From the NCBI RefSeq assembly GCF_000737315.1, contig NZ_JMCB01000032.1:1-64000 (forward strand): a DNA stretch of 64,000 nt, given 5' to 3'. The notes beneath the pieces were generated by a model. It worked only from the letters and a program-made list of their open reading frames with translations, did not search any database and was not told the DNA's origin. Positions 1-64,000 of this stretch are shown one piece after another. This DNA comes from Hyalangium minutum (lineage in GTDB: Bacteria > Myxococcota > Myxococcia > Myxococcales > Myxococcaceae). Numbering within the stretch: the stretch's first letter is position 1; each line of letters opens with the position of its first letter. Position numbers and translations under genes: made by a program.

Positions 1-1467
1 TGAGGAGGCTCGGTTGGCAGAAGAGGCTCGTCTCGCTGAAGAGGAGCGTCGCCAGGCTGAGGAGGCTCGGCTGGCGGAAGAGGCCCGGCTGGCCGAAGAG
101 GCTCGGCTGGCGGAAGAGGCTCGGCTGGCGGAAGAGGCTCGGCTCGAAGAAGAGCGTCGCAAGGCCGAGGAGGCCCGGCTGGCAGAAGAGGCTCGCCTTG
201 CGGAAGAAGCTCAGCTCAAAGAGGAGCGTCGCAAGGCTGAGGAGGCTCGGCTCGCTGAAGAAGAGCGTCGCAAGGCTGAGGAAGCTCGGTTGGCGGAAGA
301 GGCCCGGCTCGCGGAAGAGGCTCGGCTCGCAGAGGAGGCTCGGCTCGCGGAAGAGGCTCGGTTGGCGGAGGAGGCTCGCCGCGCTGAAGAGGCCCGGCTG
401 GCGGAGGAGGCTCGGCTGGCTGAGGAAGCTCGGTTGGCCGAAGAGGCTCGGTTGGTAGAGGAAGCCCGCCGCGCCGAAGAGGCCCGACTGGCAGAAGAGG
501 CTCGGCGCGCCGAAGAGGCTCGGTTGGCTGAGGAGGCTCGTCTCGCAGAAGAGGCTCGTCTCGCCGAAGAACTGCGCAAGGCTGAGGAGGCGCGTCAGGC
601 CGAAGAGGCACGTCTGGCTGAGGCGGCGCGTCGGGCAGAAGAGGCCCGACTCGCAGAAGAGGCTCGGCTCGCAGAAGAGGCTCGGCTGGCGGAAGAGGCT
701 CGGCTGGCGGAAGAGGCTCGGCTGGCGGAAGAGGCTCGGCTGGCGGAAGAGGCTCGGCTGGCGGAAGAGGCCCGGCTGGCAGAGGAGGCTCGGCTGGCTG
801 AGGAGGCTCGGTTGGCAGAAGAGGCTCGTCTCGCTGAAGAGGAGCGTCGCCAGGCTGAGGAGGCTCGGCTGGCGGAAGAGGCCCGGCTGGCCGAAGAGGC
901 TCGGCTGGCGGGAGAGGCTCGGCTGGCGGAAGAGGCTCGGCTCGAAGAAGAGCGTCGCAAGGCCGAGGAGGCCCGGCTGGCAGAAGAGGCTCGCCTTGCG
1001 GAAGAAGCTCAGCTCAAAGAGGAGCGTCGCAAGGCTGAGGAGGCTCGGCTCGCTGAAGAAGAGCGTCGCAAGGCTGAGGAAGCTCGGTTGGCGGAAGAGG
1101 CCCGGCTCGCGGAAGAGGCTCGGCTCGCAGAGGAGGCTCGGCTCGCGGAAGAGGCTCGGTTGGCGGAGGAGGCTCGCCGCGCTGAAGAGGCCCGGCTGGC
1201 GGAGGAGGCTCGGCTGGCTGAGGAAGCTCGGTTGGCCGAAGAGGCTCGGTTGGTAGAGGAAGCCCGCCGCGCCGAAGAGGCCCGACTGGCAGAAGAGGCT
1301 CGGCGCGCCGAAGAGGCTCGGTTGGCTGAGGAGGCTCGTCTCGCAGAAGAGGCTCGTCTCGCCGAAGAACTGCGCAAGGCTGAGGAGGCGCGTCAGGCCG
1401 AAGAGGCACGTCTGGCTGAGGCGGCGCGTCGGGCAGAAGAGGCCCGACTCGCAGAAGAGGCTCGGCT
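1..1467 (+). repeat. Near-exact tandem duplication with 798-bp period (1-669 vs 799-1467) inside an 18-bp codon repeat array
   Basis: By-eye alignment shows one mismatch (A114 vs G912, Glu to Gly); copies diverge at 670/1468. Shadow ORFs 198-458 and 996-1256 are identical and 798 bp apart. Confidence 0.9.
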
Positions 1468-4177
1468 GGCAGAAGAGGCCCGGCTGGCAGAAGAGGCTCG
1501 GCTGGCGGAAGAGGCTCGGCTGGCGGAAGAGGCTCGGCTGGCGGAAGAGGCCCGGCAGGCGGAGGAGGCTCGGCTGGCGGAAGAGGCTCGGCTGGCGGAG
1601 GAAGCTCGGCTCGCCGAGGAGCACCGCAAGGCGGAAGCGGCTCGGTTGGCGAAGGATCTGCGCCAGGCCGCGGAGGCTGCCCGGCTCGAAGAGGAAGCCC
1701 GCATCGCCGAGGAGGCCCGCATCGCCGCCGAGGCCGCCCAGACCGAGGAAGCCCGTCTCCTCGAGGAGCAGCGTCAGGCCAAGCAGGCGCGGCTCTTCGA
1801 GAAGGCGCGCCGTGCCGCCGAGGCCGCCCGGATCGAGCAGGAGGCCCTCTCGGAAGAAGCCTCGCCCCCTGTCGACCCCTTCCAGGACGAAGAGTCCCGC
1901 CGAGAGGAAGAGCGCCGTCGCTCCAAGGAGGCCCGGCTGGCCGAAAAGGCACGCCGTGCCGCCGAAGAGGCCCGCCTCGCCCAGCAGGACTCCAGCCCTG
2001 CGGACACCTCGCTCTCCGAACAGGAGCGCCAAGTCGAAGAGGTCCATCTGGAGGACGCGGCCCTCTTGATGGAGGAGGCCCGCCGGAGCGAAGAGGCTCG
2101 GCTGGCCGAAGACGGCCAGCTCGTGGAGGAAGCCCGGCGCGCGGAGGAGGCCCGCCTGGCCGAAGAGCTTCGCCAAGCCGCCGAGGCCCGCCAAGCCGCC
2201 GAAGCCATCCGCTGGGAAGATGCCATCCCGCAGGAACTGCCCCAGCCGTCCACCGAGCCCTTCGAGGACGAAGAGGCCCGCCGCGAAGAGGAGCGCCGTC
2301 GCGCCAAGGAGGCCCGTCTGGCGGAGAGGGCCCGTCGGATCGCCGAGGCCGCACAACTCGAAGACGCAGCGCCGCCCGCGGACCCCACTCCCGTGGCGGA
2401 GTCCATGGCCGACTTCTCCTGGTCCGACGCCATCCCTCAGGCCGGGTCCGAGCCGCAGGATCTGGTGCTCTCGGACAATAAAGAGGCACTGCGTCAGGCA
2501 TGGCAGCAGGCGGATGCCGAACTCCTCCAAGAAGTGGAAGAGGCCCGGCGCCGCGCCATCACCGATCCGATCGATCCCTGGCTCGCCGAGGAGCGCATCC
2601 TGGCCCCCAAGGCCTCCACGGTCGCCACCTCCGCGCAGACCTCACCGGCCCCCACGCCCAGCCCGGCTGCCGGGGCGCTCGTGGATGCAGAGCCCGTGTC
2701 GGAGCTCGATCTGGTGCAGGACATGTGGAGCGACCTCGTCCCCGAGAACGAGTCCGCCGCCTCGGCCGTGCCTGCCCCGCCCTCCACTCCGGTGCCGCCC
2801 GCCACCGTGGCCGCACCGCCTCGGATGACAGCTCGGGCCCCTGCCGCGGCTCCCGCTCCGCGTCCCCCGGCCCCTGCGGAGGAGAACGATCTCTGGCGCA
2901 TCGTCACCTTCGACACCGCCGAGGACGCCACCCACTTCTCCGCCTCCTTCGAGGCCGCGCTGGACAAGGTGGATGCTCACCTCGAGTCGCTCATCCAGCC
3001 GGAGCCTCCCGCCAGTGGGGCCAATGTGGGAGAACCTCCTGCGGTGGCTGTTGCCCAGGCTCCGGCGCCTGCTCCGTTGTCCCCAAGCGGTTTCGTAACC
3101 CCTGCTGGTGACAAGGCCGCGGCAACTGGCCAGACTGCGCAGAACACCTCATCAGGTGGGGCCCTGGACGATGAACTCGAGGGGCTGGATGATTTCGGCG
3201 ATCTAGACGCGTGGGATTTCAACGAGGACGACGTGGCGGGAGATCCCAATTCTGAGGAAGCCAAGTTGCGGCGCCAGCGCCTGCTGCGTCGTGCCATGGA
3301 GAACATGGGAACGCTGGGCGCTCGGCCGGAGGCTCCGGTCGGCGCGGTAGCGGTCACTCCCGCCGCGGCCGAGTCTGCGCCTGCGTCGGCCCCAGCCGCG
3401 GCGGGAGCGGCTCCGCTCGGGGCCGAGGACTCGGGCTTGGCGCAGCACATCGAGCAGCGCTACGCGGAGATCCAGAACAAGCGGGACCACTTCGCCATCC
3501 TGGGCATCACGCCGGAGACCCCGCGGGATCAAGTGAAGGCGGCCTTCCTCAGCCTGGCCAAGGTGTTCCACCCGGATCGCTTGCCTGCCTCGCTGCCGCA
3601 CCTGGCGCCGAAGATCACCTCGGTCTTCGAGGCCATCCGCGAGGCCTACGAGATCCTCTACGACGAGACCAAGCGCGCCGCATACCTGGAGGGCCTCAAG
3701 AAGGCGGCGGCCCCCAAGGTCCCCGCGCACGCGTCGGCGTCCGGGATGAGCCCGACGGGCCGAGGCACCGCGGCCACCAACCCGGGGGACCTCTTCAAGA
3801 TGGGCGAGGTCTTCTTCCGCAAGCGGGACTTCGCCGCAGCCGCGGATCACTTCGAGCGCGCCTACGCGCTGGAGCCCAAGGCGCTCTACCAGGCGGCGCT
3901 GGCGTGGACCCTCTACATGGATCCGCAGCGCAAGGCGGAGGTCCTCAAGGCCAAGCAGATGATGGTGGACGCCATCAAGGCGGACGCCGCGTGCGACCGG
4001 GCGCATTACCAGCTCGGGGTGATCGCCCGCGTGGAAGGGGACATGGATCGGGCCGAGCGCCATTTCCGCGACGCCGTCAAGGCCAACCCCAAGCACCTGG
4101 AGGCCAATCAGGAACTGCGCCTCATCGAGATGCGGAAGAAGAACACCCCTCCTCCCAAGAAGGGTTTCTTCCGCTGA
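1..4177 (+). CDS. Giant EEARLA-repeat protein with C-terminal DnaJ domain and TPRs (5' end outside window)
   Basis: Frame is open from base 2. About 600 aa of EEARLA/EEERRK repeats, then an acidic/Pro linker, a J-domain (DHFAILGI...LAKVFHPDRLP, HPD motif) and a TPR-like C-terminus (AHYQLGVIARVEG...HFRDAVKANPKH). Confidence 0.85.
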   Translation, partial: EEARLAEEARLAEEERRQAEEARLAEEARLAEEARLAEEARLAEEARLEEERRKAEEARLAEEARLAEEAQLKEERRKAEEARLAEEERRKAEEARLAEEARLAEEARLAEEARLAEEARLAEEARRAEEARLAEEARLAEEARLAEEARLVEEARRAEEARLAEEARRAEEARLAEEARLAEEARLAEELRKAEEARQAEEARLAEAARRAEEARLAEEARLAEEARLAEEARLAEEARLAEEARLAEEARLAEEARLAEEARLAEEARLAEEARLAEEERRQAEEARLAEEARLAEEARLAGEARLAEEARLEEERRKAEEARLAEEARLAEEAQLKEERRKAEEARLAEEERRKAEEARLAEEARLAEEARLAEEARLAEEARLAEEARRAEEARLAEEARLAEEARLAEEARLVEEARRAEEARLAEEARRAEEARLAEEARLAEEARLAEELRKAEEARQAEEARLAEAARRAEEARLAEEARLAEEARLAEEARLAEEARLAEEARLAEEARQAEEARLAEEARLAEEARLAEEHRKAEAARLAKDLRQAAEAARLEEEARIAEEARIAAEAAQTEEARLLEEQRQAKQARLFEKARRAAEAARIEQEALSEEASPPVDPFQDEESRREEERRRSKEARLAEKARRAAEEARLAQQDSSPADTSLSEQERQVEEVHLEDAALLMEEARRSEEARLAEDGQLVEEARRAEEARLAEELRQAAEARQAAEAIRWEDAIPQELPQPSTEPFEDEEARREEERRRAKEARLAERARRIAEAAQLEDAAPPADPTPVAESMADFSWSDAIPQAGSEPQDLVLSDNKEALRQAWQQADAELLQEVEEARRRAITDPIDPWLAEERILAPKASTVATSAQTSPAPTPSPAAGALVDAEPVSELDLVQDMWSDLVPENESAASAVPAPPSTPVPPATVAAPPRMTARAPAAAPAPRPPAPAEENDLWRIVTFDTAEDATHFSASFEAALDKVDAHLESLIQPEPPASGANVGEPPAVAVAQAPAPAPLSPSGFVTPAGDKAAATGQTAQNTSSGGALDDELEGLDDFGDLDAWDFNEDDVAGDPNSEEAKLRRQRLLRRAMENMGTLGARPEAPVGAVAVTPAAAESAPASAPAAAGAAPLGAEDSGLAQHIEQRYAEIQNKRDHFAILGITPETPRDQVKAAFLSLAKVFHPDRLPASLPHLAPKITSVFEAIREAYEILYDETKRAAYLEGLKKAAAPKVPAHASASGMSPTGRGTAATNPGDLFKMGEVFFRKRDFAAAADHFERAYALEPKALYQAALAWTLYMDPQRKAEVLKAKQMMVDAIKADAACDRAHYQLGVIARVEGDMDRAERHFRDAVKANPKHLEANQELRLIEMRKKNTPPPKKGFFR

Positions 4178-4240
4178 ACACCCACCAGGCAGCCTGACAT
4201 CCGCTTGCTGAGCAGGCGGGGGAGGGGCCCAGCCAAACCA

Positions 4241-7167
<2,927 letters not shown>

Positions 7168-7209
7168 GGGCGGGGGGCTCGGGCCCTCGCTGGCCTGGAA
7201 GGTACTGCC

Positions 7210-8208
7210 TTGCTCGTCCTTGGATTGGAAACCAGCTGTGATGAGACCGCCGCCGCCCTCGTGGAAGACGGGCGGCGAGTGCTCTCGGATGTCGTCTCCA
7301 CCCAGGTGGATATCCACCGGCGCTGGGGCGGAGTGGTGCCGGAGCTCGCCAGCCGCAACCACATCGTCCAGGTGATGCCGGTGCTCCACGAGGCGCTGAC
7401 GCGCGCGGGCCGGACGCTGGACGACGTGGATCTGATTGCCGTCACCTCGGGGCCGGGGCTGATTGGTGCGCTGCTGGTGGGCGTGCAGGTGGCCAAGTCG
7501 CTGAGCCTGGCCACGGGCAAACCGTTCGTGGGAGCCAACCACCTGGAGGGCCACCTGCTGGCCATCCGGCTGCTGGAGGATGCGCCCGAGCCGCCGTTCC
7601 TCGGGCTGGTGGTCTCTGGCGGGCACACGAGCCTGTACGAGGTGCAGGACTACGGGCGCTACCGGCTGGTGGGCAGCACGCGCGACGACGCGGCGGGAGA
7701 GGCCTACGACAAGACGGCGCGCATCCTGGGGCTACCGTACCCGGGTGGACTGCCGATTGACCAACTGGCGCAGAAGGGAAACCCGGAGGCCATCCACTTC
7801 CCGCGAGCGTTGCCGCAGCCGGACACGTTTGACGTGTCGTTCTCGGGGCTGAAGACGGCGGTGCTGAACCACGTGCGCAAGCACGGTGTGCCAGAGGGGC
7901 AGGCGCTGGCGGATCTGTGCGCCTCGTTCCAGGAGGCGGTGGCGGACGCGCTGTCGAAGAAGTTCGTGGCAGCGGCGCGGCGGCTGGGGCTGAAGCGGCT
8001 GGTGGTGTGCGGCGGCGTGGCGGCGAACTCGCGGTTGCGCTCGTTGTGCCTGGAGCGGGCGGAGGATCGGGGATTGAAGCTCTACCTGCCACCGGTGAGG
8101 CTGTGCACGGACAACGGAGCGATGATCGCGGTGGCCGGGTACGAGGCCTGGCGCCGGGGTCTGCGTGGGGACTTCAAGCTCGCCGCGGATCCGGCGTGGC
8201 GGATGTAA
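7210..8208 (+). CDS. tsaD: tRNA N6-adenosine threonylcarbamoyltransferase subunit TsaD
   Basis: LGLETSCDETAAA, GVVPELASRNH, NHLEGH, LVVSGGHT, DDAAGEAYDK, CTDNGAMIA. Confidence 0.97.
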   Translation: MLVLGLETSCDETAAALVEDGRRVLSDVVSTQVDIHRRWGGVVPELASRNHIVQVMPVLHEALTRAGRTLDDVDLIAVTSGPGLIGALLVGVQVAKSLSLATGKPFVGANHLEGHLLAIRLLEDAPEPPFLGLVVSGGHTSLYEVQDYGRYRLVGSTRDDAAGEAYDKTARILGLPYPGGLPIDQLAQKGNPEAIHFPRALPQPDTFDVSFSGLKTAVLNHVRKHGVPEGQALADLCASFQEAVADALSKKFVAAARRLGLKRLVVCGGVAANSRLRSLCLERAEDRGLKLYLPPVRLCTDNGAMIAVAGYEAWRRGLRGDFKLAADPAWRM

Positions 8209-8218
8209 GGGAGGGACA

Positions 8219-9049
8219 GTGGAGACGCCGAGAGACATCCTCAAGCGCCATGGGCTGCACGCGAAGTACAGCTGGGGGCAGAACTTCCTGGGAGATGAGT
8301 CCTCGCTCCGAGACATTGCGGGCGCGCTGGAGCTGCGCGACGGCGAGCCCGTGGTGGAGCTGGGGCCGGGGCTGGGGCACCTGACGCGCTTCCTGGCGGC
8401 GACGGGGGCGAAGGTGACGGCGGTGGAGAAGGACCGGGACATGATCGCCGTGCTGGAGAAGGAGGCGATCCCGGGGGTGAAGGTGGTGTCGGGGAACGCG
8501 GCCACGGTGAACTTCGCGGAGGCTGCGGGGGTGCCCCAGGTGGCGGTGGTGGGCAACCTGCCGTACCACCTGACGAGCTCGATCCTCTTCCAGGTACTGG
8601 AGCAGCGCGCGCAGGTGTCGCGGGCGGTGTTCACGCTGCAGAAGGAAGTGGTGGAGCGGCTGGCGGCGGAGCCGGGGACGCGGGACTACGGGCTGCTGAC
8701 GGTGTTGCTGGGCTTGTACTTCGACATCGAGCACCTGTTCACGTTGGACGCGCACCTGTTCCACCCGCCGCCGAAGGTGGACTCGGCGGTGGTGCGGCTG
8801 ACGCGGCTGAAGGAGCCGCGCGCGTCGGTGGTGGACGGGGAGCGCTTCATCCGGCTGGTGAAGGCGGCGTTCGCGCAGCGGCGCAAGACGCTGCTGAACT
8901 CGCTCAAGTCGGACCGCTCGCTGGCCTCGCCCGAGCAGTACGCGAAGGCGCTGGAGACCGCTGGCATCGACCCCATGCGTCGCGCCGAGACACTCACGTC
9001 TCAGGAGTTCGCCGCACTGGAGCGCGCCCTGGGGCCTGTGAACGCGTAG
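8219..9049 (+). CDS. rsmA: 16S rRNA adenine dimethyltransferase RsmA/KsgA
   Basis: GQNFL, VELGPGLG, VEKD, GNLPYHLTS, FHPPPKVDSAVV, RRAETLT. GTG start at 8219 after GGGAGG. Confidence 0.96.
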   Translation: METPRDILKRHGLHAKYSWGQNFLGDESSLRDIAGALELRDGEPVVELGPGLGHLTRFLAATGAKVTAVEKDRDMIAVLEKEAIPGVKVVSGNAATVNFAEAAGVPQVAVVGNLPYHLTSSILFQVLEQRAQVSRAVFTLQKEVVERLAAEPGTRDYGLLTVLLGLYFDIEHLFTLDAHLFHPPPKVDSAVVRLTRLKEPRASVVDGERFIRLVKAAFAQRRKTLLNSLKSDRSLASPEQYAKALETAGIDPMRRAETLTSQEFAALERALGPVNA

Positions 9050-9826
9050 CCTGGGCTGAGTCGGATAGCCCGGTCCTTGCTGCGAGCAGACTCACCTCGT
9101 TGAGTCGAATGGGGCGGGCGATGAAAGCGGAGAGGCGCTGGTCCCCAGCATCGTTTCAGCGGGGGCTCCTTGCCCCAAGAGAGAGGCTCCATGAGAAACC
9201 TGCTCTTCGTGGCAACGATGGCCCTCGTGAGCTGCGCGCGGACCCCTGCAGCGCCATTGGCTCCGCTGGAGCAGGATGAGTCCATCGTCTTTCCGGAGAG
9301 CTTCGGGGCTGCTCCCGTGGTGGGCCGAGCCGGCAAGCCCTACTCATTGGAGGGAGTGACACTTCAGGCGCTCATGGTGGCGACCCAGGATTTCCTCGCT
9401 CCCGGTTCAAAAGAGGCTCCGTGCTGGAGCAGGCCCGATGCCTACGTCTACCAGGTGCTTCGCCAGGAGGACGTCATCTTCATTGAGATCCATGCGGACC
9501 CTGCGGCGTGTGAAGGACAGTTCCTCATGCTGGACTCGGGCATCCGCTACGCGGTCAGCGTGGATGGCCGGATTCTGCGGCGGCTCCGCACAGGAGAGCC
9601 TGGAGGGAGGAGTCCTGCCCCGACTGTCATAGATGCAGGGGTGAGCTCAGGGACGAGGGAACTGGACCTCTCCGGCGCCGTGGTGGCTCCGCCGGGCACC
9701 TCCGCGCAGGGGCTACCGTGGAGGCGACAGGACGGAGGCGTCGGAGATGGCGGAACACCTTCTCTCCCGAAGATGGACGGTGGCGTGACGGTGCCTCAGT
9801 AACCTGTGAACGCGCAGCCTGGGCTG
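9035..9826 (+). repeat. 24-bp direct repeat (23/24 identical) at 9035-9058 and 9803-9826 flanking one gene
   Basis: CCTGTGAACGCGTAGCCTGGGCTG versus CCTGTGAACGCGCAGCCTGGGCTG. Copy 1 contains the rsmA stop codon. Confidence 0.9.
9191..9802 (+). CDS. Putative lipoprotein, unknown function
   Basis: ATG at 9191 after GAGAGG. Signal peptide MRNLLFVATMALVSC with a lipobox; a Cys pair (PCW...ACEG); C-terminal DAG/DGG low-complexity tail typical of myxobacterial exported proteins. Confidence 0.75.
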   Translation: MRNLLFVATMALVSCARTPAAPLAPLEQDESIVFPESFGAAPVVGRAGKPYSLEGVTLQALMVATQDFLAPGSKEAPCWSRPDAYVYQVLRQEDVIFIEIHADPAACEGQFLMLDSGIRYAVSVDGRILRRLRTGEPGGRSPAPTVIDAGVSSGTRELDLSGAVVAPPGTSAQGLPWRRQDGGVGDGGTPSLPKMDGGVTVPQ

Positions 9827-9833
9827 CGAGCTC

Positions 9834-10430
9834 CTACCGCTCCAGTCCCTTCAGAAGCCGCTGGACCCAGGCGCGGCGATCCGCTTCCTGGGTGAAGTCG
9901 AGCGGCAGGAACGCGGAGAAGAGCCCCGGAAGCATCCCCAGCGTCAGGAGCGGTGCCCAGAGCTGCGCGAGGGTGATGCGCAGCTCCTCGGCGGACAGGT
10001 GAGGCGCGGCCGGTGCGACGCGCAGCGTGAGTTCCTCCAGGAACGCATTGAGCCGCTTCACCGCCGGGCCCTCGTAGGACTGCTTGACCAGCGCATCGTG
10101 AAGGTGCGCGTGCGCGATGCGAGGGTACCGGGTCGAGTGCACCAGGTAGTCCTCGAGGACCTTCGCGAGCGCAGGCAGGACCTCGAGCCCGCTCGCGCGC
10201 TGCGTGTCGAAGTCGGTGAGGACCTCACCGAAGGCCTGATCCAGCGTGCTCTCCAACGCCAGCGCGATCAGGCGCTCCTTGCTTCCGAAGTAGTAGTTGA
10301 TCGCGGCGCTGTTCACTCCGGCCTCGCGCGCGATCTCCCGGATCCCCGTGGCCTCCAGTCCGGCGCGTTCGATGCACGTCACCGCCGCCACCAGGATCCG
10401 GGCACGGACGGTCGGATTCTTTTCCGCCAT
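9834..10430 (-). CDS. TetR/AcrR family transcriptional regulator
   Basis: N-terminal HTH: RARILVAAVTCIERAGLEATGIREIAREAGVNSAAINYYFGSKERL. Confidence 0.92.
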   Translation of the reverse strand: MAEKNPTVRARILVAAVTCIERAGLEATGIREIAREAGVNSAAINYYFGSKERLIALALESTLDQAFGEVLTDFDTQRASGLEVLPALAKVLEDYLVHSTRYPRIAHAHLHDALVKQSYEGPAVKRLNAFLEELTLRVAPAAPHLSAEELRITLAQLWAPLLTLGMLPGLFSAFLPLDFTQEADRRAWVQRLLKGLER

Positions 10431-10486
10431 GAAGGCAAACCCCAGGAAGGACTCGGTCCAGGTGACACCTATCGCATGCCCCGGTG

Positions 10487-10517
10487 TTCAATCAGCCGAT
10501 TAAATCTGTTGATTTAA
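10487..10517. promoter_or_regulatory. Two overlapping inverted repeats, putative TetR operators
   Basis: TTAAATC-TGTT-GATTTAA (10500-10517, perfect arms) and TTCAATC-AGCC-GATTAAA (10487-10504, one mismatch) in the AT-rich divergent intergenic region. Confidence 0.6.
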
Positions 10518-10533
10518 ACCTGGGAGTGATGCG

Positions 10534-11910
10534 ATGAATTCGAGCAACAAAGAGACTGACTCGGACGGGAAGGCATCTGGACGACCCTCTCGGCGCCAGG
10601 CGCTCGGTGGGGCAGGGCTGTTCCTGGGGGGAGCGCTCGCTGCGCTAGGGATCCAGCGGGCCAGCAGTGCCGCACCGGAGGACGTTCCGGGGATCAAGCC
10701 TCGCAGCGACGCCTGGTACGACCTGCGCTTCACTGGCGACGGCCTGATGGACAACCAGCTGCTGTGGTTTCTCGGTCACGCCACCACCGGCATGAGCGAC
10801 ATCGGCGAGTGCCTCGAGACGGCGAAGCGCATCCGTCCTGGAGAGGAGGAGAGCTGGTTCGCCGCCTGGCTCCAGACGGCGGAGCGGGTTCACCGGTTCG
10901 CGGAGACCGCCGAAGGTCGAAGCCACGCTCTGAGCGCGGGAGAGACCTATAGGCGCGCCGCGAACTACTACCGCGCGGCGACGATGCACTACACCGGCCG
11001 CGGCGACCCACGGCTCCTCGAGGCAACGCGCCGGGCCGTGGCCACCTTTGAGAAGTCCAACGCCCTGCTGGGCTACCCGGCGGAGCCGCTCGAAATCCCG
11101 TACGAAGGGAGCTCGCTGCCCGGCTACTTCATCCGCTCGCCGCACGCGAAGCCCTCCGCGCCGATCCTCGTTTTGCATCAGGGGCTGCACGCCTGGCCCG
11201 AGGAGACGCGCTGGGTCTACGACGGGGCCATCAAGCGCGGCTATCACGCGCTCATCTTCCATGGGCCGGGGCAGGGCCGGGCGCTGCGCGAGAAGGGGCT
11301 GGCCTTCCGGCCTGACTGGGAGCGCGTGGTGAGCCCGGTGATCGATGTCGCGGAGCGGCTGGCGGGAGTGGATCCCCGGCGGATCCTCCTGATGGGGCTG
11401 TCCTTCGGGGGCGCCCTGGCCCCGCGTGCGGCGGCGTTCGACAAGCGCATCGCCCTGTGCATCGCGAACCCGGGCGTCCTGAGCTGGTGGGAAGCGATGA
11501 AGAGCCACTTCGAGCGCTTCATCCCGGGTGTCATCTCGTTGCTCCGCTCGCAGCCCGAGCTGTTCGACAAGGCGATCCACCGGCTCGCGAGCGGGTGGCC
11601 GACAGCGGCGTACTGGCTGCGCGATGTGCAGTGGAAGCATGGGGCCTCGTCTCCGGCGGAGGTCTTCCAGAAGCTCTCCGAGTTCGACAACGAGCCCGTC
11701 GTCCATCGGATCACCTGCCCCGTGCTGATCATGGAGGGCACGGCGGAGGATGCGAGCCCGGGGCAGTCGCGCAAGCTGTACGACGCGCTGAAGGGGCCGA
11801 AGCACCTCATGGAGTTCACGGAGGAGGACGCTGCGCCTCTGCACTGCCAGGCGGGGGCGGGCGCGCTCGCGGCGCAGCGGCTGTTCGACTGGCTCGACGA
11901 GAACGTCTGA
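10534..11910 (+). CDS. Tat-exported alpha/beta hydrolase (FrsA / 2,6-dihydropseudooxynicotine hydrolase-like)
   Basis: Twin-arginine signal SRRQALGGAGLFLGG; nucleophile elbow GLSFG; C-terminal HCQAG His; IPYEGSSLPGYF segment. Confidence 0.85.
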   Translation: MNSSNKETDSDGKASGRPSRRQALGGAGLFLGGALAALGIQRASSAAPEDVPGIKPRSDAWYDLRFTGDGLMDNQLLWFLGHATTGMSDIGECLETAKRIRPGEEESWFAAWLQTAERVHRFAETAEGRSHALSAGETYRRAANYYRAATMHYTGRGDPRLLEATRRAVATFEKSNALLGYPAEPLEIPYEGSSLPGYFIRSPHAKPSAPILVLHQGLHAWPEETRWVYDGAIKRGYHALIFHGPGQGRALREKGLAFRPDWERVVSPVIDVAERLAGVDPRRILLMGLSFGGALAPRAAAFDKRIALCIANPGVLSWWEAMKSHFERFIPGVISLLRSQPELFDKAIHRLASGWPTAAYWLRDVQWKHGASSPAEVFQKLSEFDNEPVVHRITCPVLIMEGTAEDASPGQSRKLYDALKGPKHLMEFTEEDAAPLHCQAGAGALAAQRLFDWLDENV

Positions 11911-11927
11911 GCGCCAGAGGGGCTGAG

Positions 11928-13010
11928 ATGAAGCGATCGATCGCCGTGTTGCTGTTGTGGTGTGTCACCGCCGGGGCCGAGGAGCCGGCGGCTGCGGACG
12001 CGCGGGTGGACGGGGCGCTGGACGTGGTGCCCTTCGCGCTCCCGGCCTACCAGCCGGAGACGAGCTGGTTGCTGGGGGGCGCGGCCGCGCTCGTGTACCA
12101 GCCGCCCAAGGACAGTGGGCGCCGGGAGTCGCAGCTCCTCCTGGCGGGCGCCGCGAGCGTGCGCAAGCAGTTCACCCTGAGCCTCTCGTCAGACGTCTAC
12201 GCCTGGGAGGACCGGCTGCACCTGGGAGGGACCCTCAGCGCAGCCCGATTTCCGGACCAGTTCTTCGGAGTGGGCTCCGACACGCGTGCCAGCGAGAAGG
12301 AGCCCTACTCACCCACCTACTATGAGCTTGAGCTCAGTCCGAAGTGGCGGGTGCTCCCGGCGCTCTATGTCGGTCCCAGTGGCCGCCTCCAGATCGCCAG
12401 AGTGGCCGGGCAGCTTCCTGGAGGGCTGCTGGATCGGGGCGAGGTGACGGGGGAGCGCGGGGGGACGACGGTTCAGTTGGGCGTCTCGGCATTCTGGGAC
12501 ACGCGAGACAGCACGCTCTACCCTCGAAGTGGTTCGCTGATCCGCGCGCAGGCGCGCATGGCCAGGCGGGCGCTGGGCTCCACCACGGAGTTCAACCTGC
12601 TGCGCATCGACGGCCGCACCTACTGGACGATGCCCTATGCCCGGCACGTGCTTGCGCTGCAGGCGCTCCTGGAGCTTCGCGGAGGCGAGCCACCGTTCTA
12701 CGACACCGGCAAGCTCGGCAGCGGCGAGATGATGCGCGGCTACTATGAAGGCCGCTTCCGTGACAGGCAGCACCTGGCGCTGCAGGCCGAGTACCGCACT
12801 CCGCTCTTCTGGCGCGTGGGCAGCGTCGTATTCGCCTCGGTGGGGAACGTGGGCCGGAACCTGGACGCCGCGATGCTGTCCGGGCTCAAACCCGCGGCGG
12901 GGGCGGGCCTGCGTCTGGCGCCCATGAAGGACGTGCCGGTGAACCTCCGGCTCGACGTCGCGTACGGCAGCGACCTGTTCTTCTATCTGAACCTGGGTGA
13001 GGCCTTCTGA
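11928..13010 (+). CDS. Omp85/BamA-TamA family outer-membrane beta-barrel lacking POTRA domains
   Basis: Signal peptide; DTRDSTLYPRSG, MRGYYEGRFRD (loop-6 RGY/F-like motif), C-terminal YLNLGEAF beta-signal; 360 aa. Start reassigned to the ATG at 11928. Confidence 0.82.
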   Translation: MKRSIAVLLLWCVTAGAEEPAAADARVDGALDVVPFALPAYQPETSWLLGGAAALVYQPPKDSGRRESQLLLAGAASVRKQFTLSLSSDVYAWEDRLHLGGTLSAARFPDQFFGVGSDTRASEKEPYSPTYYELELSPKWRVLPALYVGPSGRLQIARVAGQLPGGLLDRGEVTGERGGTTVQLGVSAFWDTRDSTLYPRSGSLIRAQARMARRALGSTTEFNLLRIDGRTYWTMPYARHVLALQALLELRGGEPPFYDTGKLGSGEMMRGYYEGRFRDRQHLALQAEYRTPLFWRVGSVVFASVGNVGRNLDAAMLSGLKPAAGAGLRLAPMKDVPVNLRLDVAYGSDLFFYLNLGEAF

Positions 13011-13213
13011 CCCGGCTCTGCAGACTCACATGCGGAATCCGCAGTGGCATCTGCGGGTCTCGCAGTCCCCTGCACACGCTGAACACGTAACCGCGCGAAA
13101 CCACCGGCTCACCGTGGCTCGCAGGGGCTGGCGCGCGCCTTGCTCAAGCTCGTCCGCAGGAGCACGGCCCGGGTGCTCCTTCCAGAGACACCTGAGACGT
13201 GAGGAGACGAGCC

Positions 13214-14710
13214 ATGAAGAGCCTGATCGAGAAGAGCCGAGCCGCAGTGGTGGGAGCCCTCGTGCTGGCGTGGATGAGCGGTTGTGGCACCCCCGCCGAC
13301 ACGGAGCAGACCCCCGCAGCCGAGGATCCCGCGCTAGGCAACGCCCTCCCCAATCAGCCCGATCGCGGTGGCATCGGCATGGCGCTTCCTCCTCCTCCTC
13401 CTCCTCCTCCTCCCACCGGACCGAACCCCACTCCGCCGCCTCCGCCCCCGACCAGCGGAGTGGATCCCCAGCGCTCCCTCGCCGTGACGGATGACGCGAT
13501 CCTCAACAAGTTCACCTTCATCGCGGTGATGGACCAGCTCGTCGGCACCAGCGGCGTGCCAACCACGGCGCTGAACCTCTTCCGGCAGTGGTGGGACACG
13601 CAGCGGCCGGCTCCAGGGCTCGGGGCGGGACCGCACTGCGACAGCCCGGGCGTGGCCAACATGAACGGCTTCCCGTACACGTGCCCGCGAGCCGAGGGAA
13701 ACCTGGCCAACGCGGACCCCTTCACCAACCCCGCTGGCAACCCGAACTCCTTCATCCCCGTGGGGCTCTTCAACCGCTTCGATCTGGCCCCCACCCACGG
13801 AGCCAACTGCGGCGAGTACCGCATCGTCTTCGCCAAGCGCTCGGGCCTCACCAACCCGCAGGACCGGCTGTTCCTCATCTTCGAGGCCGTGCTGCCCAAC
13901 CCCACGCCGGAGCAGGGTCTCGAGGGCTGCCGCCCGGTGGCGAACTTCTGGAGCGGGCTGACCGCGGACGCGGACGTGAACTCGCGGGGTGACAAGCTGC
14001 GCAGCTTCTACTTCAACGGGCTCCCGGGCTTCATGCCAGTGATCCACACGGACAACCTGGGCAGCCGCGCGAGCAACACGGGCCAGGTGCGCACCAACCA
14101 GTTCATGCAGCCCGCGTGGATGCTGCGCGAGTTCAAGCTTCAGAAGAGCTGCGCTACGAGCCCCTGCTCCGTCCAGTTCATCCCGTCCACGGTGAAGACC
14201 AACCCGGGCGGTGCACTCTTCAACCCCTCGTCCTCGCACGCGCGGGCCGCGGACTTCCAGAGCGCCATCTTCCCGGCCCAGGTGGCCAGCCTGGCCGTCA
14301 ACAACATCAACGGCTTCGGCTTCTCGGTGCCTGACGCCTTCAACAGCGGCCAGTCCGATGAGCAGAACCCGATGGAGAACCACTACGTGAACCAGTTCGG
14401 CACGGGCCCGAGCCCGCTGCGCACGAACATCCAGAACCAGCTGAACGCCATCGGCAGCACGCTGACGCCGAACCAGATTGTGGCGCGCGCCATGTCCCTC
14501 TCGTGCGCGGGCTGCCACCGTCTGAGCAACGGGGCTGACCTGGGCGGTGGGCTGCGCTGGCCGCCCTCGCTGGACTTCACCCACATCTCCGAGCAGACCG
14601 ATCAGGGCCCGGACGGCCCGCGGCACCGCCTCTCTCCGGCGCTGGTGAATGTGTTCCTGCCGCACCGCAAGGCTGTGCTCGACGCGTTCCTCGGCTCGGC
14701 CGCGCAGTAA
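13214..14710 (+). CDS. Secreted lipoprotein with poly-Pro linker and a single C-terminal CxxCH motif
   Basis: ATG at 13214 after GAGGAG; lipobox WMSGC; P9 run; SCAGCH at 14504-14518; several additional Cys. Confidence 0.75.
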   Translation: MKSLIEKSRAAVVGALVLAWMSGCGTPADTEQTPAAEDPALGNALPNQPDRGGIGMALPPPPPPPPPTGPNPTPPPPPPTSGVDPQRSLAVTDDAILNKFTFIAVMDQLVGTSGVPTTALNLFRQWWDTQRPAPGLGAGPHCDSPGVANMNGFPYTCPRAEGNLANADPFTNPAGNPNSFIPVGLFNRFDLAPTHGANCGEYRIVFAKRSGLTNPQDRLFLIFEAVLPNPTPEQGLEGCRPVANFWSGLTADADVNSRGDKLRSFYFNGLPGFMPVIHTDNLGSRASNTGQVRTNQFMQPAWMLREFKLQKSCATSPCSVQFIPSTVKTNPGGALFNPSSSHARAADFQSAIFPAQVASLAVNNINGFGFSVPDAFNSGQSDEQNPMENHYVNQFGTGPSPLRTNIQNQLNAIGSTLTPNQIVARAMSLSCAGCHRLSNGADLGGGLRWPPSLDFTHISEQTDQGPDGPRHRLSPALVNVFLPHRKAVLDAFLGSAAQ

Positions 14711-14711
14711 C

Positions 14712-15317
14712 TCAGCGGGGCGGAGGGGTGGGGGAGGGCTCCTCCCCCTTCGCCAGCAGCAGCGCCCGGGCCGCCTGAAGCACCTCATCCGAGAGGGGCT
14801 GAGAGGAGGTCGCCCGGGCCAGCGTCAAGGCCCCGAAGCACAGCGCAACGCTGGCCAGGGCCTTCTGCCGAGCCGTGACGCCCTGCTCGTCGGTCAGGTG
14901 GGCCTGGGCCTCGCGGACCAGCGCATCGAGTCCCTCGGCGAGCGTGCCCTGAAGTTCCGGAGCGGCCCGAGTGAGGTCCGAGAGGACGGAGGGCATCATG
15001 CAGCCCCCCTGCGGATCATCGCGGCGCTGGCGGGTGAGGTAGCGGCGGACGAAGTGGCTCAGCCACTCGGGGCCGTGCAGCTCCTCGAGCCCCGCCACCC
15101 ACCGCTCCTTGCTCTGCTGGAGGAAGCTCCGCAGGGCCTCTCGCTGCAGCTCCTCCTTCGAGGTGAAGTGGGCATAGAAGCCGCCCACCGTCAGGCCCGC
15201 GGCGCGCATCACCCGCTCCACGCTGGCGCCCGCGAAGCCCTGCTTCCGGAAGAGCGCGTCGGCGGCCGCGAGGATGCGCGCACGGGTGGAGGGCTTCTGC
15301 TCGGGGCCATACCGCAT
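14712..15317 (-). CDS. TetR/AcrR family transcriptional regulator
   Basis: RARILAAADALFRKQGFAGASVERVMRAAGLTVGGFYAHFTSKEEL; GCMMPS C-terminal motif. Confidence 0.93.
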   Translation of the reverse strand: MRYGPEQKPSTRARILAAADALFRKQGFAGASVERVMRAAGLTVGGFYAHFTSKEELQREALRSFLQQSKERWVAGLEELHGPEWLSHFVRRYLTRQRRDDPQGGCMMPSVLSDLTRAAPELQGTLAEGLDALVREAQAHLTDEQGVTARQKALASVALCFGALTLARATSSQPLSDEVLQAARALLLAKGEEPSPTPPPR

Positions 15318-15332
15318 GGGGACCTCCCTCTC

Positions 15333-15848
15333 TCAGGTTCCAGCGCCGGACGGCCGGAAGATCATGCAGGTGGTGACGCCGTGGGCGTACAACTTTCCGG
15401 AGGCATCCGTCACCCGGCCCTGCGCGGTGGCCATGCGGCCTCCCAGGTGGATGATCTCCCCGGTGCAAGTCAGCCGCCCCGTGTCGTGGGTGATGGGGCG
15501 CACGAAGGTCACGTGCAGATCCAGCGTGGTGTAGCTCGCGCCCGCTGGCAGGGTGCTATGGACCGCGCACGCCATCGCCGAGTCCAGCAGCGTCGCAGCC
15601 AGCCCGCCGTGCACGGTGCCGATGGGGTTGTAGTGGTACTCGGCCGGCTCCACGGTGAAGACGGCGCGTCCTTCCTGGAACTCGGAGGGGCCCATCCCCA
15701 GCAGCTCGGCGATGGGAGGGCCGGGCAACTCGCCTCGTTGCATGGCCCGCAGGTACTCCAGCCCGGAGAGCTGCTTCGCCGCAGTGACTCCCTCCCGGTA
15801 GTCCTTCCACGTCACGGTCCGTGTGCGCTGCGCGCTCCCCTCGCTCAT
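15333..15848 (-). CDS. PaaI family (hotdog-fold) thioesterase
   Basis: HYNPIGTVHGGLAATLLDSAMACA, YTTLDLHVTFVRP, GGRMATAQG. Confidence 0.92.
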   Translation of the reverse strand: MSEGSAQRTRTVTWKDYREGVTAAKQLSGLEYLRAMQRGELPGPPIAELLGMGPSEFQEGRAVFTVEPAEYHYNPIGTVHGGLAATLLDSAMACAVHSTLPAGASYTTLDLHVTFVRPITHDTGRLTCTGEIIHLGGRMATAQGRVTDASGKLYAHGVTTCMIFRPSGAGT

Positions 15849-15868
15849 ATGGGCTCCTTGCCTTTGGA

Positions 15869-15939
15869 ATGATGGGCATCATCTCTGGGGAACAATTCGG
15901 GCGCCCCAGTGAGTACCCTGATAGAATGATGGACATAAT
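15869..15939. promoter_or_regulatory. Paired palindromic operators (putative TetR sites) between paaI and fabF
   Basis: ATGATG-GG-CATCAT (15869-15882, perfect arms) and ATGATG-GA-CATAAT (15926-15939), both preceded by GA, in the divergent intergenic region. Confidence 0.6.
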
Positions 15940-15979
15940 ATAAATCATCACTCAGGGCAAGTGAGAGGGGAGCAGACCG

Positions 15980-17221
15980 ATGGAGAAGCGGCGCGTCGTG
16001 GTGACGGGGCTAGGCCTCATCAGCCCGTGTGGCACTGGGGTGGAGAAGAGCTGGGAAGCGCTCGTGAAGGGCCAGAGTGGGGTGGGGCCCATCACGCTCT
16101 TCGACGCGAGCGGTCTGGACAGCCGCATCGCCGGCGAGGTGAAGGACTTCCGTCCCGAGGACTTCATCGACAAGCGGGAGCTGCGGCGCATGGACCGCTT
16201 CGCCCAGTTCGCGGTGGGCGCGGCGGACATGGCCTTGAAGGACTCGGGCCTGGCCATCACCCCCAAGAATGCCGAGCGGACCGCGGTCATCGTCGGCTCG
16301 GGGATTGGAGGCATCGGCAGCCTCGAGGAGACCTACCGCAAGGTGCTGGAGAAGGGGCCGGATCGCATCAGCCCGTTCTTCATCCTGCAGATGATCATCA
16401 ACCTTGCGCCGGGCTACATCTCCATGCGCCACGGCATCAAGGGGCCGAGCTGGTCCTCCAACTCCGCCTGCTCCACCAGCGCCCACGCCATCGGCGAGGC
16501 CCTCCGAGGCATCCAGCGGGGAGACTTCGACGCCGCGGTGGTGGGAGGTGCCGAGGCCCCCATCACCGTCCTGGGCGTGGGAGGCTTCGCCGCGATGAAG
16601 GCGCTGTCCACGCGGAATGACGCGCCCCAGGCCGCCAGTCGTCCCTTCGACGTGGATCGCGACGGCTTCGTGGTGGCCGAGGGCGCTGGGATGTTGGTGC
16701 TGGAGACGTGGGAGCACGCGCGGGATCGCGGCGCCAAGGTCTACGCGGAGCTGTCGGGTTACGGTGCCAGCTCGGACGCCTACCACGTGACGCAGCCTGC
16801 GCCCGAGCACGAGGGAGCCCAGCGCAGCATGCGGCTGGCGCTCGCGGATGCGGGGCTCCGGCCCGCGGACATCGGCTACATCAACGCCCACGGCACGTCG
16901 ACGGACATTGGGGACGCGCTGGAGATGGAGGCCATCACCCGTGTCTTTGGAGAGGCGGCCCGTCAGGTCGCCGTCTCCTCCACCAAGTCCATGACGGGGC
17001 ACATGAACGGCGCGGCGGGAGCGGCCGAGGCCGTCATCAGCGTGCTGGCGCTCCAGCGAGGAATGCTCCCACCGACGGTGAACCTCGACCGGCAGGATCC
17101 GCGCATCACCCTCGACTGCATCCCGAAGGTGGCGCGAGAGAAGCGGGTGAGCGCGGTGATGAGCAACTCTTTCGGGTTTGGCGGGACGAACGTGTCGCTC
17201 GTGTTCCAGCGCCCGAGCTGA
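15980..17221 (+). CDS. fabF: Beta-ketoacyl-ACP synthase II (stand-alone copy)
   Basis: [19 protein letters not shown] (Cys), YINAHGTST (His), TGHMNGAAG (His), [10 protein letters not shown]. Confidence 0.93.
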
Positions 17222-17247
17222 GGTGCCTCATTCCGCGTGGGAGCGCG

Positions 17248-17532
17248 CTACTTCATCCCCATGGCCTTGAGCAGGTCTTCCCGCTGCTCCAGGAACGCCC
17301 GGAACTCGTGCTCAGGGATGCGCATGCGGGCCAGGACTTCCCGGAGGATCTCCTCCACGGTGCCGTCCTGGCGCCGCTTCAGCTCCAGCGCCGTCTTGAG
17401 CAGCACCACGCCATAGCGTGGATCGGACTCCACGGGCGGTGGGGTCCGCGCCTTGGGCCGAGCGGCCTGCTTGCGCTCCTCCAACTTCACCACCGTCTTC
17501 GCCCGCTGACGTCCGCTCATCTCCCGACGCAC
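17248..17532 (-). CDS. Small hypothetical protein (basic N-terminus, helical C-terminus); start may be 17520
   Basis: 94-aa ORF with plausible composition filling the gap between fabF and the kinase; no recognised motif. Confidence 0.6.
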   Translation of the reverse strand: MRREMSGRQRAKTVVKLEERKQAARPKARTPPPVESDPRYGVVLLKTALELKRRQDGTVEEILREVLARMRIPEHEFRAFLEQREDLLKAMGMK

Positions 17533-17632
17533 CCCGACCCACTTCGTTGGAATGGCGGGGCACCGTACGGAAACGCCCCCCGGACCGTCAAGCAGGCACG
17601 CTTCCAGAATCTGTGCTATCCGCCTGTCGCGG

Positions 17633-18280
17633 ATGGACTACCGGTACATCGTCGTGGAAGGGCCCATCGGTGTGGGCAAGACGAGCCTCTCCAACCTCCT
17701 GGCCGAGCGCTACAGAGCGCGCCGGATTCTGGAGGTGGTGGAGGAGAATCCGTTCCTCTCCAGCTTCTACACGGACCGGGCGAAGTATGCGTTCCAGACG
17801 CAGATCTTCTTCCTGCTCTCGCGCTTCCGTCAGCAGCAGGAGCTGTTCCAGCAGGACCTGTTCAGCGCCGTCACGGTGAGCGACTACCTGTTCGCCAAGG
17901 ACCGCATCTTCGCCTGCCTCACGCTGGACTCGCACGAGCTGGCGCTCTACGACCGGGTGTTCGATGCGCTCGGGCCCCGGGTGACGAAGCCGGACATCGT
18001 CATCTACCTCCAGGCCCGCCTGGACGTGCTCCTGCACCGCATCAAGAAGCGCGCCCGCGAGTTCGAGCGGAAGTTCGACGCCACCTACCTCGAAGAGCTG
18101 GTGCACGCCTACAACGACTTCTTTGCTCACTACACCGACACACCGCTCCTGGTGGTGAATACCTCGGACATCGACTTCGTGAACAACGAGGCCGATCGCG
18201 AGGGCCTGATGAACGCCATCAAGAAGGCCCGCCAGGACGGCATCCACCACTACGATCCACACCCAGCCAAGCGGCCGTAA
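17633..18280 (+). CDS. Deoxynucleoside kinase
   Basis: YIVVEGPIGVGKT P-loop, ENPFL, AFQTQIFFLLSRF, IYLQA, RIKKRAREFE lid; upstream of panBC as is common. Confidence 0.93.
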   Translation: MDYRYIVVEGPIGVGKTSLSNLLAERYRARRILEVVEENPFLSSFYTDRAKYAFQTQIFFLLSRFRQQQELFQQDLFSAVTVSDYLFAKDRIFACLTLDSHELALYDRVFDALGPRVTKPDIVIYLQARLDVLLHRIKKRAREFERKFDATYLEELVHAYNDFFAHYTDTPLLVVNTSDIDFVNNEADREGLMNAIKKARQDGIHHYDPHPAKRP

Positions 18281-18351
18281 GGACCCGGCGTCTGCTCGTC
18301 TGCCTGAGAAGGGTTCCCCACAGGAGCCCCAAGGGCGTTAGAGTAGGGGCA

Positions 18352-18386
18352 CACCTCCGGCGATCCCCCCGGGACGGCGAGAGGTG
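18352..18386 (+). ncRNA. Candidate pan-type cis-regulatory hairpin in the panB leader
   Basis: CACCTC/GAGGTG stem, CG/CG pairs with a GCGA bulge on each strand, TCCC/GGGA stem, CCC loop; 47 nt before the panB start. The pan RNA motif is known upstream of pantothenate genes in deltaproteobacteria; match untested. Confidence 0.45.
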
Positions 18387-18433
18387 GCAACACCGCGGTA
18401 CCCCCCAACCCTCTCCCCCACAGGAGGTGAACC

Positions 18434-19339
18434 GTGAAGGACAAGGTCACCATCCACACGCTGAAGCGACTGAAGCAGGCCGGCCAGAAGATCTGCATGG
18501 TCACGGCCTATGACGCCACCTTTGCGCGGCTCCTCGACGAGTCCGGCGCGGATGTGCTGCTGGTCGGTGACTCACTGGGCATGGTCGTCCAGGGACATGA
18601 CTCCACGCTCCCAGTGACGATGGAGCAGATGATCTACCACTCGGTGGCCGTCAATCGGGGCGCCAAGCGGGCCCATGTGGTGGGCGACATGCCCTTCATG
18701 AGCTACCAGACCTCTGTCGAGGCGGCGGTGCGCAACGCGGGCCGGCTCGTGGCCGAGGGCGGCGTGGGCAGCGTGAAGCTGGAGGGCGGCGCCGAGTTCG
18801 CCGACACCGTGGCGGCCATCACCCGCGCGAGCATCCCCGTCATGGGGCACCTGGGGCTCACCCCTCAGTCCGTGCACAAGATGGGCGGCTACGTGGTGCA
18901 GGGCAAGGACGAGCAGGCCGCTCGCAAGATTCTTCAGGACGCGCTCGCGCTGGAGCGTGCGGGCGCCTACGCGCTGGTGCTCGAGGGCGTGCCGGTGGAA
19001 CTGGCCCGGCAGATCACGCAGCGCCTGAGCATCCCCACCATCGGCATCGGTGCCGGAGTTGAGTGCGATGGGCAGGTGCTCGTCTGTTACGACCTGCTCG
19101 GCATGAACCCGGACTTCAAGCCCAAGTTCGTGAAGCGCTACGCGGACCTGCACGGCTCCATCACCGGGGCGGCCAGCACCTTCTTCAACGAGGTGCGCGC
19201 CGGCTCCTTCCCGGACGACGATCACTCCTTCCACTCGAAGACGCTGCGGCTGGTGGCCTCCAACACGCACACTTCTTCCGAGGCGGAGCCCGCCGAGGGC
19301 GGTGAGAAGATCGGCCCCATCTACGGCGTTCCGGTCTAA
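18434..19339 (+). CDS. panB: 3-methyl-2-oxobutanoate hydroxymethyltransferase
   Basis: [50 protein letters not shown]. Confidence 0.97.
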
Positions 19340-19344
19340 CCCCC

Positions 19345-20199
19345 ATGGCTCCGCAGGTTCTCCGCACTGTGGCTGAAGTCCAGGCGTGGGCGGCGGACCT
19401 GCGCCGGGCCGGGCGCCGGCTCGCGCTGGTGCCCACCATGGGCTTCCTGCACGAGGGCCACCTCTCGCTCATGCGCGAAGGGCGCAAGCGGGCGGACGGG
19501 GTGGCCACCTCCATCTTCGTCAACCCCACCCAGTTCGGTCCCAAGGAAGACCTCTCGCGCTACCCGAAGGACTTCGAGGGCGACCTGGCCAAGTGCGGCA
19601 GCGCGGGGGTGGACGTGGTCTTCGCTCCCGAGGCGAGCACCATGTACCCGCCCGGCTACGAGACGTACGTGGAGGTGACGGACGTCAGCCAGGGGCTGTG
19701 CGGCGAGCGCCGCCCCGGACACTTCCGAGGCGTGGCCACCATCGTCACCCGGCTGCTGTGCATGTTCCGGCCGGACGTGGCCCTCTTCGGCGAGAAGGAC
19801 TACCAGCAGCTTCAGGTCATCAAGGCACTCAACCGGGACTTGCACCTGGGCGTGGAGATTCTGGGCATGCCCACCGTGCGCGAGCCGGATGGGCTGGCCA
19901 TGAGCTCTCGCAATGCGTACCTCTCTTCTGAGGACCGGAAGCGGGCGCTTGCCATCTCGCGTGGCTTGGGAGCGGCCCAGGCGCTGTACCGCTCCGGCAC
20001 CTCCGAGGCGTCAGCGCTCACCGAAGCGGTCCGTCGGGAGCTGCGCGCCGCGGATCTCCGGGAGGACTACGTGGAACTGGTGGATGCTGAACGCCTCAAG
20101 CCTGTCGCGAGCGTCCAGCCCAGCCAGCCCGCCCGCCTGTTGGTGGCTGCCTTCTGTGGGACCACGCGGCTGATCGACAACCAGCCCATTGGAGGCTAG
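19345..20199 (+). CDS. panC: Pantoate--beta-alanine ligase
   Basis: VPTMGFLHEGHLSL, IFVNPTQF, RPGHFRGV, FGEKDYQQ, GLAMSSRN, RLIDN. Confidence 0.97.
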   Translation: MAPQVLRTVAEVQAWAADLRRAGRRLALVPTMGFLHEGHLSLMREGRKRADGVATSIFVNPTQFGPKEDLSRYPKDFEGDLAKCGSAGVDVVFAPEASTMYPPGYETYVEVTDVSQGLCGERRPGHFRGVATIVTRLLCMFRPDVALFGEKDYQQLQVIKALNRDLHLGVEILGMPTVREPDGLAMSSRNAYLSSEDRKRALAISRGLGAAQALYRSGTSEASALTEAVRRELRAADLREDYVELVDAERLKPVASVQPSQPARLLVAAFCGTTRLIDNQPIGG

Positions 20200-20210
20200 G
20201 GGACGCGCGT

Positions 20211-20699
20211 ATGGCCGGTGGCAAGGCGAAGGGTGGAGTGGGAGCGCAGGAGGGCGTGAAGATCATCGCCGAGAACCGCAAGGCCCGCGCCATGTACACC
20301 GTGGACGAGAAGGTGGAGGCGGGCCTCCAGCTCCAGGGCAGCGAGGTGAAGTCCTTGAGAGACGGCACGGCCAACCTCTCGGACGCCTACGCGCTCCCGA
20401 AGGGCACCGAGCTGTATCTTCTCAATGCCCACATTGGCACGTATAAACCCGCGAATCTCTTCACCCACGAGCCTACGCGGGGCCGTAAGCTGTTGATGCA
20501 TCGTGCGGAAATCGACCGCTGGACGGCAAAGGTGAGGGAGCGGGGTTATTCCATCATCCCGCTTGTGCTGTACTTCAAAAACGGGCGAGCCAAGGTGGAG
20601 CTGGGGCTCTGCCGAGGCAAGACACACGAGGACCGGCGGCAGGACATCAAGGAACGGGAGACGAAGCGGGAGATGGAGCGAGAGTCGCGACGCCGCTGA
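20211..20699 (+). CDS. smpB: SsrA-binding protein
   Basis: ENRKAR, EAGLQLQGSEVKSLR, RKLLMHRAEI, KVELGLCRGKKxEDRR-like segment. Confidence 0.96.
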   Translation: MAGGKAKGGVGAQEGVKIIAENRKARAMYTVDEKVEAGLQLQGSEVKSLRDGTANLSDAYALPKGTELYLLNAHIGTYKPANLFTHEPTRGRKLLMHRAEIDRWTAKVRERGYSIIPLVLYFKNGRAKVELGLCRGKTHEDRRQDIKERETKREMERESRRR

Positions 20700-20726
20700 T
20701 CGCGCCGCCCACGCCGCTGCGGACAG

Positions 20727-21236
20727 ATGGAGACAAAGGGTCCCGATAAGAAGGAACTGCTGCTGGCGGCTCTCGAGCAGGGCATGGTGATGATTCACCT
20801 GGATGCTCGCCGCCCCGGGGTGCTCGTCCCCGCTCACCTGCGCAACGAGCACCACCTGCGGCTCAACCTCTCGTACCGGTTCGACCCTCCGGATCTCTCG
20901 GTGAGCGACTGGGGCGTTCGCTCCACGCTGAGCTTCTCGGGCACGCGCTTCACCATCGCTGTGCCCTGGTCCGCGCTGTTCGCCATCGCCAGCCATGTCA
21001 CCAAAGAGCTGGCTTGGATGTACGCGGATGATCTGCCCGAGGAGATCCTCCAGCAGGCACAGGTGACGACCAAGGTGTCGACACCTGAGATGGCTCCCGC
21101 TGCACCGCCTCCGGCCGAGGCGCGTCCGCGTGCGGTGCTCCGCGAGGTGCCCTCCGAGAAGGACGCCGAGCCGCCCGAGGGCCCACCGGAGGATCCGCCT
21201 CCGCCTCGCAAGGGCCACCTGCGCCTGGTGAAGTGA
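20727..21236 (+). CDS. sspB: SspB-like ClpXP specificity-enhancing factor
   Basis: LRLNLSYRF...TLSFSGTRFTIAVPWSALFAI core; acidic/Pro linker; C-terminal KGHLRLVK resembling the ClpX-binding LRVVK tail. Confidence 0.8.
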   Translation: METKGPDKKELLLAALEQGMVMIHLDARRPGVLVPAHLRNEHHLRLNLSYRFDPPDLSVSDWGVRSTLSFSGTRFTIAVPWSALFAIASHVTKELAWMYADDLPEEILQQAQVTTKVSTPEMAPAAPPPAEARPRAVLREVPSEKDAEPPEGPPEDPPPPRKGHLRLVK

Positions 21237-21242
21237 GGCGGC

Positions 21243-23036
21243 TCAGCGCTGCTTCCGCAACTCCACGTCGAACTGGGCCGGAGCGTTGCCGGGGAAGGTG
21301 CTCTTCCACGGCTTGTAGCCCTTCAGGGTCAGCTCGACGGTGATCTCCTCGCCGGGCGGGTAGTTGTTGTCCATGAGCAAGGGCGTGGTGCCCTTGTCTT
21401 CTCCACCCAGCACCACCCGGGCGCCGCTGGGCTCGCTGTTGATGACCAGCGGCGGAGGCTTCGAGGGCTCGGACAGGGCACCGCGCATCGCGCGCTCGGC
21501 GCTCGGCAGCAGGCGCTGGACATGAGGCCAGGCGAAGAAACCGCCCGCTCCGAGTCCTGCCACCACGGCGAGGCGCAGCGCCCACCGGCCCCAGGGCCTG
21601 CTCGGCTTGTGCTCCCAGAACGTCTCCTCGCGGGCCTCGCGCGTCTCGAGCTCGAGCCTCTCCGCCGGGGTCTCCAGCACGCTGGGAGAGGCCAGGAGCG
21701 GCGCGTTTCCGGGCATCGTCAACTCCGAGGCGCAGGCATCGCACGGCGCGTAGGCGGAGGGCAGGGGCGAGCCGCAGCGCACGCAGCGGAAATCCGTCGG
21801 CGGTGCGGCAGGCGCCTCGGCGGGAGCCTGGGGCGGGGGCATGGTCTTCAGGGACGGCTGCGAGGGAGACTTGAGCAGGGTTGGGGCGAGCCCCGGGGTG
21901 GGAGTGCGGGGGACGGGCCCCGGAATGGGGGCGGGGGACACGAGCCGGCCGCTGCTGCTCAGCTCCGAGCTGCCGGCAGGCAGGGCCCACTCGGAGGTGG
22001 GCTCGGGCACCCGGCGTCCTGTCTCAGGTGCGGGCGGACTTGGAGGAGGGGAAGGGGGAGCCGCGACAGCTTGCGGCGCAGCGGCCGGGGCGCGAGCGGG
22101 CTCGGAGGCCTTGGCCGCCTGGGCTTGCTCGAGGAGGGTGAGCGGCAGGTTCTGCTGCGCGAGGAAGGCGGCCAGCGTGTGAGAGGAGCCGGGCTCACCG
22201 GCTCGCGCCAGGTAGCGTCCGAGCGCTTCCGCCATGGCCTCGGGCTGAGGAAAACGAGCCTCGGGGGCCTTCTCGAGCGAGCGCATCACCACCTCGGCCA
22301 GCGGCGCCGGCACCTCCGTGAGCGGAGGCGGAGTGCCACTGGCGATGGCCATGGCGACGATGATGGCCTCGGTCGAGGTGCTGAAGGGGTGCTGGCCGGC
22401 GAGCAGCTCGTAGAGGACGATGCCGAGGGAGAACTGATCGCTGGCGGCGGTGGCGGCGCCCCCGGTAATCACCTCGGGCGCGGCATAGGAGGGCTTGCCC
22501 TTGAAGACACCGGGCTGGGTGCCGTGGGAGACGCCCTCCAGCTTGGCGATGCCGAAGTCGGTGAGCTTCACCTCGCCCTCGCGCGAGATGAGGATGTTGG
22601 ACGGGGAGATGTCGCGGTGGGCCGTGAGCACCGGACGCCCGTTGTGCGTGCGCCGGTAGGCGTGGCTGAGCCCCGCGAGCGCCTGAGCGCCAATGAAGGC
22701 CACGAGGTGTGGCGGGAGGCGGGCGTTGCGCCGCTTCAGGTGGCGGACGAGCACTCCCAGGTCCCACCCGTTGACCAGCTCCATGACGAGGAACAGGCCG
22801 GTGGCGTCATTGCCCACGTCATAGACGCTGACGAGGTTCTGGTGCTGCAGGTGGGTGGCGAGCCGGGCCTCGGCGACGAACATGCTCGCGACGGCCTCGT
22901 CCTTGGCGAGGTACGGGAGGATGCGCTTGATGGCCACGGGCTTCTCGAAGCCCTCGGCGCCGCGGGCGATGCCCAGGAAGAGCTCGGCCATGCCTCCCGA
23001 GGCCAGAGGCCGCACGAGCCGGTAACGTTCGTTCAC
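21243..23036 (-). CDS. Membrane Ser/Thr protein kinase with C-terminal PEGA domain
   Basis: LASGGMAELF, VAIKRI, HRDISPSN, DFG, APE; CVRC..CDAC segment; TM LAVVAGLGAGGFFAW; PEGA INSEPSGARVVL...GTTP. Confidence 0.92.
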   Translation of the reverse strand: MNERYRLVRPLASGGMAELFLGIARGAEGFEKPVAIKRILPYLAKDEAVASMFVAEARLATHLQHQNLVSVYDVGNDATGLFLVMELVNGWDLGVLVRHLKRRNARLPPHLVAFIGAQALAGLSHAYRRTHNGRPVLTAHRDISPSNILISREGEVKLTDFGIAKLEGVSHGTQPGVFKGKPSYAAPEVITGGAATAASDQFSLGIVLYELLAGQHPFSTSTEAIIVAMAIASGTPPPLTEVPAPLAEVVMRSLEKAPEARFPQPEAMAEALGRYLARAGEPGSSHTLAAFLAQQNLPLTLLEQAQAAKASEPARAPAAAPQAVAAPPSPPPSPPAPETGRRVPEPTSEWALPAGSSELSSSGRLVSPAPIPGPVPRTPTPGLAPTLLKSPSQPSLKTMPPPQAPAEAPAAPPTDFRCVRCGSPLPSAYAPCDACASELTMPGNAPLLASPSVLETPAERLELETREAREETFWEHKPSRPWGRWALRLAVVAGLGAGGFFAWPHVQRLLPSAERAMRGALSEPSKPPPLVINSEPSGARVVLGGEDKGTTPLLMDNNYPPGEEITVELTLKGYKPWKSTFPGNAPAQFDVELRKQR

Positions 23037-23054
23037 AGCGGGCCTCCCGAGACC

Positions 23055-23393
23055 TCAGCCCTGGGGCTGGGTGATCTCCCGCAGAAGGGGCCACGGGTAG
23101 ATGCCGGTGCCGTGCCCATCGGTGAAGGTGAGGGTGAGCGCGTAGTTGCCCACCGGCTGCAGGGCCTGGATGCGGATGTCTGCGGGGACGCGGGCCGGAT
23201 CCAGCGTGCGGCGGTTGGTCCACTCATCCACGCAGGCGGCGCAGGGGCACTGCTGGCGCAGCACCTGGGCGCTGGCGGAGGTGCGCGCCCCGTCCTCCCA
23301 CGTGAGGCTCAGCGCCGAGGCATCCGGCGCGAGCTGGACGTCCGTGGCGGAGACGGGCTTGGGGGCGGGCTTGATGCGATCCCAGAAGCTCAA
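23055..23393 (-). CDS. DUF971 / gamma-butyrobetaine hydroxylase N-terminal-like protein
   Basis: LRQQCPCAAC, PVGNYALTLTFTDGHGTGIYPW. Confidence 0.88.
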   Translation of the reverse strand: MSFWDRIKPAPKPVSATDVQLAPDASALSLTWEDGARTSASAQVLRQQCPCAACVDEWTNRRTLDPARVPADIRIQALQPVGNYALTLTFTDGHGTGIYPWPLLREITQPQG

Positions 23394-23469
23394 CGATTCA
23401 CCTTCCGAAGCCAGAGCAGCGTTGCGCGGTGTGTAGCATCCACCGGGGCCTCAGGCGAGGGACCTCGGA

Positions 23470-25176
23470 TCACGAGGCCAGCTTGACCGGCTGGCGGTGG
23501 CCCTCCAGGCGGACGCCCTTCTTCTGGAGCACGGCGCGCAGTGCCGCCACGACTTGAGGATCCAACTGGGCGCCGGTGAGCTTGTCGAGGATCTGCATGG
23601 CCTGCTCCAGTGGCATGGCCTTCTGGTAGGGACGCGTGGAGGTGCACGCGTCGAAGGTGTCCGCGCAGGCGACGATGCGGGCCAGCATGGGGATCTCCTC
23701 GCCCTTGAGCTTGTCCGGGTAGCCGGTGCCATCCCAGCGCTCGTGGTGGCTGCGCACGCAGGAGCGCACCCCGGCGAGGAAAGTCACCGGGGCGATGATG
23801 GAGTCACCAATGGCCGGGTGCTCGCGCATGATGGCCATCTCCGCATCCGTCAGCCGGGACTGCTTGCAGAGGATGGACTCGACGATGCCGATCTTGCCGA
23901 TGTCGTGGAGGATGCCGCCGTACTGGAGCGTCTTGAGCTGGCGCTCGGGGAGGTTCAGCTCCTTGCCGATCTCCACCGCCACATCGCCCACGCGCTGGCT
24001 GTGGCCGCGGGTGTAGGCGTCCTTCGAGTCGATGGAGTTGGCCAGCGCGACGATCGTCTCCAGGTAGCCTTGCTCGAGGCTCTCGTAGAGGCGGCGGTTC
24101 TCCATGTCGTAGGCCATGAGCTGCTTGCTCATGTAATTGAACGTCTGGGCCAGCTCGCCCAGCTCGTTCTTCTGGCGGATGTGCACCTCGGCGCCGAACT
24201 GGCCGTTGGCCAGCTCCATGGCCTGGGCGGTGAAGTTCTTCAGCGGGCGGGTGAGGTTGCGCGAGAAGGTAGCCGCCAGCACGCATGCCACGAGGATGGC
24301 GGCGCCCAGACCCAGGAGGATGCGCTGCTCCATGGCTTCGACTTGGCGGTAGGCCTGCACCACGGGCTGCTCGGAGACGATGCCCCAGTTCACGCCCGGC
24401 ATGTGCGTATAGGCAGCGACGACGGCCTCCTTGCCCGTGCCAAAGTTGCCCACGTGGAAGTGCTCGATGTCCGGGCTCTGGGACTGGGCGATCTGCTGGA
24501 GCAGGTGGGCCACCGGGCCCCGGTGGGAGACGTTCGTCTCACCATTGAGAGCGGTGCCTCCCGCCACGACGTGGCCGTGCTGGTCCGCCACGTAGAAGAA
24601 GCCGCTGGAGCCCAGCCGCTCTTTCTGGATGAGCTTCTGGATGGCCGTGAGCGAGAAGTCCACGGCGATGTAGCCCTTCACCGGATCGCCCAGAGGGAAG
24701 GCCATGGTCAGCACCGGCAGTCCCTGTGGACCCTGGTGCGCCACCTCCGAGTAGCGCACGTCGGTGAGGCCCTCGATCAGCGAAAGCGCGCGGGCTTCGT
24801 GCTCGGCCACGGCGGTGGGCGGAATGTCGTTCACCGCGAAGGCCTGCAGGCCCGGCAGCCGCTCCTTCTGCGGAGAGAAGACGGTGATGGCCAGCACCTC
24901 GCGGCGCTGGATCAGCACGGAGGCCAGCAGGGCGCGCTGCTCCACCTCCGTGCGCGAGAAGAAGGCGGTGTTGGCCAGGGCCAGCACGGGCTGGGTGGGC
25001 TCGGACAGGAGCTCTCCCAGCTTGAGGCGCAGCTGCTTCACGTGCTCCTGCGCCAGCTCCTGGGCATCACGCACCAGCAGCTCACGGGTGTGGGAGACGG
25101 ACAGCCAGCCCACCATCACCGTGGGGATGATGCTCGCGACCAACATCAGCAGGAGGATGGCTTTGAAGAGGCGCAC
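23470..25176 (-). CDS. pmxA: Cache-HAMP-HD-GYP cyclic-dinucleotide phosphodiesterase (PmxA-like)
   Basis: Two TM helices, periplasmic Cache-like region, HAMP (LTRPLKNF...NELGELAQTFN), DAYTRGHSQRV, LHDIGK, HHERWDGTGYP, RPYQ. The symbol rests on recalled architecture and synteny with M. xanthus pmxA. Confidence 0.8.
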   Translation of the reverse strand: MRLFKAILLLMLVASIIPTVMVGWLSVSHTRELLVRDAQELAQEHVKQLRLKLGELLSEPTQPVLALANTAFFSRTEVEQRALLASVLIQRREVLAITVFSPQKERLPGLQAFAVNDIPPTAVAEHEARALSLIEGLTDVRYSEVAHQGPQGLPVLTMAFPLGDPVKGYIAVDFSLTAIQKLIQKERLGSSGFFYVADQHGHVVAGGTALNGETNVSHRGPVAHLLQQIAQSQSPDIEHFHVGNFGTGKEAVVAAYTHMPGVNWGIVSEQPVVQAYRQVEAMEQRILLGLGAAILVACVLAATFSRNLTRPLKNFTAQAMELANGQFGAEVHIRQKNELGELAQTFNYMSKQLMAYDMENRRLYESLEQGYLETIVALANSIDSKDAYTRGHSQRVGDVAVEIGKELNLPERQLKTLQYGGILHDIGKIGIVESILCKQSRLTDAEMAIMREHPAIGDSIIAPVTFLAGVRSCVRSHHERWDGTGYPDKLKGEEIPMLARIVACADTFDACTSTRPYQKAMPLEQAMQILDKLTGAQLDPQVVAALRAVLQKKGVRLEGHRQPVKLAS

Positions 25177-25194
25177 GGTTGGTCATTCCCCGGA

Positions 25195-26097
25195 CTACTT
25201 CCAGTCGGTCTTCCCTACCTGGAGCGCCACCTTGTCCTCGACGATCTCGAAGAGCCGCTCCGTGGAGGCACTCGACTTCTGGATGTCGCTCAGTGCGCGC
25301 ACCGTCCATCGATAACGGCCGGCAGGCAGCGGCGGCAACTTCCACTGCGCGGTAGGGACGGTGCTGCGCACAGGCTCCCCATTCGCGGGAAACACTTCCA
25401 CCTCATAGGACTTGGCGCCCGCCACCGCGTTCCACGCCAGCGTCACCGGCCCCAGGCCGGACTGGCCCTTGACGGGGGGGAACTTGAAGCGGAACCCATC
25501 CGTGGGTGTGCGGGGCTGCGGCGCCACGAGGACTGCCTCGGGGACCGGAGGGGCCTGTCCCTTGGCGATGCGCACCACCTCGCCCGGGTTCACCGGCTGG
25601 GTTTTGTCCTCGGCACGCACGCGTACTGGCGGGCCCGTCTGCACGGAGACGGTGGTGGCGCCGCTCTCCTCTACCTTCACGCTGAAGGTGGACGGCTGGC
25701 CCGCGCCCGGAGAGAGCAGGGCCCATGCGCTGTCCGCCGTCTTCGCCGCGGACACGTAGTCGGCGGCCTGGAAGTGCGTCTCGGCCTCCTGCAGCTTGGC
25801 GGAGGCCTCCTCGCGCCGGGCGGCGTTGCGATCCGCCTGGGCCACCGCCGTGCGGGCCGCGGCCAGCGCGCTCAGGGCGCGGTTGCGATCCTCCGCGGGA
25901 GGCAGCTTCAGGGTGGTGCCCGCGGGCACGGTATCGGACGTGAGCCCATTGAGCGCTCGCAGCTCACTGGCGCCCTTGGGGTCTCCGAGCGCGCGTGCGG
26001 CGACCTGGCTCAGGGTCTCGCGCTCGTTCACCACGACCTCGCGCTCCGGAGGAGGCGTGGCCGCGAGCCAGACAAGGAGGAGGAGGGCGTTGCTCAT
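25195..26097 (-). CDS. Exported LysM-domain protein with FecR-C-like strands and C-terminal FN3-like domain
   Basis: Signal MSNALLLLVWLAA; LysM ETLSQVAARALGD..ELRALNGL..VPAGTTLKLP; FN3-like VTLAWNAVAGAKSYEVEV...YRWTVRA. Confidence 0.82.
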   Translation of the reverse strand: MSNALLLLVWLAATPPPEREVVVNERETLSQVAARALGDPKGASELRALNGLTSDTVPAGTTLKLPPAEDRNRALSALAAARTAVAQADRNAARREEASAKLQEAETHFQAADYVSAAKTADSAWALLSPGAGQPSTFSVKVEESGATTVSVQTGPPVRVRAEDKTQPVNPGEVVRIAKGQAPPVPEAVLVAPQPRTPTDGFRFKFPPVKGQSGLGPVTLAWNAVAGAKSYEVEVFPANGEPVRSTVPTAQWKLPPLPAGRYRWTVRALSDIQKSSASTERLFEIVEDKVALQVGKTDWK

Positions 26098-26579
26098 CGG
26101 AACACGATCTCCCTTCCGGCCTGGACGGTGGCAGCGGGCGTGGACACGGACAGAGACTGGGTGGCCGGTGTCTCGAGCGCCGCGTCCACCTGCCCCTTGA
26201 TGACCGTGAGGTCCGTCCGCTCCTGGCCGGGCCGGAGCCGCGTCTCGGAGATGGCGATCAGCGCGTCCTCGCCCAGGTTCACCATGCCTCCATTGGGGAA
26301 GATGACGCGAGCGCTCGCGCCCGCGGCGGTGCGTACCTTGTCATTCTCGAAGAGAGGCAGCGACTCCTTGGCGGCGAGCCACTCGTCCCCGGTGGCGCGC
26401 TTGAGCTTCACATCGCCGTGCACCTCTTTGAGGTGGGCGCGAGGCTCTGGCTGTCGCGTGGGCGCGGGGGGAGAGGGAGGCGCAGACGGCTTCTCATCGG
26501 CGGAGCAGCCGATGGGGAGAGCCGGGAGCGCAAGGGCAAGGAGCATGGAGGGCCAGCGTCCGTTCACAAGCAGTTTCAA
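26094..26579 (-). CDS. Lipoprotein with N-terminal half of a FecR domain (start may be 26546)
   Basis: Lipobox-like LPIGC; LFENDKVRTAAGASARVIFPNGGMVNLGEDALI...STPAATV; stop overlaps the LysM gene start (ATGA). Confidence 0.8.
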   Translation of the reverse strand: MKLLVNGRWPSMLLALALPALPIGCSADEKPSAPPSPPAPTRQPEPRAHLKEVHGDVKLKRATGDEWLAAKESLPLFENDKVRTAAGASARVIFPNGGMVNLGEDALIAISETRLRPGQERTDLTVIKGQVDAALETPATQSLSVSTPAATVQAGREIVFR

Positions 26580-26639
26580 GGGGAGACAGTCTACCCAGGA
26601 AATGGTCCCGCTCGCACGGGCTGACCCACGGTGCGCTTG

Positions 26640-27443
26640 CTAGTCCAGACGCCGGTGTTGGAGACAGGGCAGGTTGCGTCGGATCCGTGCCAAGAGTTCC
26701 GGATCCACAGGAGCGACCGCCAGGCCCTCGCCTTCCGAGGCCCGCGCCGTCACCAGCCCCCACGGATCCACCACCATCGCGTGCCCATAAGTGATGCGCT
26801 TGTCGGAGTGGCGCCCACCTTGAGCGGGGGCGAAGACGTAGCACTGGTTCTCGATGGCGCGGGCGCGCAGGAGCACCTCCCAGTGGTCCTTGCCCGTCAT
26901 CAACGTGAAAGCCGCGGGCACCGCCAGCAATGTCGCCCCCTCCTTGGAGTGGCGGCGGTACAGCTCGGGGAAGCGCAAGTCGTAGCAGACGGAGAGCCCC
27001 AGCCTGCCCACCTCCGTCTGTGCGGACACCACTTCCGTGCCCGGCGCCACCGCTGCGGACTCCTGGTAGGTCGCACCATCACCTACATCCACATCGAACA
27101 GGTGCATCTTCCGGTAGACAGCCAGGCGCTCGCCCTGTGGCCCGAAGAGGACACTGGTGTTGTAGAGGCGGCCGCCAGGGGCTCCGGCCTCCAGGATGGA
27201 GCCGGCCAGGAGGGTGACGCGCAGCTCGCGCGCCAACTGGGCCATGCGGGAGAGCGTGGGCCCGTCCAGCGTCTCGGCGGCGCTGGGGCGATCAGCTTCG
27301 GAGCCCATCCAGGAGAAGTTCTCGGGGAGACCGACGAGGCGGGCTCCCAACCCGGCAGCCTGCCGGACGAGCCGGGTGGCGGCCTCCAGGTTGTAGGCCT
27401 TATCGGCGGTGGACACCATCTGAGCGGCGGCGATCAGGTGCAT
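26640..27443 (-). CDS. Carbon-nitrogen hydrolase (Nit1-like, deaminated glutathione amidase family)
   Basis: LPENF (Glu), YRKMHLFDV (Lys), SVCYDLRFPELYR (Cys), HWEVLLRARAIENQ. Start at ATG 27443, not the 28490 given in the ORF track. Confidence 0.92.
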   Translation of the reverse strand: MHLIAAAQMVSTADKAYNLEAATRLVRQAAGLGARLVGLPENFSWMGSEADRPSAAETLDGPTLSRMAQLARELRVTLLAGSILEAGAPGGRLYNTSVLFGPQGERLAVYRKMHLFDVDVGDGATYQESAAVAPGTEVVSAQTEVGRLGLSVCYDLRFPELYRRHSKEGATLLAVPAAFTLMTGKDHWEVLLRARAIENQCYVFAPAQGGRHSDKRITYGHAMVVDPWGLVTARASEGEGLAVAPVDPELLARIRRNLPCLQHRRLD

Positions 27444-27600
27444 GGGGGCGTTATAACGCGCTGTTAGGTACTCGGAACCCTTGGGAATCATTGTCCTTGG
27501 GCGCTCTGTTCTAACCCCTGGAGCGGGTGCGTCTTCCTTTACACCTCGTCTGGCCGTGTGGTAGGGGACCCGCCCGACATTTTTCGAAGGCAGTTCCTCG

Positions 27601-27635
27601 AAAAGTGGGCCGCCGTGCCCGCTTTTCTTATTTTT
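27601..27635 (+). terminator. Leader terminator hairpin upstream of rimP (rimP-leader type)
   Basis: AAAAGTGGGC-CGCCGT-GCCCGCTTTT followed by CTTATTTTT, 21 nt before the rimP ATG; GGGC/GCCC core. Confidence 0.75.
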
Positions 27636-27656
27636 GGAGCAAAGGTTTCGATTCGT

Positions 27657-28142
27657 ATGGCGGAGAGCAACTTCAAGCAGACGGTGGAGGAGAAGGCGAT
27701 GAGCCTGCTCGATCCCATCGTTGCGGGCGAAGCGCTTGAGCTCGTCGACCTCGAGTTCGTCCGCGAACGCGAGGGGTGGGTTCTCCGTCTCTTCATCGAC
27801 AAGCCGGGTGGCCGGGTGGGCCTGGACGAGTGCAGCCAGGTCTCTCGCGCGGTGGATCCGGCGCTGGACGTGGAGGACTTCATTCCCCACGAGTACAACC
27901 TCGAGGTCTCCAGCCCTGGGGTCAACCGGCCGTTGAAGAAGCTGGCTCACTACGAGCGGGTGAAGGGGCAGAAGGTCAAGGTGAAGACCTACGGCCCCAT
28001 TGGCGACCCGCCCCGCAAGAACTTCTCTGGCACGCTCACCGAGGTGTCGGGAGAGGAGATTGCGGTCGAGGTGGAGGGGGCGGGCAGCTTCCGCATCCCC
28101 TTCAAGGACATCGCCAAAGCCAACCTGGAGTTCGAGTTCTAG
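27657..28142 (+). CDS. rimP: Ribosome maturation factor RimP
   Basis: LELVDLEF, LRLFIDKPGG, LDECSQVSR, YNLEVSSPGVNRPL, IAKANL. Confidence 0.96.
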   Translation: MAESNFKQTVEEKAMSLLDPIVAGEALELVDLEFVREREGWVLRLFIDKPGGRVGLDECSQVSRAVDPALDVEDFIPHEYNLEVSSPGVNRPLKKLAHYERVKGQKVKVKTYGPIGDPPRKNFSGTLTEVSGEEIAVEVEGAGSFRIPFKDIAKANLEFEF

Positions 28143-28209
28143 TCGTCGACATACAGGGCCCAACCTTTGAGGGGCGGGCCCGTGGACCCTTTCGGAGAAG
28201 ACCCAGACC

Positions 28210-29907
<1,698 letters not shown>

Positions 29908-29927
29908 GCTGAACCACCGGAGGGGGG

Positions 29928-30233
29928 ATGCGCTCGAAGACCCAATCCGGTTCGCAGCAGGGCCCTTTCCCCGAAGGGCCCGTCCGCACCTGCATGGGGT
30001 GCGGCGCCAAGAAGGCTCAAGGGGAGTTGACGCGGGTTGCCCTGGACCCGGAGGGTGAGGTGGTGGTGGACAGGGAGAGGCGGTTGCCCGGCCGGGGCGC
30101 CTACCTCTGCGGTGCCGGATGTATGACGGCAGCGCTCAAACGGAAGGCCTTCGGGCGGGCTTTCCGGGGCAAGGCGGGCAAGGTTGACCCGTTGAAGCTC
30201 GGGCAGGCGTGGGAGCCTGGCTCGAGGTCCTGA
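29928..30233 (+). CDS. ylxR: YlxR / DUF448 RNA-binding protein
   Basis: PVRTCMGCG...LPGRGAYLC; located between nusA and infB. Confidence 0.9.
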   Translation: MRSKTQSGSQQGPFPEGPVRTCMGCGAKKAQGELTRVALDPEGEVVVDRERRLPGRGAYLCGAGCMTAALKRKAFGRAFRGKAGKVDPLKLGQAWEPGSRS

Positions 30234-30334
30234 GGGGTGGGAGGGGGGGTCGGGTGTTAAGGACCACTCGCGGACAATTCTAGATTAGGGTGCTGCGCCC
30301 TCGGGAGTCGGCGGAGCAGAAGGCCAAGCAACGT

Positions 30335-33300
30335 ATGTCGAAGAAGCGCGTTCACGAAATCGCAAAAGAGCTCAAGGGCCACGGCATTGAGCTCGACAAC
30401 AAAGAGGTCGTTACCGAGCTGGCGGCGCTCGGCTACGACGTCAAGAGCCACTCGTCTTCGCTTGATGACGATCAGGCCAATGCTGCGGTCCAGAAGATCC
30501 TGGAGAAGCGCAAGCCGAAGCAGGCCGCGCCGCCGGTGACGGCCAAGGGCTTCGTGGTGCGCCGCAAGGTGGGCGTGCCCTCGGGCGTGTCCTCCGACGG
30601 CCAGGAAGGCCAGCAGGCCCACGAGGCCCCCGCTGCGCCTCACGTGCCCGAGGCGGCTCCTACCGCCGAGGCTCCTCGTGCAGCCGCTCAGCCGGAGGAG
30701 ACTTCGGTCGAGGCGCCCAAGGCACCGGCTCAGCCCGAGCCTGGCGCTGCTGCTGCCGAGGCGCCCAGGGCACCGGCTCAGCCCGAGCCTGGCGCTGCTG
30801 CTGCCGAGGCGCCCAGAGCACCGGCTCAGCCCGAGCCTGGCGCTGCTGCTGCCGCCACCGAGGCGCCCAGAGCACCGGCTCAGCCCGAGCCTGCCGCCGC
30901 TGCCGCCACCGAGGCGCCCCGTGCGGCCCAGCCCACTCCCGCCGCCGAGGCCCCCAAGGCTCCCGCTCAGCCCGAGCCGCCGGCCGCCCCTCAGGCCGCC
31001 CAGACTCCCGCGGCCCCGCCGCAGCGCTTCCCCACGCAGGAGAGGTCCCCTTTGCCCTCCACTCCGCCGCGCAATCCGGTGCCGCCGCAGATCCGGACGC
31101 AGGCCACTGTTATCTCCCGTCCGCCTCCGGGTGGACAGGGTGGCCGTCCGGGTGGACAGGGTGGCCGTCCCGGTGGCCAGGGTGGCTACAGCGGCCGTCC
31201 GGGTGGTCCCGGCGGCCAAGGTGGTCGTCCCGGTGGACAGGGTGGCTACAGCGGCCGTCCGGGGGGTCCCGGCGGCCACGGTGGCCGTCCGGGGGGGCCA
31301 GGCCAGGGACCGGTGCGTCCCACCACGCCCACTGGCGGGGGGCCCACGGCAGGGGCTCAGGCCTCGGCTCAGCCGGGTCAGAACGTGACCATGGTCGGTG
31401 GCGTGCCTCACGCCTCGACGCCTCAGGAGCAGCGGCAGCTGCGTCCCACGGCCACACAGGCCGTCGTCATCTCGCGCCCGCTCATCCAGGTCCGCCGCGT
31501 CACGCCGACCGCCGGCCAGCAGAAGCAGTACCCGATGGCGCCGGGCAAGAAGGCCATCGGCGAGGTGCGTGAGTTCAAGGTCGTCCCGGATCACGCGGGC
31601 CGTGGCCGCGAGCTCGTCGACGTCTCCAAGAACAAGGACAAGGCGCCGCGCAAGAGGGGCGGGCCCAACGACACCTCCGTCTCCAAGCAGGAGCTGTCGG
31701 ACCTCGTCTGGGGCCGCGTCAACATCCCCATCCGTGGCAAGAAGAAGAAGCCCACGAAGAAGGGCGCCAAGACGCAGATCACCCAGATGGCCGAGGAGAA
31801 GAAGGTCATCAAGCTCCAGGAGGGCATCAGCGTGTCCGACCTGGGCCAGCGCATGGGTATCCGCACCGCGGAGCTCATCAAGAAGCTGATGGCCGCGGGG
31901 AAGATGGCCACCGCCAACCAGATGATCGACGCCGACACGGCGGAGCTCATCGCCACCGACTACGGCTGGAAGGTGGACCGGGTCGGCTTCGAGGTGGAGG
32001 ACTACCTGCCCGAGACTGTGGCCAAGCCCGAGGACGAGCGCACCCGTCCGCCGGTGGTCACCGTCATGGGCCACGTCGACCACGGTAAGACGAGCCTGCT
32101 GGACGCCATCCGCGCCGCCAACGTGGCCTCGGGTGAGGCCGGCGGCATCACGCAGCACATCGGCGCGTACAGCGTCACCACGGCGCGCGGGGACATCACG
32201 TTCCTCGACACGCCGGGCCACGAGGCCTTCACGTCCATGCGCGCCCGTGGCGCCAACGTGACGGACGTGGTCATCCTGGTGGTGGCTGCCGACGACGGCG
32301 TGATGCCTCAGACGATCGAGGCCATCAAGCACGCCAAGGCCGCCGAGGTGCCCATCGTCGTTGCCATCAACAAGATGGACGTGCCGGGCGCCAACCCGGA
32401 CCGCGTGAAGAAGGACCTCGCCAACCACGAGCTGGTGCCCGAGGAGTGGGGCGGCGACACCATCATGGTGCCCGTCTCCGCCAAGCAGAAGATGGGCCTG
32501 GACCTCCTCCTGGAGAACGTCGTCCTCCAGGCCGAGGTGCTCGAGCTGACGTCCAACCCGGCCCGTCCGGCCGTGGGTGCCATCATCGAGGCCAAGCTGG
32601 ATCGCGGCCGTGGCCCCGTGGCCACCGTGCTGGTGCAGGAGGGCACGCTGCGGCTGGGCGATGCCATCGTCACTGGCACCCACTACGGCCGCGTGCGCGC
32701 CATGAATAACAGCCGTGGCGAGCAGGTGAAGGAAGTGCTCCCCGGCTACTGCGCCGAGGTGATTGGCCTGTCCGGCGTGCCCACCGCGGGTGACACCATC
32801 AACGTGGTGGCGGACGAGAAGTCGGCCAAGCAGATCGCCGAGCACCGCGCCATGAAGGAGCGTGCGATCGATCTGGCCAAGGTCAGCCGCGAGACGCTGG
32901 AGCAGCTGTTCGCCAAGACGAAGGCGGGCGGCGGTCCCAAGGAACTGCGCGTCGTCATCAAGGCGGACGTGCAGGGCTCGGCCGAGGCCGTCAAGCAGGC
33001 CGTCACCAAGCTGACCGGTCCCAAGGTCCGCGTGGAGATTATCGACACGGGCGTGGGCGCCATCACCGAGTCGGACGTGATGCGCGCGGCCGCCTCCAAG
33101 GGGCTCGTGGTGGGCTTCAACGTGAAGCCGGAGTCTGGCGCGGAGTCCGCGGCCAAGGCTCAGGAAGTCACGCTGCAGTCCTACAGCATCATCTACGAGC
33201 TCATCGACGGCATCCGCACGGAGATGGAGAACCTGCTGGAGCCCATCCGCACCGAGCGCAAGCTGGGCCGTGCGGAGGTCCGCAACACCTTCAACGTGCC

Positions 33301-33553
33301 GAAGCTGGGCACCATCGCCGGTGCGGCGGTGCTGGACGGTGTCATCAAGCGTGGCTCGTTCGTGCGCCTCATGCGCGAGAACAAGCAGCTCTTCGCCGGC
33401 AAGATGGCGTCGCTCCGCCGCTTCAAGGACGACGTCAAGGAAGTGGCTCAGGGCTTCGAGTGCGGTATCGGCATCGAGAACTACAACGACCTCAAGCCCG
33501 GCGACATCATCGAGGCTTACGAGATCGAGGAGACTCGCCAGAGCCTGACGTAA
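30335..33553 (+). CDS. infB: Translation initiation factor IF-2
   Basis: [55 protein letters not shown]. Start at ATG 30335. Confidence 0.98.
30710..31300 (+). repeat. Coding tandem repeats in the IF2 N-terminus: 48-54 bp [16 protein letters not shown] units, then GGRPGGQ units
   Basis: Units start at 30710, 30758, 30806, 30860 and 30911; GGRPGG repeats span about 31130-31300. Confidence 0.85.
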
Positions 33554-33632
33554 GCCCCTGGTCGCCTTCGGAGCTGTTCACCGTTGGCCCCGGCGGCCGG
33601 CCCATGCGCCGCCGCCGGGCAGGGAGTTTCCT

Positions 33633-34205
33633 ATGTTCGTCTGTGTCGCCCGCCTCACCCTGCAGATTCCCGACAGCGGCTCGCTGAAGGCCAAGCGACA
33701 GGTCCTTCGCCGGGTAACAGAGCGGGTGAAGGCTCGCTTCAATGTCGCGGTCGCCGAGATCGAAGATCAGGATCTCTGGCAGAAGGCCTCCATCGGCCTG
33801 GCCGTCGTGGGGAACGATCGCCGCCACGTGGATGAGCAGATGGAGAAGATCATCCACTTCGTGGAGGAGATGTACATCGCTCCCCTGATGAACCGGGAGA
33901 AGGAGATCCTGGCCTTCGGAGACAAGCTGTTCAGCCACGAGGTGGCTCCCGCGTCCCCCAAGGGTGGCAACGAGGAGACGGAAGCCGAGCCCGAGGGCTT
34001 GAGCCCCGACGAGCTGATTGCCAGCTTGAACCGCGGGGATCGGTCCATGGCCGAGGCCGAGGGCATGGCGGATTGGGAGCGCCGGCACGAGAGCCGGGAG
34101 AGCGTGGGCAAGCCCGCGCCCGCAGGTGGGGGCGCTTTGACTTTGGATGAAGCCCGGGCACGCGCTCGCAGCCTGCGCAACCCCCGGGATTGGGAGAAGA
34201 AATGA
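33633..34205 (+). CDS. DUF503 (YlxP-like) protein with acidic C-terminal extension
   Basis: [39 protein letters not shown]; located between infB and rbfA; ATGA overlap with rbfA. Confidence 0.88.
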
Positions 34206-34561
34206 CGACGCATTCGCGACCGGAGCGCGTGGGCCAGGAGATTCAGGCCGCCATCGGCCAGATCCTCGCTCGAGGCGAGCTGAGGGATCCGCGCATCGGT
34301 TTCATCACCATTACCGGCGTGAAGGTGTCGCCGGATCTGCGCGTGGCCCGCGTTTTCTATTCGATGATTGGCACTGAGAAGGAGCGCGAGGAGACGCAGA
34401 AGGGGCTGGACGCCGCCAAGGGCTACGTGCGCCGCGAGGTAACGTCCGCCGTCAACCTGCGCGTCTCCCCGGAGATCTTCTTCAGCTTCGATGAGTCCGT
34501 GGGGGAGGGCGACAAGATCGACCGGCTCCTGCGCGAGGTTCGCGAGAAGGAAGGCTGGTAG
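34202..34561 (+). CDS. rbfA: Ribosome-binding factor A
   Basis: [47 protein letters not shown]. Confidence 0.96.
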
Positions 34562-34600
34562 CCGCCCCTCGCGGCCTTCATGAGGTAAGGTAAGGCGGTC

Positions 34601-35470
34601 ATGGACGGCGTCCTGGTCATCGACAAGCCCTCGGGGCCTACTTCTTTTGATGTGGTGCGGCAGGTGCGCGCGCTGCTCAAGGTGAAGAAGGCCGGGCACA
34701 CTGGCACCCTTGACCCGATGGCAACGGGAGTGCTGCCCATTTGCTTGGGCGAGGCCACCAAGGTCGCCGGCTTCATCACCGAGGGCGACAAGGCCTACGA
34801 GGCCACCGTCCACCTGGGCGTGGAGACGGACACCCAGGATGCCCAGGGCAAGGTGACGGCCGAGGCCCCGGTGCCTCCGCTGACAGTCCAACTCCTGGAG
34901 ACGGCGCTCGCGCCTTTTCGGGGCACCTTCGAGCAGGTGCCGCCCATGTACTCGGCGGTGAAGGTGGCCGGGAAGCGCCTCTACGAGCTGGCCCGCGCCG
35001 GCGAGGAAGTCGAACGCGCCAGCCGCCAGGTCACTGTCTACGAGCTCACGCTGCGGGACTTCTCCTCCAACCGGCTGCGGCTCTCCGTGCGCTGCTCCAA
35101 GGGCTTCTTCGTCCGCACGCTGGCCTATGACATCGGCCGTGCGTTGGGCTGTGGCGCCCACCTGGAGGCCCTGCGCCGCACCATGAGCGGACCCTTCGTT
35201 CTGGCTCAGGCGCTGCCGCTGGCCGAACTGCCCGCCATGGCGCAGGACCGGGCCGCAGTGGCGCGCAAGCTGCTGCCCCTCTCTGACGCGCTGAGCCATC
35301 TCCCCTCTCTGCGGGTGAGCGCAGCGGACGCAGCCCGCGTCACCCACGGTGTGCCGCTGGAGGCCCCTCCGATGCCGGGCCGCATCCGCGTCCTCGGACC
35401 GGAGGGAGCGCTGCTGGCCGTGGCCGAAGTGGTGAAGGGACGGCTGAGCTACCTGCGCGTGCTCGCCTGA
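34601..35470 (+). CDS. truB: tRNA pseudouridine(55) synthase
   Basis: [58 protein letters not shown]. Confidence 0.97.
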
Positions 35471-35482
35471 ACCGGAAAGCCC

Positions 35483-35809
35483 TTGGCCCAAGCCCTCGAT
35501 ATCACCGTGGTGGTGGCGCCGCCTCTCCAGGGCGCCTTTGATGGGCGCTCCCTGGTCACTCTGGGCCTGCCCTCCACCGCCGACGTGGGCGAGCTGATGG
35601 AGACCTTGTTCCGGCTCTATCCCCGTACCCGCAGCCTGCTGGCCGGGGACCGGGGAACTCCTGGGGGCAAGTACATGCAGCTGGTGCTGGATGCTCCCTC
35701 GCTCCACGTGCCGGTCCAGGGCCGCGCAGGGCTCGCTGCTGGACACAAGGTCTTCCTGTTCGCCCTGTCCCGTCCTCCAGCGAGCAACCGGGCAGGCCAG
35801 GAAGGTTGA
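35483..35809 (+). CDS. Small hypothetical protein, possible beta-grasp (MoaD/ThiS-like) fold without C-terminal GG
   Basis: TTG start; pattern ITVVV.PPL...TLGLP..ADVGELMETL..LYP...L.AGHKVFLF; ends QEG. Confidence 0.55.
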   Translation: MAQALDITVVVAPPLQGAFDGRSLVTLGLPSTADVGELMETLFRLYPRTRSLLAGDRGTPGGKYMQLVLDAPSLHVPVQGRAGLAAGHKVFLFALSRPPASNRAGQEG

Positions 35810-35835
35810 CCGCATATGTAGGCGAAGCTTATAAG
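35806..35835 (+). promoter_or_regulatory. Candidate sigma70 promoter for rpsO
   Basis: TTGACC (35806-35811), 18-bp spacer, TATAAG (35830-35835). Confidence 0.6.
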
Positions 35836-35934
35836 CCCCCGGCCCGTTAGTAGGGAAAGGCCCAGTCTGTACCCCTCCGCGGACCGCGGCCTGCAGGAAG
35901 TTCCACCGGAGTGGGATGTCGAAGAAAGAGAACC

Positions 35935-36204
35935 ATGTCGCTTCATCAGGAACGCAAATCAGAGCTCGTGACGAAGTTCCGGACCCACGAGTCGGACACG
36001 GGGTCCCCCGAGGTGCAGGTGGCGCTGCTGTCTGAGCGCATCAACATGCTCACCGAGCACTTCAAGACCCACAAGAAGGACCACCACTCGCGGCGGGGCC
36101 TCCTGAAGCTGGTCGGTCAGCGCCGCCGTCTCCTGGACTACCTCAAGTCCAAGGACACGGCCCGCTACCGCAAGCTCATCGAGGGCCTCGGCATCCGCAA
36201 GTAG
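35935..36204 (+). CDS. rpsO: 30S ribosomal protein S15
   Basis: [40 protein letters not shown]; 89 aa. Confidence 0.98.
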
Positions 36205-36218
36205 GCTCGGCCGTTCCC

Positions 36219-36254
36219 GGGGCGCTGGTAACACCAGCGCCCCTGTTGTTTGTT
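36219..36254 (+). terminator. Intrinsic terminator after rpsO
   Basis: GGGGCGCTGGT-AAC-ACCAGCGCCCC (11-bp stem) followed by TGTTGTTTGTT. Confidence 0.8.
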
Positions 36255-36567
36255 GGTTCAGTTGTCGAAAGAGGAGGGGCGAGGAAAGAGCAAAGGCGAG
36301 GTACTGGCGGAAGTTTTGGTTTCCGTTCCCAGGGGCCGACAGCGGTCGGCCCCCGAGATCAGGGATCAAAATTCCGCGGATCCCTCTCCGGCGCTCCCAG
36401 GCGCCCCGTTGTGAAGTCCAACGAGCAGTCAGACCGCGGTTGCCCGATTCCGCCTGTCCCAGGCCCGGCGACCGCTCATCACCCGAGGCCCTCCGGGGCA
36501 CGAACCCAGTCTCAATGGCGAGGCGGGACGTGCACGGCGGAGATCTTCGGGAAGCAAAGGCAAGGAC

Positions 36568-38736
36568 ATGCTGAAGAAGAGCGTCAAGATTGGTGACAGT
36601 GAGCTGAGCATCGAGGTCGGCCGTATGGCCAAGCAGGCCGATGGCGCGGTGGTGGTGCGCTATGGCGACACGATGCTGCTCGTCACGGCCGTGAGCGCGC
36701 GAGAGAAGAAGGACGTCGACTTCCTCCCGCTGACGGTGGAGTACCAGGAGAAGCTGTACTCGGCGGGCCGCATCCCCGGCAGCTACTTCAAGCGCGAGGG
36801 CCGCCTCACCGAGAAGGAGACCCTGGCGAGCCGTCTGGTGGACCGCTCCTGCCGTCCGCTGTTCCCCGAGGGCTACGCGTACGAGACGCAGGTCATCGCG
36901 GGCGTCATCTCCGCGGACCCGGAGAACGAGGGCGACATCCACGGAATCACCGGCGCCTCCGCGGCGCTGTGGGTCTCGGACATCCCGTTCAACGGCCCCA
37001 TCGCGGGCATCCGCGTCGGCCGCGTGGATGGGAAGTTCGTGGCCAACCCCACGCACAAGCAGCGTGAGCAGAGCGACATCGACCTGGTCATGGCGGTGAG
37101 CCGCGAGGCCATCGTCATGGTGGAAGGTGGCGCGGAGGAGGTCAGCGAGGCGGACATGGTGGCCGCGCTCGAGTTCGGCAAGCAGGCCGTGCAGCCCGCG
37201 CTGGACATCCAGGACGAGCTGCGCCGCGAGCTGAACAAGCAGGTGCGCTCCTACGAGAAGGCTCCCACCGTGGACGAGGGCCTCAAGGCCAAGGTTCGCG
37301 AGCTGGCCTGGGACGGCATCGTCAAGGGCTACACCATCAAGGAGAAGGGCGCTCGCTACGAGACGCTCGGCAAGGCCAAGAAGGAGGCCATTGCCAAGCT
37401 CAAGGAGCAGCTGGGCGACGCCTACACCCCGCTGGTCGAGAAGCACGCCAAGGCGGTGGTGGAGGATCTGAAGTACGAGCACATGCGCCAGATCACCGTG
37501 GACGGCGGCCGTATCGGCAACCGTGGCCACGCCGAGGTCCGGGCCATCACCTGCGAGGTGGGCGTGCTCCCGCGCACCCACGGCAGCGCGCTCTTCACGC
37601 GCGGCGAGACGCAGGCGCTCGTGGTCACCACGCTGGGCACCAGCGAGGATGAGCAGCGGCTGGAGCTGCTCAGCGGCCAGGCCTTCAAGCGGTTCATGCT
37701 GCACTACAACTTCCCGCCGTTCAGCGTGAACGAGACCAAGCCCCTGCGCGGCCCCGGCCGCCGCGAGGTCGGTCACGGCGCTCTGGCCGAGCGTGCGCTG
37801 CGCAACATGGCGCCCAAGAGCGAGAGCTTCCCGTACACCGTCCGCGTGGTGTCGGACATCCTCGAGTCCAACGGCTCTTCGTCCATGGCCTCGGTGTGCG
37901 GTGGCACGCTGGCGCTGATGGACGCGGGCGTGCCCATCAAGGCGCCGGTGGCCGGCATCGCCATGGGCCTGGTGAAGGAGGGCGAGAAGGTCGCCATCCT
38001 CTCGGACATCCTCGGTGACGAGGACCACCTGGGCGACATGGACTTCAAGGTCTGTGGCACCAGCAAGGGCATCACGTCCATCCAGATGGACATCAAGATC
38101 ACCGGGCTGACCACGGAGATCATGAGCCGCGCGCTGGAGCAGGCGCGTCAGGGCCGCATCCACATCCTGGGCGAGATGCTCAAGGCCATGCCGGAGGCGC
38201 GCAAGGAGATCAGCCAGTACGCTCCTCGCATCACCACCATCCAGATCCGTCCCGAGTACATCAAGAACGTCATCGGGCCGGGCGGCAAGGTCATCAAGGA
38301 CATCATCGCGCGCACGGGCGCCTCGATTAACATCGAGGACTCGGGCCGGGTGGACATCGCCAGCGCCAACGGGGACTCGGTGAAGGCCGCCATCGCCATG
38401 ATTCAGGCGCTCACGCGCGAGGCGGAGATCGGGAAGATCTACACGGGCACCGTGCGGAAGATCGCCGAGTTCGGCGCCTTCGTGGAGCTGTTCCCGGGCA
38501 CCGACGGCCTCATCCACATCTCCGAGCTGTCCGACAAGCGCGTGAAGAGCGTGTCGGACGTGCTGAAGGAGGGCGATGAGGTGCTGGTGAAGGTCGTCAG
38601 CATCGACAAGACGGGCAAGATCCGCCTGTCTCGCAAGGAGGCCATGGCCGAGCGCGCCGCCGCTCAGCAGCAGGCCGCCACGCCTCCCGGCGACGCCGCC
38701 GCGCCCGCGCCCACGCAGCCGGACGCGAAGGCCTAA
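36568..38736 (+). CDS. pnp: Polyribonucleotide nucleotidyltransferase
   Basis: [60 protein letters not shown] and S1 domains. Confidence 0.98.
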
Positions 38737-38745
38737 TCAGGCACC

Positions 38746-41700
38746 TCAGTGTGGGCCGGGGGGAGGCAGCTCCTCCCGGCTCTCGCGGGCCTCACTCCCG
38801 AGTGCCTGCTCCAAGCTGTGCCGCAGCCGTGAGCGCATGATGTTGGGCATTTGCTCCGCGCGGACCAGCGCCTCTTGCAGCAGCCGGATGGCCTCCTGGC
38901 GCTCGCCGCGCCGGAGCCGGGCCAGGGCCTGCACCTCCAGCACCTCCAGCGGCTCTTGCTCCACGGAGTACGCGTTCGAGCGCTCTTGGAGCTCACGCCA
39001 CTCTTCGGGGCTCGCAGGCCGGGCGCTGAGCTCCACCAACGAGAAGAGGACGGTCTCGGGAGGGCTGAACTTCTCCTCCTTGCGCTCCGCCATCACCTGG
39101 CGGATGGCGTCCAGCACCTGGCGCGCCTGCTCTTCCTTGCCTTCGTACGCCAGCACCCGCGCGTGCAGCAGCCGCCCCCAGGGCCTTGGCGCCACCTCGG
39201 GGTGCTTCTGCTCCAGCTCCACCGCCCGTGCCACGTGAGGCGCCGCCGCCTGCGTGTCTCCCGCCTGGAAGTACAGCTCTCCCAAGTTGATCTCCGCGAA
39301 GTACTCCCAGCCCGTCATCCCCAACTCGCGCCCCAACTGCTTGAACTGCTCCTGGTCCTCCACGGCTCGCCGCAGGTTGTTGCGCGCCACCCAGAGGTTG
39401 CGGCGGTTGTTGATGGCGCTGCCCAGGTGCAGCCGGTCCCCACGCGCGGCGGAGATGGTGATGCTCTCTTCCAGCACGCGCTCGGCCTCGTCGATGCGGC
39501 CCAGGTTGGGGAGGATGTGCCCCAGCAGGAGCAGGCAGACGACATGCGACTCGTAGCCCGCATCCCCCAGGTTTCGGGCCAGGGTCGCCGCCGACATCAG
39601 CACTTCCCGAGCCTTCTCCCACTGGCCACGGCGCAGTTGGCTCCGGCCCAGCCCCATCATCAGCCGCATCTGCAACAAGGGCGTGTCCAGCAGTGCGAAG
39701 GTGGCGACCTCCATGGCCTCGATGACGCGCTCCTCGGAGCGCGCGTAGTCGTTGCTCCAGTCGAGCGCCGTGGCCTCGTCCAGCAGCACCTCCACCTCCT
39801 CGGCCGCGTTGCCGAGCTGGTTCGCCATCCGCCGGGCGTGGGCCAGATCCTCCAGCGAGTCCTCATAGCGGCCCACCCGGTAGCGCATCAGCCCTCGGCC
39901 TCGGAGCGAGGTGAGGCAGCGCGGATCCTCGGTCTCTGGCAGAAGCTCCAGGATTCGGCTGTAGGTGGCCTCCGCCTCCAGGTAGGCATGGCGGTTGCGG
40001 GCCGCCTCGGCCAGATCAATGTAGAGGGCCGCGGCCTCCGAGAGCAGGCCCGCGGAGGCCGCGTGGAAGGCGAGCCGGGGCAGCAGCCGCTGCTCCACGG
40101 CACTGGCCTTCATATAGAAGAGGTGCGCGGCATGGTGGAGGCGCCAGCGCTGCTGCTCGGACAGTGAGCGCGCCACCTCCTGGCGGATGAGCTCGTTGCG
40201 GAAGCGCAGCCCCTCGTCAGGCTGCTCCACCAACAGCCCCAGTTCCACCAGGCGGCGGCTGGCATGGCGCGCATCCAGCGGGAAGTCAGCCGCTCCGTCC
40301 TCGCGCTCCAGGGCGCTCACCACGCCCTCCACCTCGTCGAGGGTGAAGTCTCCGCCGAGCAGTGCGCACAGGCGGGCGTGGGCAATCAACTCCGTGGGCA
40401 GAGCGCTGAGCTCGTGCTGAACGAGCCACTCGACCAGCCGGAGCTCCGGCATCCGCTCCAGCTCGTCCGTGGCCAGGAGCCAGCTCCCCCCGGGGCGCTG
40501 GCGCACCAGGCCTTGGCGCTTGAGGCCGCGCGCCAGCTCGACGATGAAGAGGGGGGTGCACTGGGCGCGCTCGGCCAGCTTCTCCAGGGCCTCGGAGGGG
40601 ACGTTCTGCGCGGGGAAGAGCCCGGTGCGGAACAGCTCCATTGCGTCCGGTAGAGGCAGCGGCCCGAGCTTCAAGATGAAGTGGCGCGCCGCGCGCGAGG
40701 CCCACTGGGGCCGGGTGCGCTCGAAGCCGGAGCGGGCCAGCACGCAGACCCAGAGGGCGCTCTTGGACTCGGCGCGCGTCGCGTACTCGAGCGCATCCAG
40801 GGCCACGTCTTCCGCGAAGTGGGCATCATCCAGCAGCAGCAGCAGGGGCCGGGTCCGGGCGGAGGCGGCCAGCAGCTCGCCCGTGGCGCGCACCGCCAGC
40901 GAGTGCAGTGCGCCTGGGGCGGCCGCCAGGCTTCGCAGCTCGGTGGAGGAGCCCCATCCCAGGTAGAAGGCCACCGCGGGCCATATCTCGTGGGCCAGGT
41001 TTTCCCCCAGTAACTCCACGCAGCGCGCGCGGCTCGTGGTCTCGCCTTCCTTCGATTGGGAGGACTCGCCCAGCGCCTCGCGGAGCAGCAGACGCAGGGG
41101 ACCTTCCTGGTCGCCATGGACGGGCTCCCGGGCGCGCAGCGAGACCACCCGGGCCTCGGGCAGTTGCTCCTTCAGGAGCTGGACCAGGGCAGTGGCGAGG
41201 TGGCTCTTGCCATGCCCCCGTTCTCCGAGCACCGAGGTGAGCGCGGGCGCCCGCTCCTCCACCGTCGCGCGAGCGCCGCGCACCAGCTCCGCTAGCTCCC
41301 CCTGCCGGCCCACCAGGACGCCATGGCCCAGGTGCACCACGCTGCTGTCTTCACGGGCCGCGGAGCGGATCTGCCGGAAGAGGCCCTGGCGCCCAGGGAC
41401 GGGCATGCAGGAGAGGTTAGGCAGCCCCTCCATCGCCGCGGTGGTCAGCAGCAGTGTGGGCGGGCCTTCCTCGGTGGGGTAGCGATCCGCCCGGGAGAGC
41501 AGCGGTGTCATGTAGCGCGGAGGGCCCTGGGGACGCCGCTGCACCCTCACCATGCCGACGTCCAGCAGGGCGGTGGCGGCCAGGCCCTCGGTGGAGAGGC
41601 GCTCGGCGCACAGGCGCGCGCGCTGGAGCGGGTTCGGCTCGGACTCCGGGTCGAACACGGCGGCGAAGCGCGTCCCCTCGCGGAACGCGAGCTGCCCACC

Positions 41701-42750
41701 CCCCTGGGTCAGCGCCTTCTGGACAGCGAGGGGGTTGGCACCGGAGCGCAAGAAGAGCAGGGCCACCGAGCGGTTCTGCGACGAGGACGCGAGCGGTGCC
41801 GGAGTCGTGGGGGAAGCCGGTTTCCCGTGGGAGTGCTCGAGCGCCTGCCGAAGGGCCACTGCCAGAGCCCGGGCCGAGGTGTAGCGGCGGGAGCGCTCCT
41901 TGGCGAGGCAGCACAGCACCACCTCCTCCAGCGCCGCGGGCACGGTGGCCAGCTCCGAGGGACGCGGCGGCCGGCGGGAGATGTGGGACTGGAGAACATC
42001 TGCCGCCGGGCCGAAGAAGGGAGGCCGGCCCGTGAGCAGCTCGTAGAGGATGACGCCGGCGGAGTACACATCCGTCCGCTCGTCCAGATCCAGCCGTCCC
42101 GCGCACTGCTCGGGGGCCATGTACTCGGCGGTGCCCGCGTGGGCGAGCGCCGAGGCCGTGTGGGCCTCGGGCGTGTCGGAGAACGGCTTTCTCGCCAGGC
42201 CGAAGTCGAAGAACCCCACGGTCCTCCTCGCCTGATCCAGGAAGATGTTCTCCGGCTTGAGATCACAGTGGATGAAGCCGCGGCGATGCACGGTGTCGAG
42301 CGCCTCGGCCAACGCCAGCCCCCAGCGTCTCATCTCGGACGCCGGGTCGCGCGGCTGCGTCAAGTGCTCGGCCAGCAGCGGGTGCGCAATAAACTGCATG
42401 ACGATGTAGGCGGTGCCATCGCTCAGCCAGCCCGGCTCATACACCTCTGGCACGGTCGGTGGGCCAATGGTTCGCAGCGCCTCGAACTCCAGACCTGGCT
42501 CGTTTCCGCCTGAGATGTGCGCTTGGTGAAAGACCTTGATGGCGACTCGCAGGCCATCGCGCTGCCGCCGCGCGGCCAGCACCGTGCCGAAGCCTCCCCG
42601 GGAGATCGTGTACTCCAGCTCATAGTCGGCGATCTCCACCGCGGGCAGCGGAGGCCGGGAGGCGGTGAGCTCTCGGGCGGGAGAGGCCCCCTGAAGACAA
42701 AACAGGTGGCCCCCCTGCCAGCGCTGCCCGCATGTCAGGCAGCGCGGCAT
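38746..42750 (-). CDS. Ser/Thr kinase - degenerate cyclase-like domain - AAA/STAND ATPase - TPR protein
   Basis: N-terminal CLTC..C; SRGGFG, HCDLKPEN, DFG, YMAPE; LVGRQGEL, Walker A GERGHGKS (41203-41226), Walker B LLLLDDAH; TPR-like C-terminus; no TM seen. Start reassigned to ATG 42750. Confidence 0.88.
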   Translation of the reverse strand: MPRCLTCGQRWQGGHLFCLQGASPARELTASRPPLPAVEIADYELEYTISRGGFGTVLAARRQRDGLRVAIKVFHQAHISGGNEPGLEFEALRTIGPPTVPEVYEPGWLSDGTAYIVMQFIAHPLLAEHLTQPRDPASEMRRWGLALAEALDTVHRRGFIHCDLKPENIFLDQARRTVGFFDFGLARKPFSDTPEAHTASALAHAGTAEYMAPEQCAGRLDLDERTDVYSAGVILYELLTGRPPFFGPAADVLQSHISRRPPRPSELATVPAALEEVVLCCLAKERSRRYTSARALAVALRQALEHSHGKPASPTTPAPLASSSQNRSVALLFLRSGANPLAVQKALTQGGGQLAFREGTRFAAVFDPESEPNPLQRARLCAERLSTEGLAATALLDVGMVRVQRRPQGPPRYMTPLLSRADRYPTEEGPPTLLLTTAAMEGLPNLSCMPVPGRQGLFRQIRSAAREDSSVVHLGHGVLVGRQGELAELVRGARATVEERAPALTSVLGERGHGKSHLATALVQLLKEQLPEARVVSLRAREPVHGDQEGPLRLLLREALGESSQSKEGETTSRARCVELLGENLAHEIWPAVAFYLGWGSSTELRSLAAAPGALHSLAVRATGELLAASARTRPLLLLLDDAHFAEDVALDALEYATRAESKSALWVCVLARSGFERTRPQWASRAARHFILKLGPLPLPDAMELFRTGLFPAQNVPSEALEKLAERAQCTPLFIVELARGLKRQGLVRQRPGGSWLLATDELERMPELRLVEWLVQHELSALPTELIAHARLCALLGGDFTLDEVEGVVSALEREDGAADFPLDARHASRRLVELGLLVEQPDEGLRFRNELIRQEVARSLSEQQRWRLHHAAHLFYMKASAVEQRLLPRLAFHAASAGLLSEAAALYIDLAEAARNRHAYLEAEATYSRILELLPETEDPRCLTSLRGRGLMRYRVGRYEDSLEDLAHARRMANQLGNAAEEVEVLLDEATALDWSNDYARSEERVIEAMEVATFALLDTPLLQMRLMMGLGRSQLRRGQWEKAREVLMSAATLARNLGDAGYESHVVCLLLLGHILPNLGRIDEAERVLEESITISAARGDRLHLGSAINNRRNLWVARNNLRRAVEDQEQFKQLGRELGMTGWEYFAEINLGELYFQAGDTQAAAPHVARAVELEQKHPEVAPRPWGRLLHARVLAYEGKEEQARQVLDAIRQVMAERKEEKFSPPETVLFSLVELSARPASPEEWRELQERSNAYSVEQEPLEVLEVQALARLRRGERQEAIRLLQEALVRAEQMPNIMRSRLRHSLEQALGSEARESREELPPPGPH

Positions 42751-42853
42751 GGTGTTCTCCCCAATGCCAGACAGGACCCACGTACGGCAGGCTGCCGGAT
42801 GTTCCCCCCCCGCATCGTCATGGGGGGCATCATACCTCACACGCCGGGTGACT

Positions 42854-43870
42854 TCATGGGCAGGGCCCACAATCCATGCAGCTGTCCGGAGTGAACCCCG
42901 TGCCACAGGACTCGCTGATCTGGCAGACGCCATCCCCACAGACATTGATGTCCGAGAGCTGGATCCGCGTGGTGATCGCCGGGTAGGCCTTCCCGTTGTA
43001 GCTGCACGTCACGTAATAGTTGTTCTGGAGGTCCGGCTTGCAGATCTCCGAGCAGGGGTCGACCTGATGGATGGGGGGGCACTTGTCCCCGGTGCCCGGC
43101 GTCTTCAGGCCGCAGGCCCTCACGCTGCTCTTGTCGGTGGACAGGCGGGCGTCACTGCCCGCGTAGACGCCCTCGCCATTGAAGATGTTGCCGAAGAAGC
43201 AGGCCTCTCGCTGGGCGAAGGTGGTGAACTCATGCGTTCCCACGGGGATCGGCGTCCCCAGGGCATCCCTCCCCTGGATCGAGATGTCCACCGCGCGGCC
43301 GTATTTGTTGGTGTACGCCGCCATGCAGGCCGTGATGAGCTGCTGCTCGAGCTCGGTGGCGGGCAGGCCGCTGGCCCAGCCCGGGGTCAGACCCCACTTT
43401 CCATTCCAGACGTATTGGATGCCCGTGGTGGGGTTGGTCCACGTGCGGCTGCTCCCATCCGAGATGCCACAGTCCACCACGTAGTGCATGACCATATTCG
43501 CCAGGGAGACATCCTGGTTGAACCAGGTGATGAACGCGCTCGTATTCATCGCGTTGGTGATCAATCCCGAGGTGCTCAAGCCGTTGGTAGCCATTCCATT
43601 GGTAGCCATTCCATTGGTAGCCATTCCATTGGTGGCCATTCCAGTTTTGCTTGGAGAATTGAGCAAGTCGCTCTTGCTGCCGAGCACCGGTGAGGCGGTG
43701 TCTGGCAACTCCTGCGCTGAGCCCTCTTCTTCCCAGGCGGGCTCTCCGCAGCCTCCTGCCAAAAAGCCGAGCAGCACCGCTGCCGGCAGGGTGGAACATA
43801 CACTTCGGCCGTACCGCGAACCGCGGTTCATCCAACGATCTGGTGTCATCTGACCCCCCAGTACTGCCAT
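42854..43870 (-). CDS. Cys-rich putative lipoprotein with GMATN pentapeptide repeats (start may be 43831)
   Basis: Hydrophobic LPAAVLLGFLAGGC; (GMATN)4; many Cys; C-terminal CGDGVCQISESC...CMDCGPCP. Confidence 0.8.
   Translation of the reverse strand: MAVLGGQMTPDRWMNRGSRYGRSVCSTLPAAVLLGFLAGGCGEPAWEEEGSAQELPDTASPVLGSKSDLLNSPSKTGMATNGMATNGMATNGMATNGLSTSGLITNAMNTSAFITWFNQDVSLANMVMHYVVDCGISDGSSRTWTNPTTGIQYVWNGKWGLTPGWASGLPATELEQQLITACMAAYTNKYGRAVDISIQGRDALGTPIPVGTHEFTTFAQREACFFGNIFNGEGVYAGSDARLSTDKSSVRACGLKTPGTGDKCPPIHQVDPCSEICKPDLQNNYYVTCSYNGKAYPAITTRIQLSDINVCGDGVCQISESCGTGFTPDSCMDCGPCP
43581..43640 (-). repeat. 15-bp tandem repeat x4 encoding GMATN
   Basis: CCATTGGTAGCCATT-type units at 43581, 43596, 43611 and 43626. 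Confidence 0.9.
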
Positions 43871-43905
43871 GACTCTGCTTACGCAGAGGTGCTACTGCAG
43901 TCTGC

Positions 43906-45285
43906 TCAACCAGAGCAGGTGCGTCGTGCGTCGTGCGTCAGAGAGAAGCCGCTGGCATCCCTGAGAACCCAGCCAGCGGTGTCCGCCAAGGGACCGCCGG
44001 TGATCTCAATGCCATCCGCGTCTCCATGCGCCTCGACCTGTCCCACGTGAACACAGACATGAACATTCACACGCGATTCGGCTACCCGTGTCTGTGCATG
44101 TTGATGAAGCTCTCGCGCTACGGCCAACAGCGCGGACGGCTCCACCTCGGGGGATTCATCGAGCAGACGAACTCCCAGCAACGTCATCCCCGTCTGCTCG
44201 GCGAGGATGAAGCCCGTGTCGCGCAGCTCCTGCTCCAGCGCGTCGAGCACGTCACTCACGGTGCTGTAGGCCGCATCGTCCTCGGCTCCTTCGGAGATGA
44301 CGGCCTCCGCATGAAGGACGAAGGCGCGGGCGCTCCGGCTGCCCGTGGGATTCTGGATGGCAGCCCCGGGAGCCACCGCGTCGCGGAGCGCGGCGATCAG
44401 GGCGGTGACCGTCTGGAAGCGCCGGCTCGCTTCCTTTTCCAGGCACCGCAGCACCACCGCATCCACCGCGGGGGACACGGGGACGAGGGCGCTGGGCCGG
44501 GGAGGAGGAACTTCCAGGTGCATGCGCTCCACCTCCAGCCGATTCTCCGACTGGAAGGGGTAGTGGCCCGTCAGCATCCGGTACAGCAGCACCCCGAGCG
44601 CGTAGATGTCTGTATAGGGACCAATGGTGCCTCCGCGGATCTGCTCGGGTGACATCGCATGGGTGGTGCCCAGCCGCTGGCCATCCGTCGTCAGGCCGGG
44701 CTGCCCGGGCTCGGGGTGGATGATCTTCGCGATGCCGAAGTCGAGCAGCTTCACCTGCGGCGGCTCTCCATCGGAGACCACCGCCACGTTGCTCGCCTTG
44801 AGATCCCGGTGCACCACGCCTTTCTCGTGGGCCGCCTCCAGCGCGGCGCAGACGGGCTCCAGGAACTCCAACGCGCGGGCCGGGGTGAAGCGGCCTCGCT
44901 CCAGCAGCAGGTGAGTGAGGGTCCGCGCCGGCAGCAGCTCCATCACGTAGTAAGGACTGCCATCCGGCAGAACGCCAAAGTCGTGAATGTCAACGATGTT
45001 CGGGTGGCGGATCTTGTTGATGACCTGCGCCTCACGCACGAAGCGCTGCAACATCTCGCCCTTGTCCGTGAGATGGGAGTGCAGCACCTTCACCGCTGCG
45101 CGCCGCCCGAGGATGCGATGCTCCGCCTCGAACACGGCGCCATGGCCCCCGAGGCCCACCACTGACCGCAGTACGTACTCGCCGGCCAGAGAGCCAGGGC
45201 CTAACTTCCACGCAGAGCGCGCCTCTCGTGAGAGGAGCGCCGTTGCACCGAGTGGGGGCGAGTCAGTGCCAGGCGTGTCTTGCAT
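43906..45285 (-). CDS. Cytoplasmic Ser/Thr kinase with C-terminal degenerate nucleotidyl-cyclase-like domain
   Basis: VGLGGHG, AAVKVL, HRDLKASN, DFG, MSPE; C-terminal VHVCVHVGQV resembles the cyclase GIHxGxV strand. Confidence 0.88.
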   Translation of the reverse strand: MQDTPGTDSPPLGATALLSREARSAWKLGPGSLAGEYVLRSVVGLGGHGAVFEAEHRILGRRAAVKVLHSHLTDKGEMLQRFVREAQVINKIRHPNIVDIHDFGVLPDGSPYYVMELLPARTLTHLLLERGRFTPARALEFLEPVCAALEAAHEKGVVHRDLKASNVAVVSDGEPPQVKLLDFGIAKIIHPEPGQPGLTTDGQRLGTTHAMSPEQIRGGTIGPYTDIYALGVLLYRMLTGHYPFQSENRLEVERMHLEVPPPRPSALVPVSPAVDAVVLRCLEKEASRRFQTVTALIAALRDAVAPGAAIQNPTGSRSARAFVLHAEAVISEGAEDDAAYSTVSDVLDALEQELRDTGFILAEQTGMTLLGVRLLDESPEVEPSALLAVARELHQHAQTRVAESRVNVHVCVHVGQVEAHGDADGIEITGGPLADTAGWVLRDASGFSLTHDARRTCSG

Positions 45286-45494
45286 GGCTTACATTTTACG
45301 GTCCCGTGACACGGCCCCTGCATTACCCAGGGGACGGGGGAAAGCGTCATCAACTTAACAGAACTGCCAAGGAGTTCTCCAGGGGGCTTGGTTTTTTCAC
45401 GGGGCGTGCGGCTTGGTGTCGGGCAGGAGACAGGGAAAGATCGGGGAAGGGGCCTGTGCGTTGCAATCCGAGCCCTCCCTGAAGTGGAGCTTCC

Positions 45495-46292
45495 TTGTCC
45501 CTGCGCCCGCTGACGCCTCCCGCCTCGCCGTCCGGCCCTCTCTCGGGGGTGTCGCGCTTCATCGGCGGCTTCCGCTGGGCCTTCATGCCCCTGGGGCTGT
45601 TGGCCCTCATCGCCGTGGGGGTCCACGCCGCCGCGGACACGCTGGACGAGCGGCTGCTGTCGCTGGTGGACATGCTGGACGCCGCGTTTGACCGGCTCGT
45701 GGGCTCCGCCACCTTCACCGAGGGGTTGGTGGACCTCATCTCGCTGGAGGAGCGCACCCAGATTGCCCGGGGCCTGGCCCTGGCGTGGGAGTTGGCCGTG
45801 GATCTGGTGCTGGCCCTGCCGGCGCTCGGCTACCGCGAGTCGAAGCACACCGAGGAGGAGCCCTGGAGGAAGTACCTCGCACAGGACACGCGTCCCACCT
45901 GGCGTCAGCTCTTCGCGCGCTTCTGGGAGAAGCCCACCACGCTGCGCTGGACGCGGCCGCTCGCCACGGCGGGCGTCGTCGTCGCGGGAGCGTGCGCGGT
46001 GGCCCGGCTCGTCCAGGGCACGGTGTATCTGTCCTGGCGCGGGCTGCTGGGGGAGGGCGCGGCGGACGCGGCGGCAAGAGGCCTGGCGCTCGGGGCGCTG
46101 GTGGGCATTCTCGCGACGCTCGGGTGGCGCGCGGTGCTGCGAAACCTGCAGCACGCGGACACCGTCTCCGAGGAGAACATTCGCGGCCGGTGGAAGGCCT
46201 TCTCGTATGGGCTCGTGGGCTCGGCGCTGGCGGTGCCCCTGGCACTCGCCGCGGCGCTGGATGCGTCTCCTGTCCTCTCCTTCTGGCGGTGA
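45495..46292 (+). CDS. Hypothetical integral membrane protein
   Basis: Several hydrophobic segments; 9 bp upstream of the M23 gene. Confidence 0.75.
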   Translation: MSLRPLTPPASPSGPLSGVSRFIGGFRWAFMPLGLLALIAVGVHAAADTLDERLLSLVDMLDAAFDRLVGSATFTEGLVDLISLEERTQIARGLALAWELAVDLVLALPALGYRESKHTEEEPWRKYLAQDTRPTWRQLFARFWEKPTTLRWTRPLATAGVVVAGACAVARLVQGTVYLSWRGLLGEGAADAAARGLALGALVGILATLGWRAVLRNLQHADTVSEENIRGRWKAFSYGLVGSALAVPLALAAALDASPVLSFWR

Positions 46293-46301
46293 GGTGGCCT
46301 C

Positions 46302-47312
46302 GTGTTCTCTCGTAACGCACGCGGCCTGCTCGACTTCCTGATGGCCTCGCTGTGCCTCTGGACGGCGTACCACCACACGCCCGCGGGTGCGCTGGTGCGG
46401 CGGGCCTCGGCCTGGGCCTTCAACACCCGGAGCACCGCCCGCCCCTTGCTGGCCTACTACGACGGGGTGAGCAGCACTGGCGTCACCACCTCCGCGCTCG
46501 TTCCCGAGGTACCCCTGGTGCGGCCCATCTCCGAGGCGGGCGCGCTGGCCTATGGGACGCACCTCGCGCTGAAGGGCCTGCAGCCGAAGGCGCAGAAGCC
46601 CGCTCTGGCGCTGGCCGCCGAGCTGGGCCTGTCCTCCGAGGCGCTGCTGGATGCTGCGAAGGGCCCCGTCACCGCGCGCAAGCTCCTGGAGACGCTGGAG
46701 GGAGAGTTCCCGAGCGAGGAGGCTCGCCTCACCGCCGTGTTCGCCGGACGCATCCCCGCGCGCTATGCGCTGGAGCGCGTCTCGGCGGAGGGGGGCTCGC
46801 CCACGCTGGAGCAGTTGGCGCGGCAGCTCCCTCCCGGATTCGAGGACGCGCAGGTGGCCGCGAACCAGGCGCTCGCGCTCACCACCGCGTTCGGGCTGGC
46901 GTGGCCCGTGCCGGAGAACACGCGTGTCGCCAGTCCCTTCGGCTACCGGGTCCACCCCACGTTGGGCTACCGCAAGCTGCACACGGGCGTTGACCTGAGC
47001 GTGCCCCAGGGCACTCAGGTGCACGTGGTGGATGACGGTGTGGTGCGCCGCGCGAGCGAGGATTCCGTGAACGGCCGGGTGCTCATCATCGACCACGGCC
47101 GGGGCGTGTCGACGGCCTACTGCCACAACTCGGAGTTGCTCGTGAAGGTGGGGCAGCGCGTGAAGCGGGGCGAGCTCATCGCGCATTCGGGCAACACGGG
47201 CCGCTCTACTGGGCCCCACCTCCACTATCAGCTCGAGCTGGCCTCGCAGCCCGTGGATCCGCTGCGCTTCCGCAGGGGCTCGCTCCCCGTGGCTGCCGGC
47301 TCGCGCCCTTGA
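46302..47312 (+). CDS. M23 family metallopeptidase
   Basis: SPFGYRVHP...HTGVD (HxxxD), YCHNS, GNTGRSTGPHLHY (HxH). Confidence 0.92.
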   Translation: MFSRNARGLLDFLMASLCLWTAYHHTPAGALVRRASAWAFNTRSTARPLLAYYDGVSSTGVTTSALVPEVPLVRPISEAGALAYGTHLALKGLQPKAQKPALALAAELGLSSEALLDAAKGPVTARKLLETLEGEFPSEEARLTAVFAGRIPARYALERVSAEGGSPTLEQLARQLPPGFEDAQVAANQALALTTAFGLAWPVPENTRVASPFGYRVHPTLGYRKLHTGVDLSVPQGTQVHVVDDGVVRRASEDSVNGRVLIIDHGRGVSTAYCHNSELLVKVGQRVKRGELIAHSGNTGRSTGPHLHYQLELASQPVDPLRFRRGSLPVAAGSRP

Positions 47313-47347
47313 GCACGGGGCGCGTTTCATGAGGCCGTGGGAGGGGA

Positions 47348-47403
47348 CGCTGACATGTCAGTCCCTGGCGCTGACATGTCAGTCCCTGGCGCTGACATGT
47401 CAG
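47348..47403. repeat. Three perfect CTGACATGTCAG palindromes at 21-bp period
   Basis: Palindromes at 47350-47361, 47371-47382 and 47392-47403 with identical TCCCTGGCG spacers; intergenic between M23 and mscS. Confidence 0.95.
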
Positions 47404-47522
47404 CTGCGCCCCCCTTGCCAGGAGAGCAGGGCGGCAGGCTGGGGGCACCGCGTTTGCTAATCCCCCGGAAGCACCGCTAGAACTGTCGGCCACTTCACTG
47501 TCACTCGCAGAGAACCCCCGTC

Positions 47523-48341
47523 ATGGAAGATCTCGTCAAGCAGTTCCAGTCCCTCGCGCTGACCGAGGCGTTGCCCTTCTTTCTCAAAATGGGCGGCGCT
47601 TTCATCCTGTGGTTCGTAGGACGTGCGATTATCAGCGGCTTCCGGCGCGTGCTGTCCCTGACGCTGCAAAAGCGCAAGCTGGACGCGACGCTGATCCGCT
47701 ACGTCGAATCCCTCTTCTCCGGCATCTTCACCATTCTCCTGCTGCTCGCTTTGCTGGGGCTGATCGGCATCGAGACCACCTCGTTCGCCGCGCTGCTGGC
47801 CGCGGCGGGCATCGCCATCGGCTCGGCGTGGGCCGGGCTGCTGGGCAACTTCGCTGCGGGCATCTTCTTGCTCGTCCTCCGCCCCTTCCAGGTGGGCGAT
47901 GAGATCAACGCAGCCGACGTCAGCGGTGTCGTGCACGAGATCGGCCTGTTCGTCACCGCCATCGACACGCAGGACAACCTGCGCATCTTCGTCGGCAACG
48001 GTCAGCTCTTTGGCGGCAACATCACCAACTTCAGCCACCACCCCCACCGCCGACTCACCATCAAGGTGCCGGTCATCCACGGCAGCGACATCGCGTCCGT
48101 CAAGCGCGCCCTGGCCGAGCATGTCGCGAAGGCCCCGGACGTGCTGGCCGAGCCGGCCGTCTCCATCGAGATCGCGGAGTTCGCGCTGGCCGGGCCCGTG
48201 CTCGCGGTCCAGGCCTGGTGCCGTCCCCAGCACGCCAACGCGGTGCAGGACGCCATGGGCCACGCCATCCAGGATGCCATGGTCTCGGCCGGGTACGCCG
48301 TTCCATTGAACTCGAACTGGATCCTTCCCAAGGCGGGTTGA
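47523..48341 (+). CDS. mscS: Small-conductance mechanosensitive channel
   Basis: TM helices, LLGNFAAGIFLLVLRPFQVGDEI, GVVHEIGLFVT, ITNFS. Confidence 0.92.
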   Translation: MEDLVKQFQSLALTEALPFFLKMGGAFILWFVGRAIISGFRRVLSLTLQKRKLDATLIRYVESLFSGIFTILLLLALLGLIGIETTSFAALLAAAGIAIGSAWAGLLGNFAAGIFLLVLRPFQVGDEINAADVSGVVHEIGLFVTAIDTQDNLRIFVGNGQLFGGNITNFSHHPHRRLTIKVPVIHGSDIASVKRALAEHVAKAPDVLAEPAVSIEIAEFALAGPVLAVQAWCRPQHANAVQDAMGHAIQDAMVSAGYAVPLNSNWILPKAG

Positions 48342-48396
48342 TCCTCGACAGCATCTCTGCTGACGGACCCTGGCGCCCGTGTTACTCCCGGGCGCC

Positions 48397-48855
48397 ATGT
48401 CCGCTCGCTTGACCCTCCAGGTCCTCCGCGTTCGTCCCAACCATCCCGATCCTCTGCCGCTCCCCCAGTACGAGACGGCCCTGGCCGCGGGCATGGACTT
48501 GAGGGCGGATATCGATGGCGAGCGGACGCTTCAGCCCCTGGAGCGCATGGCCGTCCCCACCGGGCTCGCCCTGGCGTTACCTCCCGGTTACGAAGCACAG
48601 GTGCGCCCCCGCTCCGGGCTGGCGCTCAAGCACGGCGTCACCATGCTCAACTCGCCGGGTACCATCGATGCAGACTACCGGGGAGAGGTCCATGCCATCC
48701 TGGTGAACCTCTCCCAGGAGCCCTTCACCCTTCGTCGAGGCGACCGAGTCGCCCAGCTCGTGGTGGCTCCTGTCACGACAGCGGAGCTACAGGAGGTCTC
48801 CGTCCTGGACACCACCCCCCGGGGGGAGGGTGGGTTCGGATCCACCGGCCGATGA
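48397..48855 (+). CDS. dut: dUTP diphosphatase
   Basis: [48 protein letters not shown]. Confidence 0.97.
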
Positions 48856-48899
48856 TGGTTCGTTCCTTGCTGGTCTGGGAGGGGGCAGGATAAGAGGGA

Positions 48900-51122
48900 G
48901 TGGGCCAGCAGCACCCGGCCCCTGGAAGGACCTGGAGCCCATCCCTCGTGCTCTGCTACCGCTGCGGCAGCCACGTCCCTGATTCGAGCGATACCTGTCC
49001 CACCTGCGGTCAGAAGTACGACGCGGCGGCCAGGCAGGCTGCGAGTCCGTCCGCGCGCCGGAGGGGGAGCATCGAGGGCGCGCCCTACAAGCCCGGGGAC
49101 GTCATTCACTCGCGCTTCTCCATCCTCGAGATGATGGGCGCAGGGCCCGTGGGCTACGTCTTCCGGGCGATGGATCAGCAGCATGACGTGGAGGTCGCCC
49201 TCAAGGCGATCAACCCCCGGCTGCTCCAGGAGCCCGAGGAGCGCACCCAGTTCTCCCTGGTCCTCAAGGTCGGCAAGAAGCTCAGCCACCCCTACCTGTC
49301 GCGCGTCTACGAGGAGGGCTTCGACGGGGACCGGCCCTTCTTCACCTCCCAGCTCATCGAGGGGATGACGCTGCGGCGGATGATGGAGATGCGGGTGGCC
49401 AAGGGCCAGCCCTTCACGCTGCGCGAGGTGGAGCCGCTGCTCGGCCAGATCGCCGATGCGCTCGATGGCGCCCACCGCTACGGGCCACACTCGGACCTCA
49501 AGCCCGAGAACATCATCGTCCTGCCGGACGTGCTCAAGGTGACCGACTACGGGCTCTCCCTGGGCATTCCCCGGCCTCCCTTCGTCCAGGCTCAGAAGGG
49601 CTACCGCGCCGAGGCCTACATCGCTCCCGAGTACGTGTCGGGCAGCGAGATCGACGCGCACATGGACATCTACTCGCTCGCGGTCATCGTGGGCGAGATG
49701 CTCACCGGGCTCATGCCGGACGCGGATGGCATCCCCGAGGTTCTGATGAAGAACCCGGACCTCCCGCCTGCCTTCGAAGCCCTCTACCGGCGCGCGCTCA
49801 ACGCCAACCCGCTGGCCCGCCCGAAGTCCGCGGGCGAGTTCGCCGCCGAGTTCTCCTCTATCGTCGCCAAGGGCCCGGGCGGCTCGAACAGGATCTCCCG
49901 GCACGCACAGCCCCTGGGCAGCTCGGCATTGACGCACGCGGCTCGCAGCGCCGAGAAGCCGCCGCCGCCCGTCCCCACGGATCAGCTTCCCATCGCCAGC
50001 GTGTCGCCACCGGTGCCCAAGGCTCCTTCGAAGGAGGAGCCCCCCGTCGACGCCACCCAGCCGATGGACGCGGACATGCTGGCCCAGATCATGGCCGCGT
50101 CCCCCGCCGTCGCGAAGGCCGTGACCGCGCAGCGCCCTGTCATCAAGCCTTCCGGGGGAAACACGGGGCCGGTGGGCCGGGCCTCGGCTGCGTCCACGCC
50201 CTCTCTTCATGCTCAGGGCATCGAGGACCAGCCCACGGATCCGGCCCAGGCCGTGACAGCGCTTCGTCCGCCCCCGCGCGCTCAGCCGCCCGCTCCCCGT
50301 CAGCCCGTGAAGCGTGTGGAGAAGCGGCCCATGTCCGCCGTGTGGCTCGTGCTGCTGACGCTGGCGGGGCTGGCGATTGGCTCGGGTGTGGGCTACCTGG
50401 TGCTCAAGCACCTGCGCTCGCAGCAAGCGGAAGATGGCTCGGGCACCGTGACGGCTCCCACGCCCCCGTCCGAGCCGCGCGAGGCCCTGCCGCCTCCCGC
50501 GGAGCCCGAGGTGCACGACCCCATGGCCCCCGCGGGCAAGTGCCCCCCCGGCATGAAGCTGGTGAGCGGAGGGGCCTTCAAGCGGGGCGTGGCGCAGGAT
50601 GACCCGGACAAGATGTTCGACGAGCGCCCGCTGGAGAACGTGCAGGTGCCCTCGTTCTGCATCGACGAGTACGAGTTCCCCAACAAGCCAGGGGGGCTGC
50701 CCACCGTCGGCGTGAACTGGGATGAGGCGAAGCAGTCCTGCGCGAGCGTGGGCAAGCGGCTCTGCACGGAGGACCAGTGGGAGAAGGCATGCAAGGGCCC
50801 AGGCAATGCGCGCTTTCCCTATGGGAACGAGTTCGACGCGAACGTGTGCAACACCGACGACGCGCAGGGCCGCGATCGAGAACTGGCCGAGGGCGGGCGC
50901 TTCCCGCAGTGCCGCTCGGCCTACGCCGTGGCGGACCTCTCCGGGAACGTGGCCGAGTGGACGGCCTCGGACTTTGGGGACAGCCTCTCGAGCAAGACCC
51001 AGAAGGGTGGGGCGTACGACCGGTCCGTCCATGCCGTGCGCTGCTCGGCGCGGATGAAGGGAGTCCCCACGGAGCGCAAGCCCACCGTGGGCTTCCGCTG
51101 CTGCGCGGACGTCCTGCAATGA
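48900..51122 (+). CDS. Zn-ribbon - Ser/Thr kinase - TM - FGE-sulfatase (SUMF1-like) domain protein
   Basis: CYRCG..CPTCG; GAGPVG, VALK, HSDLKPEN, DYG, YIAPE; TM; FCIDEYE, KRLCTEDQWEKAC, DLSGNVAEW, VGFRCC. Confidence 0.9.
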   Translation: MGQQHPAPGRTWSPSLVLCYRCGSHVPDSSDTCPTCGQKYDAAARQAASPSARRRGSIEGAPYKPGDVIHSRFSILEMMGAGPVGYVFRAMDQQHDVEVALKAINPRLLQEPEERTQFSLVLKVGKKLSHPYLSRVYEEGFDGDRPFFTSQLIEGMTLRRMMEMRVAKGQPFTLREVEPLLGQIADALDGAHRYGPHSDLKPENIIVLPDVLKVTDYGLSLGIPRPPFVQAQKGYRAEAYIAPEYVSGSEIDAHMDIYSLAVIVGEMLTGLMPDADGIPEVLMKNPDLPPAFEALYRRALNANPLARPKSAGEFAAEFSSIVAKGPGGSNRISRHAQPLGSSALTHAARSAEKPPPPVPTDQLPIASVSPPVPKAPSKEEPPVDATQPMDADMLAQIMAASPAVAKAVTAQRPVIKPSGGNTGPVGRASAASTPSLHAQGIEDQPTDPAQAVTALRPPPRAQPPAPRQPVKRVEKRPMSAVWLVLLTLAGLAIGSGVGYLVLKHLRSQQAEDGSGTVTAPTPPSEPREALPPPAEPEVHDPMAPAGKCPPGMKLVSGGAFKRGVAQDDPDKMFDERPLENVQVPSFCIDEYEFPNKPGGLPTVGVNWDEAKQSCASVGKRLCTEDQWEKACKGPGNARFPYGNEFDANVCNTDDAQGRDRELAEGGRFPQCRSAYAVADLSGNVAEWTASDFGDSLSSKTQKGGAYDRSVHAVRCSARMKGVPTERKPTVGFRCCADVLQ

Positions 51123-52060
51123 GGAACGTTGGGCTCGCATTGCTGCTCGCGCTGTTGCTGCCAGGACTGGCCAGCGCTCAGGGCCGCCGCAAGGTGGTGG
51201 CCGTGAAGTCCGCCTTGCTGGCGCCCTATGCCTCCGTGGTGGCCGGCTTCCGTGCCGAGGCCGATGCCGACGTGCAGGAGGTGATGCTCGACGAGAGCTC
51301 CTCCGCCGCTGCCCGGCTCTTCAAGACGCTGGCGATGCAGAAACCGGCCCTGGTGTTGGCCATCGGGCCGCTGGCCGCCAACGCGGCGCGCCGCTCCCTG
51401 GGCGAGGACATCCCCGTCCTCTTCGTCATGGTGCCCTACTTCGAGAAGTACGGCCTGGAGGGCCCCAACGTCACCGGCATCTCGCTCACGAGCGACTACA
51501 CCCCGGAGCTCGGCGCGCTCAAGGCCCTGTCTCCCAAGGTGAAGCGGGTGGGCATGCTCCATGATCCGCGCTTCTCCGCGAGGCAGGTGCAGACGGCGCA
51601 GGAGGCCGCCAGCGGACTGGGGCTCACCATCGTCCCACTGGAGGTGGAGGCTCAGGCCCGCGTGGAGAAGGTGCTGGGCGCGGCCGCCGGCAAGGTGGAC
51701 GCCCTGTTGATGGTGGCCGACAAGACGGTGGGCAACGCCGCCGTCGTCCAGGCGCTCATCGCCTTTGCCTCCGAGCAGAAGCTCCCCCTGGTGGCGCTCA
51801 CCTCCAGCCAGGTGAAGGAGGGCGCCACGCTCGCCCTGGCCCCGAGCCCCACCGCCATCGGCCAGCAGGCGGGGCGGCTGGCCAACCGCATCATCCATGA
51901 GAAGGTGAACCCGGGCGCGATGGCGGTGGCGCAGCCCGAGAGCATGGACCTGGCGATCAGCCTCACCGCTACCCGCAAGTTGAGCTCCTCCTGCGACGCC
52001 GCGATGGAACTGCTCCGCTACGCGGCGAAGCGGGACTTTCCCGTGAAGGTCCACGAGTGA
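51119..52060 (+). CDS. ABC-type substrate-binding protein (TrpX/DUF534-like), no permease nearby
   Basis: Signal peptide; LVLAIGPLAA, NVTGIS, KRVGMLHDP, IGQQAGRLANRI; ATGA overlap with the kinase stop. Confidence 0.85.
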   Translation: MRNVGLALLLALLLPGLASAQGRRKVVAVKSALLAPYASVVAGFRAEADADVQEVMLDESSSAAARLFKTLAMQKPALVLAIGPLAANAARRSLGEDIPVLFVMVPYFEKYGLEGPNVTGISLTSDYTPELGALKALSPKVKRVGMLHDPRFSARQVQTAQEAASGLGLTIVPLEVEAQARVEKVLGAAAGKVDALLMVADKTVGNAAVVQALIAFASEQKLPLVALTSSQVKEGATLALAPSPTAIGQQAGRLANRIIHEKVNPGAMAVAQPESMDLAISLTATRKLSSSCDAAMELLRYAAKRDFPVKVHE

Positions 52061-53370
52061 TTCCTCGATACAGCCGACAGGAGATGGCCTCCCTCTGGTC
52101 CGATGTTGCCCGCTACCGCCGTTGGCGCGACGTGGAGCTTGCCGCGCTGGAGGGCATGGTGGAGGTGGGGCTGGCCCCCAAGGAGGCGCTGGAGGACTGC
52201 CGCGCCAAGGCCGGAGACTTCACCCCCGAGGACGCCGCTCGCATCGAGGAGATCGAGCGCACCACGAAGCATGACGTGATTGCGTTCCTCACCTTCATGG
52301 AGGAGCGCGTCGGCCCGAACGCGCGCTGGCTGCACCTGGGGATGACGTCCTCGGATGTGCTGGACACCTCGCTGGGGCTCACGCTGCGCGACGCGCTGGA
52401 CCTCATCCTCAAGGGGCTGGCCCGGGTGATGGCGGCGGTGGAGAAGCGCGCCTTCGAGCACAAGAACACGGTGATGATGGGGCGCAGCCACGGCATCCAC
52501 GCCGAGCCCATCACCTTCGGCCACAAGCTGGCCATCTGGTACGACGAGCTGAGCCGCGGCCGCGCCCGCCTCGAGCGCGCCCGGGAGACCATCGCCGTCG
52601 GGAAGATCTCCGGCGCGGTGGGCACGTTCGCGCACCTGCCGCCCTCGGTGGAGGAGCACGCGTGCCGCAAGCTCGGGCTGCACCCGGCTCCAGCTTCCAG
52701 CCAGATCGTCCAGAGAGACAGGCACGCGGAGTACTTCGGGGCGCTGGCCCTGCTGGGCGCCAGCATCGAGAAGTTCGCGGTGGAGATCCGCCACCTGCAG
52801 CGCACCGAGGTGCGCGAGGCGGAGGAGCCCTTCACCCCGGGCCAGAAGGGCTCGAGCGCCATGCCGCACAAGCGCAACCCCATCCTCTCGGAGAACCTCA
52901 CGGGGCTGGCGCGGCTGCTGCGCGGCTACGCCGTGAGCGCCCTGGAGGACGTGGCGCTGTGGCACGAGCGGGACATCTCGCACTCGTCCGTGGAGCGCGT
53001 CATCGGTCCGGACGCCACCATCGTCATGGACTTCATGCTGCACCGCTTCGCTGGGCTCATGGAGAACCTGCGCGTCTATCCCGAGCAGATGGCGAAGAAC
53101 CTGGAGCTGCTCGGCGGCGTGGTGAACTCGCAGCGCATCCTGCTGGAGCTGGCGCGCAAGGGCATGGACCGGCAGGCCGCCTACGTCATCGTCCAGCGCA
53201 ACGCGATGAAGATGTACGAGGAAGGCGTCAGCTTCCGCGAGTCGCTGCTGAAGGACGCCGACCTGCTGAAGATGATGACGCCCGAGGAGATCAACGACTG
53301 CTTCTCCACCGGCTACCACACGCGTCACGTGGACGACATCTTCCGCCGGGTGTTTGGCCGCGGCGGGTAG
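52057..53370 (+). CDS. purB: Adenylosuccinate lyase
   Basis: [47 protein letters not shown]. Confidence 0.97.
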
Positions 53371-53375
53371 CGCCC

Positions 53376-53987
53376 TCAGCTGACGTCGAGGTGCCACGCC
53401 CGCTGGCTGTCCATGGCGCAGGCGGCCTGGACGGCGTCGGCCATCAGGGCCGCGCTCTGTCCGGGCCATAGTGCCCCGAGCTCATACGGTACGCCCGCGA
53501 GCTGGCTCACCAGCCCCGTGCTCCGGAAGATGCCGCCGGGCAGCCGGGCCATGAGGGCGGTGTTGGCGATGCCCACGCTCACCGGGTAGCGCCGGCGGTG
53601 GGCGTGGAGCAGGCACCCGGCTAGCAGCAGCAGGGCCAACTGTTTGCCCCGGTACGGTTTCTCCACGTAGCCCCAGTCCATCTCCACCAGGTCCTCGCGC
53701 CGCAGATCGAAGCACCCCGTCAGCGTGGGCAGGTCCAGCCGCTGCCACACGTCCGGGATCAGCCGCTCGAAGATGAAGGGTTCGCTGGAGGCGTGCACCA
53801 GGCCAATCATCCCCACGGCCTGCCGGGTGGCCCCCTCCAGGGCCTCCACGAGCATGAACTCGCTGCGCGAGGAGTCCGCCTCGAGCGCTCCCTTCGGCGC
53901 GTTCAGCTCCTCCACGAACTGTCCCCGCAGGCGGTGGACTGCCGCGCTGTCGGCCGGAGTCGCCCGTCGAAAGAGGTACTGGGTCAC
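53376..53987 (-). CDS. GNAT-fold acyltransferase (FeeM/LuxI-like pattern)
   Basis: FRRATPAD..VHRLR.FVEEL, VGMIGL, EMDWGYVEKPYRGKQLA. GTG at 53987 after AGAGG. Confidence 0.65.
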   Translation of the reverse strand: MTQYLFRRATPADSAAVHRLRGQFVEELNAPKGALEADSSRSEFMLVEALEGATRQAVGMIGLVHASSEPFIFERLIPDVWQRLDLPTLTGCFDLRREDLVEMDWGYVEKPYRGKQLALLLLAGCLLHAHRRRYPVSVGIANTALMARLPGGIFRSTGLVSQLAGVPYELGALWPGQSAALMADAVQAACAMDSQRAWHLDVS

Positions 53988-54084
53988 GGTGCCTCTGTGG
54001 ATCACGGAAAGGCATTCCTGAAGCAAGAGTCAGGCCAGGAAGGCTTCCCTCGGAGGCAGGCGTCCTGGAGGTGTGTCCAAGGGC

Positions 54085-54122
54085 CGCTGACATGTCAGCG
54101 CCGTGTCAGCTGTCATGTCAGC
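54085..54122. repeat. Second locus of the CTGACATGTCAG palindrome
   Basis: CGCTGACATGTCAGCG (54085-54100, perfect 16-bp palindrome) and the variant GCTGTCATGTCAGC (54109-54122), 23 bp apart. Confidence 0.9.
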
Positions 54123-54167
54123 GCGCGGCTCAGCGGCCCAGGTCGAGGGCGATGCCCGCCTGGGCTG

Positions 54168-55829
<1,662 letters not shown>

Positions 55830-55954
55830 GCGGAAGGGGCCTTGCACCATGGGTCGTATCACAGGTGCACAGTCGGCGTGTCCAAGGGCTCCTGCCCACC
55901 TGTTCTTTGAAGGGGAGCAGGGACACTGGATCCCTTACGGCGCGTCCTGAAGTC

Positions 55955-56071
55955 TCAGGCTTTGAGAAAGCCAGGGTGGGGAGACGCGTCTTGGCGCTTC
56001 TTCTCCGGAGTGATGCCCGCCAGGAAGTCCTCGACGTTGGCCACGGTCTTCTTCGTCTTGAGTTCCGCCAC
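55955..56071 (-). pseudogene. Truncated 5' remnant of a DUF1801-like gene (38 codons)
   Basis: GAGGGAG RBS and GTG start; MAELKTKKTVANVEDFLAGITPEKKRQDA resembles DUF1801 N-termini, then unrelated sequence and a TGA at 55955-55957. Confidence 0.55.
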
Positions 56072-56100
56072 GGCGGGCTCCCTCGTTTGCGAGTTCGGGT

Positions 56101-57057
56101 TTACAGGTACCCGGCGGCCCGGAGGTTCTTTTCGATGCGCGCGTGCACGTCGCCCGGCTCCAGCTTCAGCTCCGTGCCCGTAATCCGCTCGTAGGCCGTG
56201 AGGTACTTCGTCGCCAGATCCACCCGCACTTCATCGGGAATCACCGGCGGCGTGCCGTGGCCCTGGAAGTTCCGCTCGCGGATCAGCCACTGGCGGATGT
56301 TCTCCTTGTCCAGCATCCGCTGGTCCTCGCCCTTCGTGAACCGCGCCTCGTACTCGTCCGCTACCCAGTACCGGCTCGAGTCTGGCGTGTGGATCTCGTC
56401 GATGACGTACAAGTCATCGCCCACCTTGCCGAACTCGTACTTCGTATCCACCAGGATCAACCCGCGTGTGCGCGCCCACTTCTGGCCCTCGGCGAACAGC
56501 GCCTTCGCCGCCTCCGTCAGACGAGCCCAGTCCCTCGGGCTCGCCAGGCCGCGCGACAGGATCTCCGCCTCGGAGATCGGCTCGTCATGCTGGCCGTACT
56601 GCGCCTTCGTCGACGGAGTGATGATGGGCTCCGGGAACACCTCGTCCTTGCGAAGCCCGGCGGGGAAGGGCAGCCCGTAGGCCGTGTGCGTGCCCTTCTG
56701 GTAGTCGCGCCACAGGCTCCCCGTGAGGTACCCGCGCACCACCATCTCGATGGCGAATGGCTCGCACGCCCGCGCCACCGTCACGTTCGGATCCGGCACG
56801 TCCAGAATGTGGTTGGGCACCACGTGCTTCGTGCGCTCGAACCAGAACGTCGCCAGCCGGTTGAGGATCTCGCCCTTGAAGGGGATCGTCGTCAGCACGT
56901 GATCAAACGCGGACAGCCGATCCGAGGTGACCAGGATGAGCCGGTCCTTCTGGCGGTACGTGTCGCGGACCTTGCCCTGGTAGTGCGTGCCCAGCGTCGG
57001 CAGGTTCACCTGCCGGAGGGTATGCGAAAGCTGCGCGTGGAGAGCGGACGTGTTCAC
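56101..57057 (-). CDS. purC: Phosphoribosylaminoimidazolesuccinocarboxamide (SAICAR) synthase
   Basis: YQGKVRDTY, VTSDRLSAFD, IEMVVRGYLTGS, TPSTKA, ILVDTKYEFG, IDEIHTPDSSRYW, DKENIRQW. Confidence 0.95.
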   Translation of the reverse strand: MNTSALHAQLSHTLRQVNLPTLGTHYQGKVRDTYRQKDRLILVTSDRLSAFDHVLTTIPFKGEILNRLATFWFERTKHVVPNHILDVPDPNVTVARACEPFAIEMVVRGYLTGSLWRDYQKGTHTAYGLPFPAGLRKDEVFPEPIITPSTKAQYGQHDEPISEAEILSRGLASPRDWARLTEAAKALFAEGQKWARTRGLILVDTKYEFGKVGDDLYVIDEIHTPDSSRYWVADEYEARFTKGEDQRMLDKENIRQWLIRERNFQGHGTPPVIPDEVRVDLATKYLTAYERITGTELKLEPGDVHARIEKNLRAAGYL

Positions 57058-57099
57058 GAGGCGCCTCGGCCTCCGCGGAGGTGCGGAGCGGCGCGGACT

Positions 57100-57687
57100 C
57101 TACTGGACGTTCGCGGAGGTGGAAGCGAGACCTGAGGCCGCTGCCAGATACAGGAAAGCCGGGTTGATGCGCAGGATGCCGTCCACGTATGCCACCGCGT
57201 ACGGTGCACCCGACACCCGGTCCACCTGCACCGGGCCCGTCTGCTGGATGCCCCAGTGGGTCAGCAGCGTGCGCGCCACCAGCTCGGAGGACTCGCGCTC
57301 GGACAGCCCCTGCAGGCTGTCACGGCGCTCCTCAGGCCAGTGCTCACCCGTGCGCCCGTCGAACGTCAGCTGCAGCACTCCGCCCGCATCGGGCGCCTGC
57401 AGCAGGTCCATCCGCGCGTCGAAGCCCGGGGCCGCCACCAGCTCGCCGTGGTGGCTGATGGGGAAGAGCACCAGCGCCTGGGCGGCCTGGCCCTCCTCCT
57501 GCTCGGACAGCCGCGCCAGCTCGCGGAACAGCTCCTGCCGCGTGGAGGCCGGCTCGAACTCGAGTGCCTCCGGAGCGCTGGTGAGCGCCTGCCGCGCCGT
57601 CAGCGACGAGCGCATGGGAGTACCCGTCCCGCCACAGGCGGTCAGGACGACGACAGAGAGCAGCAGGCCAGGGACCCAGCGACGCAT
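57100..57687 (-). CDS. Hypothetical lipoprotein
   Basis: MRRWVPGLLLSVVVLTAC lipobox; no recognised domain. Confidence 0.75.
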   Translation of the reverse strand: MRRWVPGLLLSVVVLTACGGTGTPMRSSLTARQALTSAPEALEFEPASTRQELFRELARLSEQEEGQAAQALVLFPISHHGELVAAPGFDARMDLLQAPDAGGVLQLTFDGRTGEHWPEERRDSLQGLSERESSELVARTLLTHWGIQQTGPVQVDRVSGAPYAVAYVDGILRINPAFLYLAAASGLASTSANVQ

Positions 57688-57739
57688 CGGCCTGGAATAT
57701 ACCGATCACCGCCCCATGCAGCTAGATAAACTCGGGGGC

Positions 57740-58474
57740 ATGGGCCTGGCTGAACAGCTCACGGTCGTCCTTCATCAGACGCGTTCCCCAGAGAACCTCG
57801 GCGCGGTGGCCCGCGTCATGGCCAACTTCGGCTTCTCCCGTCTCATCTTGTCCGACCCCGTCACCTACTCCTTTCGAGGGGCGGAGCGGCTCGCCGTCAA
57901 AGGAGAGACGGTGCTGGACCGCATGGCTGTGGCCCGCGATCTGCCCGAGGCCCTCACCGACTGCGTGTACGCGATTGGCACCACCTCTCGCACCCAGCTC
58001 AAGGGACGGACGTATCTCACCCCGGAGGAGGCGGTGGGACGGCTGGCGCAGGAGAGCGCACGGGGGAGGGTGGCGCTGGTGCTCGGGGGCGAGCAGCGGG
58101 GCTTGTCCGACGAGGAGCTGGCTCACTGTGCCGAGGTGCTCGTCATCCCCACCAGCGATGTGCAGCCCTCGATGAACCTGGCGCAGGCGGCCGGGGTGCT
58201 CCTCTATCTGTGCGGCCGGGAGGGCGCGACGAACCCGGTGCCTCCGGCTCTCGAGCCGGGCGCGCGCATCGGTACGCTGAACGCGCTGAGCCAGCGGATG
58301 CGCGAGGCGATGCTCACGGCGCAGTTCCTCAACCCGCAGGCGCCGGAGCACGTGCTGCACGAGCTGGAGCTGACGTTGTCACGGGCGCGGCTCACCCAGC
58401 GCGAGGCGGAGCTGTGGCTCACGGCCTTCAAGCACCTGGAGCGAGCGGTGAAGCGGGGCGCCCCCACTCCTTAA
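57740..58474 (+). CDS. SPOUT RNA methyltransferase, TrmJ/LasT family (start could be 57716)
   Basis: VVLHQTRSPENLGAVARVMANFG, AIGTTSR, LVLGGEQRGLSDEEL, PSMNLAQA. Confidence 0.92.
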   Translation: MGLAEQLTVVLHQTRSPENLGAVARVMANFGFSRLILSDPVTYSFRGAERLAVKGETVLDRMAVARDLPEALTDCVYAIGTTSRTQLKGRTYLTPEEAVGRLAQESARGRVALVLGGEQRGLSDEELAHCAEVLVIPTSDVQPSMNLAQAAGVLLYLCGREGATNPVPPALEPGARIGTLNALSQRMREAMLTAQFLNPQAPEHVLHELELTLSRARLTQREAELWLTAFKHLERAVKRGAPTP

Positions 58475-58524
58475 GATCAGAGGATCCGAGGGGGAGGCGC
58501 CCGGTGAGGCGAGGCGAGACGGGG

Positions 58525-58803
58525 CTAGGCCGCCGCCGCGCCCTCCTTCTTGTAGGTCTCGGCGTAGTGCTTCTCGCACAGACCGCCCTTGAGGACCTTG
58601 GCGCGGCAGTCCGCCTTGGAGCAGGTGCGGTAGCGCGAGTGGGGCAGCTCGCCCTGGCGCCAGTGCTTGTAGTGGAAGAAGCAGTAGCTCTTGGCGCGGT
58701 AGGGGCGCTTGCAGCCCGCCACGGAGCACGCCTTCTTGCCGCCGGCCTTGGCCACTCGCGGCCACTTCTTCAGCGTCTTCGTCTTCTTGGCTTCCTCGGC
58801 CAT
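58525..58803 (-). CDS. Small basic protein with two Cx4C-x9-Cx2H motifs (VegA C-terminal-like)
   Basis: CSVAGC-KRPYRAKSY-CFFH and CSKADC-RAKVLKGGL-CEKH; Lys-rich. Confidence 0.8.
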   Translation of the reverse strand: MAEEAKKTKTLKKWPRVAKAGGKKACSVAGCKRPYRAKSYCFFHYKHWRQGELPHSRYRTCSKADCRAKVLKGGLCEKHYAETYKKEGAAAA

Positions 58804-58966
58804 GGGGTTCCTCTCTCTGGTGCGAAACGGTCCCGAGCGTCACCACAAAGGGCCCACCCGGACACGAAAAAGGCGCACTGTGTAGCGCCCGCGCGAGGGG
58901 AACGCAAGCTGAGCGGCGACCGAGGAGGCAGCCCCGGCCCCCGGCCGTCAGGGAGACGGGATGGCG

Positions 58967-60199
58967 TCAGGGGCCCAACAGGGGCTCGCCCGGCCGCACG
59001 GAGGGGGCGGGCCCCTCGTCCTCCAGGTCCTCTTCCGTCAGCACCGGCTGGAGCCGCGAGGAGGAGGTCTTGCGAGGGGACGGGCGCCGGGCCGCCACGG
59101 TGGTGGCGGGCTTCGCCTCGGGAGGAGGCTCCTCCAGCGTCACCCGGACCTTCAGCGGCTGCTGTCCCCGGCGCACCTGGAGCACCACGCTCTTGCCCAC
59201 CCCCCGAGCGGCCAGCTGCCAGCTCAGCTTGGAGGCCTTCTCCACGCGCTCGGTATCCATGCTCACGATGACGTCCCCCGGGCGCAGGCCCGCGCGGCCC
59301 GCCGGGCTCCCCTCGGACACGGCCCAGACCACCACACCGTGGTTCTTGGGAGACATCCCCAGCTCCGAGGCCACCTGCGGCGACAAGTCTCGCACGTCGA
59401 AGCCCAGCCAGCCCCGGCGCACCTCGCCGTAGGTCTTCAGCTGCGGGAGGATCGCCTTGGCGATGTCGATGGGCACCGCGAACCCGATGCCCTGGCCCGC
59501 CACGTTCACCGCGTTGGCGATGGCCACCACGTCCCCGTTCAGATCCAGCACCGGCCCGCCCGAGTTGCCCGGGTTGATGGAGGCGTCCGTCTGAATGTAG
59601 TCGTAGTCGCCTGGGCGCCCGTTGGGCGTCACGTCCGTACGGCCCTTGTAGCTGACCACGCCCACGGTGACGGAGTGCTCCAGCCCGAACGGGCTGCCAA
59701 TCACGACGATCCAGTCCGCCACCTCCACCCGGGAGGCCGACGCGAGCTTCAGCGCGGGCAGCTTCCGGCCCGCCTCGACTTTCAGGAGCGCGCAGTCGGT
59801 GCGCAGGTCCTGGCCCACCACCCGGGCCTCGTACGTCTCGGGATAGCCGCGCGGAGAGTCCACGGAGATCGTCACGTTGCCGGCGCCCTCCACCACATGG
59901 GCGCTCGTCAGGATGTAGCCGTCCGGATGGATGATGAAGCCGGAGCCGATGCCCTTCTGCGGCTCCTCGCCGCTGGCCTCAGGCTCGGTGCTGTCCGGCA
60001 GGGTGGTGATGGAGACCACCGAGGGCATTGCCGCGCGCGCCACCTTGCTCAGGTTGGAGCGCTGCTCACGTACCTCGTGGTTGCGAGCCTCGAGCCACAC
60101 GCGGCCGCTGCCTTCCCCGGCCGCATGTCCCACTCCCGCCACCACCAGCGTGCACGCTACGAGCAGCAGCCGCACGCCACCTCTCCGCACCCTTGCCAT
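58967..60199 (-). CDS. HtrA/DegQ family serine protease with one PDZ domain
   Basis: GIGSGFII, TSAHVV (His), TDCALLK (Asp), INPGNSGGP (Ser), RRGWLG PDZ, AGLRPGDVI. Confidence 0.94.
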   Translation of the reverse strand: MARVRRGGVRLLLVACTLVVAGVGHAAGEGSGRVWLEARNHEVREQRSNLSKVARAAMPSVVSITTLPDSTEPEASGEEPQKGIGSGFIIHPDGYILTSAHVVEGAGNVTISVDSPRGYPETYEARVVGQDLRTDCALLKVEAGRKLPALKLASASRVEVADWIVVIGSPFGLEHSVTVGVVSYKGRTDVTPNGRPGDYDYIQTDASINPGNSGGPVLDLNGDVVAIANAVNVAGQGIGFAVPIDIAKAILPQLKTYGEVRRGWLGFDVRDLSPQVASELGMSPKNHGVVVWAVSEGSPAGRAGLRPGDVIVSMDTERVEKASKLSWQLAARGVGKSVVLQVRRGQQPLKVRVTLEEPPPEAKPATTVAARRPSPRKTSSSRLQPVLTEEDLEDEGPAPSVRPGEPLLGP

Positions 60200-60289
60200 G
60201 GACCGCCTCCACACCCCTCCACCACGTCCCGAACGTAAGGAGGGGCGGAAAGAACCGGAAGCGGGACCGAAGGGGCCCTGGGAAACCGT

Positions 60290-60601
60290 TTACTTCTTCT
60301 GGGCAATGATGCGGTTCACTGCTTCACGGTCCTCGGCGGTGATGCGCTCGCGCGGGGCGCCCTCGCCCTTCTTGCCCACCGCGTCCTTGGCCTCGTCCAG
60401 CGCGTCCTCCAGCCCATCCTTCACCCGGTCCATGCTGTCCCTCATCCGGTCCACCTGCGAGGGGCGCACGTTCCGCTTCCACGCTCGCTGCATGTGATCC
60501 AAAGGAGTGCGGCCGTCGATCTGCCCGGTCGCCAGGAAGATGCCCACCCCCACCGCGCACGCTGTCCACACCAGGAACTTCAGCACGCCCATGTGTTTCA
60601 A
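60290..60601 (-). CDS. Small hypothetical membrane-anchored protein
   Basis: N-terminal hydrophobic helix, charged helical tail. Confidence 0.65.
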   Translation of the reverse strand: MKHMGVLKFLVWTACAVGVGIFLATGQIDGRTPLDHMQRAWKRNVRPSQVDRMRDSMDRVKDGLEDALDEAKDAVGKKGEGAPRERITAEDREAVNRIIAQKK

Positions 60602-60659
60602 CCTCCTACCCTTTCTTACATCTAAAAAGGGGAGGCGGCCAGTTTCTGGGTCACTGCTA

Positions 60660-61739
60660 ATGTGCGCGGCCTTGCAGCCCGAAGAACTCTTTCAGGCCGC
60701 CCAGGCGCGGGCGGCGCAGATGGACGTGCGGCGCCAGGGAATGGCGGCGGCGTTGGAGCGCCTGAGGGCGGATGCCTCGGCGCTGTTCGCGCGCATTCCA
60801 GAGCCGCCCTTGTACAAACGCGCGGATGATCCGGCGCAGAAGGCGGCCGAGGCCCTGCTTCCCGAGGCGGAGAAGGTGCTGGCCATGGCGTTCGCCGTCA
60901 CCTCCGAGCCCGAGGCTCCGGCCGCGGCCCATGGCATTCGTGCGGCGGTGCAGGCGCACGCGGAGGCGCTCTGCCACACGGTGAGTGGGCGGCTGACGGA
61001 GGCGGAGACGTCCTGGCGCAAGGCGCTGGAGCTGGAGCGTGCGGCGCACCCCACGCGCAGCCTGATGTCGGCGCCTCCGGCTCCGCCGCCGGTGTTCAAC
61101 AAGGCGACGGGGCAGTCCCGGTACGATCCGCGCGAGGCGCCGCACGCCAAGGTGAAGCTGGTGTGCCCCAACACGGGGTGCAAGCGCATCGGGGACTACG
61201 ATTTCACGCCGAGCCACGCGTACCACCGCTACGTGTGCCCAGCGTGCAACACGCCCTTCATGGCGTACTTCGGCGAGCTGCGCTCGCTGGAGGTGGAGGC
61301 GCTGAGCAGCTCCAACCGCTACCACTTCACGGTGGACGAGCTGGGCGGGAGCAGCGCGCGCATCGACTTCGAGGAGGCCAGCGGCGCCGAGTTCCCCGCG
61401 GCGCGGAAAGACTTGCTGGCCTTCCTCTATACGGAGGCGCGCGAGCTGAAGGTGGTGGTGAACGCCACCAACGGGAAGCTGATGTGGATCAGCCCGGCGG
61501 CCTCGTGCTTCCTGGCGACGGCGGCGTTCGGTGAGGGTGCGCCGGAGCTGGTGGCCTTCCGGGCGTTCCGGGACGAGGTGCTGCGGCGCCATGGGCTCGG
61601 CCGGGCGTTCATCCGTGGTTACTATCGTCATGGCCCGGGGCTGGCGGAGTGGGTGGTGCGCCACCCGAGGGTGAGGACAGGGGTGCGCGGGGTGTTGACG
61701 CTCGTGCATCGAGGCTTGAAGAGGAGTGGACACACGTGA
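60660..61739 (+). CDS. Helical/Zn-ribbon protein with CFI-box-CTERM domain (start 60660 or 60720)
   Basis: CPNTGC...CPAC; C-terminal SCFLATAAFG...AFRAFRDEVL...AFIRGYYRHGP.LAEW. Confidence 0.82.
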   Translation: MCAALQPEELFQAAQARAAQMDVRRQGMAAALERLRADASALFARIPEPPLYKRADDPAQKAAEALLPEAEKVLAMAFAVTSEPEAPAAAHGIRAAVQAHAEALCHTVSGRLTEAETSWRKALELERAAHPTRSLMSAPPAPPPVFNKATGQSRYDPREAPHAKVKLVCPNTGCKRIGDYDFTPSHAYHRYVCPACNTPFMAYFGELRSLEVEALSSSNRYHFTVDELGGSSARIDFEEASGAEFPAARKDLLAFLYTEARELKVVVNATNGKLMWISPAASCFLATAAFGEGAPELVAFRAFRDEVLRRHGLGRAFIRGYYRHGPGLAEWVVRHPRVRTGVRGVLTLVHRGLKRSGHT

Positions 61740-62341
61740 CTGAGCCGGTGACGAACCCTCCGCCCGCAGGTGCTCCTCCTCCTCCCACTCCGCCACCGGC
61801 CCCTTCCACGGGCGAGAAGGCGTCGAAAGCGCTGCTGATCCTGACGGCGGTGTTCGGGCTCGCGGGAGTGCTGTACCTGGGGATCATGGAGGCGCAGCGG
61901 AGCAAGCTGGCGCCGGAGGGTTCGGTGCCCTCGTTCGTGATGGAGCGCTACGGCGGCGGCAAGCTGGCCATGAGCGATCTGCGCGGCAAGGTGGTGATGC
62001 TCGACTTCTGGGCCACGTGGTGCCCGCCGTGCCAGGAGGAGATGCCCTCGCTGGTGAAGCTGGCCAAGGAGTTCGAGCCCCAGGGGCTCGCGTTCGTCGC
62101 GGCGAGCCGGGATGACGACGACGTGAAGGAAGAACTGGTGCGCCAGTTCTTGGGGCGCATGCCGGAGCTGGAGCCCTACGTGGTCTACGCCAACGACGAG
62201 GTGGCCATGGCCTTCCGTATCGAGGCGCTGCCCACGCTCTACTTCCTGAACCGCGAGGGCAAGGTCATCGACGCCGTTCGCGGGATGATGTCCGAGCCCC
62301 AACTGCGCCGGCGCATCGAGAAAGCGCTGAAGGAGCAGTAG
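61736..62341 (+). CDS. Membrane-anchored TlpA/ResA thiol-disulfide oxidoreductase
   Basis: TM helix, LRGKVVMLDFWATWCPPCQEEMP, cis-Pro ALPT; GTGA overlap with the upstream stop. Confidence 0.92.
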   Translation: MTEPVTNPPPAGAPPPPTPPPAPSTGEKASKALLILTAVFGLAGVLYLGIMEAQRSKLAPEGSVPSFVMERYGGGKLAMSDLRGKVVMLDFWATWCPPCQEEMPSLVKLAKEFEPQGLAFVAASRDDDDVKEELVRQFLGRMPELEPYVVYANDEVAMAFRIEALPTLYFLNREGKVIDAVRGMMSEPQLRRRIEKALKEQ

Positions 62342-62347
62342 GACGTC

Positions 62348-64000
62348 TTACTTCTTCGGCGCTGGCGCCGGACTGCCCGTGGACTTGGGGGCGGTGGGGC
62401 CCGGCGTCGGTCCCGGAGCCGTGGGGCCCGGCGTCGGCCCGGAGGCCGGAGTCGCCGGGGCCGTGGTCCCGGGAACCGTGGGGGGAGGCACGGTGGGGAC
62501 AGGCACTTCACGCGGAGGCGTCTCCACCTCGTCCTTCACCAGACGGAACTCGACGCGGCGGTTCTTCGCGCGGCCGAGCGGCGTGGCGTTCGTGGTGATG
62601 GGCCGGTCGAAGCCGAAGCCCTGCGAGCGCAGGCGCTTGCGGTTGATGCCCTTGGCCACCAGGTAGTCCAACACCGCCTTGGCGCGACGATCCGACAGGC
62701 TGAGGTTGAGGGCGCGTGCACCCACGTTGTCGGTGTGACCTTCGATAAGCACGGGGCCGAGCTCGGGATTGCGCGCGAGCACCGAGGCCACCTCATCGAG
62801 CAGCTTGAACGACTGCTTGCGGATGTTCGCCTTACCGGTCTCGAAGAGGATGTTGCCCTTGATGCGGATGCGGTCGGACTCGACGACCACGTAGGGGGGC
62901 GCGTCGTAGGGGCAGCCGTTGTTCTCCGGCGGGCCGAACATGTCCGGGCACTCGTCCTCGTTGTCGGGCACCTCGTCGCCGTCGGTGTCCGGGCAGCCGT
63001 CGTATTCCTTGGGGCCCGCTTTCTTCGGGCACGCATCCAGGTGGTCCGGGATGCCGTCGCCGTCCGTGTCGGTGTCCGCTGGGCAGCCCTTGAGCTCCTT
63101 GGGCCCTGCCTTGTCGGGGCAGCCGTCCTCGCCGTCCACGATGCCGTCGCCGTCGTTGTCCGGATCGATGCAGCCGTCGTCATCCTCGTGGCCGTCGCGA
63201 TCCTCCTTCTCGGTGGGGCACTTGTCGCGCGCGTCGGGGACTCCATCGCCATCCGAGTCGACGAAGGTCTCCTCGTAGCGCAGAGCGACCATGACGCGGA
63301 ACGCCTCGCGCCCGTAGCCACCGTGCAGGCCGATGCCGCGGCCCACGTTCAGCTCCAGGCCCCAGGGGCCATGAATGTGCGTGCGCGCGCCCACCAGCAG
63401 CTCCCACGGAGTCTTGAGCGAGTCGGCCTGGCTGAAGGTGAAGGGCGAGGATGCGGGCGTGGACAGATGCATCTCCGCCACCGCCTGGATACCGCTCAGG
63501 CGGGCCACGTTCGGTAGATCCACCACCGCACCGGCGCCGAGCGTGAACTCATCGTCCACGTAGAGGTTGAGGTACTGGGCGTGGCGCCGGAAGCGCCAGC
63601 CTACGTTGCCCAGCAGGCGCACCGGACCGAAGGAGCGCTCCACCGCGAGCCTCGGGGCCACGAGCACCCCGCGCTCGCCGAGGAAGCTGAAGCCATCGCC
63701 GGTGGGCAGCCGGACCTCGCCCACGAAGCCCAGGCCCACGGGGAATTGAGCAGGATCCAACAGCGTCACGCGCGGCAGCAGGCGCAGATCTCCCAATCCG
63801 AGCCGGTTCACGCTCGCCGCGCCCGGGAAGTCGGGGGCGGCCAGGGCGTCGCGCAGCAGTTGGAACCGGTCGCCCTGGATCACCGTGAACGGGAGGTCCA
63901 CGCCCAGCTCCACGCGGGGATGCACCTGGTAGGCGAACAGCGCGTGGGCATCGAGCCGGTAGGGGAGCAGAGATCCCAGCTGCTCCTCGCCCAGCTTGAG
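62348..64000 (-). CDS. OmpA-family outer-membrane protein with beta-barrel and thrombospondin type-3 repeats (TraB-like architecture; 5' end outside window)
   Basis: Frame is open to base 64000; DSDGDGVPD..DKCP repeats; OmpA_C IEGHTDNVG...LSDRRAKAV...NRRVEF; Pro-rich tail. Confidence 0.9.
   Translation of the reverse strand, partial: LKLGEEQLGSLLPYRLDAHALFAYQVHPRVELGVDLPFTVIQGDRFQLLRDALAAPDFPGAASVNRLGLGDLRLLPRVTLLDPAQFPVGLGFVGEVRLPTGDGFSFLGERGVLVAPRLAVERSFGPVRLLGNVGWRFRRHAQYLNLYVDDEFTLGAGAVVDLPNVARLSGIQAVAEMHLSTPASSPFTFSQADSLKTPWELLVGARTHIHGPWGLELNVGRGIGLHGGYGREAFRVMVALRYEETFVDSDGDGVPDARDKCPTEKEDRDGHEDDDGCIDPDNDGDGIVDGEDGCPDKAGPKELKGCPADTDTDGDGIPDHLDACPKKAGPKEYDGCPDTDGDEVPDNEDECPDMFGPPENNGCPYDAPPYVVVESDRIRIKGNILFETGKANIRKQSFKLLDEVASVLARNPELGPVLIEGHTDNVGARALNLSLSDRRAKAVLDYLVAKGINRKRLRSQGFGFDRPITTNATPLGRAKNRRVEFRLVKDEVETPPREVPVPTVPPPTVPGTTAPATPASGPTPGPTAPGPTPGPTAPKSTGSPAPAPKK

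Follow-up and report, generated by a model that had tools for sequence, protein, structure and literature searches.

Can a FecR-type sensor domain be divided between two genes at the point where FecR proteins cleave themselves, and could the resulting pair control a cyclic-dinucleotide phosphodiesterase? The question is raised by three genes, here termed A, B and C, in the 64,000-nucleotide stretch of Hyalangium minutum DNA that we analysed (the window). An initial annotation, made from the sequence alone, had proposed that A and B each carry one half of a FecR domain, and that the two proteins could reassemble, bridge a lipid anchor and peptidoglycan, and signal to the protein encoded by C. 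Its statements at the sequence level all hold, and its interpretation is partly supported: the FecR mapping, the conserved breakpoint and the linkage of the genes stand, while reassembly, bridging and signalling are putative.

The three-gene locus and its proteins

All three genes lie on the minus strand. Gene A (26094..26546) encodes a small lipoprotein, the putative orthologue of MXAN_2063, of 150 aa from an ATG at 26546; its mechanical open reading frame is longer (26094-26579, 161 aa, reaching a TTG at 26579), and relatives of 148-156 aa begin at MLLALAL, which places the start at that ATG. Residue numbers of A given here follow the 161-aa frame. Gene B (25195..26097) encodes a secreted 300-aa protein, the putative orthologue of MXAN_2062. 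The stop codon of A is shared with the start codon of B in an ATGA overlap (26094..26097, minus strand), as first noticed, suggesting translational coupling. Gene C (23470..25176) begins 18 bp past the stop of B and encodes the expected Cache-HAMP-HD-GYP protein (568 aa), which is identified as a PmxA orthologue of dCache-HAMP-HD-GYP architecture from Pfam matches, motif positions, hydrophobic segments and the literature (PMC4877007; bioRxiv 10.1101/600031). It comprises TM1 (residues 1-28), a periplasmic dCache domain (~29-280), TM2 (281-308), HAMP and HD-GYP, and its motifs HD424, GYP485 and R515-x-x-Q518 occupy positions identical to those published for PmxA, including the R515xxQ518 cGAMP signature (PMC4877007; 10.1101/600031). 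With a 4-bp overlap between A and B and 18 bp between B and C, the co-directional genes have the layout of an operon (gaps of at most 50 bp). They are neighboured on one side by a CN-hydrolase and rimP-nusA-infB, and on the other PmxA is followed by a DUF971 protein and a Ser/Thr kinase. Neither an ECF sigma factor gene nor one for a TonB-dependent transducer adjoins A-B-C, and none was found in the neighbourhood of a relative of 35% identity (L006).

The locus matches MXAN_2063-MXAN_2062-pmxA of Myxococcus xanthus in the order of its genes, in their domains and sizes, and in its surroundings. From this synteny, and from the 47-50% identity of B to its counterparts in other Myxococcus species, we infer that A and B are orthologous to MXAN_2063 and MXAN_2062. 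The M. xanthus genes are co-transcribed, and the operon and its domain content have been published with the remark 'function not known' (PMC8844925), MXAN_2063 being described as a FecR-domain lipoprotein and MXAN_2062 as a LysM and FN3 protein (PMC8844925; PMC4877007; 10.1101/600031). As a phosphodiesterase PmxA is selective for cGAMP, and it has a phenotype under osmotic stress (10.1101/600031). The initial annotation knew of no description of such a split; the operon is in the literature (PMC8844925), but the FecR-derived segment in MXAN_2062 and the idea of a split domain are absent from the operon papers and are new relative to them (PMC8844925; PMC4877007; 10.1101/600031).

Protein A has a lipoprotein signal peptide only, with a lipobox Cys25 that is invariant in relatives. 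No match to the DUF4880 anti-sigma domain was found in A by a scan that finds DUF4880 in E. coli FecR. The lipidated Cys is followed by a Pro/Ala-rich stretch, read from the sequence as a tether (residues 26-46; 26442..26504, minus strand), and here the mean pLDDT climbs from ~51 (residues 21-30) to 72 (residues 31-40). A beta-domain (residues 47-154; 26118..26441, minus strand) contains the putative pre-cleavage FecR half at 82/83-154, and AlphaFold2 (AF2) models it with block-mean pLDDT values of 88-97 (41-90), 86-89 (91-110) and 56-73 (111-150). The protein closes on the strand GREIVFR (residues 155-161; 26097..26117, minus strand), which corresponds to FecR G181-TEFTVR: across 23 sequences A154, G155, R156, I158 and F160 never vary and E157 and V159 hardly do, and the C-terminus reads [RK][EK]I[VE]F[QR]* in 42/42 loci. 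In the AF2 model of A alone this tail (150-161) is predicted to be disordered, with a pLDDT below 50.

Protein B consists, in order, of a signal peptide, LysM, a three-helix module, the putative post-cleavage half of FecR, FN3 and a conserved C-terminal strand. The initial annotation had placed its FecR-like strands between LysM and FN3-like domains, and this is the arrangement that we found. The LysM domain (residues 22-66; 25900..26034, minus strand) scores 23.9 bits in Pfam against a cutoff of 20.9 and is matched in 28/48 B-family members; it is absent from B of Corallococcus and from many distant relatives, and on this sequence distribution LysM is dispensable and binding to peptidoglycan lies outside the core features of B. 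The three-helix module (residues 68-128; 25714..25896, minus strand; AF2 helices 68-87, 92-110 and 114-128, block-mean pLDDT 87-96) is kept across the family. It is followed by a five-strand segment (residues 135-180; 25558..25695, minus strand), including the stretch originally quoted (25558-25689, residues 137-180), for which AF2 places strands within 137-177 at a block-mean pLDDT of 85-91 when B is modelled alone. The fibronectin type III-like domain (residues 195-287; 25237..25515, minus strand) is called from AF2 and Foldseek, with matches to FN3 structures at probability 1.0 and Pfam fn3 in 13/48 relatives. FecR_C, the STN-like domain PF16344 shown by E. coli FecR, was not matched in B, which has FN3 there instead. 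The C-terminal strand (residues 288-300; 25198..25236, minus strand) carries the motif L-x-L-x-V ... W-K/Q and is of low confidence in the B-alone model (mean pLDDT 56 for 291-300).

Complementary FecR matches and conservation of the break

The Pfam FecR model (PF04773) matches A at residues 80-154 (35.9 bits, cutoff 24, E 1e-8) over model positions 1-73 of 97 only, and A ends 7 residues later. E. coli FecR is covered by the model from residue 110 to residue 202, and G181/T182 lie close to position 73-75 of the model. When profiles were compared by hhalign with an alignment of 20 canonical FecR sequences, A 83-154 aligned to E. coli FecR 112-179 (score 30.7, P 3e-4; 6e-5 in another run) and B 135-180 to E. 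coli FecR 181-227 (score 37.6-39.2, P 5e-5 to 5e-6), and an in-house hhalign tool gave both matches again. These ranges put the break at the G181|T182 self-cleavage site. On the profile map, A and B are therefore adjacent and complementary parts of FecR, pre-cleavage and post-cleavage, as had been claimed. A whole FecR domain was not found on one polypeptide; the remainder after A maps to B 135-180 in 42/42 loci. An in-silico chimera of A and B, built from 19 same-genome pairs, aligned to FecR continuously over 111-114 columns with a score of 52.6-57.5 (P 4e-8 to 6e-9, probability 95-96%), above either part, and chimeras built with the GT-strand copy of A or of B scored about equally. A comparison of the A family with the B family by hhalign found nothing, so the B segment is not a copy of the A segment.

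It is very unlikely that B 135-180 resembles the post-cleavage strands of FecR only because two beta-rich segments happen to look alike. HMMER gave no Pfam FecR match in B of the window or in 48 relatives (E <= 10, among the 25 families listed), so that it is profile-profile comparison, at a probability of 64-86%, and not HMMER that suggests the link, which is what a chance similarity might produce. The real score of 37.6, however, stands against maxima of 17.4 in column shuffles (n=60; 12.1 +/- 1.9 for B, 12.6 +/- 2.9 for A) and 22.0 in block shuffles (n=60), giving z-scores (column, block) of ~13 and ~9 for B and ~6 and ~5 for A. The match is also specific to one half of FecR: the pre-GT half was matched by A (31.6) and not by B (16.9), and the post-GT half by B (38.5, P 5e-6) and weakly by A (20.3). 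Moreover, the FecR match of B opens two columns after that of A closes. The shuffle controls and the half-specific cross-test led us to reject chance as the explanation for B.

At the junction itself the initial annotation was only partly accurate. It had A stopping where FecR proteins carry the Gly-Thr site, and the break is indeed at the autocleavage position on the map, but A has Gly-Arg there and continues for one strand: G155-R156 aligns to FecR G181-T182, and the following REIVFR resembles FecR TEFTVR. Since A also carries the post-break strand, one strand of the FecR map is covered by both proteins. The Gly-Arg of A is invariant except for Ser-Lys in the most distant relative, which speaks against N-O acyl-shift chemistry. 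The Gly-Thr dipeptide is likewise missing from B, where the aligned position is S136, followed by a variable residue at 137 and not preceded by Gly.

The suggestion that orthologues be checked for the same breakpoint is answered by 42 related loci from independent genomes and metagenomes, in all of which the stop of A overlaps the start of B (ATGA in 41, GTGA in 1) and B opens with a signal peptide. Non-complementary halves and fused relatives had both been named as grounds for giving up the idea, and we tested for both and encountered neither: a search of 1.84 billion representatives yielded no fused A-B relative among the B-family matches listed, and the full-length matches listed carry no N-terminal extension. 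A and B are both under clear purifying selection. It is thus extremely improbable that the split is an artefact, i.e. a frameshift, sequencing error or recent pseudogenisation of a single FecR-domain gene, a reading in whose favour we find nothing beyond the 4-bp overlap of two frames; the frameshift or pseudogene explanation is ruled out by the invariant overlap together with the missing fused form among the matches listed. The unit as a whole is similarly stable. Of the GTDB species loci that are long enough to include A, B and C, nearly all contain the complete trio; M. stipitatus and nearly all of the 39 species loci share the layout, and a relative of 35% identity has retained the unit amid different surrounding genes. 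Intergenic gaps are 2-21 bp in four relatives with called genes. Against the reading favoured below, co-variation was limited to a single clade-level event.

Readings of the A/B pair and a proposed mechanism

We lean, though only slightly, towards the reading that A and B form one FecR-type periplasmic domain split at the gene level, whose halves associate and whose association is read by PmxA. The two proteins could instead be FecR-derived but independent, a self-sufficient beta-domain lipoprotein and an autonomous module that share no fold and may contact PmxA or other envelope components separately. We consider this unlikely, although several observations agree with it. The five-strand segment of B may be autonomous because AF2 folds it confidently without A, the first 60-70 structured residues of A match the stand-alone anchoring domain 5IX9, and the one-strand overlap on the FecR map is not that of a cleanly divided domain. 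Nor was a FecR structure retrieved for A: PDB sequence searches with A, B and the family profiles gave weak matches to 5IX9 and 4Z29 (A) and to LysM and FN3 structures (B), Foldseek retrieved 5IX9 alone with the A model and FN3 domains alone with the B model, and the FecR-type structures 6OVK and 4M0N were recovered neither by Foldseek on the A model nor by A sequence profiles. Against independence, canonical FecR consists of two chains at the breakpoint and nowhere else (PMC12036975), all 42 loci have the stop/start coupling, the conserved C-terminal strand of A is disordered when modelled alone, and the chimera outscores either part in one continuous alignment.

Less probable still is a split-FecR pair with a job unrelated to PmxA, for example a structural or sensing role in the envelope or peptidoglycan, with the operon link reflecting co-transcription only. 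In M. xanthus, pmxA is also served by internal, MrpC-dependent promoters, which lie in the 3' part of MXAN_2062; it is upregulated separately from the two genes ahead of it, and its expression and theirs diverge during development (PMC8844925), which would fit separate functions. With internal promoters and independent upregulation of pmxA, stoichiometric co-function of A/B with PmxA is not guaranteed. MrpC-type sites follow the palindromic consensus GTGTC-N8-GACAC; no match to it was found in the B coding region, and window-wide counts were below chance. On the other side stand the very small gaps between the genes and the persistence of the trio in nearly every sufficiently long locus, including that of the 35%-identity relative elsewhere in genome context.

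In the favoured reading of a split domain read by PmxA, the halves would bind each other and control the enzyme. A would be the pre-cleavage half, with a Pro-rich tether and lipid anchor replacing the transmembrane helix, and B the post-cleavage half, with FN3 in place of the C-terminal STN-like domain of FecR. The halves would be exported separately by Sec and then associate non-covalently in the periplasm, like self-cleaved FecR fragments, and the invariant C-terminal strand of A probably helps to zip them together. The pair may be sensitive to the state of the envelope or to osmotic conditions, and the periplasmic dCache of PmxA would sense association or dissociation, thereby tuning the hydrolysis of cGAMP (perhaps c-di-GMP); the FN3 domain and the conserved C-terminal strand of B are candidate contact surfaces. 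Such a system would operate without a sigma factor, an anti-sigma domain, a TonB-dependent transducer or self-cleavage chemistry. A more specific version, which we offer tentatively and consider possible rather than probable, is that A/B is a 'pre-cleaved' FecR module needing neither proteolysis nor a sigma factor, in which a lipid-anchored N-half and a wall-binding C-half reversibly report envelope or osmotic state to the PmxA dCache and so set cGAMP.

Among bacterial phosphodiesterases, PmxA was the first for which a preference for 3',3'-cGAMP was shown, and it is important for development and osmotic-stress behaviour in Myxococcus. Viewing MXAN_2063 and MXAN_2062 as FecR sensor halves supplies a concrete hypothesis for its control, namely a heterodimer that signals by associating or dissociating. 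A lineage with FecR split at the self-cleavage site lends support to the recent view that FecR rests as a complex of two fragments and signals when they separate, and the split genes offer a system in which FecR halves can be expressed and manipulated separately. Should the pre-cleaved module be real, it would argue, on independent evolutionary grounds, that FecR signalling depends on the two-chain state and not on the cleavage chemistry.

Comparison with known systems

By weak sequence match and by fold, A ~45-115 resembles the retention or anchoring module of RTX adhesins (MpIBP RIN 5IX9, LapA) and the MtxA N-terminal domain 4Z29, the fold match to anchoring-type domains having a TM-score of 0.73 (normalised to target) and an rmsd of 1.4 A over 63 columns; the likeness to 5IX9 spans A ~45-110. 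Unlike A/B, those domains are single-chain parts of giant adhesins or a magnetotaxis protein, with no split and no cyclic-dinucleotide partner. The proposed regulatory logic of A-B-C would parallel that of YfiBNR (TpbB) in Pseudomonas and E. coli, where a lipoprotein and a periplasmic protein, encoded in one three-gene unit with their target, control a membrane-bound cyclic-dinucleotide enzyme that has a periplasmic sensor domain, according to the state of the envelope. The output is a diguanylate cyclase in YfiBNR, whereas it would be a phosphodiesterase in A-B-C, and no YfiR, YfiB or OmpA-like match was found in A or B with Pfam and NCBIfam, so the likeness is functional only.

FecR domains outside sigma/anti-sigma pairs are already known as such. 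With the self-cleaving sigma regulators of the FecR family (E. coli FecR, P. aeruginosa FoxR and P. capeferrum PupR, PDB 6OVK), A/B has in common the juxtamembrane periplasmic domain PF04773. FecR works as two chains meeting at G|T; what its N-fragment has in the periplasm corresponds to A, and the beginning of its C-fragment corresponds to B 135-180. The self-cleaved fragments of FecR remain associated until their dissociation gives the signal (PMC12036975). The division is genetic in A/B, with Gly-Arg at the break, and autoproteolytic in FecR, with Gly-Thr. A and B each carry a separate Sec signal peptide, while Tat exports the FecR fragments together; A would be held by a lipid, in contrast to the anti-sigma domain and transmembrane helix of FecR; and B ends in FN3 where FecR has its FecR_C/STN-like domain. 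The gene partner, finally, is an ECF sigma factor with a TonB-dependent transducer for FecR and an HD-GYP phosphodiesterase for A/B.

Organization of the locus and its neighbourhood

The window has the base composition of high-GC myxobacterial DNA and, according to the ORF list, carries three co-directional minus-strand genes across the region of interest: gene A, a small lipoprotein orthologous to MXAN_2063 (26094-26579 as a mechanical ORF of 161 aa, the numbering used here), gene B, a secreted LysM/FN3 protein orthologous to MXAN_2062 (25195-26097, 300 aa), and gene C, the PmxA orthologue (23470-25176, 568 aa). Relatives and the sequence collection's gene call place the start of A at ATG 26546, for a product of 150 aa. 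The TGA stop of A overlaps the ATG of B in a shared ATGA, and C starts 18 bp past the stop of B. Pfam matches residues 80-154 of A to FecR (PF04773, model positions 1-73 of 97, E 1e-8), identifies LysM (residues 22-66) as the sole significant match in B, and assigns a dCache_1-HAMP-HD_5 (HD-GYP) architecture to C. In A, the invariant lipobox cysteine (Cys25) is followed by a Pro-rich tether. These features confirm at the gene level the split FecR locus described in the initial annotation, in which the segment of B quoted as FecR-like (25558-25689) corresponds to residues 137-180.

No GTGTC-N8-GACAC-type site, which we take to be the MrpC-type consensus, was found at two or fewer mismatches in the 3' part of B (25177-25500). 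In M. xanthus, internal MrpC-dependent pmxA promoters sit inside MXAN_2062 (PMC8844925), and MXAN_2063, MXAN_2062 and pmxA are co-transcribed according to RT-PCR (Kuzmich et al. 2022, PMC8844925). The same study describes MXAN_2063 as a FecR-domain lipoprotein and MXAN_2062 as having a signal peptide, LysM and FN3, with the functions of both given as not known. Gene C has HD at 424, GYP at 485 and R515-x-x-Q518, the positions reported for the catalytic and cGAMP-specificity motifs of PmxA (PMC4877007; bioRxiv 10.1101/600031). A and B have their closest relatives in Hyalangium (76-89% identity). A full-text literature search found MXAN_2063/2062 named nowhere beyond PMC8844925 and its preprint, and the split-FecR reading is absent from both and from the FecR literature examined; the operon is already known, and this reading of it appears to be the new part.

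Downstream of pmxA, two minus-strand genes (21243-23036 and 23055-23393) encode a Ser/Thr kinase and a DUF971/GBBH-like_N protein (112 aa). Both are syntenic in M. stipitatus, where their counterparts carry Pkinase+PEGA and GBBH-like_N Pfam domains; in the distant locus L006 their place is taken by an OmpA-domain protein and a PEGA protein. The 616-aa minus-strand ORF at 26640-28490 is over-extended, as is typical for high-GC DNA; judging from its relatives, it probably contains the true gene, encoding a CN-hydrolase of about 267 aa, at the 3' end (about 26640-27443), and the rest mostly overlaps rimP on the opposite strand. The plus-strand gene infB (30290-33553) has tandem repeats in the IF2 N-terminal region (30709-30934 and 31126-31302), comprising a 48-nt unit repeated about 4 times and Gly-rich 21/30/60-nt units (GGRPGGQ...).

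Two complementary halves of FecR

Because PF04773 covers residues 110-202 of E. coli FecR, the G181|T182 self-cleavage site falls near model position 73-75, which is where the FecR match of A, and nearly A itself, stops. A canonical FecR periplasmic-domain alignment of 20 sequences (E. coli FecR, PupR (6OVK), the Bacteroides anti-sigma factor 4M0N and 17 homologues) was compared using hhalign with the families of A (23 sequences) and B (48 sequences, down to 35% identity). FecR 112-179 aligned with A 83-154 (score 30.7, P 3e-4) and FecR 181-227 with B 135-180 (score 37.6, P 5e-5; GTEFTV...VNAGESLQF against PSTFSV...VNPGEVVRI), so that the two matches abut on FecR, and both mappings were recovered by an in-house hhalign tool. 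As the initial annotation had proposed, the two products correspond to adjacent complementary halves: the half preceding the cleavage site matched A (score 31.6, P 6e-5) with B at background (16.9), and the half following it matched B (38.5, P 5e-6) with A weak (20.3). Column shuffles of the FecR alignment (n=60) scored far lower with the B family (12.1 +/- 1.9, max 17.4) and with the A family (12.6 +/- 2.9), as did seven-column block shuffles (15.7 +/- 2.4, max 22.0, and 15.8 +/- 2.8, max 26.7, respectively). In-silico chimeras joining A 45-154 to B 134/135-190 from 19 same-genome pairs gave a single unbroken alignment with FecR of 111-114 columns (score 52.6-57.5, P 4e-8 to 6e-9, probability 95-96%). 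Together, the matches, shuffle controls and chimeras indicate that the homology map is right and well above chance. HMMER found no FecR match in B or any of its 48 relatives, as expected for a fragment of only about 24 model positions, and the assignment of B therefore draws on profile-profile evidence.

The initial annotation had A stopping at the Gly-Thr site. The break does lie at the aligned site, but A has G155-R156 opposite FecR G181-T182 and continues for one strand past the Gly (REIVFR, similar to FecR TEFTVR). All sequences of the A family carry Gly-Arg and the most distant relative Ser-Lys, and the lack of a Thr, Ser or Cys nucleophile at the Gly-Arg position makes self-cleavage chemistry impossible. 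In B, the first strand (TFSVKV) aligns with the FecR strand that REIVFR also matches, and a chimera with A's copy scored about equally (51.9), indicating that the halves overlap by one strand; either copy could fill the canonical position, sequence favouring neither.

Conservation of the breakpoint

Comparison of 42 loci with the end of A present, drawn from GTDB species representatives of Myxococcaceae/Archangiaceae and metagenome contigs, showed the same breakpoint throughout. In all 42, A terminates with [RK][EK]I[VE]F[QR]-stop, its stop overlaps the start of B (ATGA in 41, GTGA in 1) and B begins with a signal peptide. Protein lengths are 148-156 aa for A-like and about 250-320 aa for B-like members in every case. 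An exhaustive profile search of 1.84 billion representatives recovered many full-length B relatives; among the matches listed, all start to match no more than about 35 residues from the N-terminus, with no FecR extension ahead of it and hence no fused single gene. An artefactual split, as by frameshift or sequencing error, is ruled out by these overlaps, signal peptides and the lack of a fused form among the matches listed, and at the sequence level the split and its conserved breakpoint are established. A dCache-HAMP-HD-GYP gene comes next in nearly all loci of sufficient length, including that of the most distant B relative (L006, 35% identity), in a wholly different neighbourhood. LysM is missing in Corallococcus and many shorter B relatives, leaving a helical module, the FecR-like strands, FN3 and the C-terminal strand as the conserved core of B.

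Loci L017 and L030-L043 differ from the rest in that AGRKIEFQ at the end of A (Corallococcus, Citreicoccus) is invariably found with PPVTVEA / V.VQQG and the C-tail LELNVKVKDGWQK in B; other lineages pair AGREIVFQ with PVRVEA / V.VEKG / LKLEVQKGQWQ. The AGRKIEFQ clade lacks LysM except in Citreicoccus. This co-variation is a single clade-level event, an anecdotal and sole hint of co-evolution.

Predicted structures and a proposed mechanism

Modelled alone, A has block-mean pLDDT of 88-97 over residues 41-90, 86-89 to residue 110 and 56-73 over 111-150, falling below 50 in the invariant tail (150-161). This unplaced strand fits a partner-dependent element. B is predicted confidently overall (mean pLDDT 87.8), and so are its five strands at 137-177 (block-mean 85-91), modelled without A; the models equally allow this segment to be an autonomous module. 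Only its last 10 residues are poorly predicted, though conserved: the motif L-x-L-x-V ... W-K/Q at 288-300 (25198-25236) is kept family-wide to 35% identity but left unplaced by AF2 in the monomer (mean pLDDT 56), and may serve a partner, for instance A or the PmxA dCache domain, as a beta-augmentation strand. Foldseek matched the B model to FN3 domains, while for the A model its sole match was the MpIBP cell-surface anchoring domain 5IX9. Residues about 47-104 of A (26270-26441) resemble this retention domain (TM-score 0.73 normalised to target, rmsd 1.4 A over 63 columns), and the N-terminal part has weak matches to the LapA retention module, DUF7354 and the MtxA N-terminus, suggesting that FecR-type domains and adhesin retention modules are linked.

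E. coli FecR self-cleaves at G181|T182 into fragments that remain associated, the C-fragment shielding the N-fragment and force-driven dissociation being the signalling step (PMC12036975). The osmotic-stress phenotype of a pmxA deletion mutant (10.1101/600031) is compatible with envelope-state input. By analogy with FecR, we propose that A and B would be exported separately and, once in the periplasm, form a non-covalent pair resembling FecR, A being held at a membrane by its lipid and B, in most lineages, at peptidoglycan by LysM. The periplasmic dCache domain of PmxA, whose gene is the only further invariant member of the A-B unit, could then read the association state of A and B, or the FN3 and C-terminal strand of B, and thereby modulate cGAMP hydrolysis. 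Pfam/NCBIfam scans of A and B indicate that the unit is not homologous to YfiBNR, which is its functional analogue.

Follow-up and report, generated by a model that had tools for sequence, protein, structure and literature searches.

The espAB locus of Myxococcus is a described developmental-timing system. The genes pktA5, espA, espB and pktB8 are MXAN_0930–0933, and the kinases PktA5 and PktB8 have been linked to the Esp developmental timer since 2006. PktA5 (MXAN_0930) is reported to act with PktB8 (MXAN_0933) and EspB, with a possible EspA interaction. In the literature on the two kinases covered here, a limited part of it, we found no mention of cyclase-homology domains (CHDs) or of a lipoprotein, and neither a cue for the Esp system nor a mechanism for the PktA5–PktB8 cooperation is named. 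In actinobacteria, the PknG–GlnX–GlnH–GarA/OdhI pathway combines a TPR kinase, a lipoprotein, a transmembrane (TM) adaptor contacting the TPRs and an FHA substrate.

Class III cyclase domains pair head to tail, and such a dimer can include one degenerate site. A kinase followed by a cyclase-homology domain and a large C-terminal region is what we take TIGR03903, the TOMM system kinase/cyclase fusion, to be from its NCBI description. Among STAND NTPases, MalT is reported to be activated by inducer-driven multimerization (PMC4381067).

Results

A kinase–lipoprotein–kinase triplet beside pnp

We analyzed a 64-kb stretch of Hyalangium minutum DNA, referred to as the window. It contains three minus-strand genes, A, B and C, flanked by a convergent pnp gene next to C (36568..38736, plus strand) and a divergent M23-peptidase gene. 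The initial annotation had placed three co-directional genes at 38746–45285, and the minus-strand ORFs are present there. The plus-strand neighbors beyond A encode an M23 peptidase, MscS, dUTPase and an STPK-FGE-sulfatase. Three minus-strand ORFs upstream of A (45201–47330, 47457–48494 and 48675–51140) were rejected as further operon members and considered antisense artefacts, because their translations are low-complexity Arg/Gly/Gln sequences and recognizable plus-strand proteins are encoded in the same place. The local AT-richness seen by eye in the initial annotation applies to A and B, with GC3 of 0.80 and 0.81, respectively, and a GC content of 0.62 in B, but not to C, whose GC content of 0.707 exceeds the window mean of 0.685. 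An origin by horizontal transfer, or as an island, was rejected since the modestly low GC and GC3 are found in B and A only, C is not low and the GC3 of dut is equal.

Gene A (43906..45285, minus strand) was recognized from its ORF and Pkinase match and encodes a soluble PktA5-type Ser/Thr kinase of 459 aa. The kinase domain (residues 38–292; 44410..45174; PF00069, E 3e-43) has a complete set of Hanks-type catalytic motifs (GLGGHG, AAVK, HRDLKASN and DFG) and is followed by a C-terminal domain of 140 aa (residues ~317–459; 43909..44337), which structure prediction (AF2 and Foldseek) identified as a class III CHD-like pseudo-cyclase.

Gene C (38746..42750, minus strand) encodes a PktB8-type kinase/pseudo-cyclase/STAND NTPase/TPR protein of 1,334 aa. 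The start codon is most likely the ATG at 42750 rather than position 42945, as the former has the ribosome-binding site GGGGAG and gives an N terminus, MPRCLTCG, matching the relatives. In the ORF numbering that precedes this correction, Pfam places Pkinase at residues 108–361, AAA_16 at 544–727 and TPRs at ~980–1365, and the pseudo-cyclase assigned by AF2 and Foldseek occupies residues ~389–525 (41371..41781). The kinase domain (41863..42624) is of the non-RD type, with SRGGFG and HCDLKPEN and with VAIK and DFG intact. The P-loop NTPase (40765..41316; AAA_16 E 1.9e-9) carries a Walker A motif GERGHGKS and a Walker B motif LLLLDDAH, both kept in the relatives, and sequence search found no PDB relative for it. 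The predicted TPR sensor region (38851..40008) matches TPR_12, TPR_2 and, weakly, TPR_MalT in Pfam, and its PDB matches are the TPRs of LGN/Pins. The order of kinase, degenerate cyclase-like domain, P-loop ATPase and TPRs given for C in the initial annotation is thus confirmed by Pfam and the structure model, as are the kinase and the cyclase-like domain given for A. The absence of a TM helix from both kinases also stood, the hydropathy (KD19) of A and C peaking at 1.39.

Gene B (42854..43870, minus strand) encodes an exported Cys-rich lipoprotein of 338 aa from an uncharacterized myxobacterial family. The signal peptide (43748..43870), its sole hydrophobic stretch (KD19 1.69 at residue 24), ends in the lipobox LLGFLAGG-C41, the Cys of which is nearly invariant among 20 relatives. 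It is followed by pentapeptide repeats (43553..43645), consisting of GMATN in four copies together with GLSTS and GLITN, and by a globular domain (42857..43552) that has 14 conserved Cys in the alignment and ends in CGDGVCQxSESCG...DCGPCP. With the lipobox Cys, the GMATN repeats and 16 Cys in total, the earlier description of B as a Cys-rich repeat lipoprotein was accurate. Every family member has 5–9 near-identical NGLxx units, and apart from these repeats, B has no match among Pfam, NCBIfam or PDB profiles. Lys at +2 and Ala at +7 are both absent, which by M. xanthus rules weakly suggests that B is sorted to neither the inner membrane nor the matrix. MlpA was rejected as a relative: the B homologues in loci L080 and L081 have no Pfam match, the neighbor matching Pfam MlpA in L082 is a gene other than the B homologue, and M. 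xanthus MlpA (MXAN1451) is encoded at a separate locus.

Predicted cyclase folds lacking catalytic residues

Both segments that had been called cyclase-like were predicted to adopt class III cyclase-homology folds. The AF2 models had pLDDT 86.7 and pTM 0.80 for A and pLDDT 92.3 and pTM 0.85 for C, and in each case all of the best 50 Foldseek matches in the PDB were class III cyclases (probability 1.00 and TMq 0.45–0.66). The best match for A was 1ybt (E 1.5e-7, TMq 0.64), and the matches for C included 2w01 (E 2e-8); the beta-alpha-beta-beta-alpha-beta core is present in both. PF00211 did not match either segment even at E≤10 and was absent in 37 of 37 C-type relatives, NCBIfam detected no cyclase domain in A or C, and searches of PDB sequences with the CHD profiles retrieved no cyclase. 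The fold call therefore rests on AF2 and Foldseek, sequence detection having been negative or non-significant throughout. The two domains are barely similar to each other in sequence (hhalign probability 2–14%), and a protein search with a concatenated A-CHD and C-CHD profile returned almost exclusively A-type kinases. The C-type CHD forms 175 clusters at 50% identity.

To place the catalytic residues, we relied on conserved motifs and the secondary structure of the AF2 models rather than on superposition; in this register, the canonical metal-binding Asp pattern, which the initial annotation had not seen in either domain, is indeed absent from both. In A, E327 takes the place of the first Asp, M/T that of the second, in the beta2–beta3 turn, and D and W those of the transition-state Asn and Arg; in C, the first position is variable and the second is T. 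The turn lacks an acidic residue in both families. On these models, the CHDs of both kinases, which had not been annotated before, are predicted to be catalytically dead. The fold is common to mammalian adenylyl cyclase C1/C2, soluble guanylate cyclase alpha/beta and Rv1900c, but unlike in these asymmetric cyclases, the catalytic residues are missing from both A and C and both domains are invisible to PF00211. Consequently, A and C together would not make up an active site, and the earlier idea that the domains are complementary found no indication, the full set of metal ligands being present in neither. An A–C heterodimer through the CHDs, as suggested in the initial annotation, is plausible.

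A paralogue of the PktA5/PktB8 genes

The family has a functional description, contrary to what had been supposed. The Myxococcus cluster of A includes DK1622 ABF87320.1 and DZ2 AAF87929.1, and from gene order, domain content and accessions rather than a named record, we identify the Myxococcus homologues as the espAB-locus kinases PktA5 and PktB8. A and C correspond domain for domain to the Myxococcus genes on either side of the OPT transporter and FHA-PAS-HK-REC kinase genes, with tblastn matches over all segments and identities of ~70% for the A kinase, ~43% for the A CHD and 51–62% for C, and in the esp locus, too, a B homologue follows the A homologue. The Myxococcus order of C, OPT transporter, FHA histidine kinase, A and B matches pktB8-espB-espA-pktA5, so that the window holds an espAB-less paralogue; this copy is instead contiguous (A-B-C) beside pnp, with espA and espB absent nearby. 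Window C also differs in having HCDLKPEN where the Myxococcus and Corallococcus copies have HCDLKPEH.

The order C, OPT, FHA-PAS-HK-REC, A and B was found at about 25 loci in Myxococcus, Corallococcus, Pyxidicoccus, Hyalangium and Archangium. Four loci (L001, L002, L005 and L081) share the synteny A(-A)-B-C, all with the same pnp flank. One metagenome-assembled genome contains both locus types (L005 and L076), and each of the three genes has a separate pnp-linked clade in its neighbor-joining tree, indicating their co-duplication. The separate clades, the presence of both loci in one genome and the lack of OPT and FHA histidine kinase genes in the window argue that the window genes are paralogues and not orthologues. 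The triplet has been kept as a unit through several rearrangements and a co-duplication. Five genomes have it between the same flanks, and dozens of others have it in different arrangements; given this recurrence, the triplet is far from chance.

The loci were found mostly via B, and the counts of A-B and B-C linkage are biased for that reason. At four distant loci anchored on C, with 30–39% identity in the CHD, an A-type kinase with an A-type CHD adjoins C in all four (E 1e-24 to 4e-15), a B homologue is present in three, an FHA-GGDEF gene in two and an OPT gene in one. A-type and C-type kinase genes were neighbors in almost every locus examined, and this near-constant adjacency fits the two kinases working as a pair. 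About half of the B-anchored loci had no kinase inside 10-kb flanks, and as the repeats are alike in all members, B may have a function independent of the kinases. No gene for an FHA protein, an OPT transporter or a TM adaptor was found within the window, so a read-out and a link to B are locally missing.

Discussion

Comparison with other systems

Among other known systems, TIGR03903 resembles C in its order of kinase, CHD and large C-terminal region, and the pseudo-cyclase of C presumably occupies the position of its cyclase domain. The model matches C over the NTPase region, after the pseudo-cyclase, and A over the kinase domain, at 132–133 bits each, but these scores are far under the cutoff of 705 bits, nothing matches the model's cyclase part, and no TOMM biosynthesis genes were found nearby. 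The triplet shares with the PknG pathway a soluble TPR kinase, an exported lipoprotein encoded alongside and an FHA read-out; the two are, however, unrelated in sequence, B is not a solute-binding protein, the TM adaptor is absent from the triplet, PknG has neither the NTPase nor the CHD of C, and the triplet has two kinases where the PknG pathway has one. C resembles the STAND NTPases MalT, AfsR and PknK in having AAA_16 followed by TPRs together with an N-terminal effector, but the effector is a kinase plus pseudo-cyclase.

Proposed mechanism and alternatives

Beside the gene identities, folds, catalytic-residue loss, linkage and paralogy described above, we propose a mechanism for the locus. 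On balance, we think it probable that the triplet is a cytoplasmic Ser/Thr-kinase signaling set, a compact, espAB-less paralogue of the PktA5/lipoprotein/PktB8 genes, that works as follows. C would be the switch, its TPR region receiving a cue and its Walker-A/B NTPase driving a STAND-type oligomerization that would juxtapose the non-RD kinase domains. A would be the obligate partner kinase of C and in contact with it, and the dead CHDs of the two would serve as dimerization or docking modules rather than enzymes. Phospho-threonines made by the A–C pair would probably be recognized by an FHA-domain output whose gene lies elsewhere in the genome; the corresponding output resembles EspA in the ancestral locus and is FHA-GGDEF in the distant relatives. 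B, an exported and probably outer-membrane lipoprotein, is genetically coupled to the kinase pair and may have a role in it; a cue from B would have to pass through an intermediary in the membrane, a part that the OPT protein EspB, for example, could play in the ancestral locus. GlnH–GlnX–PknG–GarA in actinobacteria provides a precedent for such a link.

The CHDs could also have no part in joining the two kinases. They may homodimerize only, or be intramolecular spacers between kinase and NTPase, with A and C sharing a pathway and B merely co-regulated, a reading that we consider less probable. It is favored by the marginal profile similarity between the two CHDs, by three loci (L004, L034 and L062) in which B and C are present and A is not within reach, and by tandem A-A duplicates beside a single C at two others (L005 and L081); the A-type kinase with its CHD next to C at every distant locus speaks against it, and if the CHD of A had no partner, its presence on so small a stand-alone kinase would be difficult to account for. 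That the CHD-like domains instead bind a nucleotide or cyclic nucleotide, gating the kinases as allosteric sensors and not as enzymes, is improbable: the fold is kept at high model confidence, the Glu at the first metal position is near-invariant in A, and several invariant residues (G-G-P, W and H) lie close together in the counterpart of the substrate-binding helix, but the second metal position is non-acidic in both families and the Asn/Arg positions are replaced.

The initial annotation had seen in the triplet an NLR-like anti-phage defense or kin-recognition module, and we regard this as very unlikely. C does have a STAND-like NTPase and a repeat sensor, A and C match the PADLOC kinase models PD-T4-6, mad6 and MkoA, A has a full-length match to PDLC04041, and GC3 is somewhat lower in B and A. 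The PD-T4-6 models are unspecific, however, and also call the housekeeping PASTA kinase of every S. thermophilus genome; PADLOC gave no match for B or for the NTPase-TPR part of C, and the phage matches were confined to the kinase domain. The flanks, moreover, are housekeeping genes in stable synteny (pnp, rpsO, truB, dut and the M23 peptidase), and the homologous locus is kept across genera, where it adjoins developmental regulators. Kin recognition is unsupported because the globular domain of B is conserved rather than polymorphic or hypervariable.

Within the proposed kinase signaling set, the cue could conceivably be a peptide, in a Rap/Phr (RNPP)-like circuit in a Gram-negative bacterium: NGLxx units would be cut from B outside the cell, imported by an EspB-like OPT protein and bound by the TPRs of C, whereupon the STAND module would fire with A and C held together by a CHD heterodimer. 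We give this little credence. The NGLST repeat is common to kinase-linked and orphan B paralogues, for which reason the repeat unit was rejected as a paralogue-specific code and the idea of a peptide signal is weakened.

Implications for the Esp system

The analysis adds two domain families that had been unannotated, the pseudo-CHDs and the B domain. It makes CHD–CHD contact a candidate docking interface for PktA5-type and PktB8-type kinases and B a candidate extracytoplasmic component, as the conserved lipoprotein, FHA-domain outputs and the OPT transporter travel with the kinases. The logic of the Esp system would thereby be generalized to an FHA-GGDEF output, and the peptide circuit, if true, would supply the input signal that has long been lacking for the Esp developmental timer.

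Gene Organization and Protein Architecture

The three genes of the triplet, described as co-directional in the initial annotation, are indeed all minus-strand ORFs. Gene A (43906–45285) encodes a soluble kinase, gene B (42854–43870), starting 35 nt after A, an exported lipoprotein, and gene C a kinase–NTPase–TPR protein. The long ORF of C opens at 42945, overlapping B; judged from the sequence, translation most likely starts at the ATG at 42750, because this is preceded by a GGGGAG ribosome-binding site and gives an N terminus, MPRCLTCG, matching the family consensus, which places C at 38746–42750. On the other strand, pnp (36568–38736, +) converges on C, and the plus strand upstream of A codes for an M23 peptidase, an MscS channel, a dUTPase, and a kinase–FGE-sulfatase protein. 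We rejected the long minus-strand ORFs of this region (45201–47330, 47457–48494, and 48675–51140; 345–821 aa) as genes: they are antisense to the real plus-strand genes, their translations are Arg/Gly/Gln-rich nonsense, and their apparent conservation in tblastn searches of relatives only reflects the opposite strand. A-B-C is therefore a self-contained unit, with a divergent neighbor on one side and a convergent one on the other. The kinase–FGE-sulfatase gene (48900–51122, +) encodes another Ser/Thr kinase, in which a single TM segment is predicted around residue 484, and holds the same position in the related locus L081. The local AT-richness suggested initially was found for B (GC 0.62, GC3 0.81) and A (GC3 0.80) only, the GC of C being 0.707 versus a window mean of 0.685.

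The kinase of A is of the RD Hanks type, with its motifs intact (GLGGHG, AAVK, HRDLKASN, DFG), and is followed by some 140 aa that form a C-terminal domain. In C, a kinase of the non-RD type (HCDLKPEN; VAIK and DFG are intact) is followed by an unannotated domain of ~140 aa, an AAA_16 NTPase (Walker A GERGHGKS, Walker B LLLLDDAH), and TPRs. The non-RD state, with HCD or HGD, is common to all C-type kinases; in the PktB8-type kinases from Myxococcus, Corallococcus, and Pyxidicoccus (L075, L008, L010, L024, and others) the catalytic loop reads HCDLKPEH, its Asn being replaced by His, and the window clade retains the Asn. The N terminus of C (42676–42750, –) carries a short Cys motif, MPRCLTCG...C, kept in the family as RCxxC...C and possibly a small zinc ribbon preceding the kinase. 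As noted initially, no TM helix was found in A or C. B has a signal peptide ending in LAGG-C, four GMATN repeats with degenerate units, and a 230-aa domain with 14 Cys and the C-terminal end CGDGVCQISESCG...DCGPCP.

Cyclase-Homology Domains

The segments of A and C gave no Pfam match at E ≤ 10, their profiles found nothing relevant among PDB sequences, and none of 37 C-type relatives matched PF00211. The structural models were confident and support the cyclase fold proposed for both: the A domain (pLDDT 86.7, pTM 0.80; predicted topology beta-alpha-beta-beta-alpha-beta-beta) best matched Rv1900c (E 1.5e-7, TMq 0.64), the C domain (pLDDT 92.3, pTM 0.85) best matched Cya2 (E 2e-8), and the best 50 PDB matches for each were all class III adenylyl/guanylyl cyclase catalytic domains. 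The TM-scores were modest (0.45–0.66), as expected of trimmed, diverged versions of the fold. With conserved motifs laid on the predicted strands, a register inferred and not superposed, the A family has Glu at the first metal Asp position (end of beta1), M/T at the second (beta2–beta3 turn), and D plus an invariant W at the Asn/Arg positions, and the C family has no fixed residue at the first Asp position and T at the second. The canonical metal Asp pattern thus appears to be absent, as first suspected, and on these models both domains are best called pseudo-cyclase domains. They had also been termed complementary; neither brings a complete set of metal ligands, and there is no indication that they jointly build one active site. 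Profile similarity between them is marginal (probability 2–14%, colinear alignment). Clustered at 50% identity, the C-type domain falls into 175 groups, almost all of them from ~1300-aa proteins of the C architecture.

Conservation and Relation to the Esp Locus

The B family is large, myxobacterial, and uncharacterized, with 444 matches, many copies per genome, and no annotation found beyond the repeats. A B-anchored genome scan gave 79 loci, in which tblastn with parts of A, B, and C revealed three kinds of arrangement; about half of the loci have no kinase inside the 10-kb flanks. In Archangium and Vitiosangium (L017, L019, L027, L041, L046), kinase-free B paralogues form tandem pairs in which the repeat unit differs between the two members (NGLAF in one, NGLSL in the other). 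The pnp-linked arrangement of the window is found in L001 (B-A-B-C, with an additional B upstream of A), L002 (A-B-C), and L005 (A-A-B-C). L081, from an A-anchored look-up, has the flanks of the window: kinase-FGE, dut, and M23, then A-A-B-C, then pnp, rpsO, truB, and rbfA. The tandem duplications of A lie at 7076–9865 in L005 and 8460–11353 in L081. In the second arrangement, seen in about 25 loci of Myxococcus, Corallococcus, Pyxidicoccus, Hyalangium, and Archangiaceae, C is followed first by two opposite-strand genes and then by A and B. Other orders are B-B-C (L004), C and B divergent (L034), B / C reversed / A (L040), and, in an Anaeromyxobacteraceae MAG, FHA-HK, B, C, B (L062).

One Hyalangium MAG has both a pnp-linked (L005) and a second-type locus (L076), and in NJ trees of A, B, and C the pnp-linked copies form their own clade each time, which indicates that the three genes were duplicated together. 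For five distant C-type proteins (30–39% CHD identity), DNA was available in four cases: an A-type kinase with the A-type CHD adjoins C in all four (HMM E 1e-24 to 4e-15) and a B homologue with NG-x-x-x repeats in three. The triplet is conserved as a unit, kept through rearrangement and co-duplication. An FHA-GGDEF gene is present in L084 and in the fifth distant locus, the latter also having an OPT gene. In L084 (6738–7667) and the locus of protein P0240, the FHA-GGDEF protein replaces the FHA histidine kinase, so the kinase pair may feed c-di-GMP synthesis in these relatives. In the distant locus L082 (3020–3994), a protein matching Pfam MlpA (PF27412) directly upstream of the A-like kinase represents a second lipoprotein family beside these kinases, unrelated to B.

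Of the two intervening genes of the second arrangement, one encodes an OPT transporter, fitting EspB, described as a putative transporter, and the other a hybrid kinase with the domains FHA-PAS-PAS-HisKA-HATPase-REC, fitting EspA, described as an FHA hybrid kinase. The A homologue of Myxococcus falls in a 90% cluster that includes DK1622 ABF87320.1 and the DZ2 deposit AAF87929.1. The gene order matches pktA5 (MXAN_0930), espA, espB (0932), and pktB8 (0933) of M. xanthus (2026 preprint). PktA5 acts with PktB8 and EspB in a complex that may interact with EspA (review of the MrpC regulon), and EspA and EspC promote MrpC turnover. Together, the gene order, the domain content, and the cluster accessions identify these Myxococcus genes as pktA5 and pktB8, which makes the window genes paralogues of PktA5, the lipoprotein following it, and PktB8; the initial remark that no functional description was known does not hold for the family. 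The window lacks an OPT gene, an EspA-type FHA protein, and any further copy of A, B, or C, and the triplet represents a compact form of the kinase pair associated with Esp. In L075 (at 11008–12006) and ~20 further loci of the esp type, B is directly followed by a small histidine kinase (HisKA/HATPase) that shares about 50% identity with the kinase core of the EspA-like protein. L067 (BNCN01000015.1) and protein P0134, titled "Comamonas sp. KCTC 72670 / JC664," represent a typical Myxococcus esp locus with 89–94% identity to Myxococcus sp. Y35 proteins, and the organism name looks wrong.

Alternative Readings and Proposed Mechanism

The triplet had been suggested to serve in defense or kin recognition. 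All PADLOC matches are to kinase models, among them a match of A to one PD-T4-6 sub-model over its full length; these generic models also call the housekeeping PASTA kinase found in every S. thermophilus genome, the phage matches end at the kinase domain, and the context is housekeeping in stable synteny, so we rejected a defense module. Kin recognition was likewise rejected, as the B domain is not hypervariable but conserved at 45–70% identity. There is a small chance that B is the source of a Phr-like peptide signal, as its repeats are perfect, an OPT gene recurs at these loci, and C has a TPR sensor; all family members, kinase-linked or not, carry 5–9 near-identical NGLxx units, and the NGLST unit is common to many paralogues.

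For the Esp-type kinase pair, the domain identities, dead CHDs, and tight A-C-B linkage are observed, and from these we infer the further steps. C would be a STAND switch receiving a cue at its TPRs, whereupon its NTPase would oligomerize and activate the non-RD kinase. A would be recruited as its partner, possibly through CHD–CHD contact, and FHA outputs (an EspA-like kinase or FHA-GGDEF) would read the phospho-Thr sites. The best precedent for the link to B is actinobacterial PknG, a soluble kinase that has an FHA protein as its substrate and whose TPRs receive the signal of the lipoprotein GlnH by way of the TM protein GlnX. By analogy, EspB could be the adaptor between B and the kinases in the ancestral locus; none is encoded in the window's triplet.

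The initial annotation was thus right in its observation and supported in its fold call, and its guess about function, defense or kin recognition with nothing known, was not supported. What is new is two unannotated pseudo-cyclase domain families, the near-universal pairing of A and C, and a conserved lipoprotein partner of the kinase pair.
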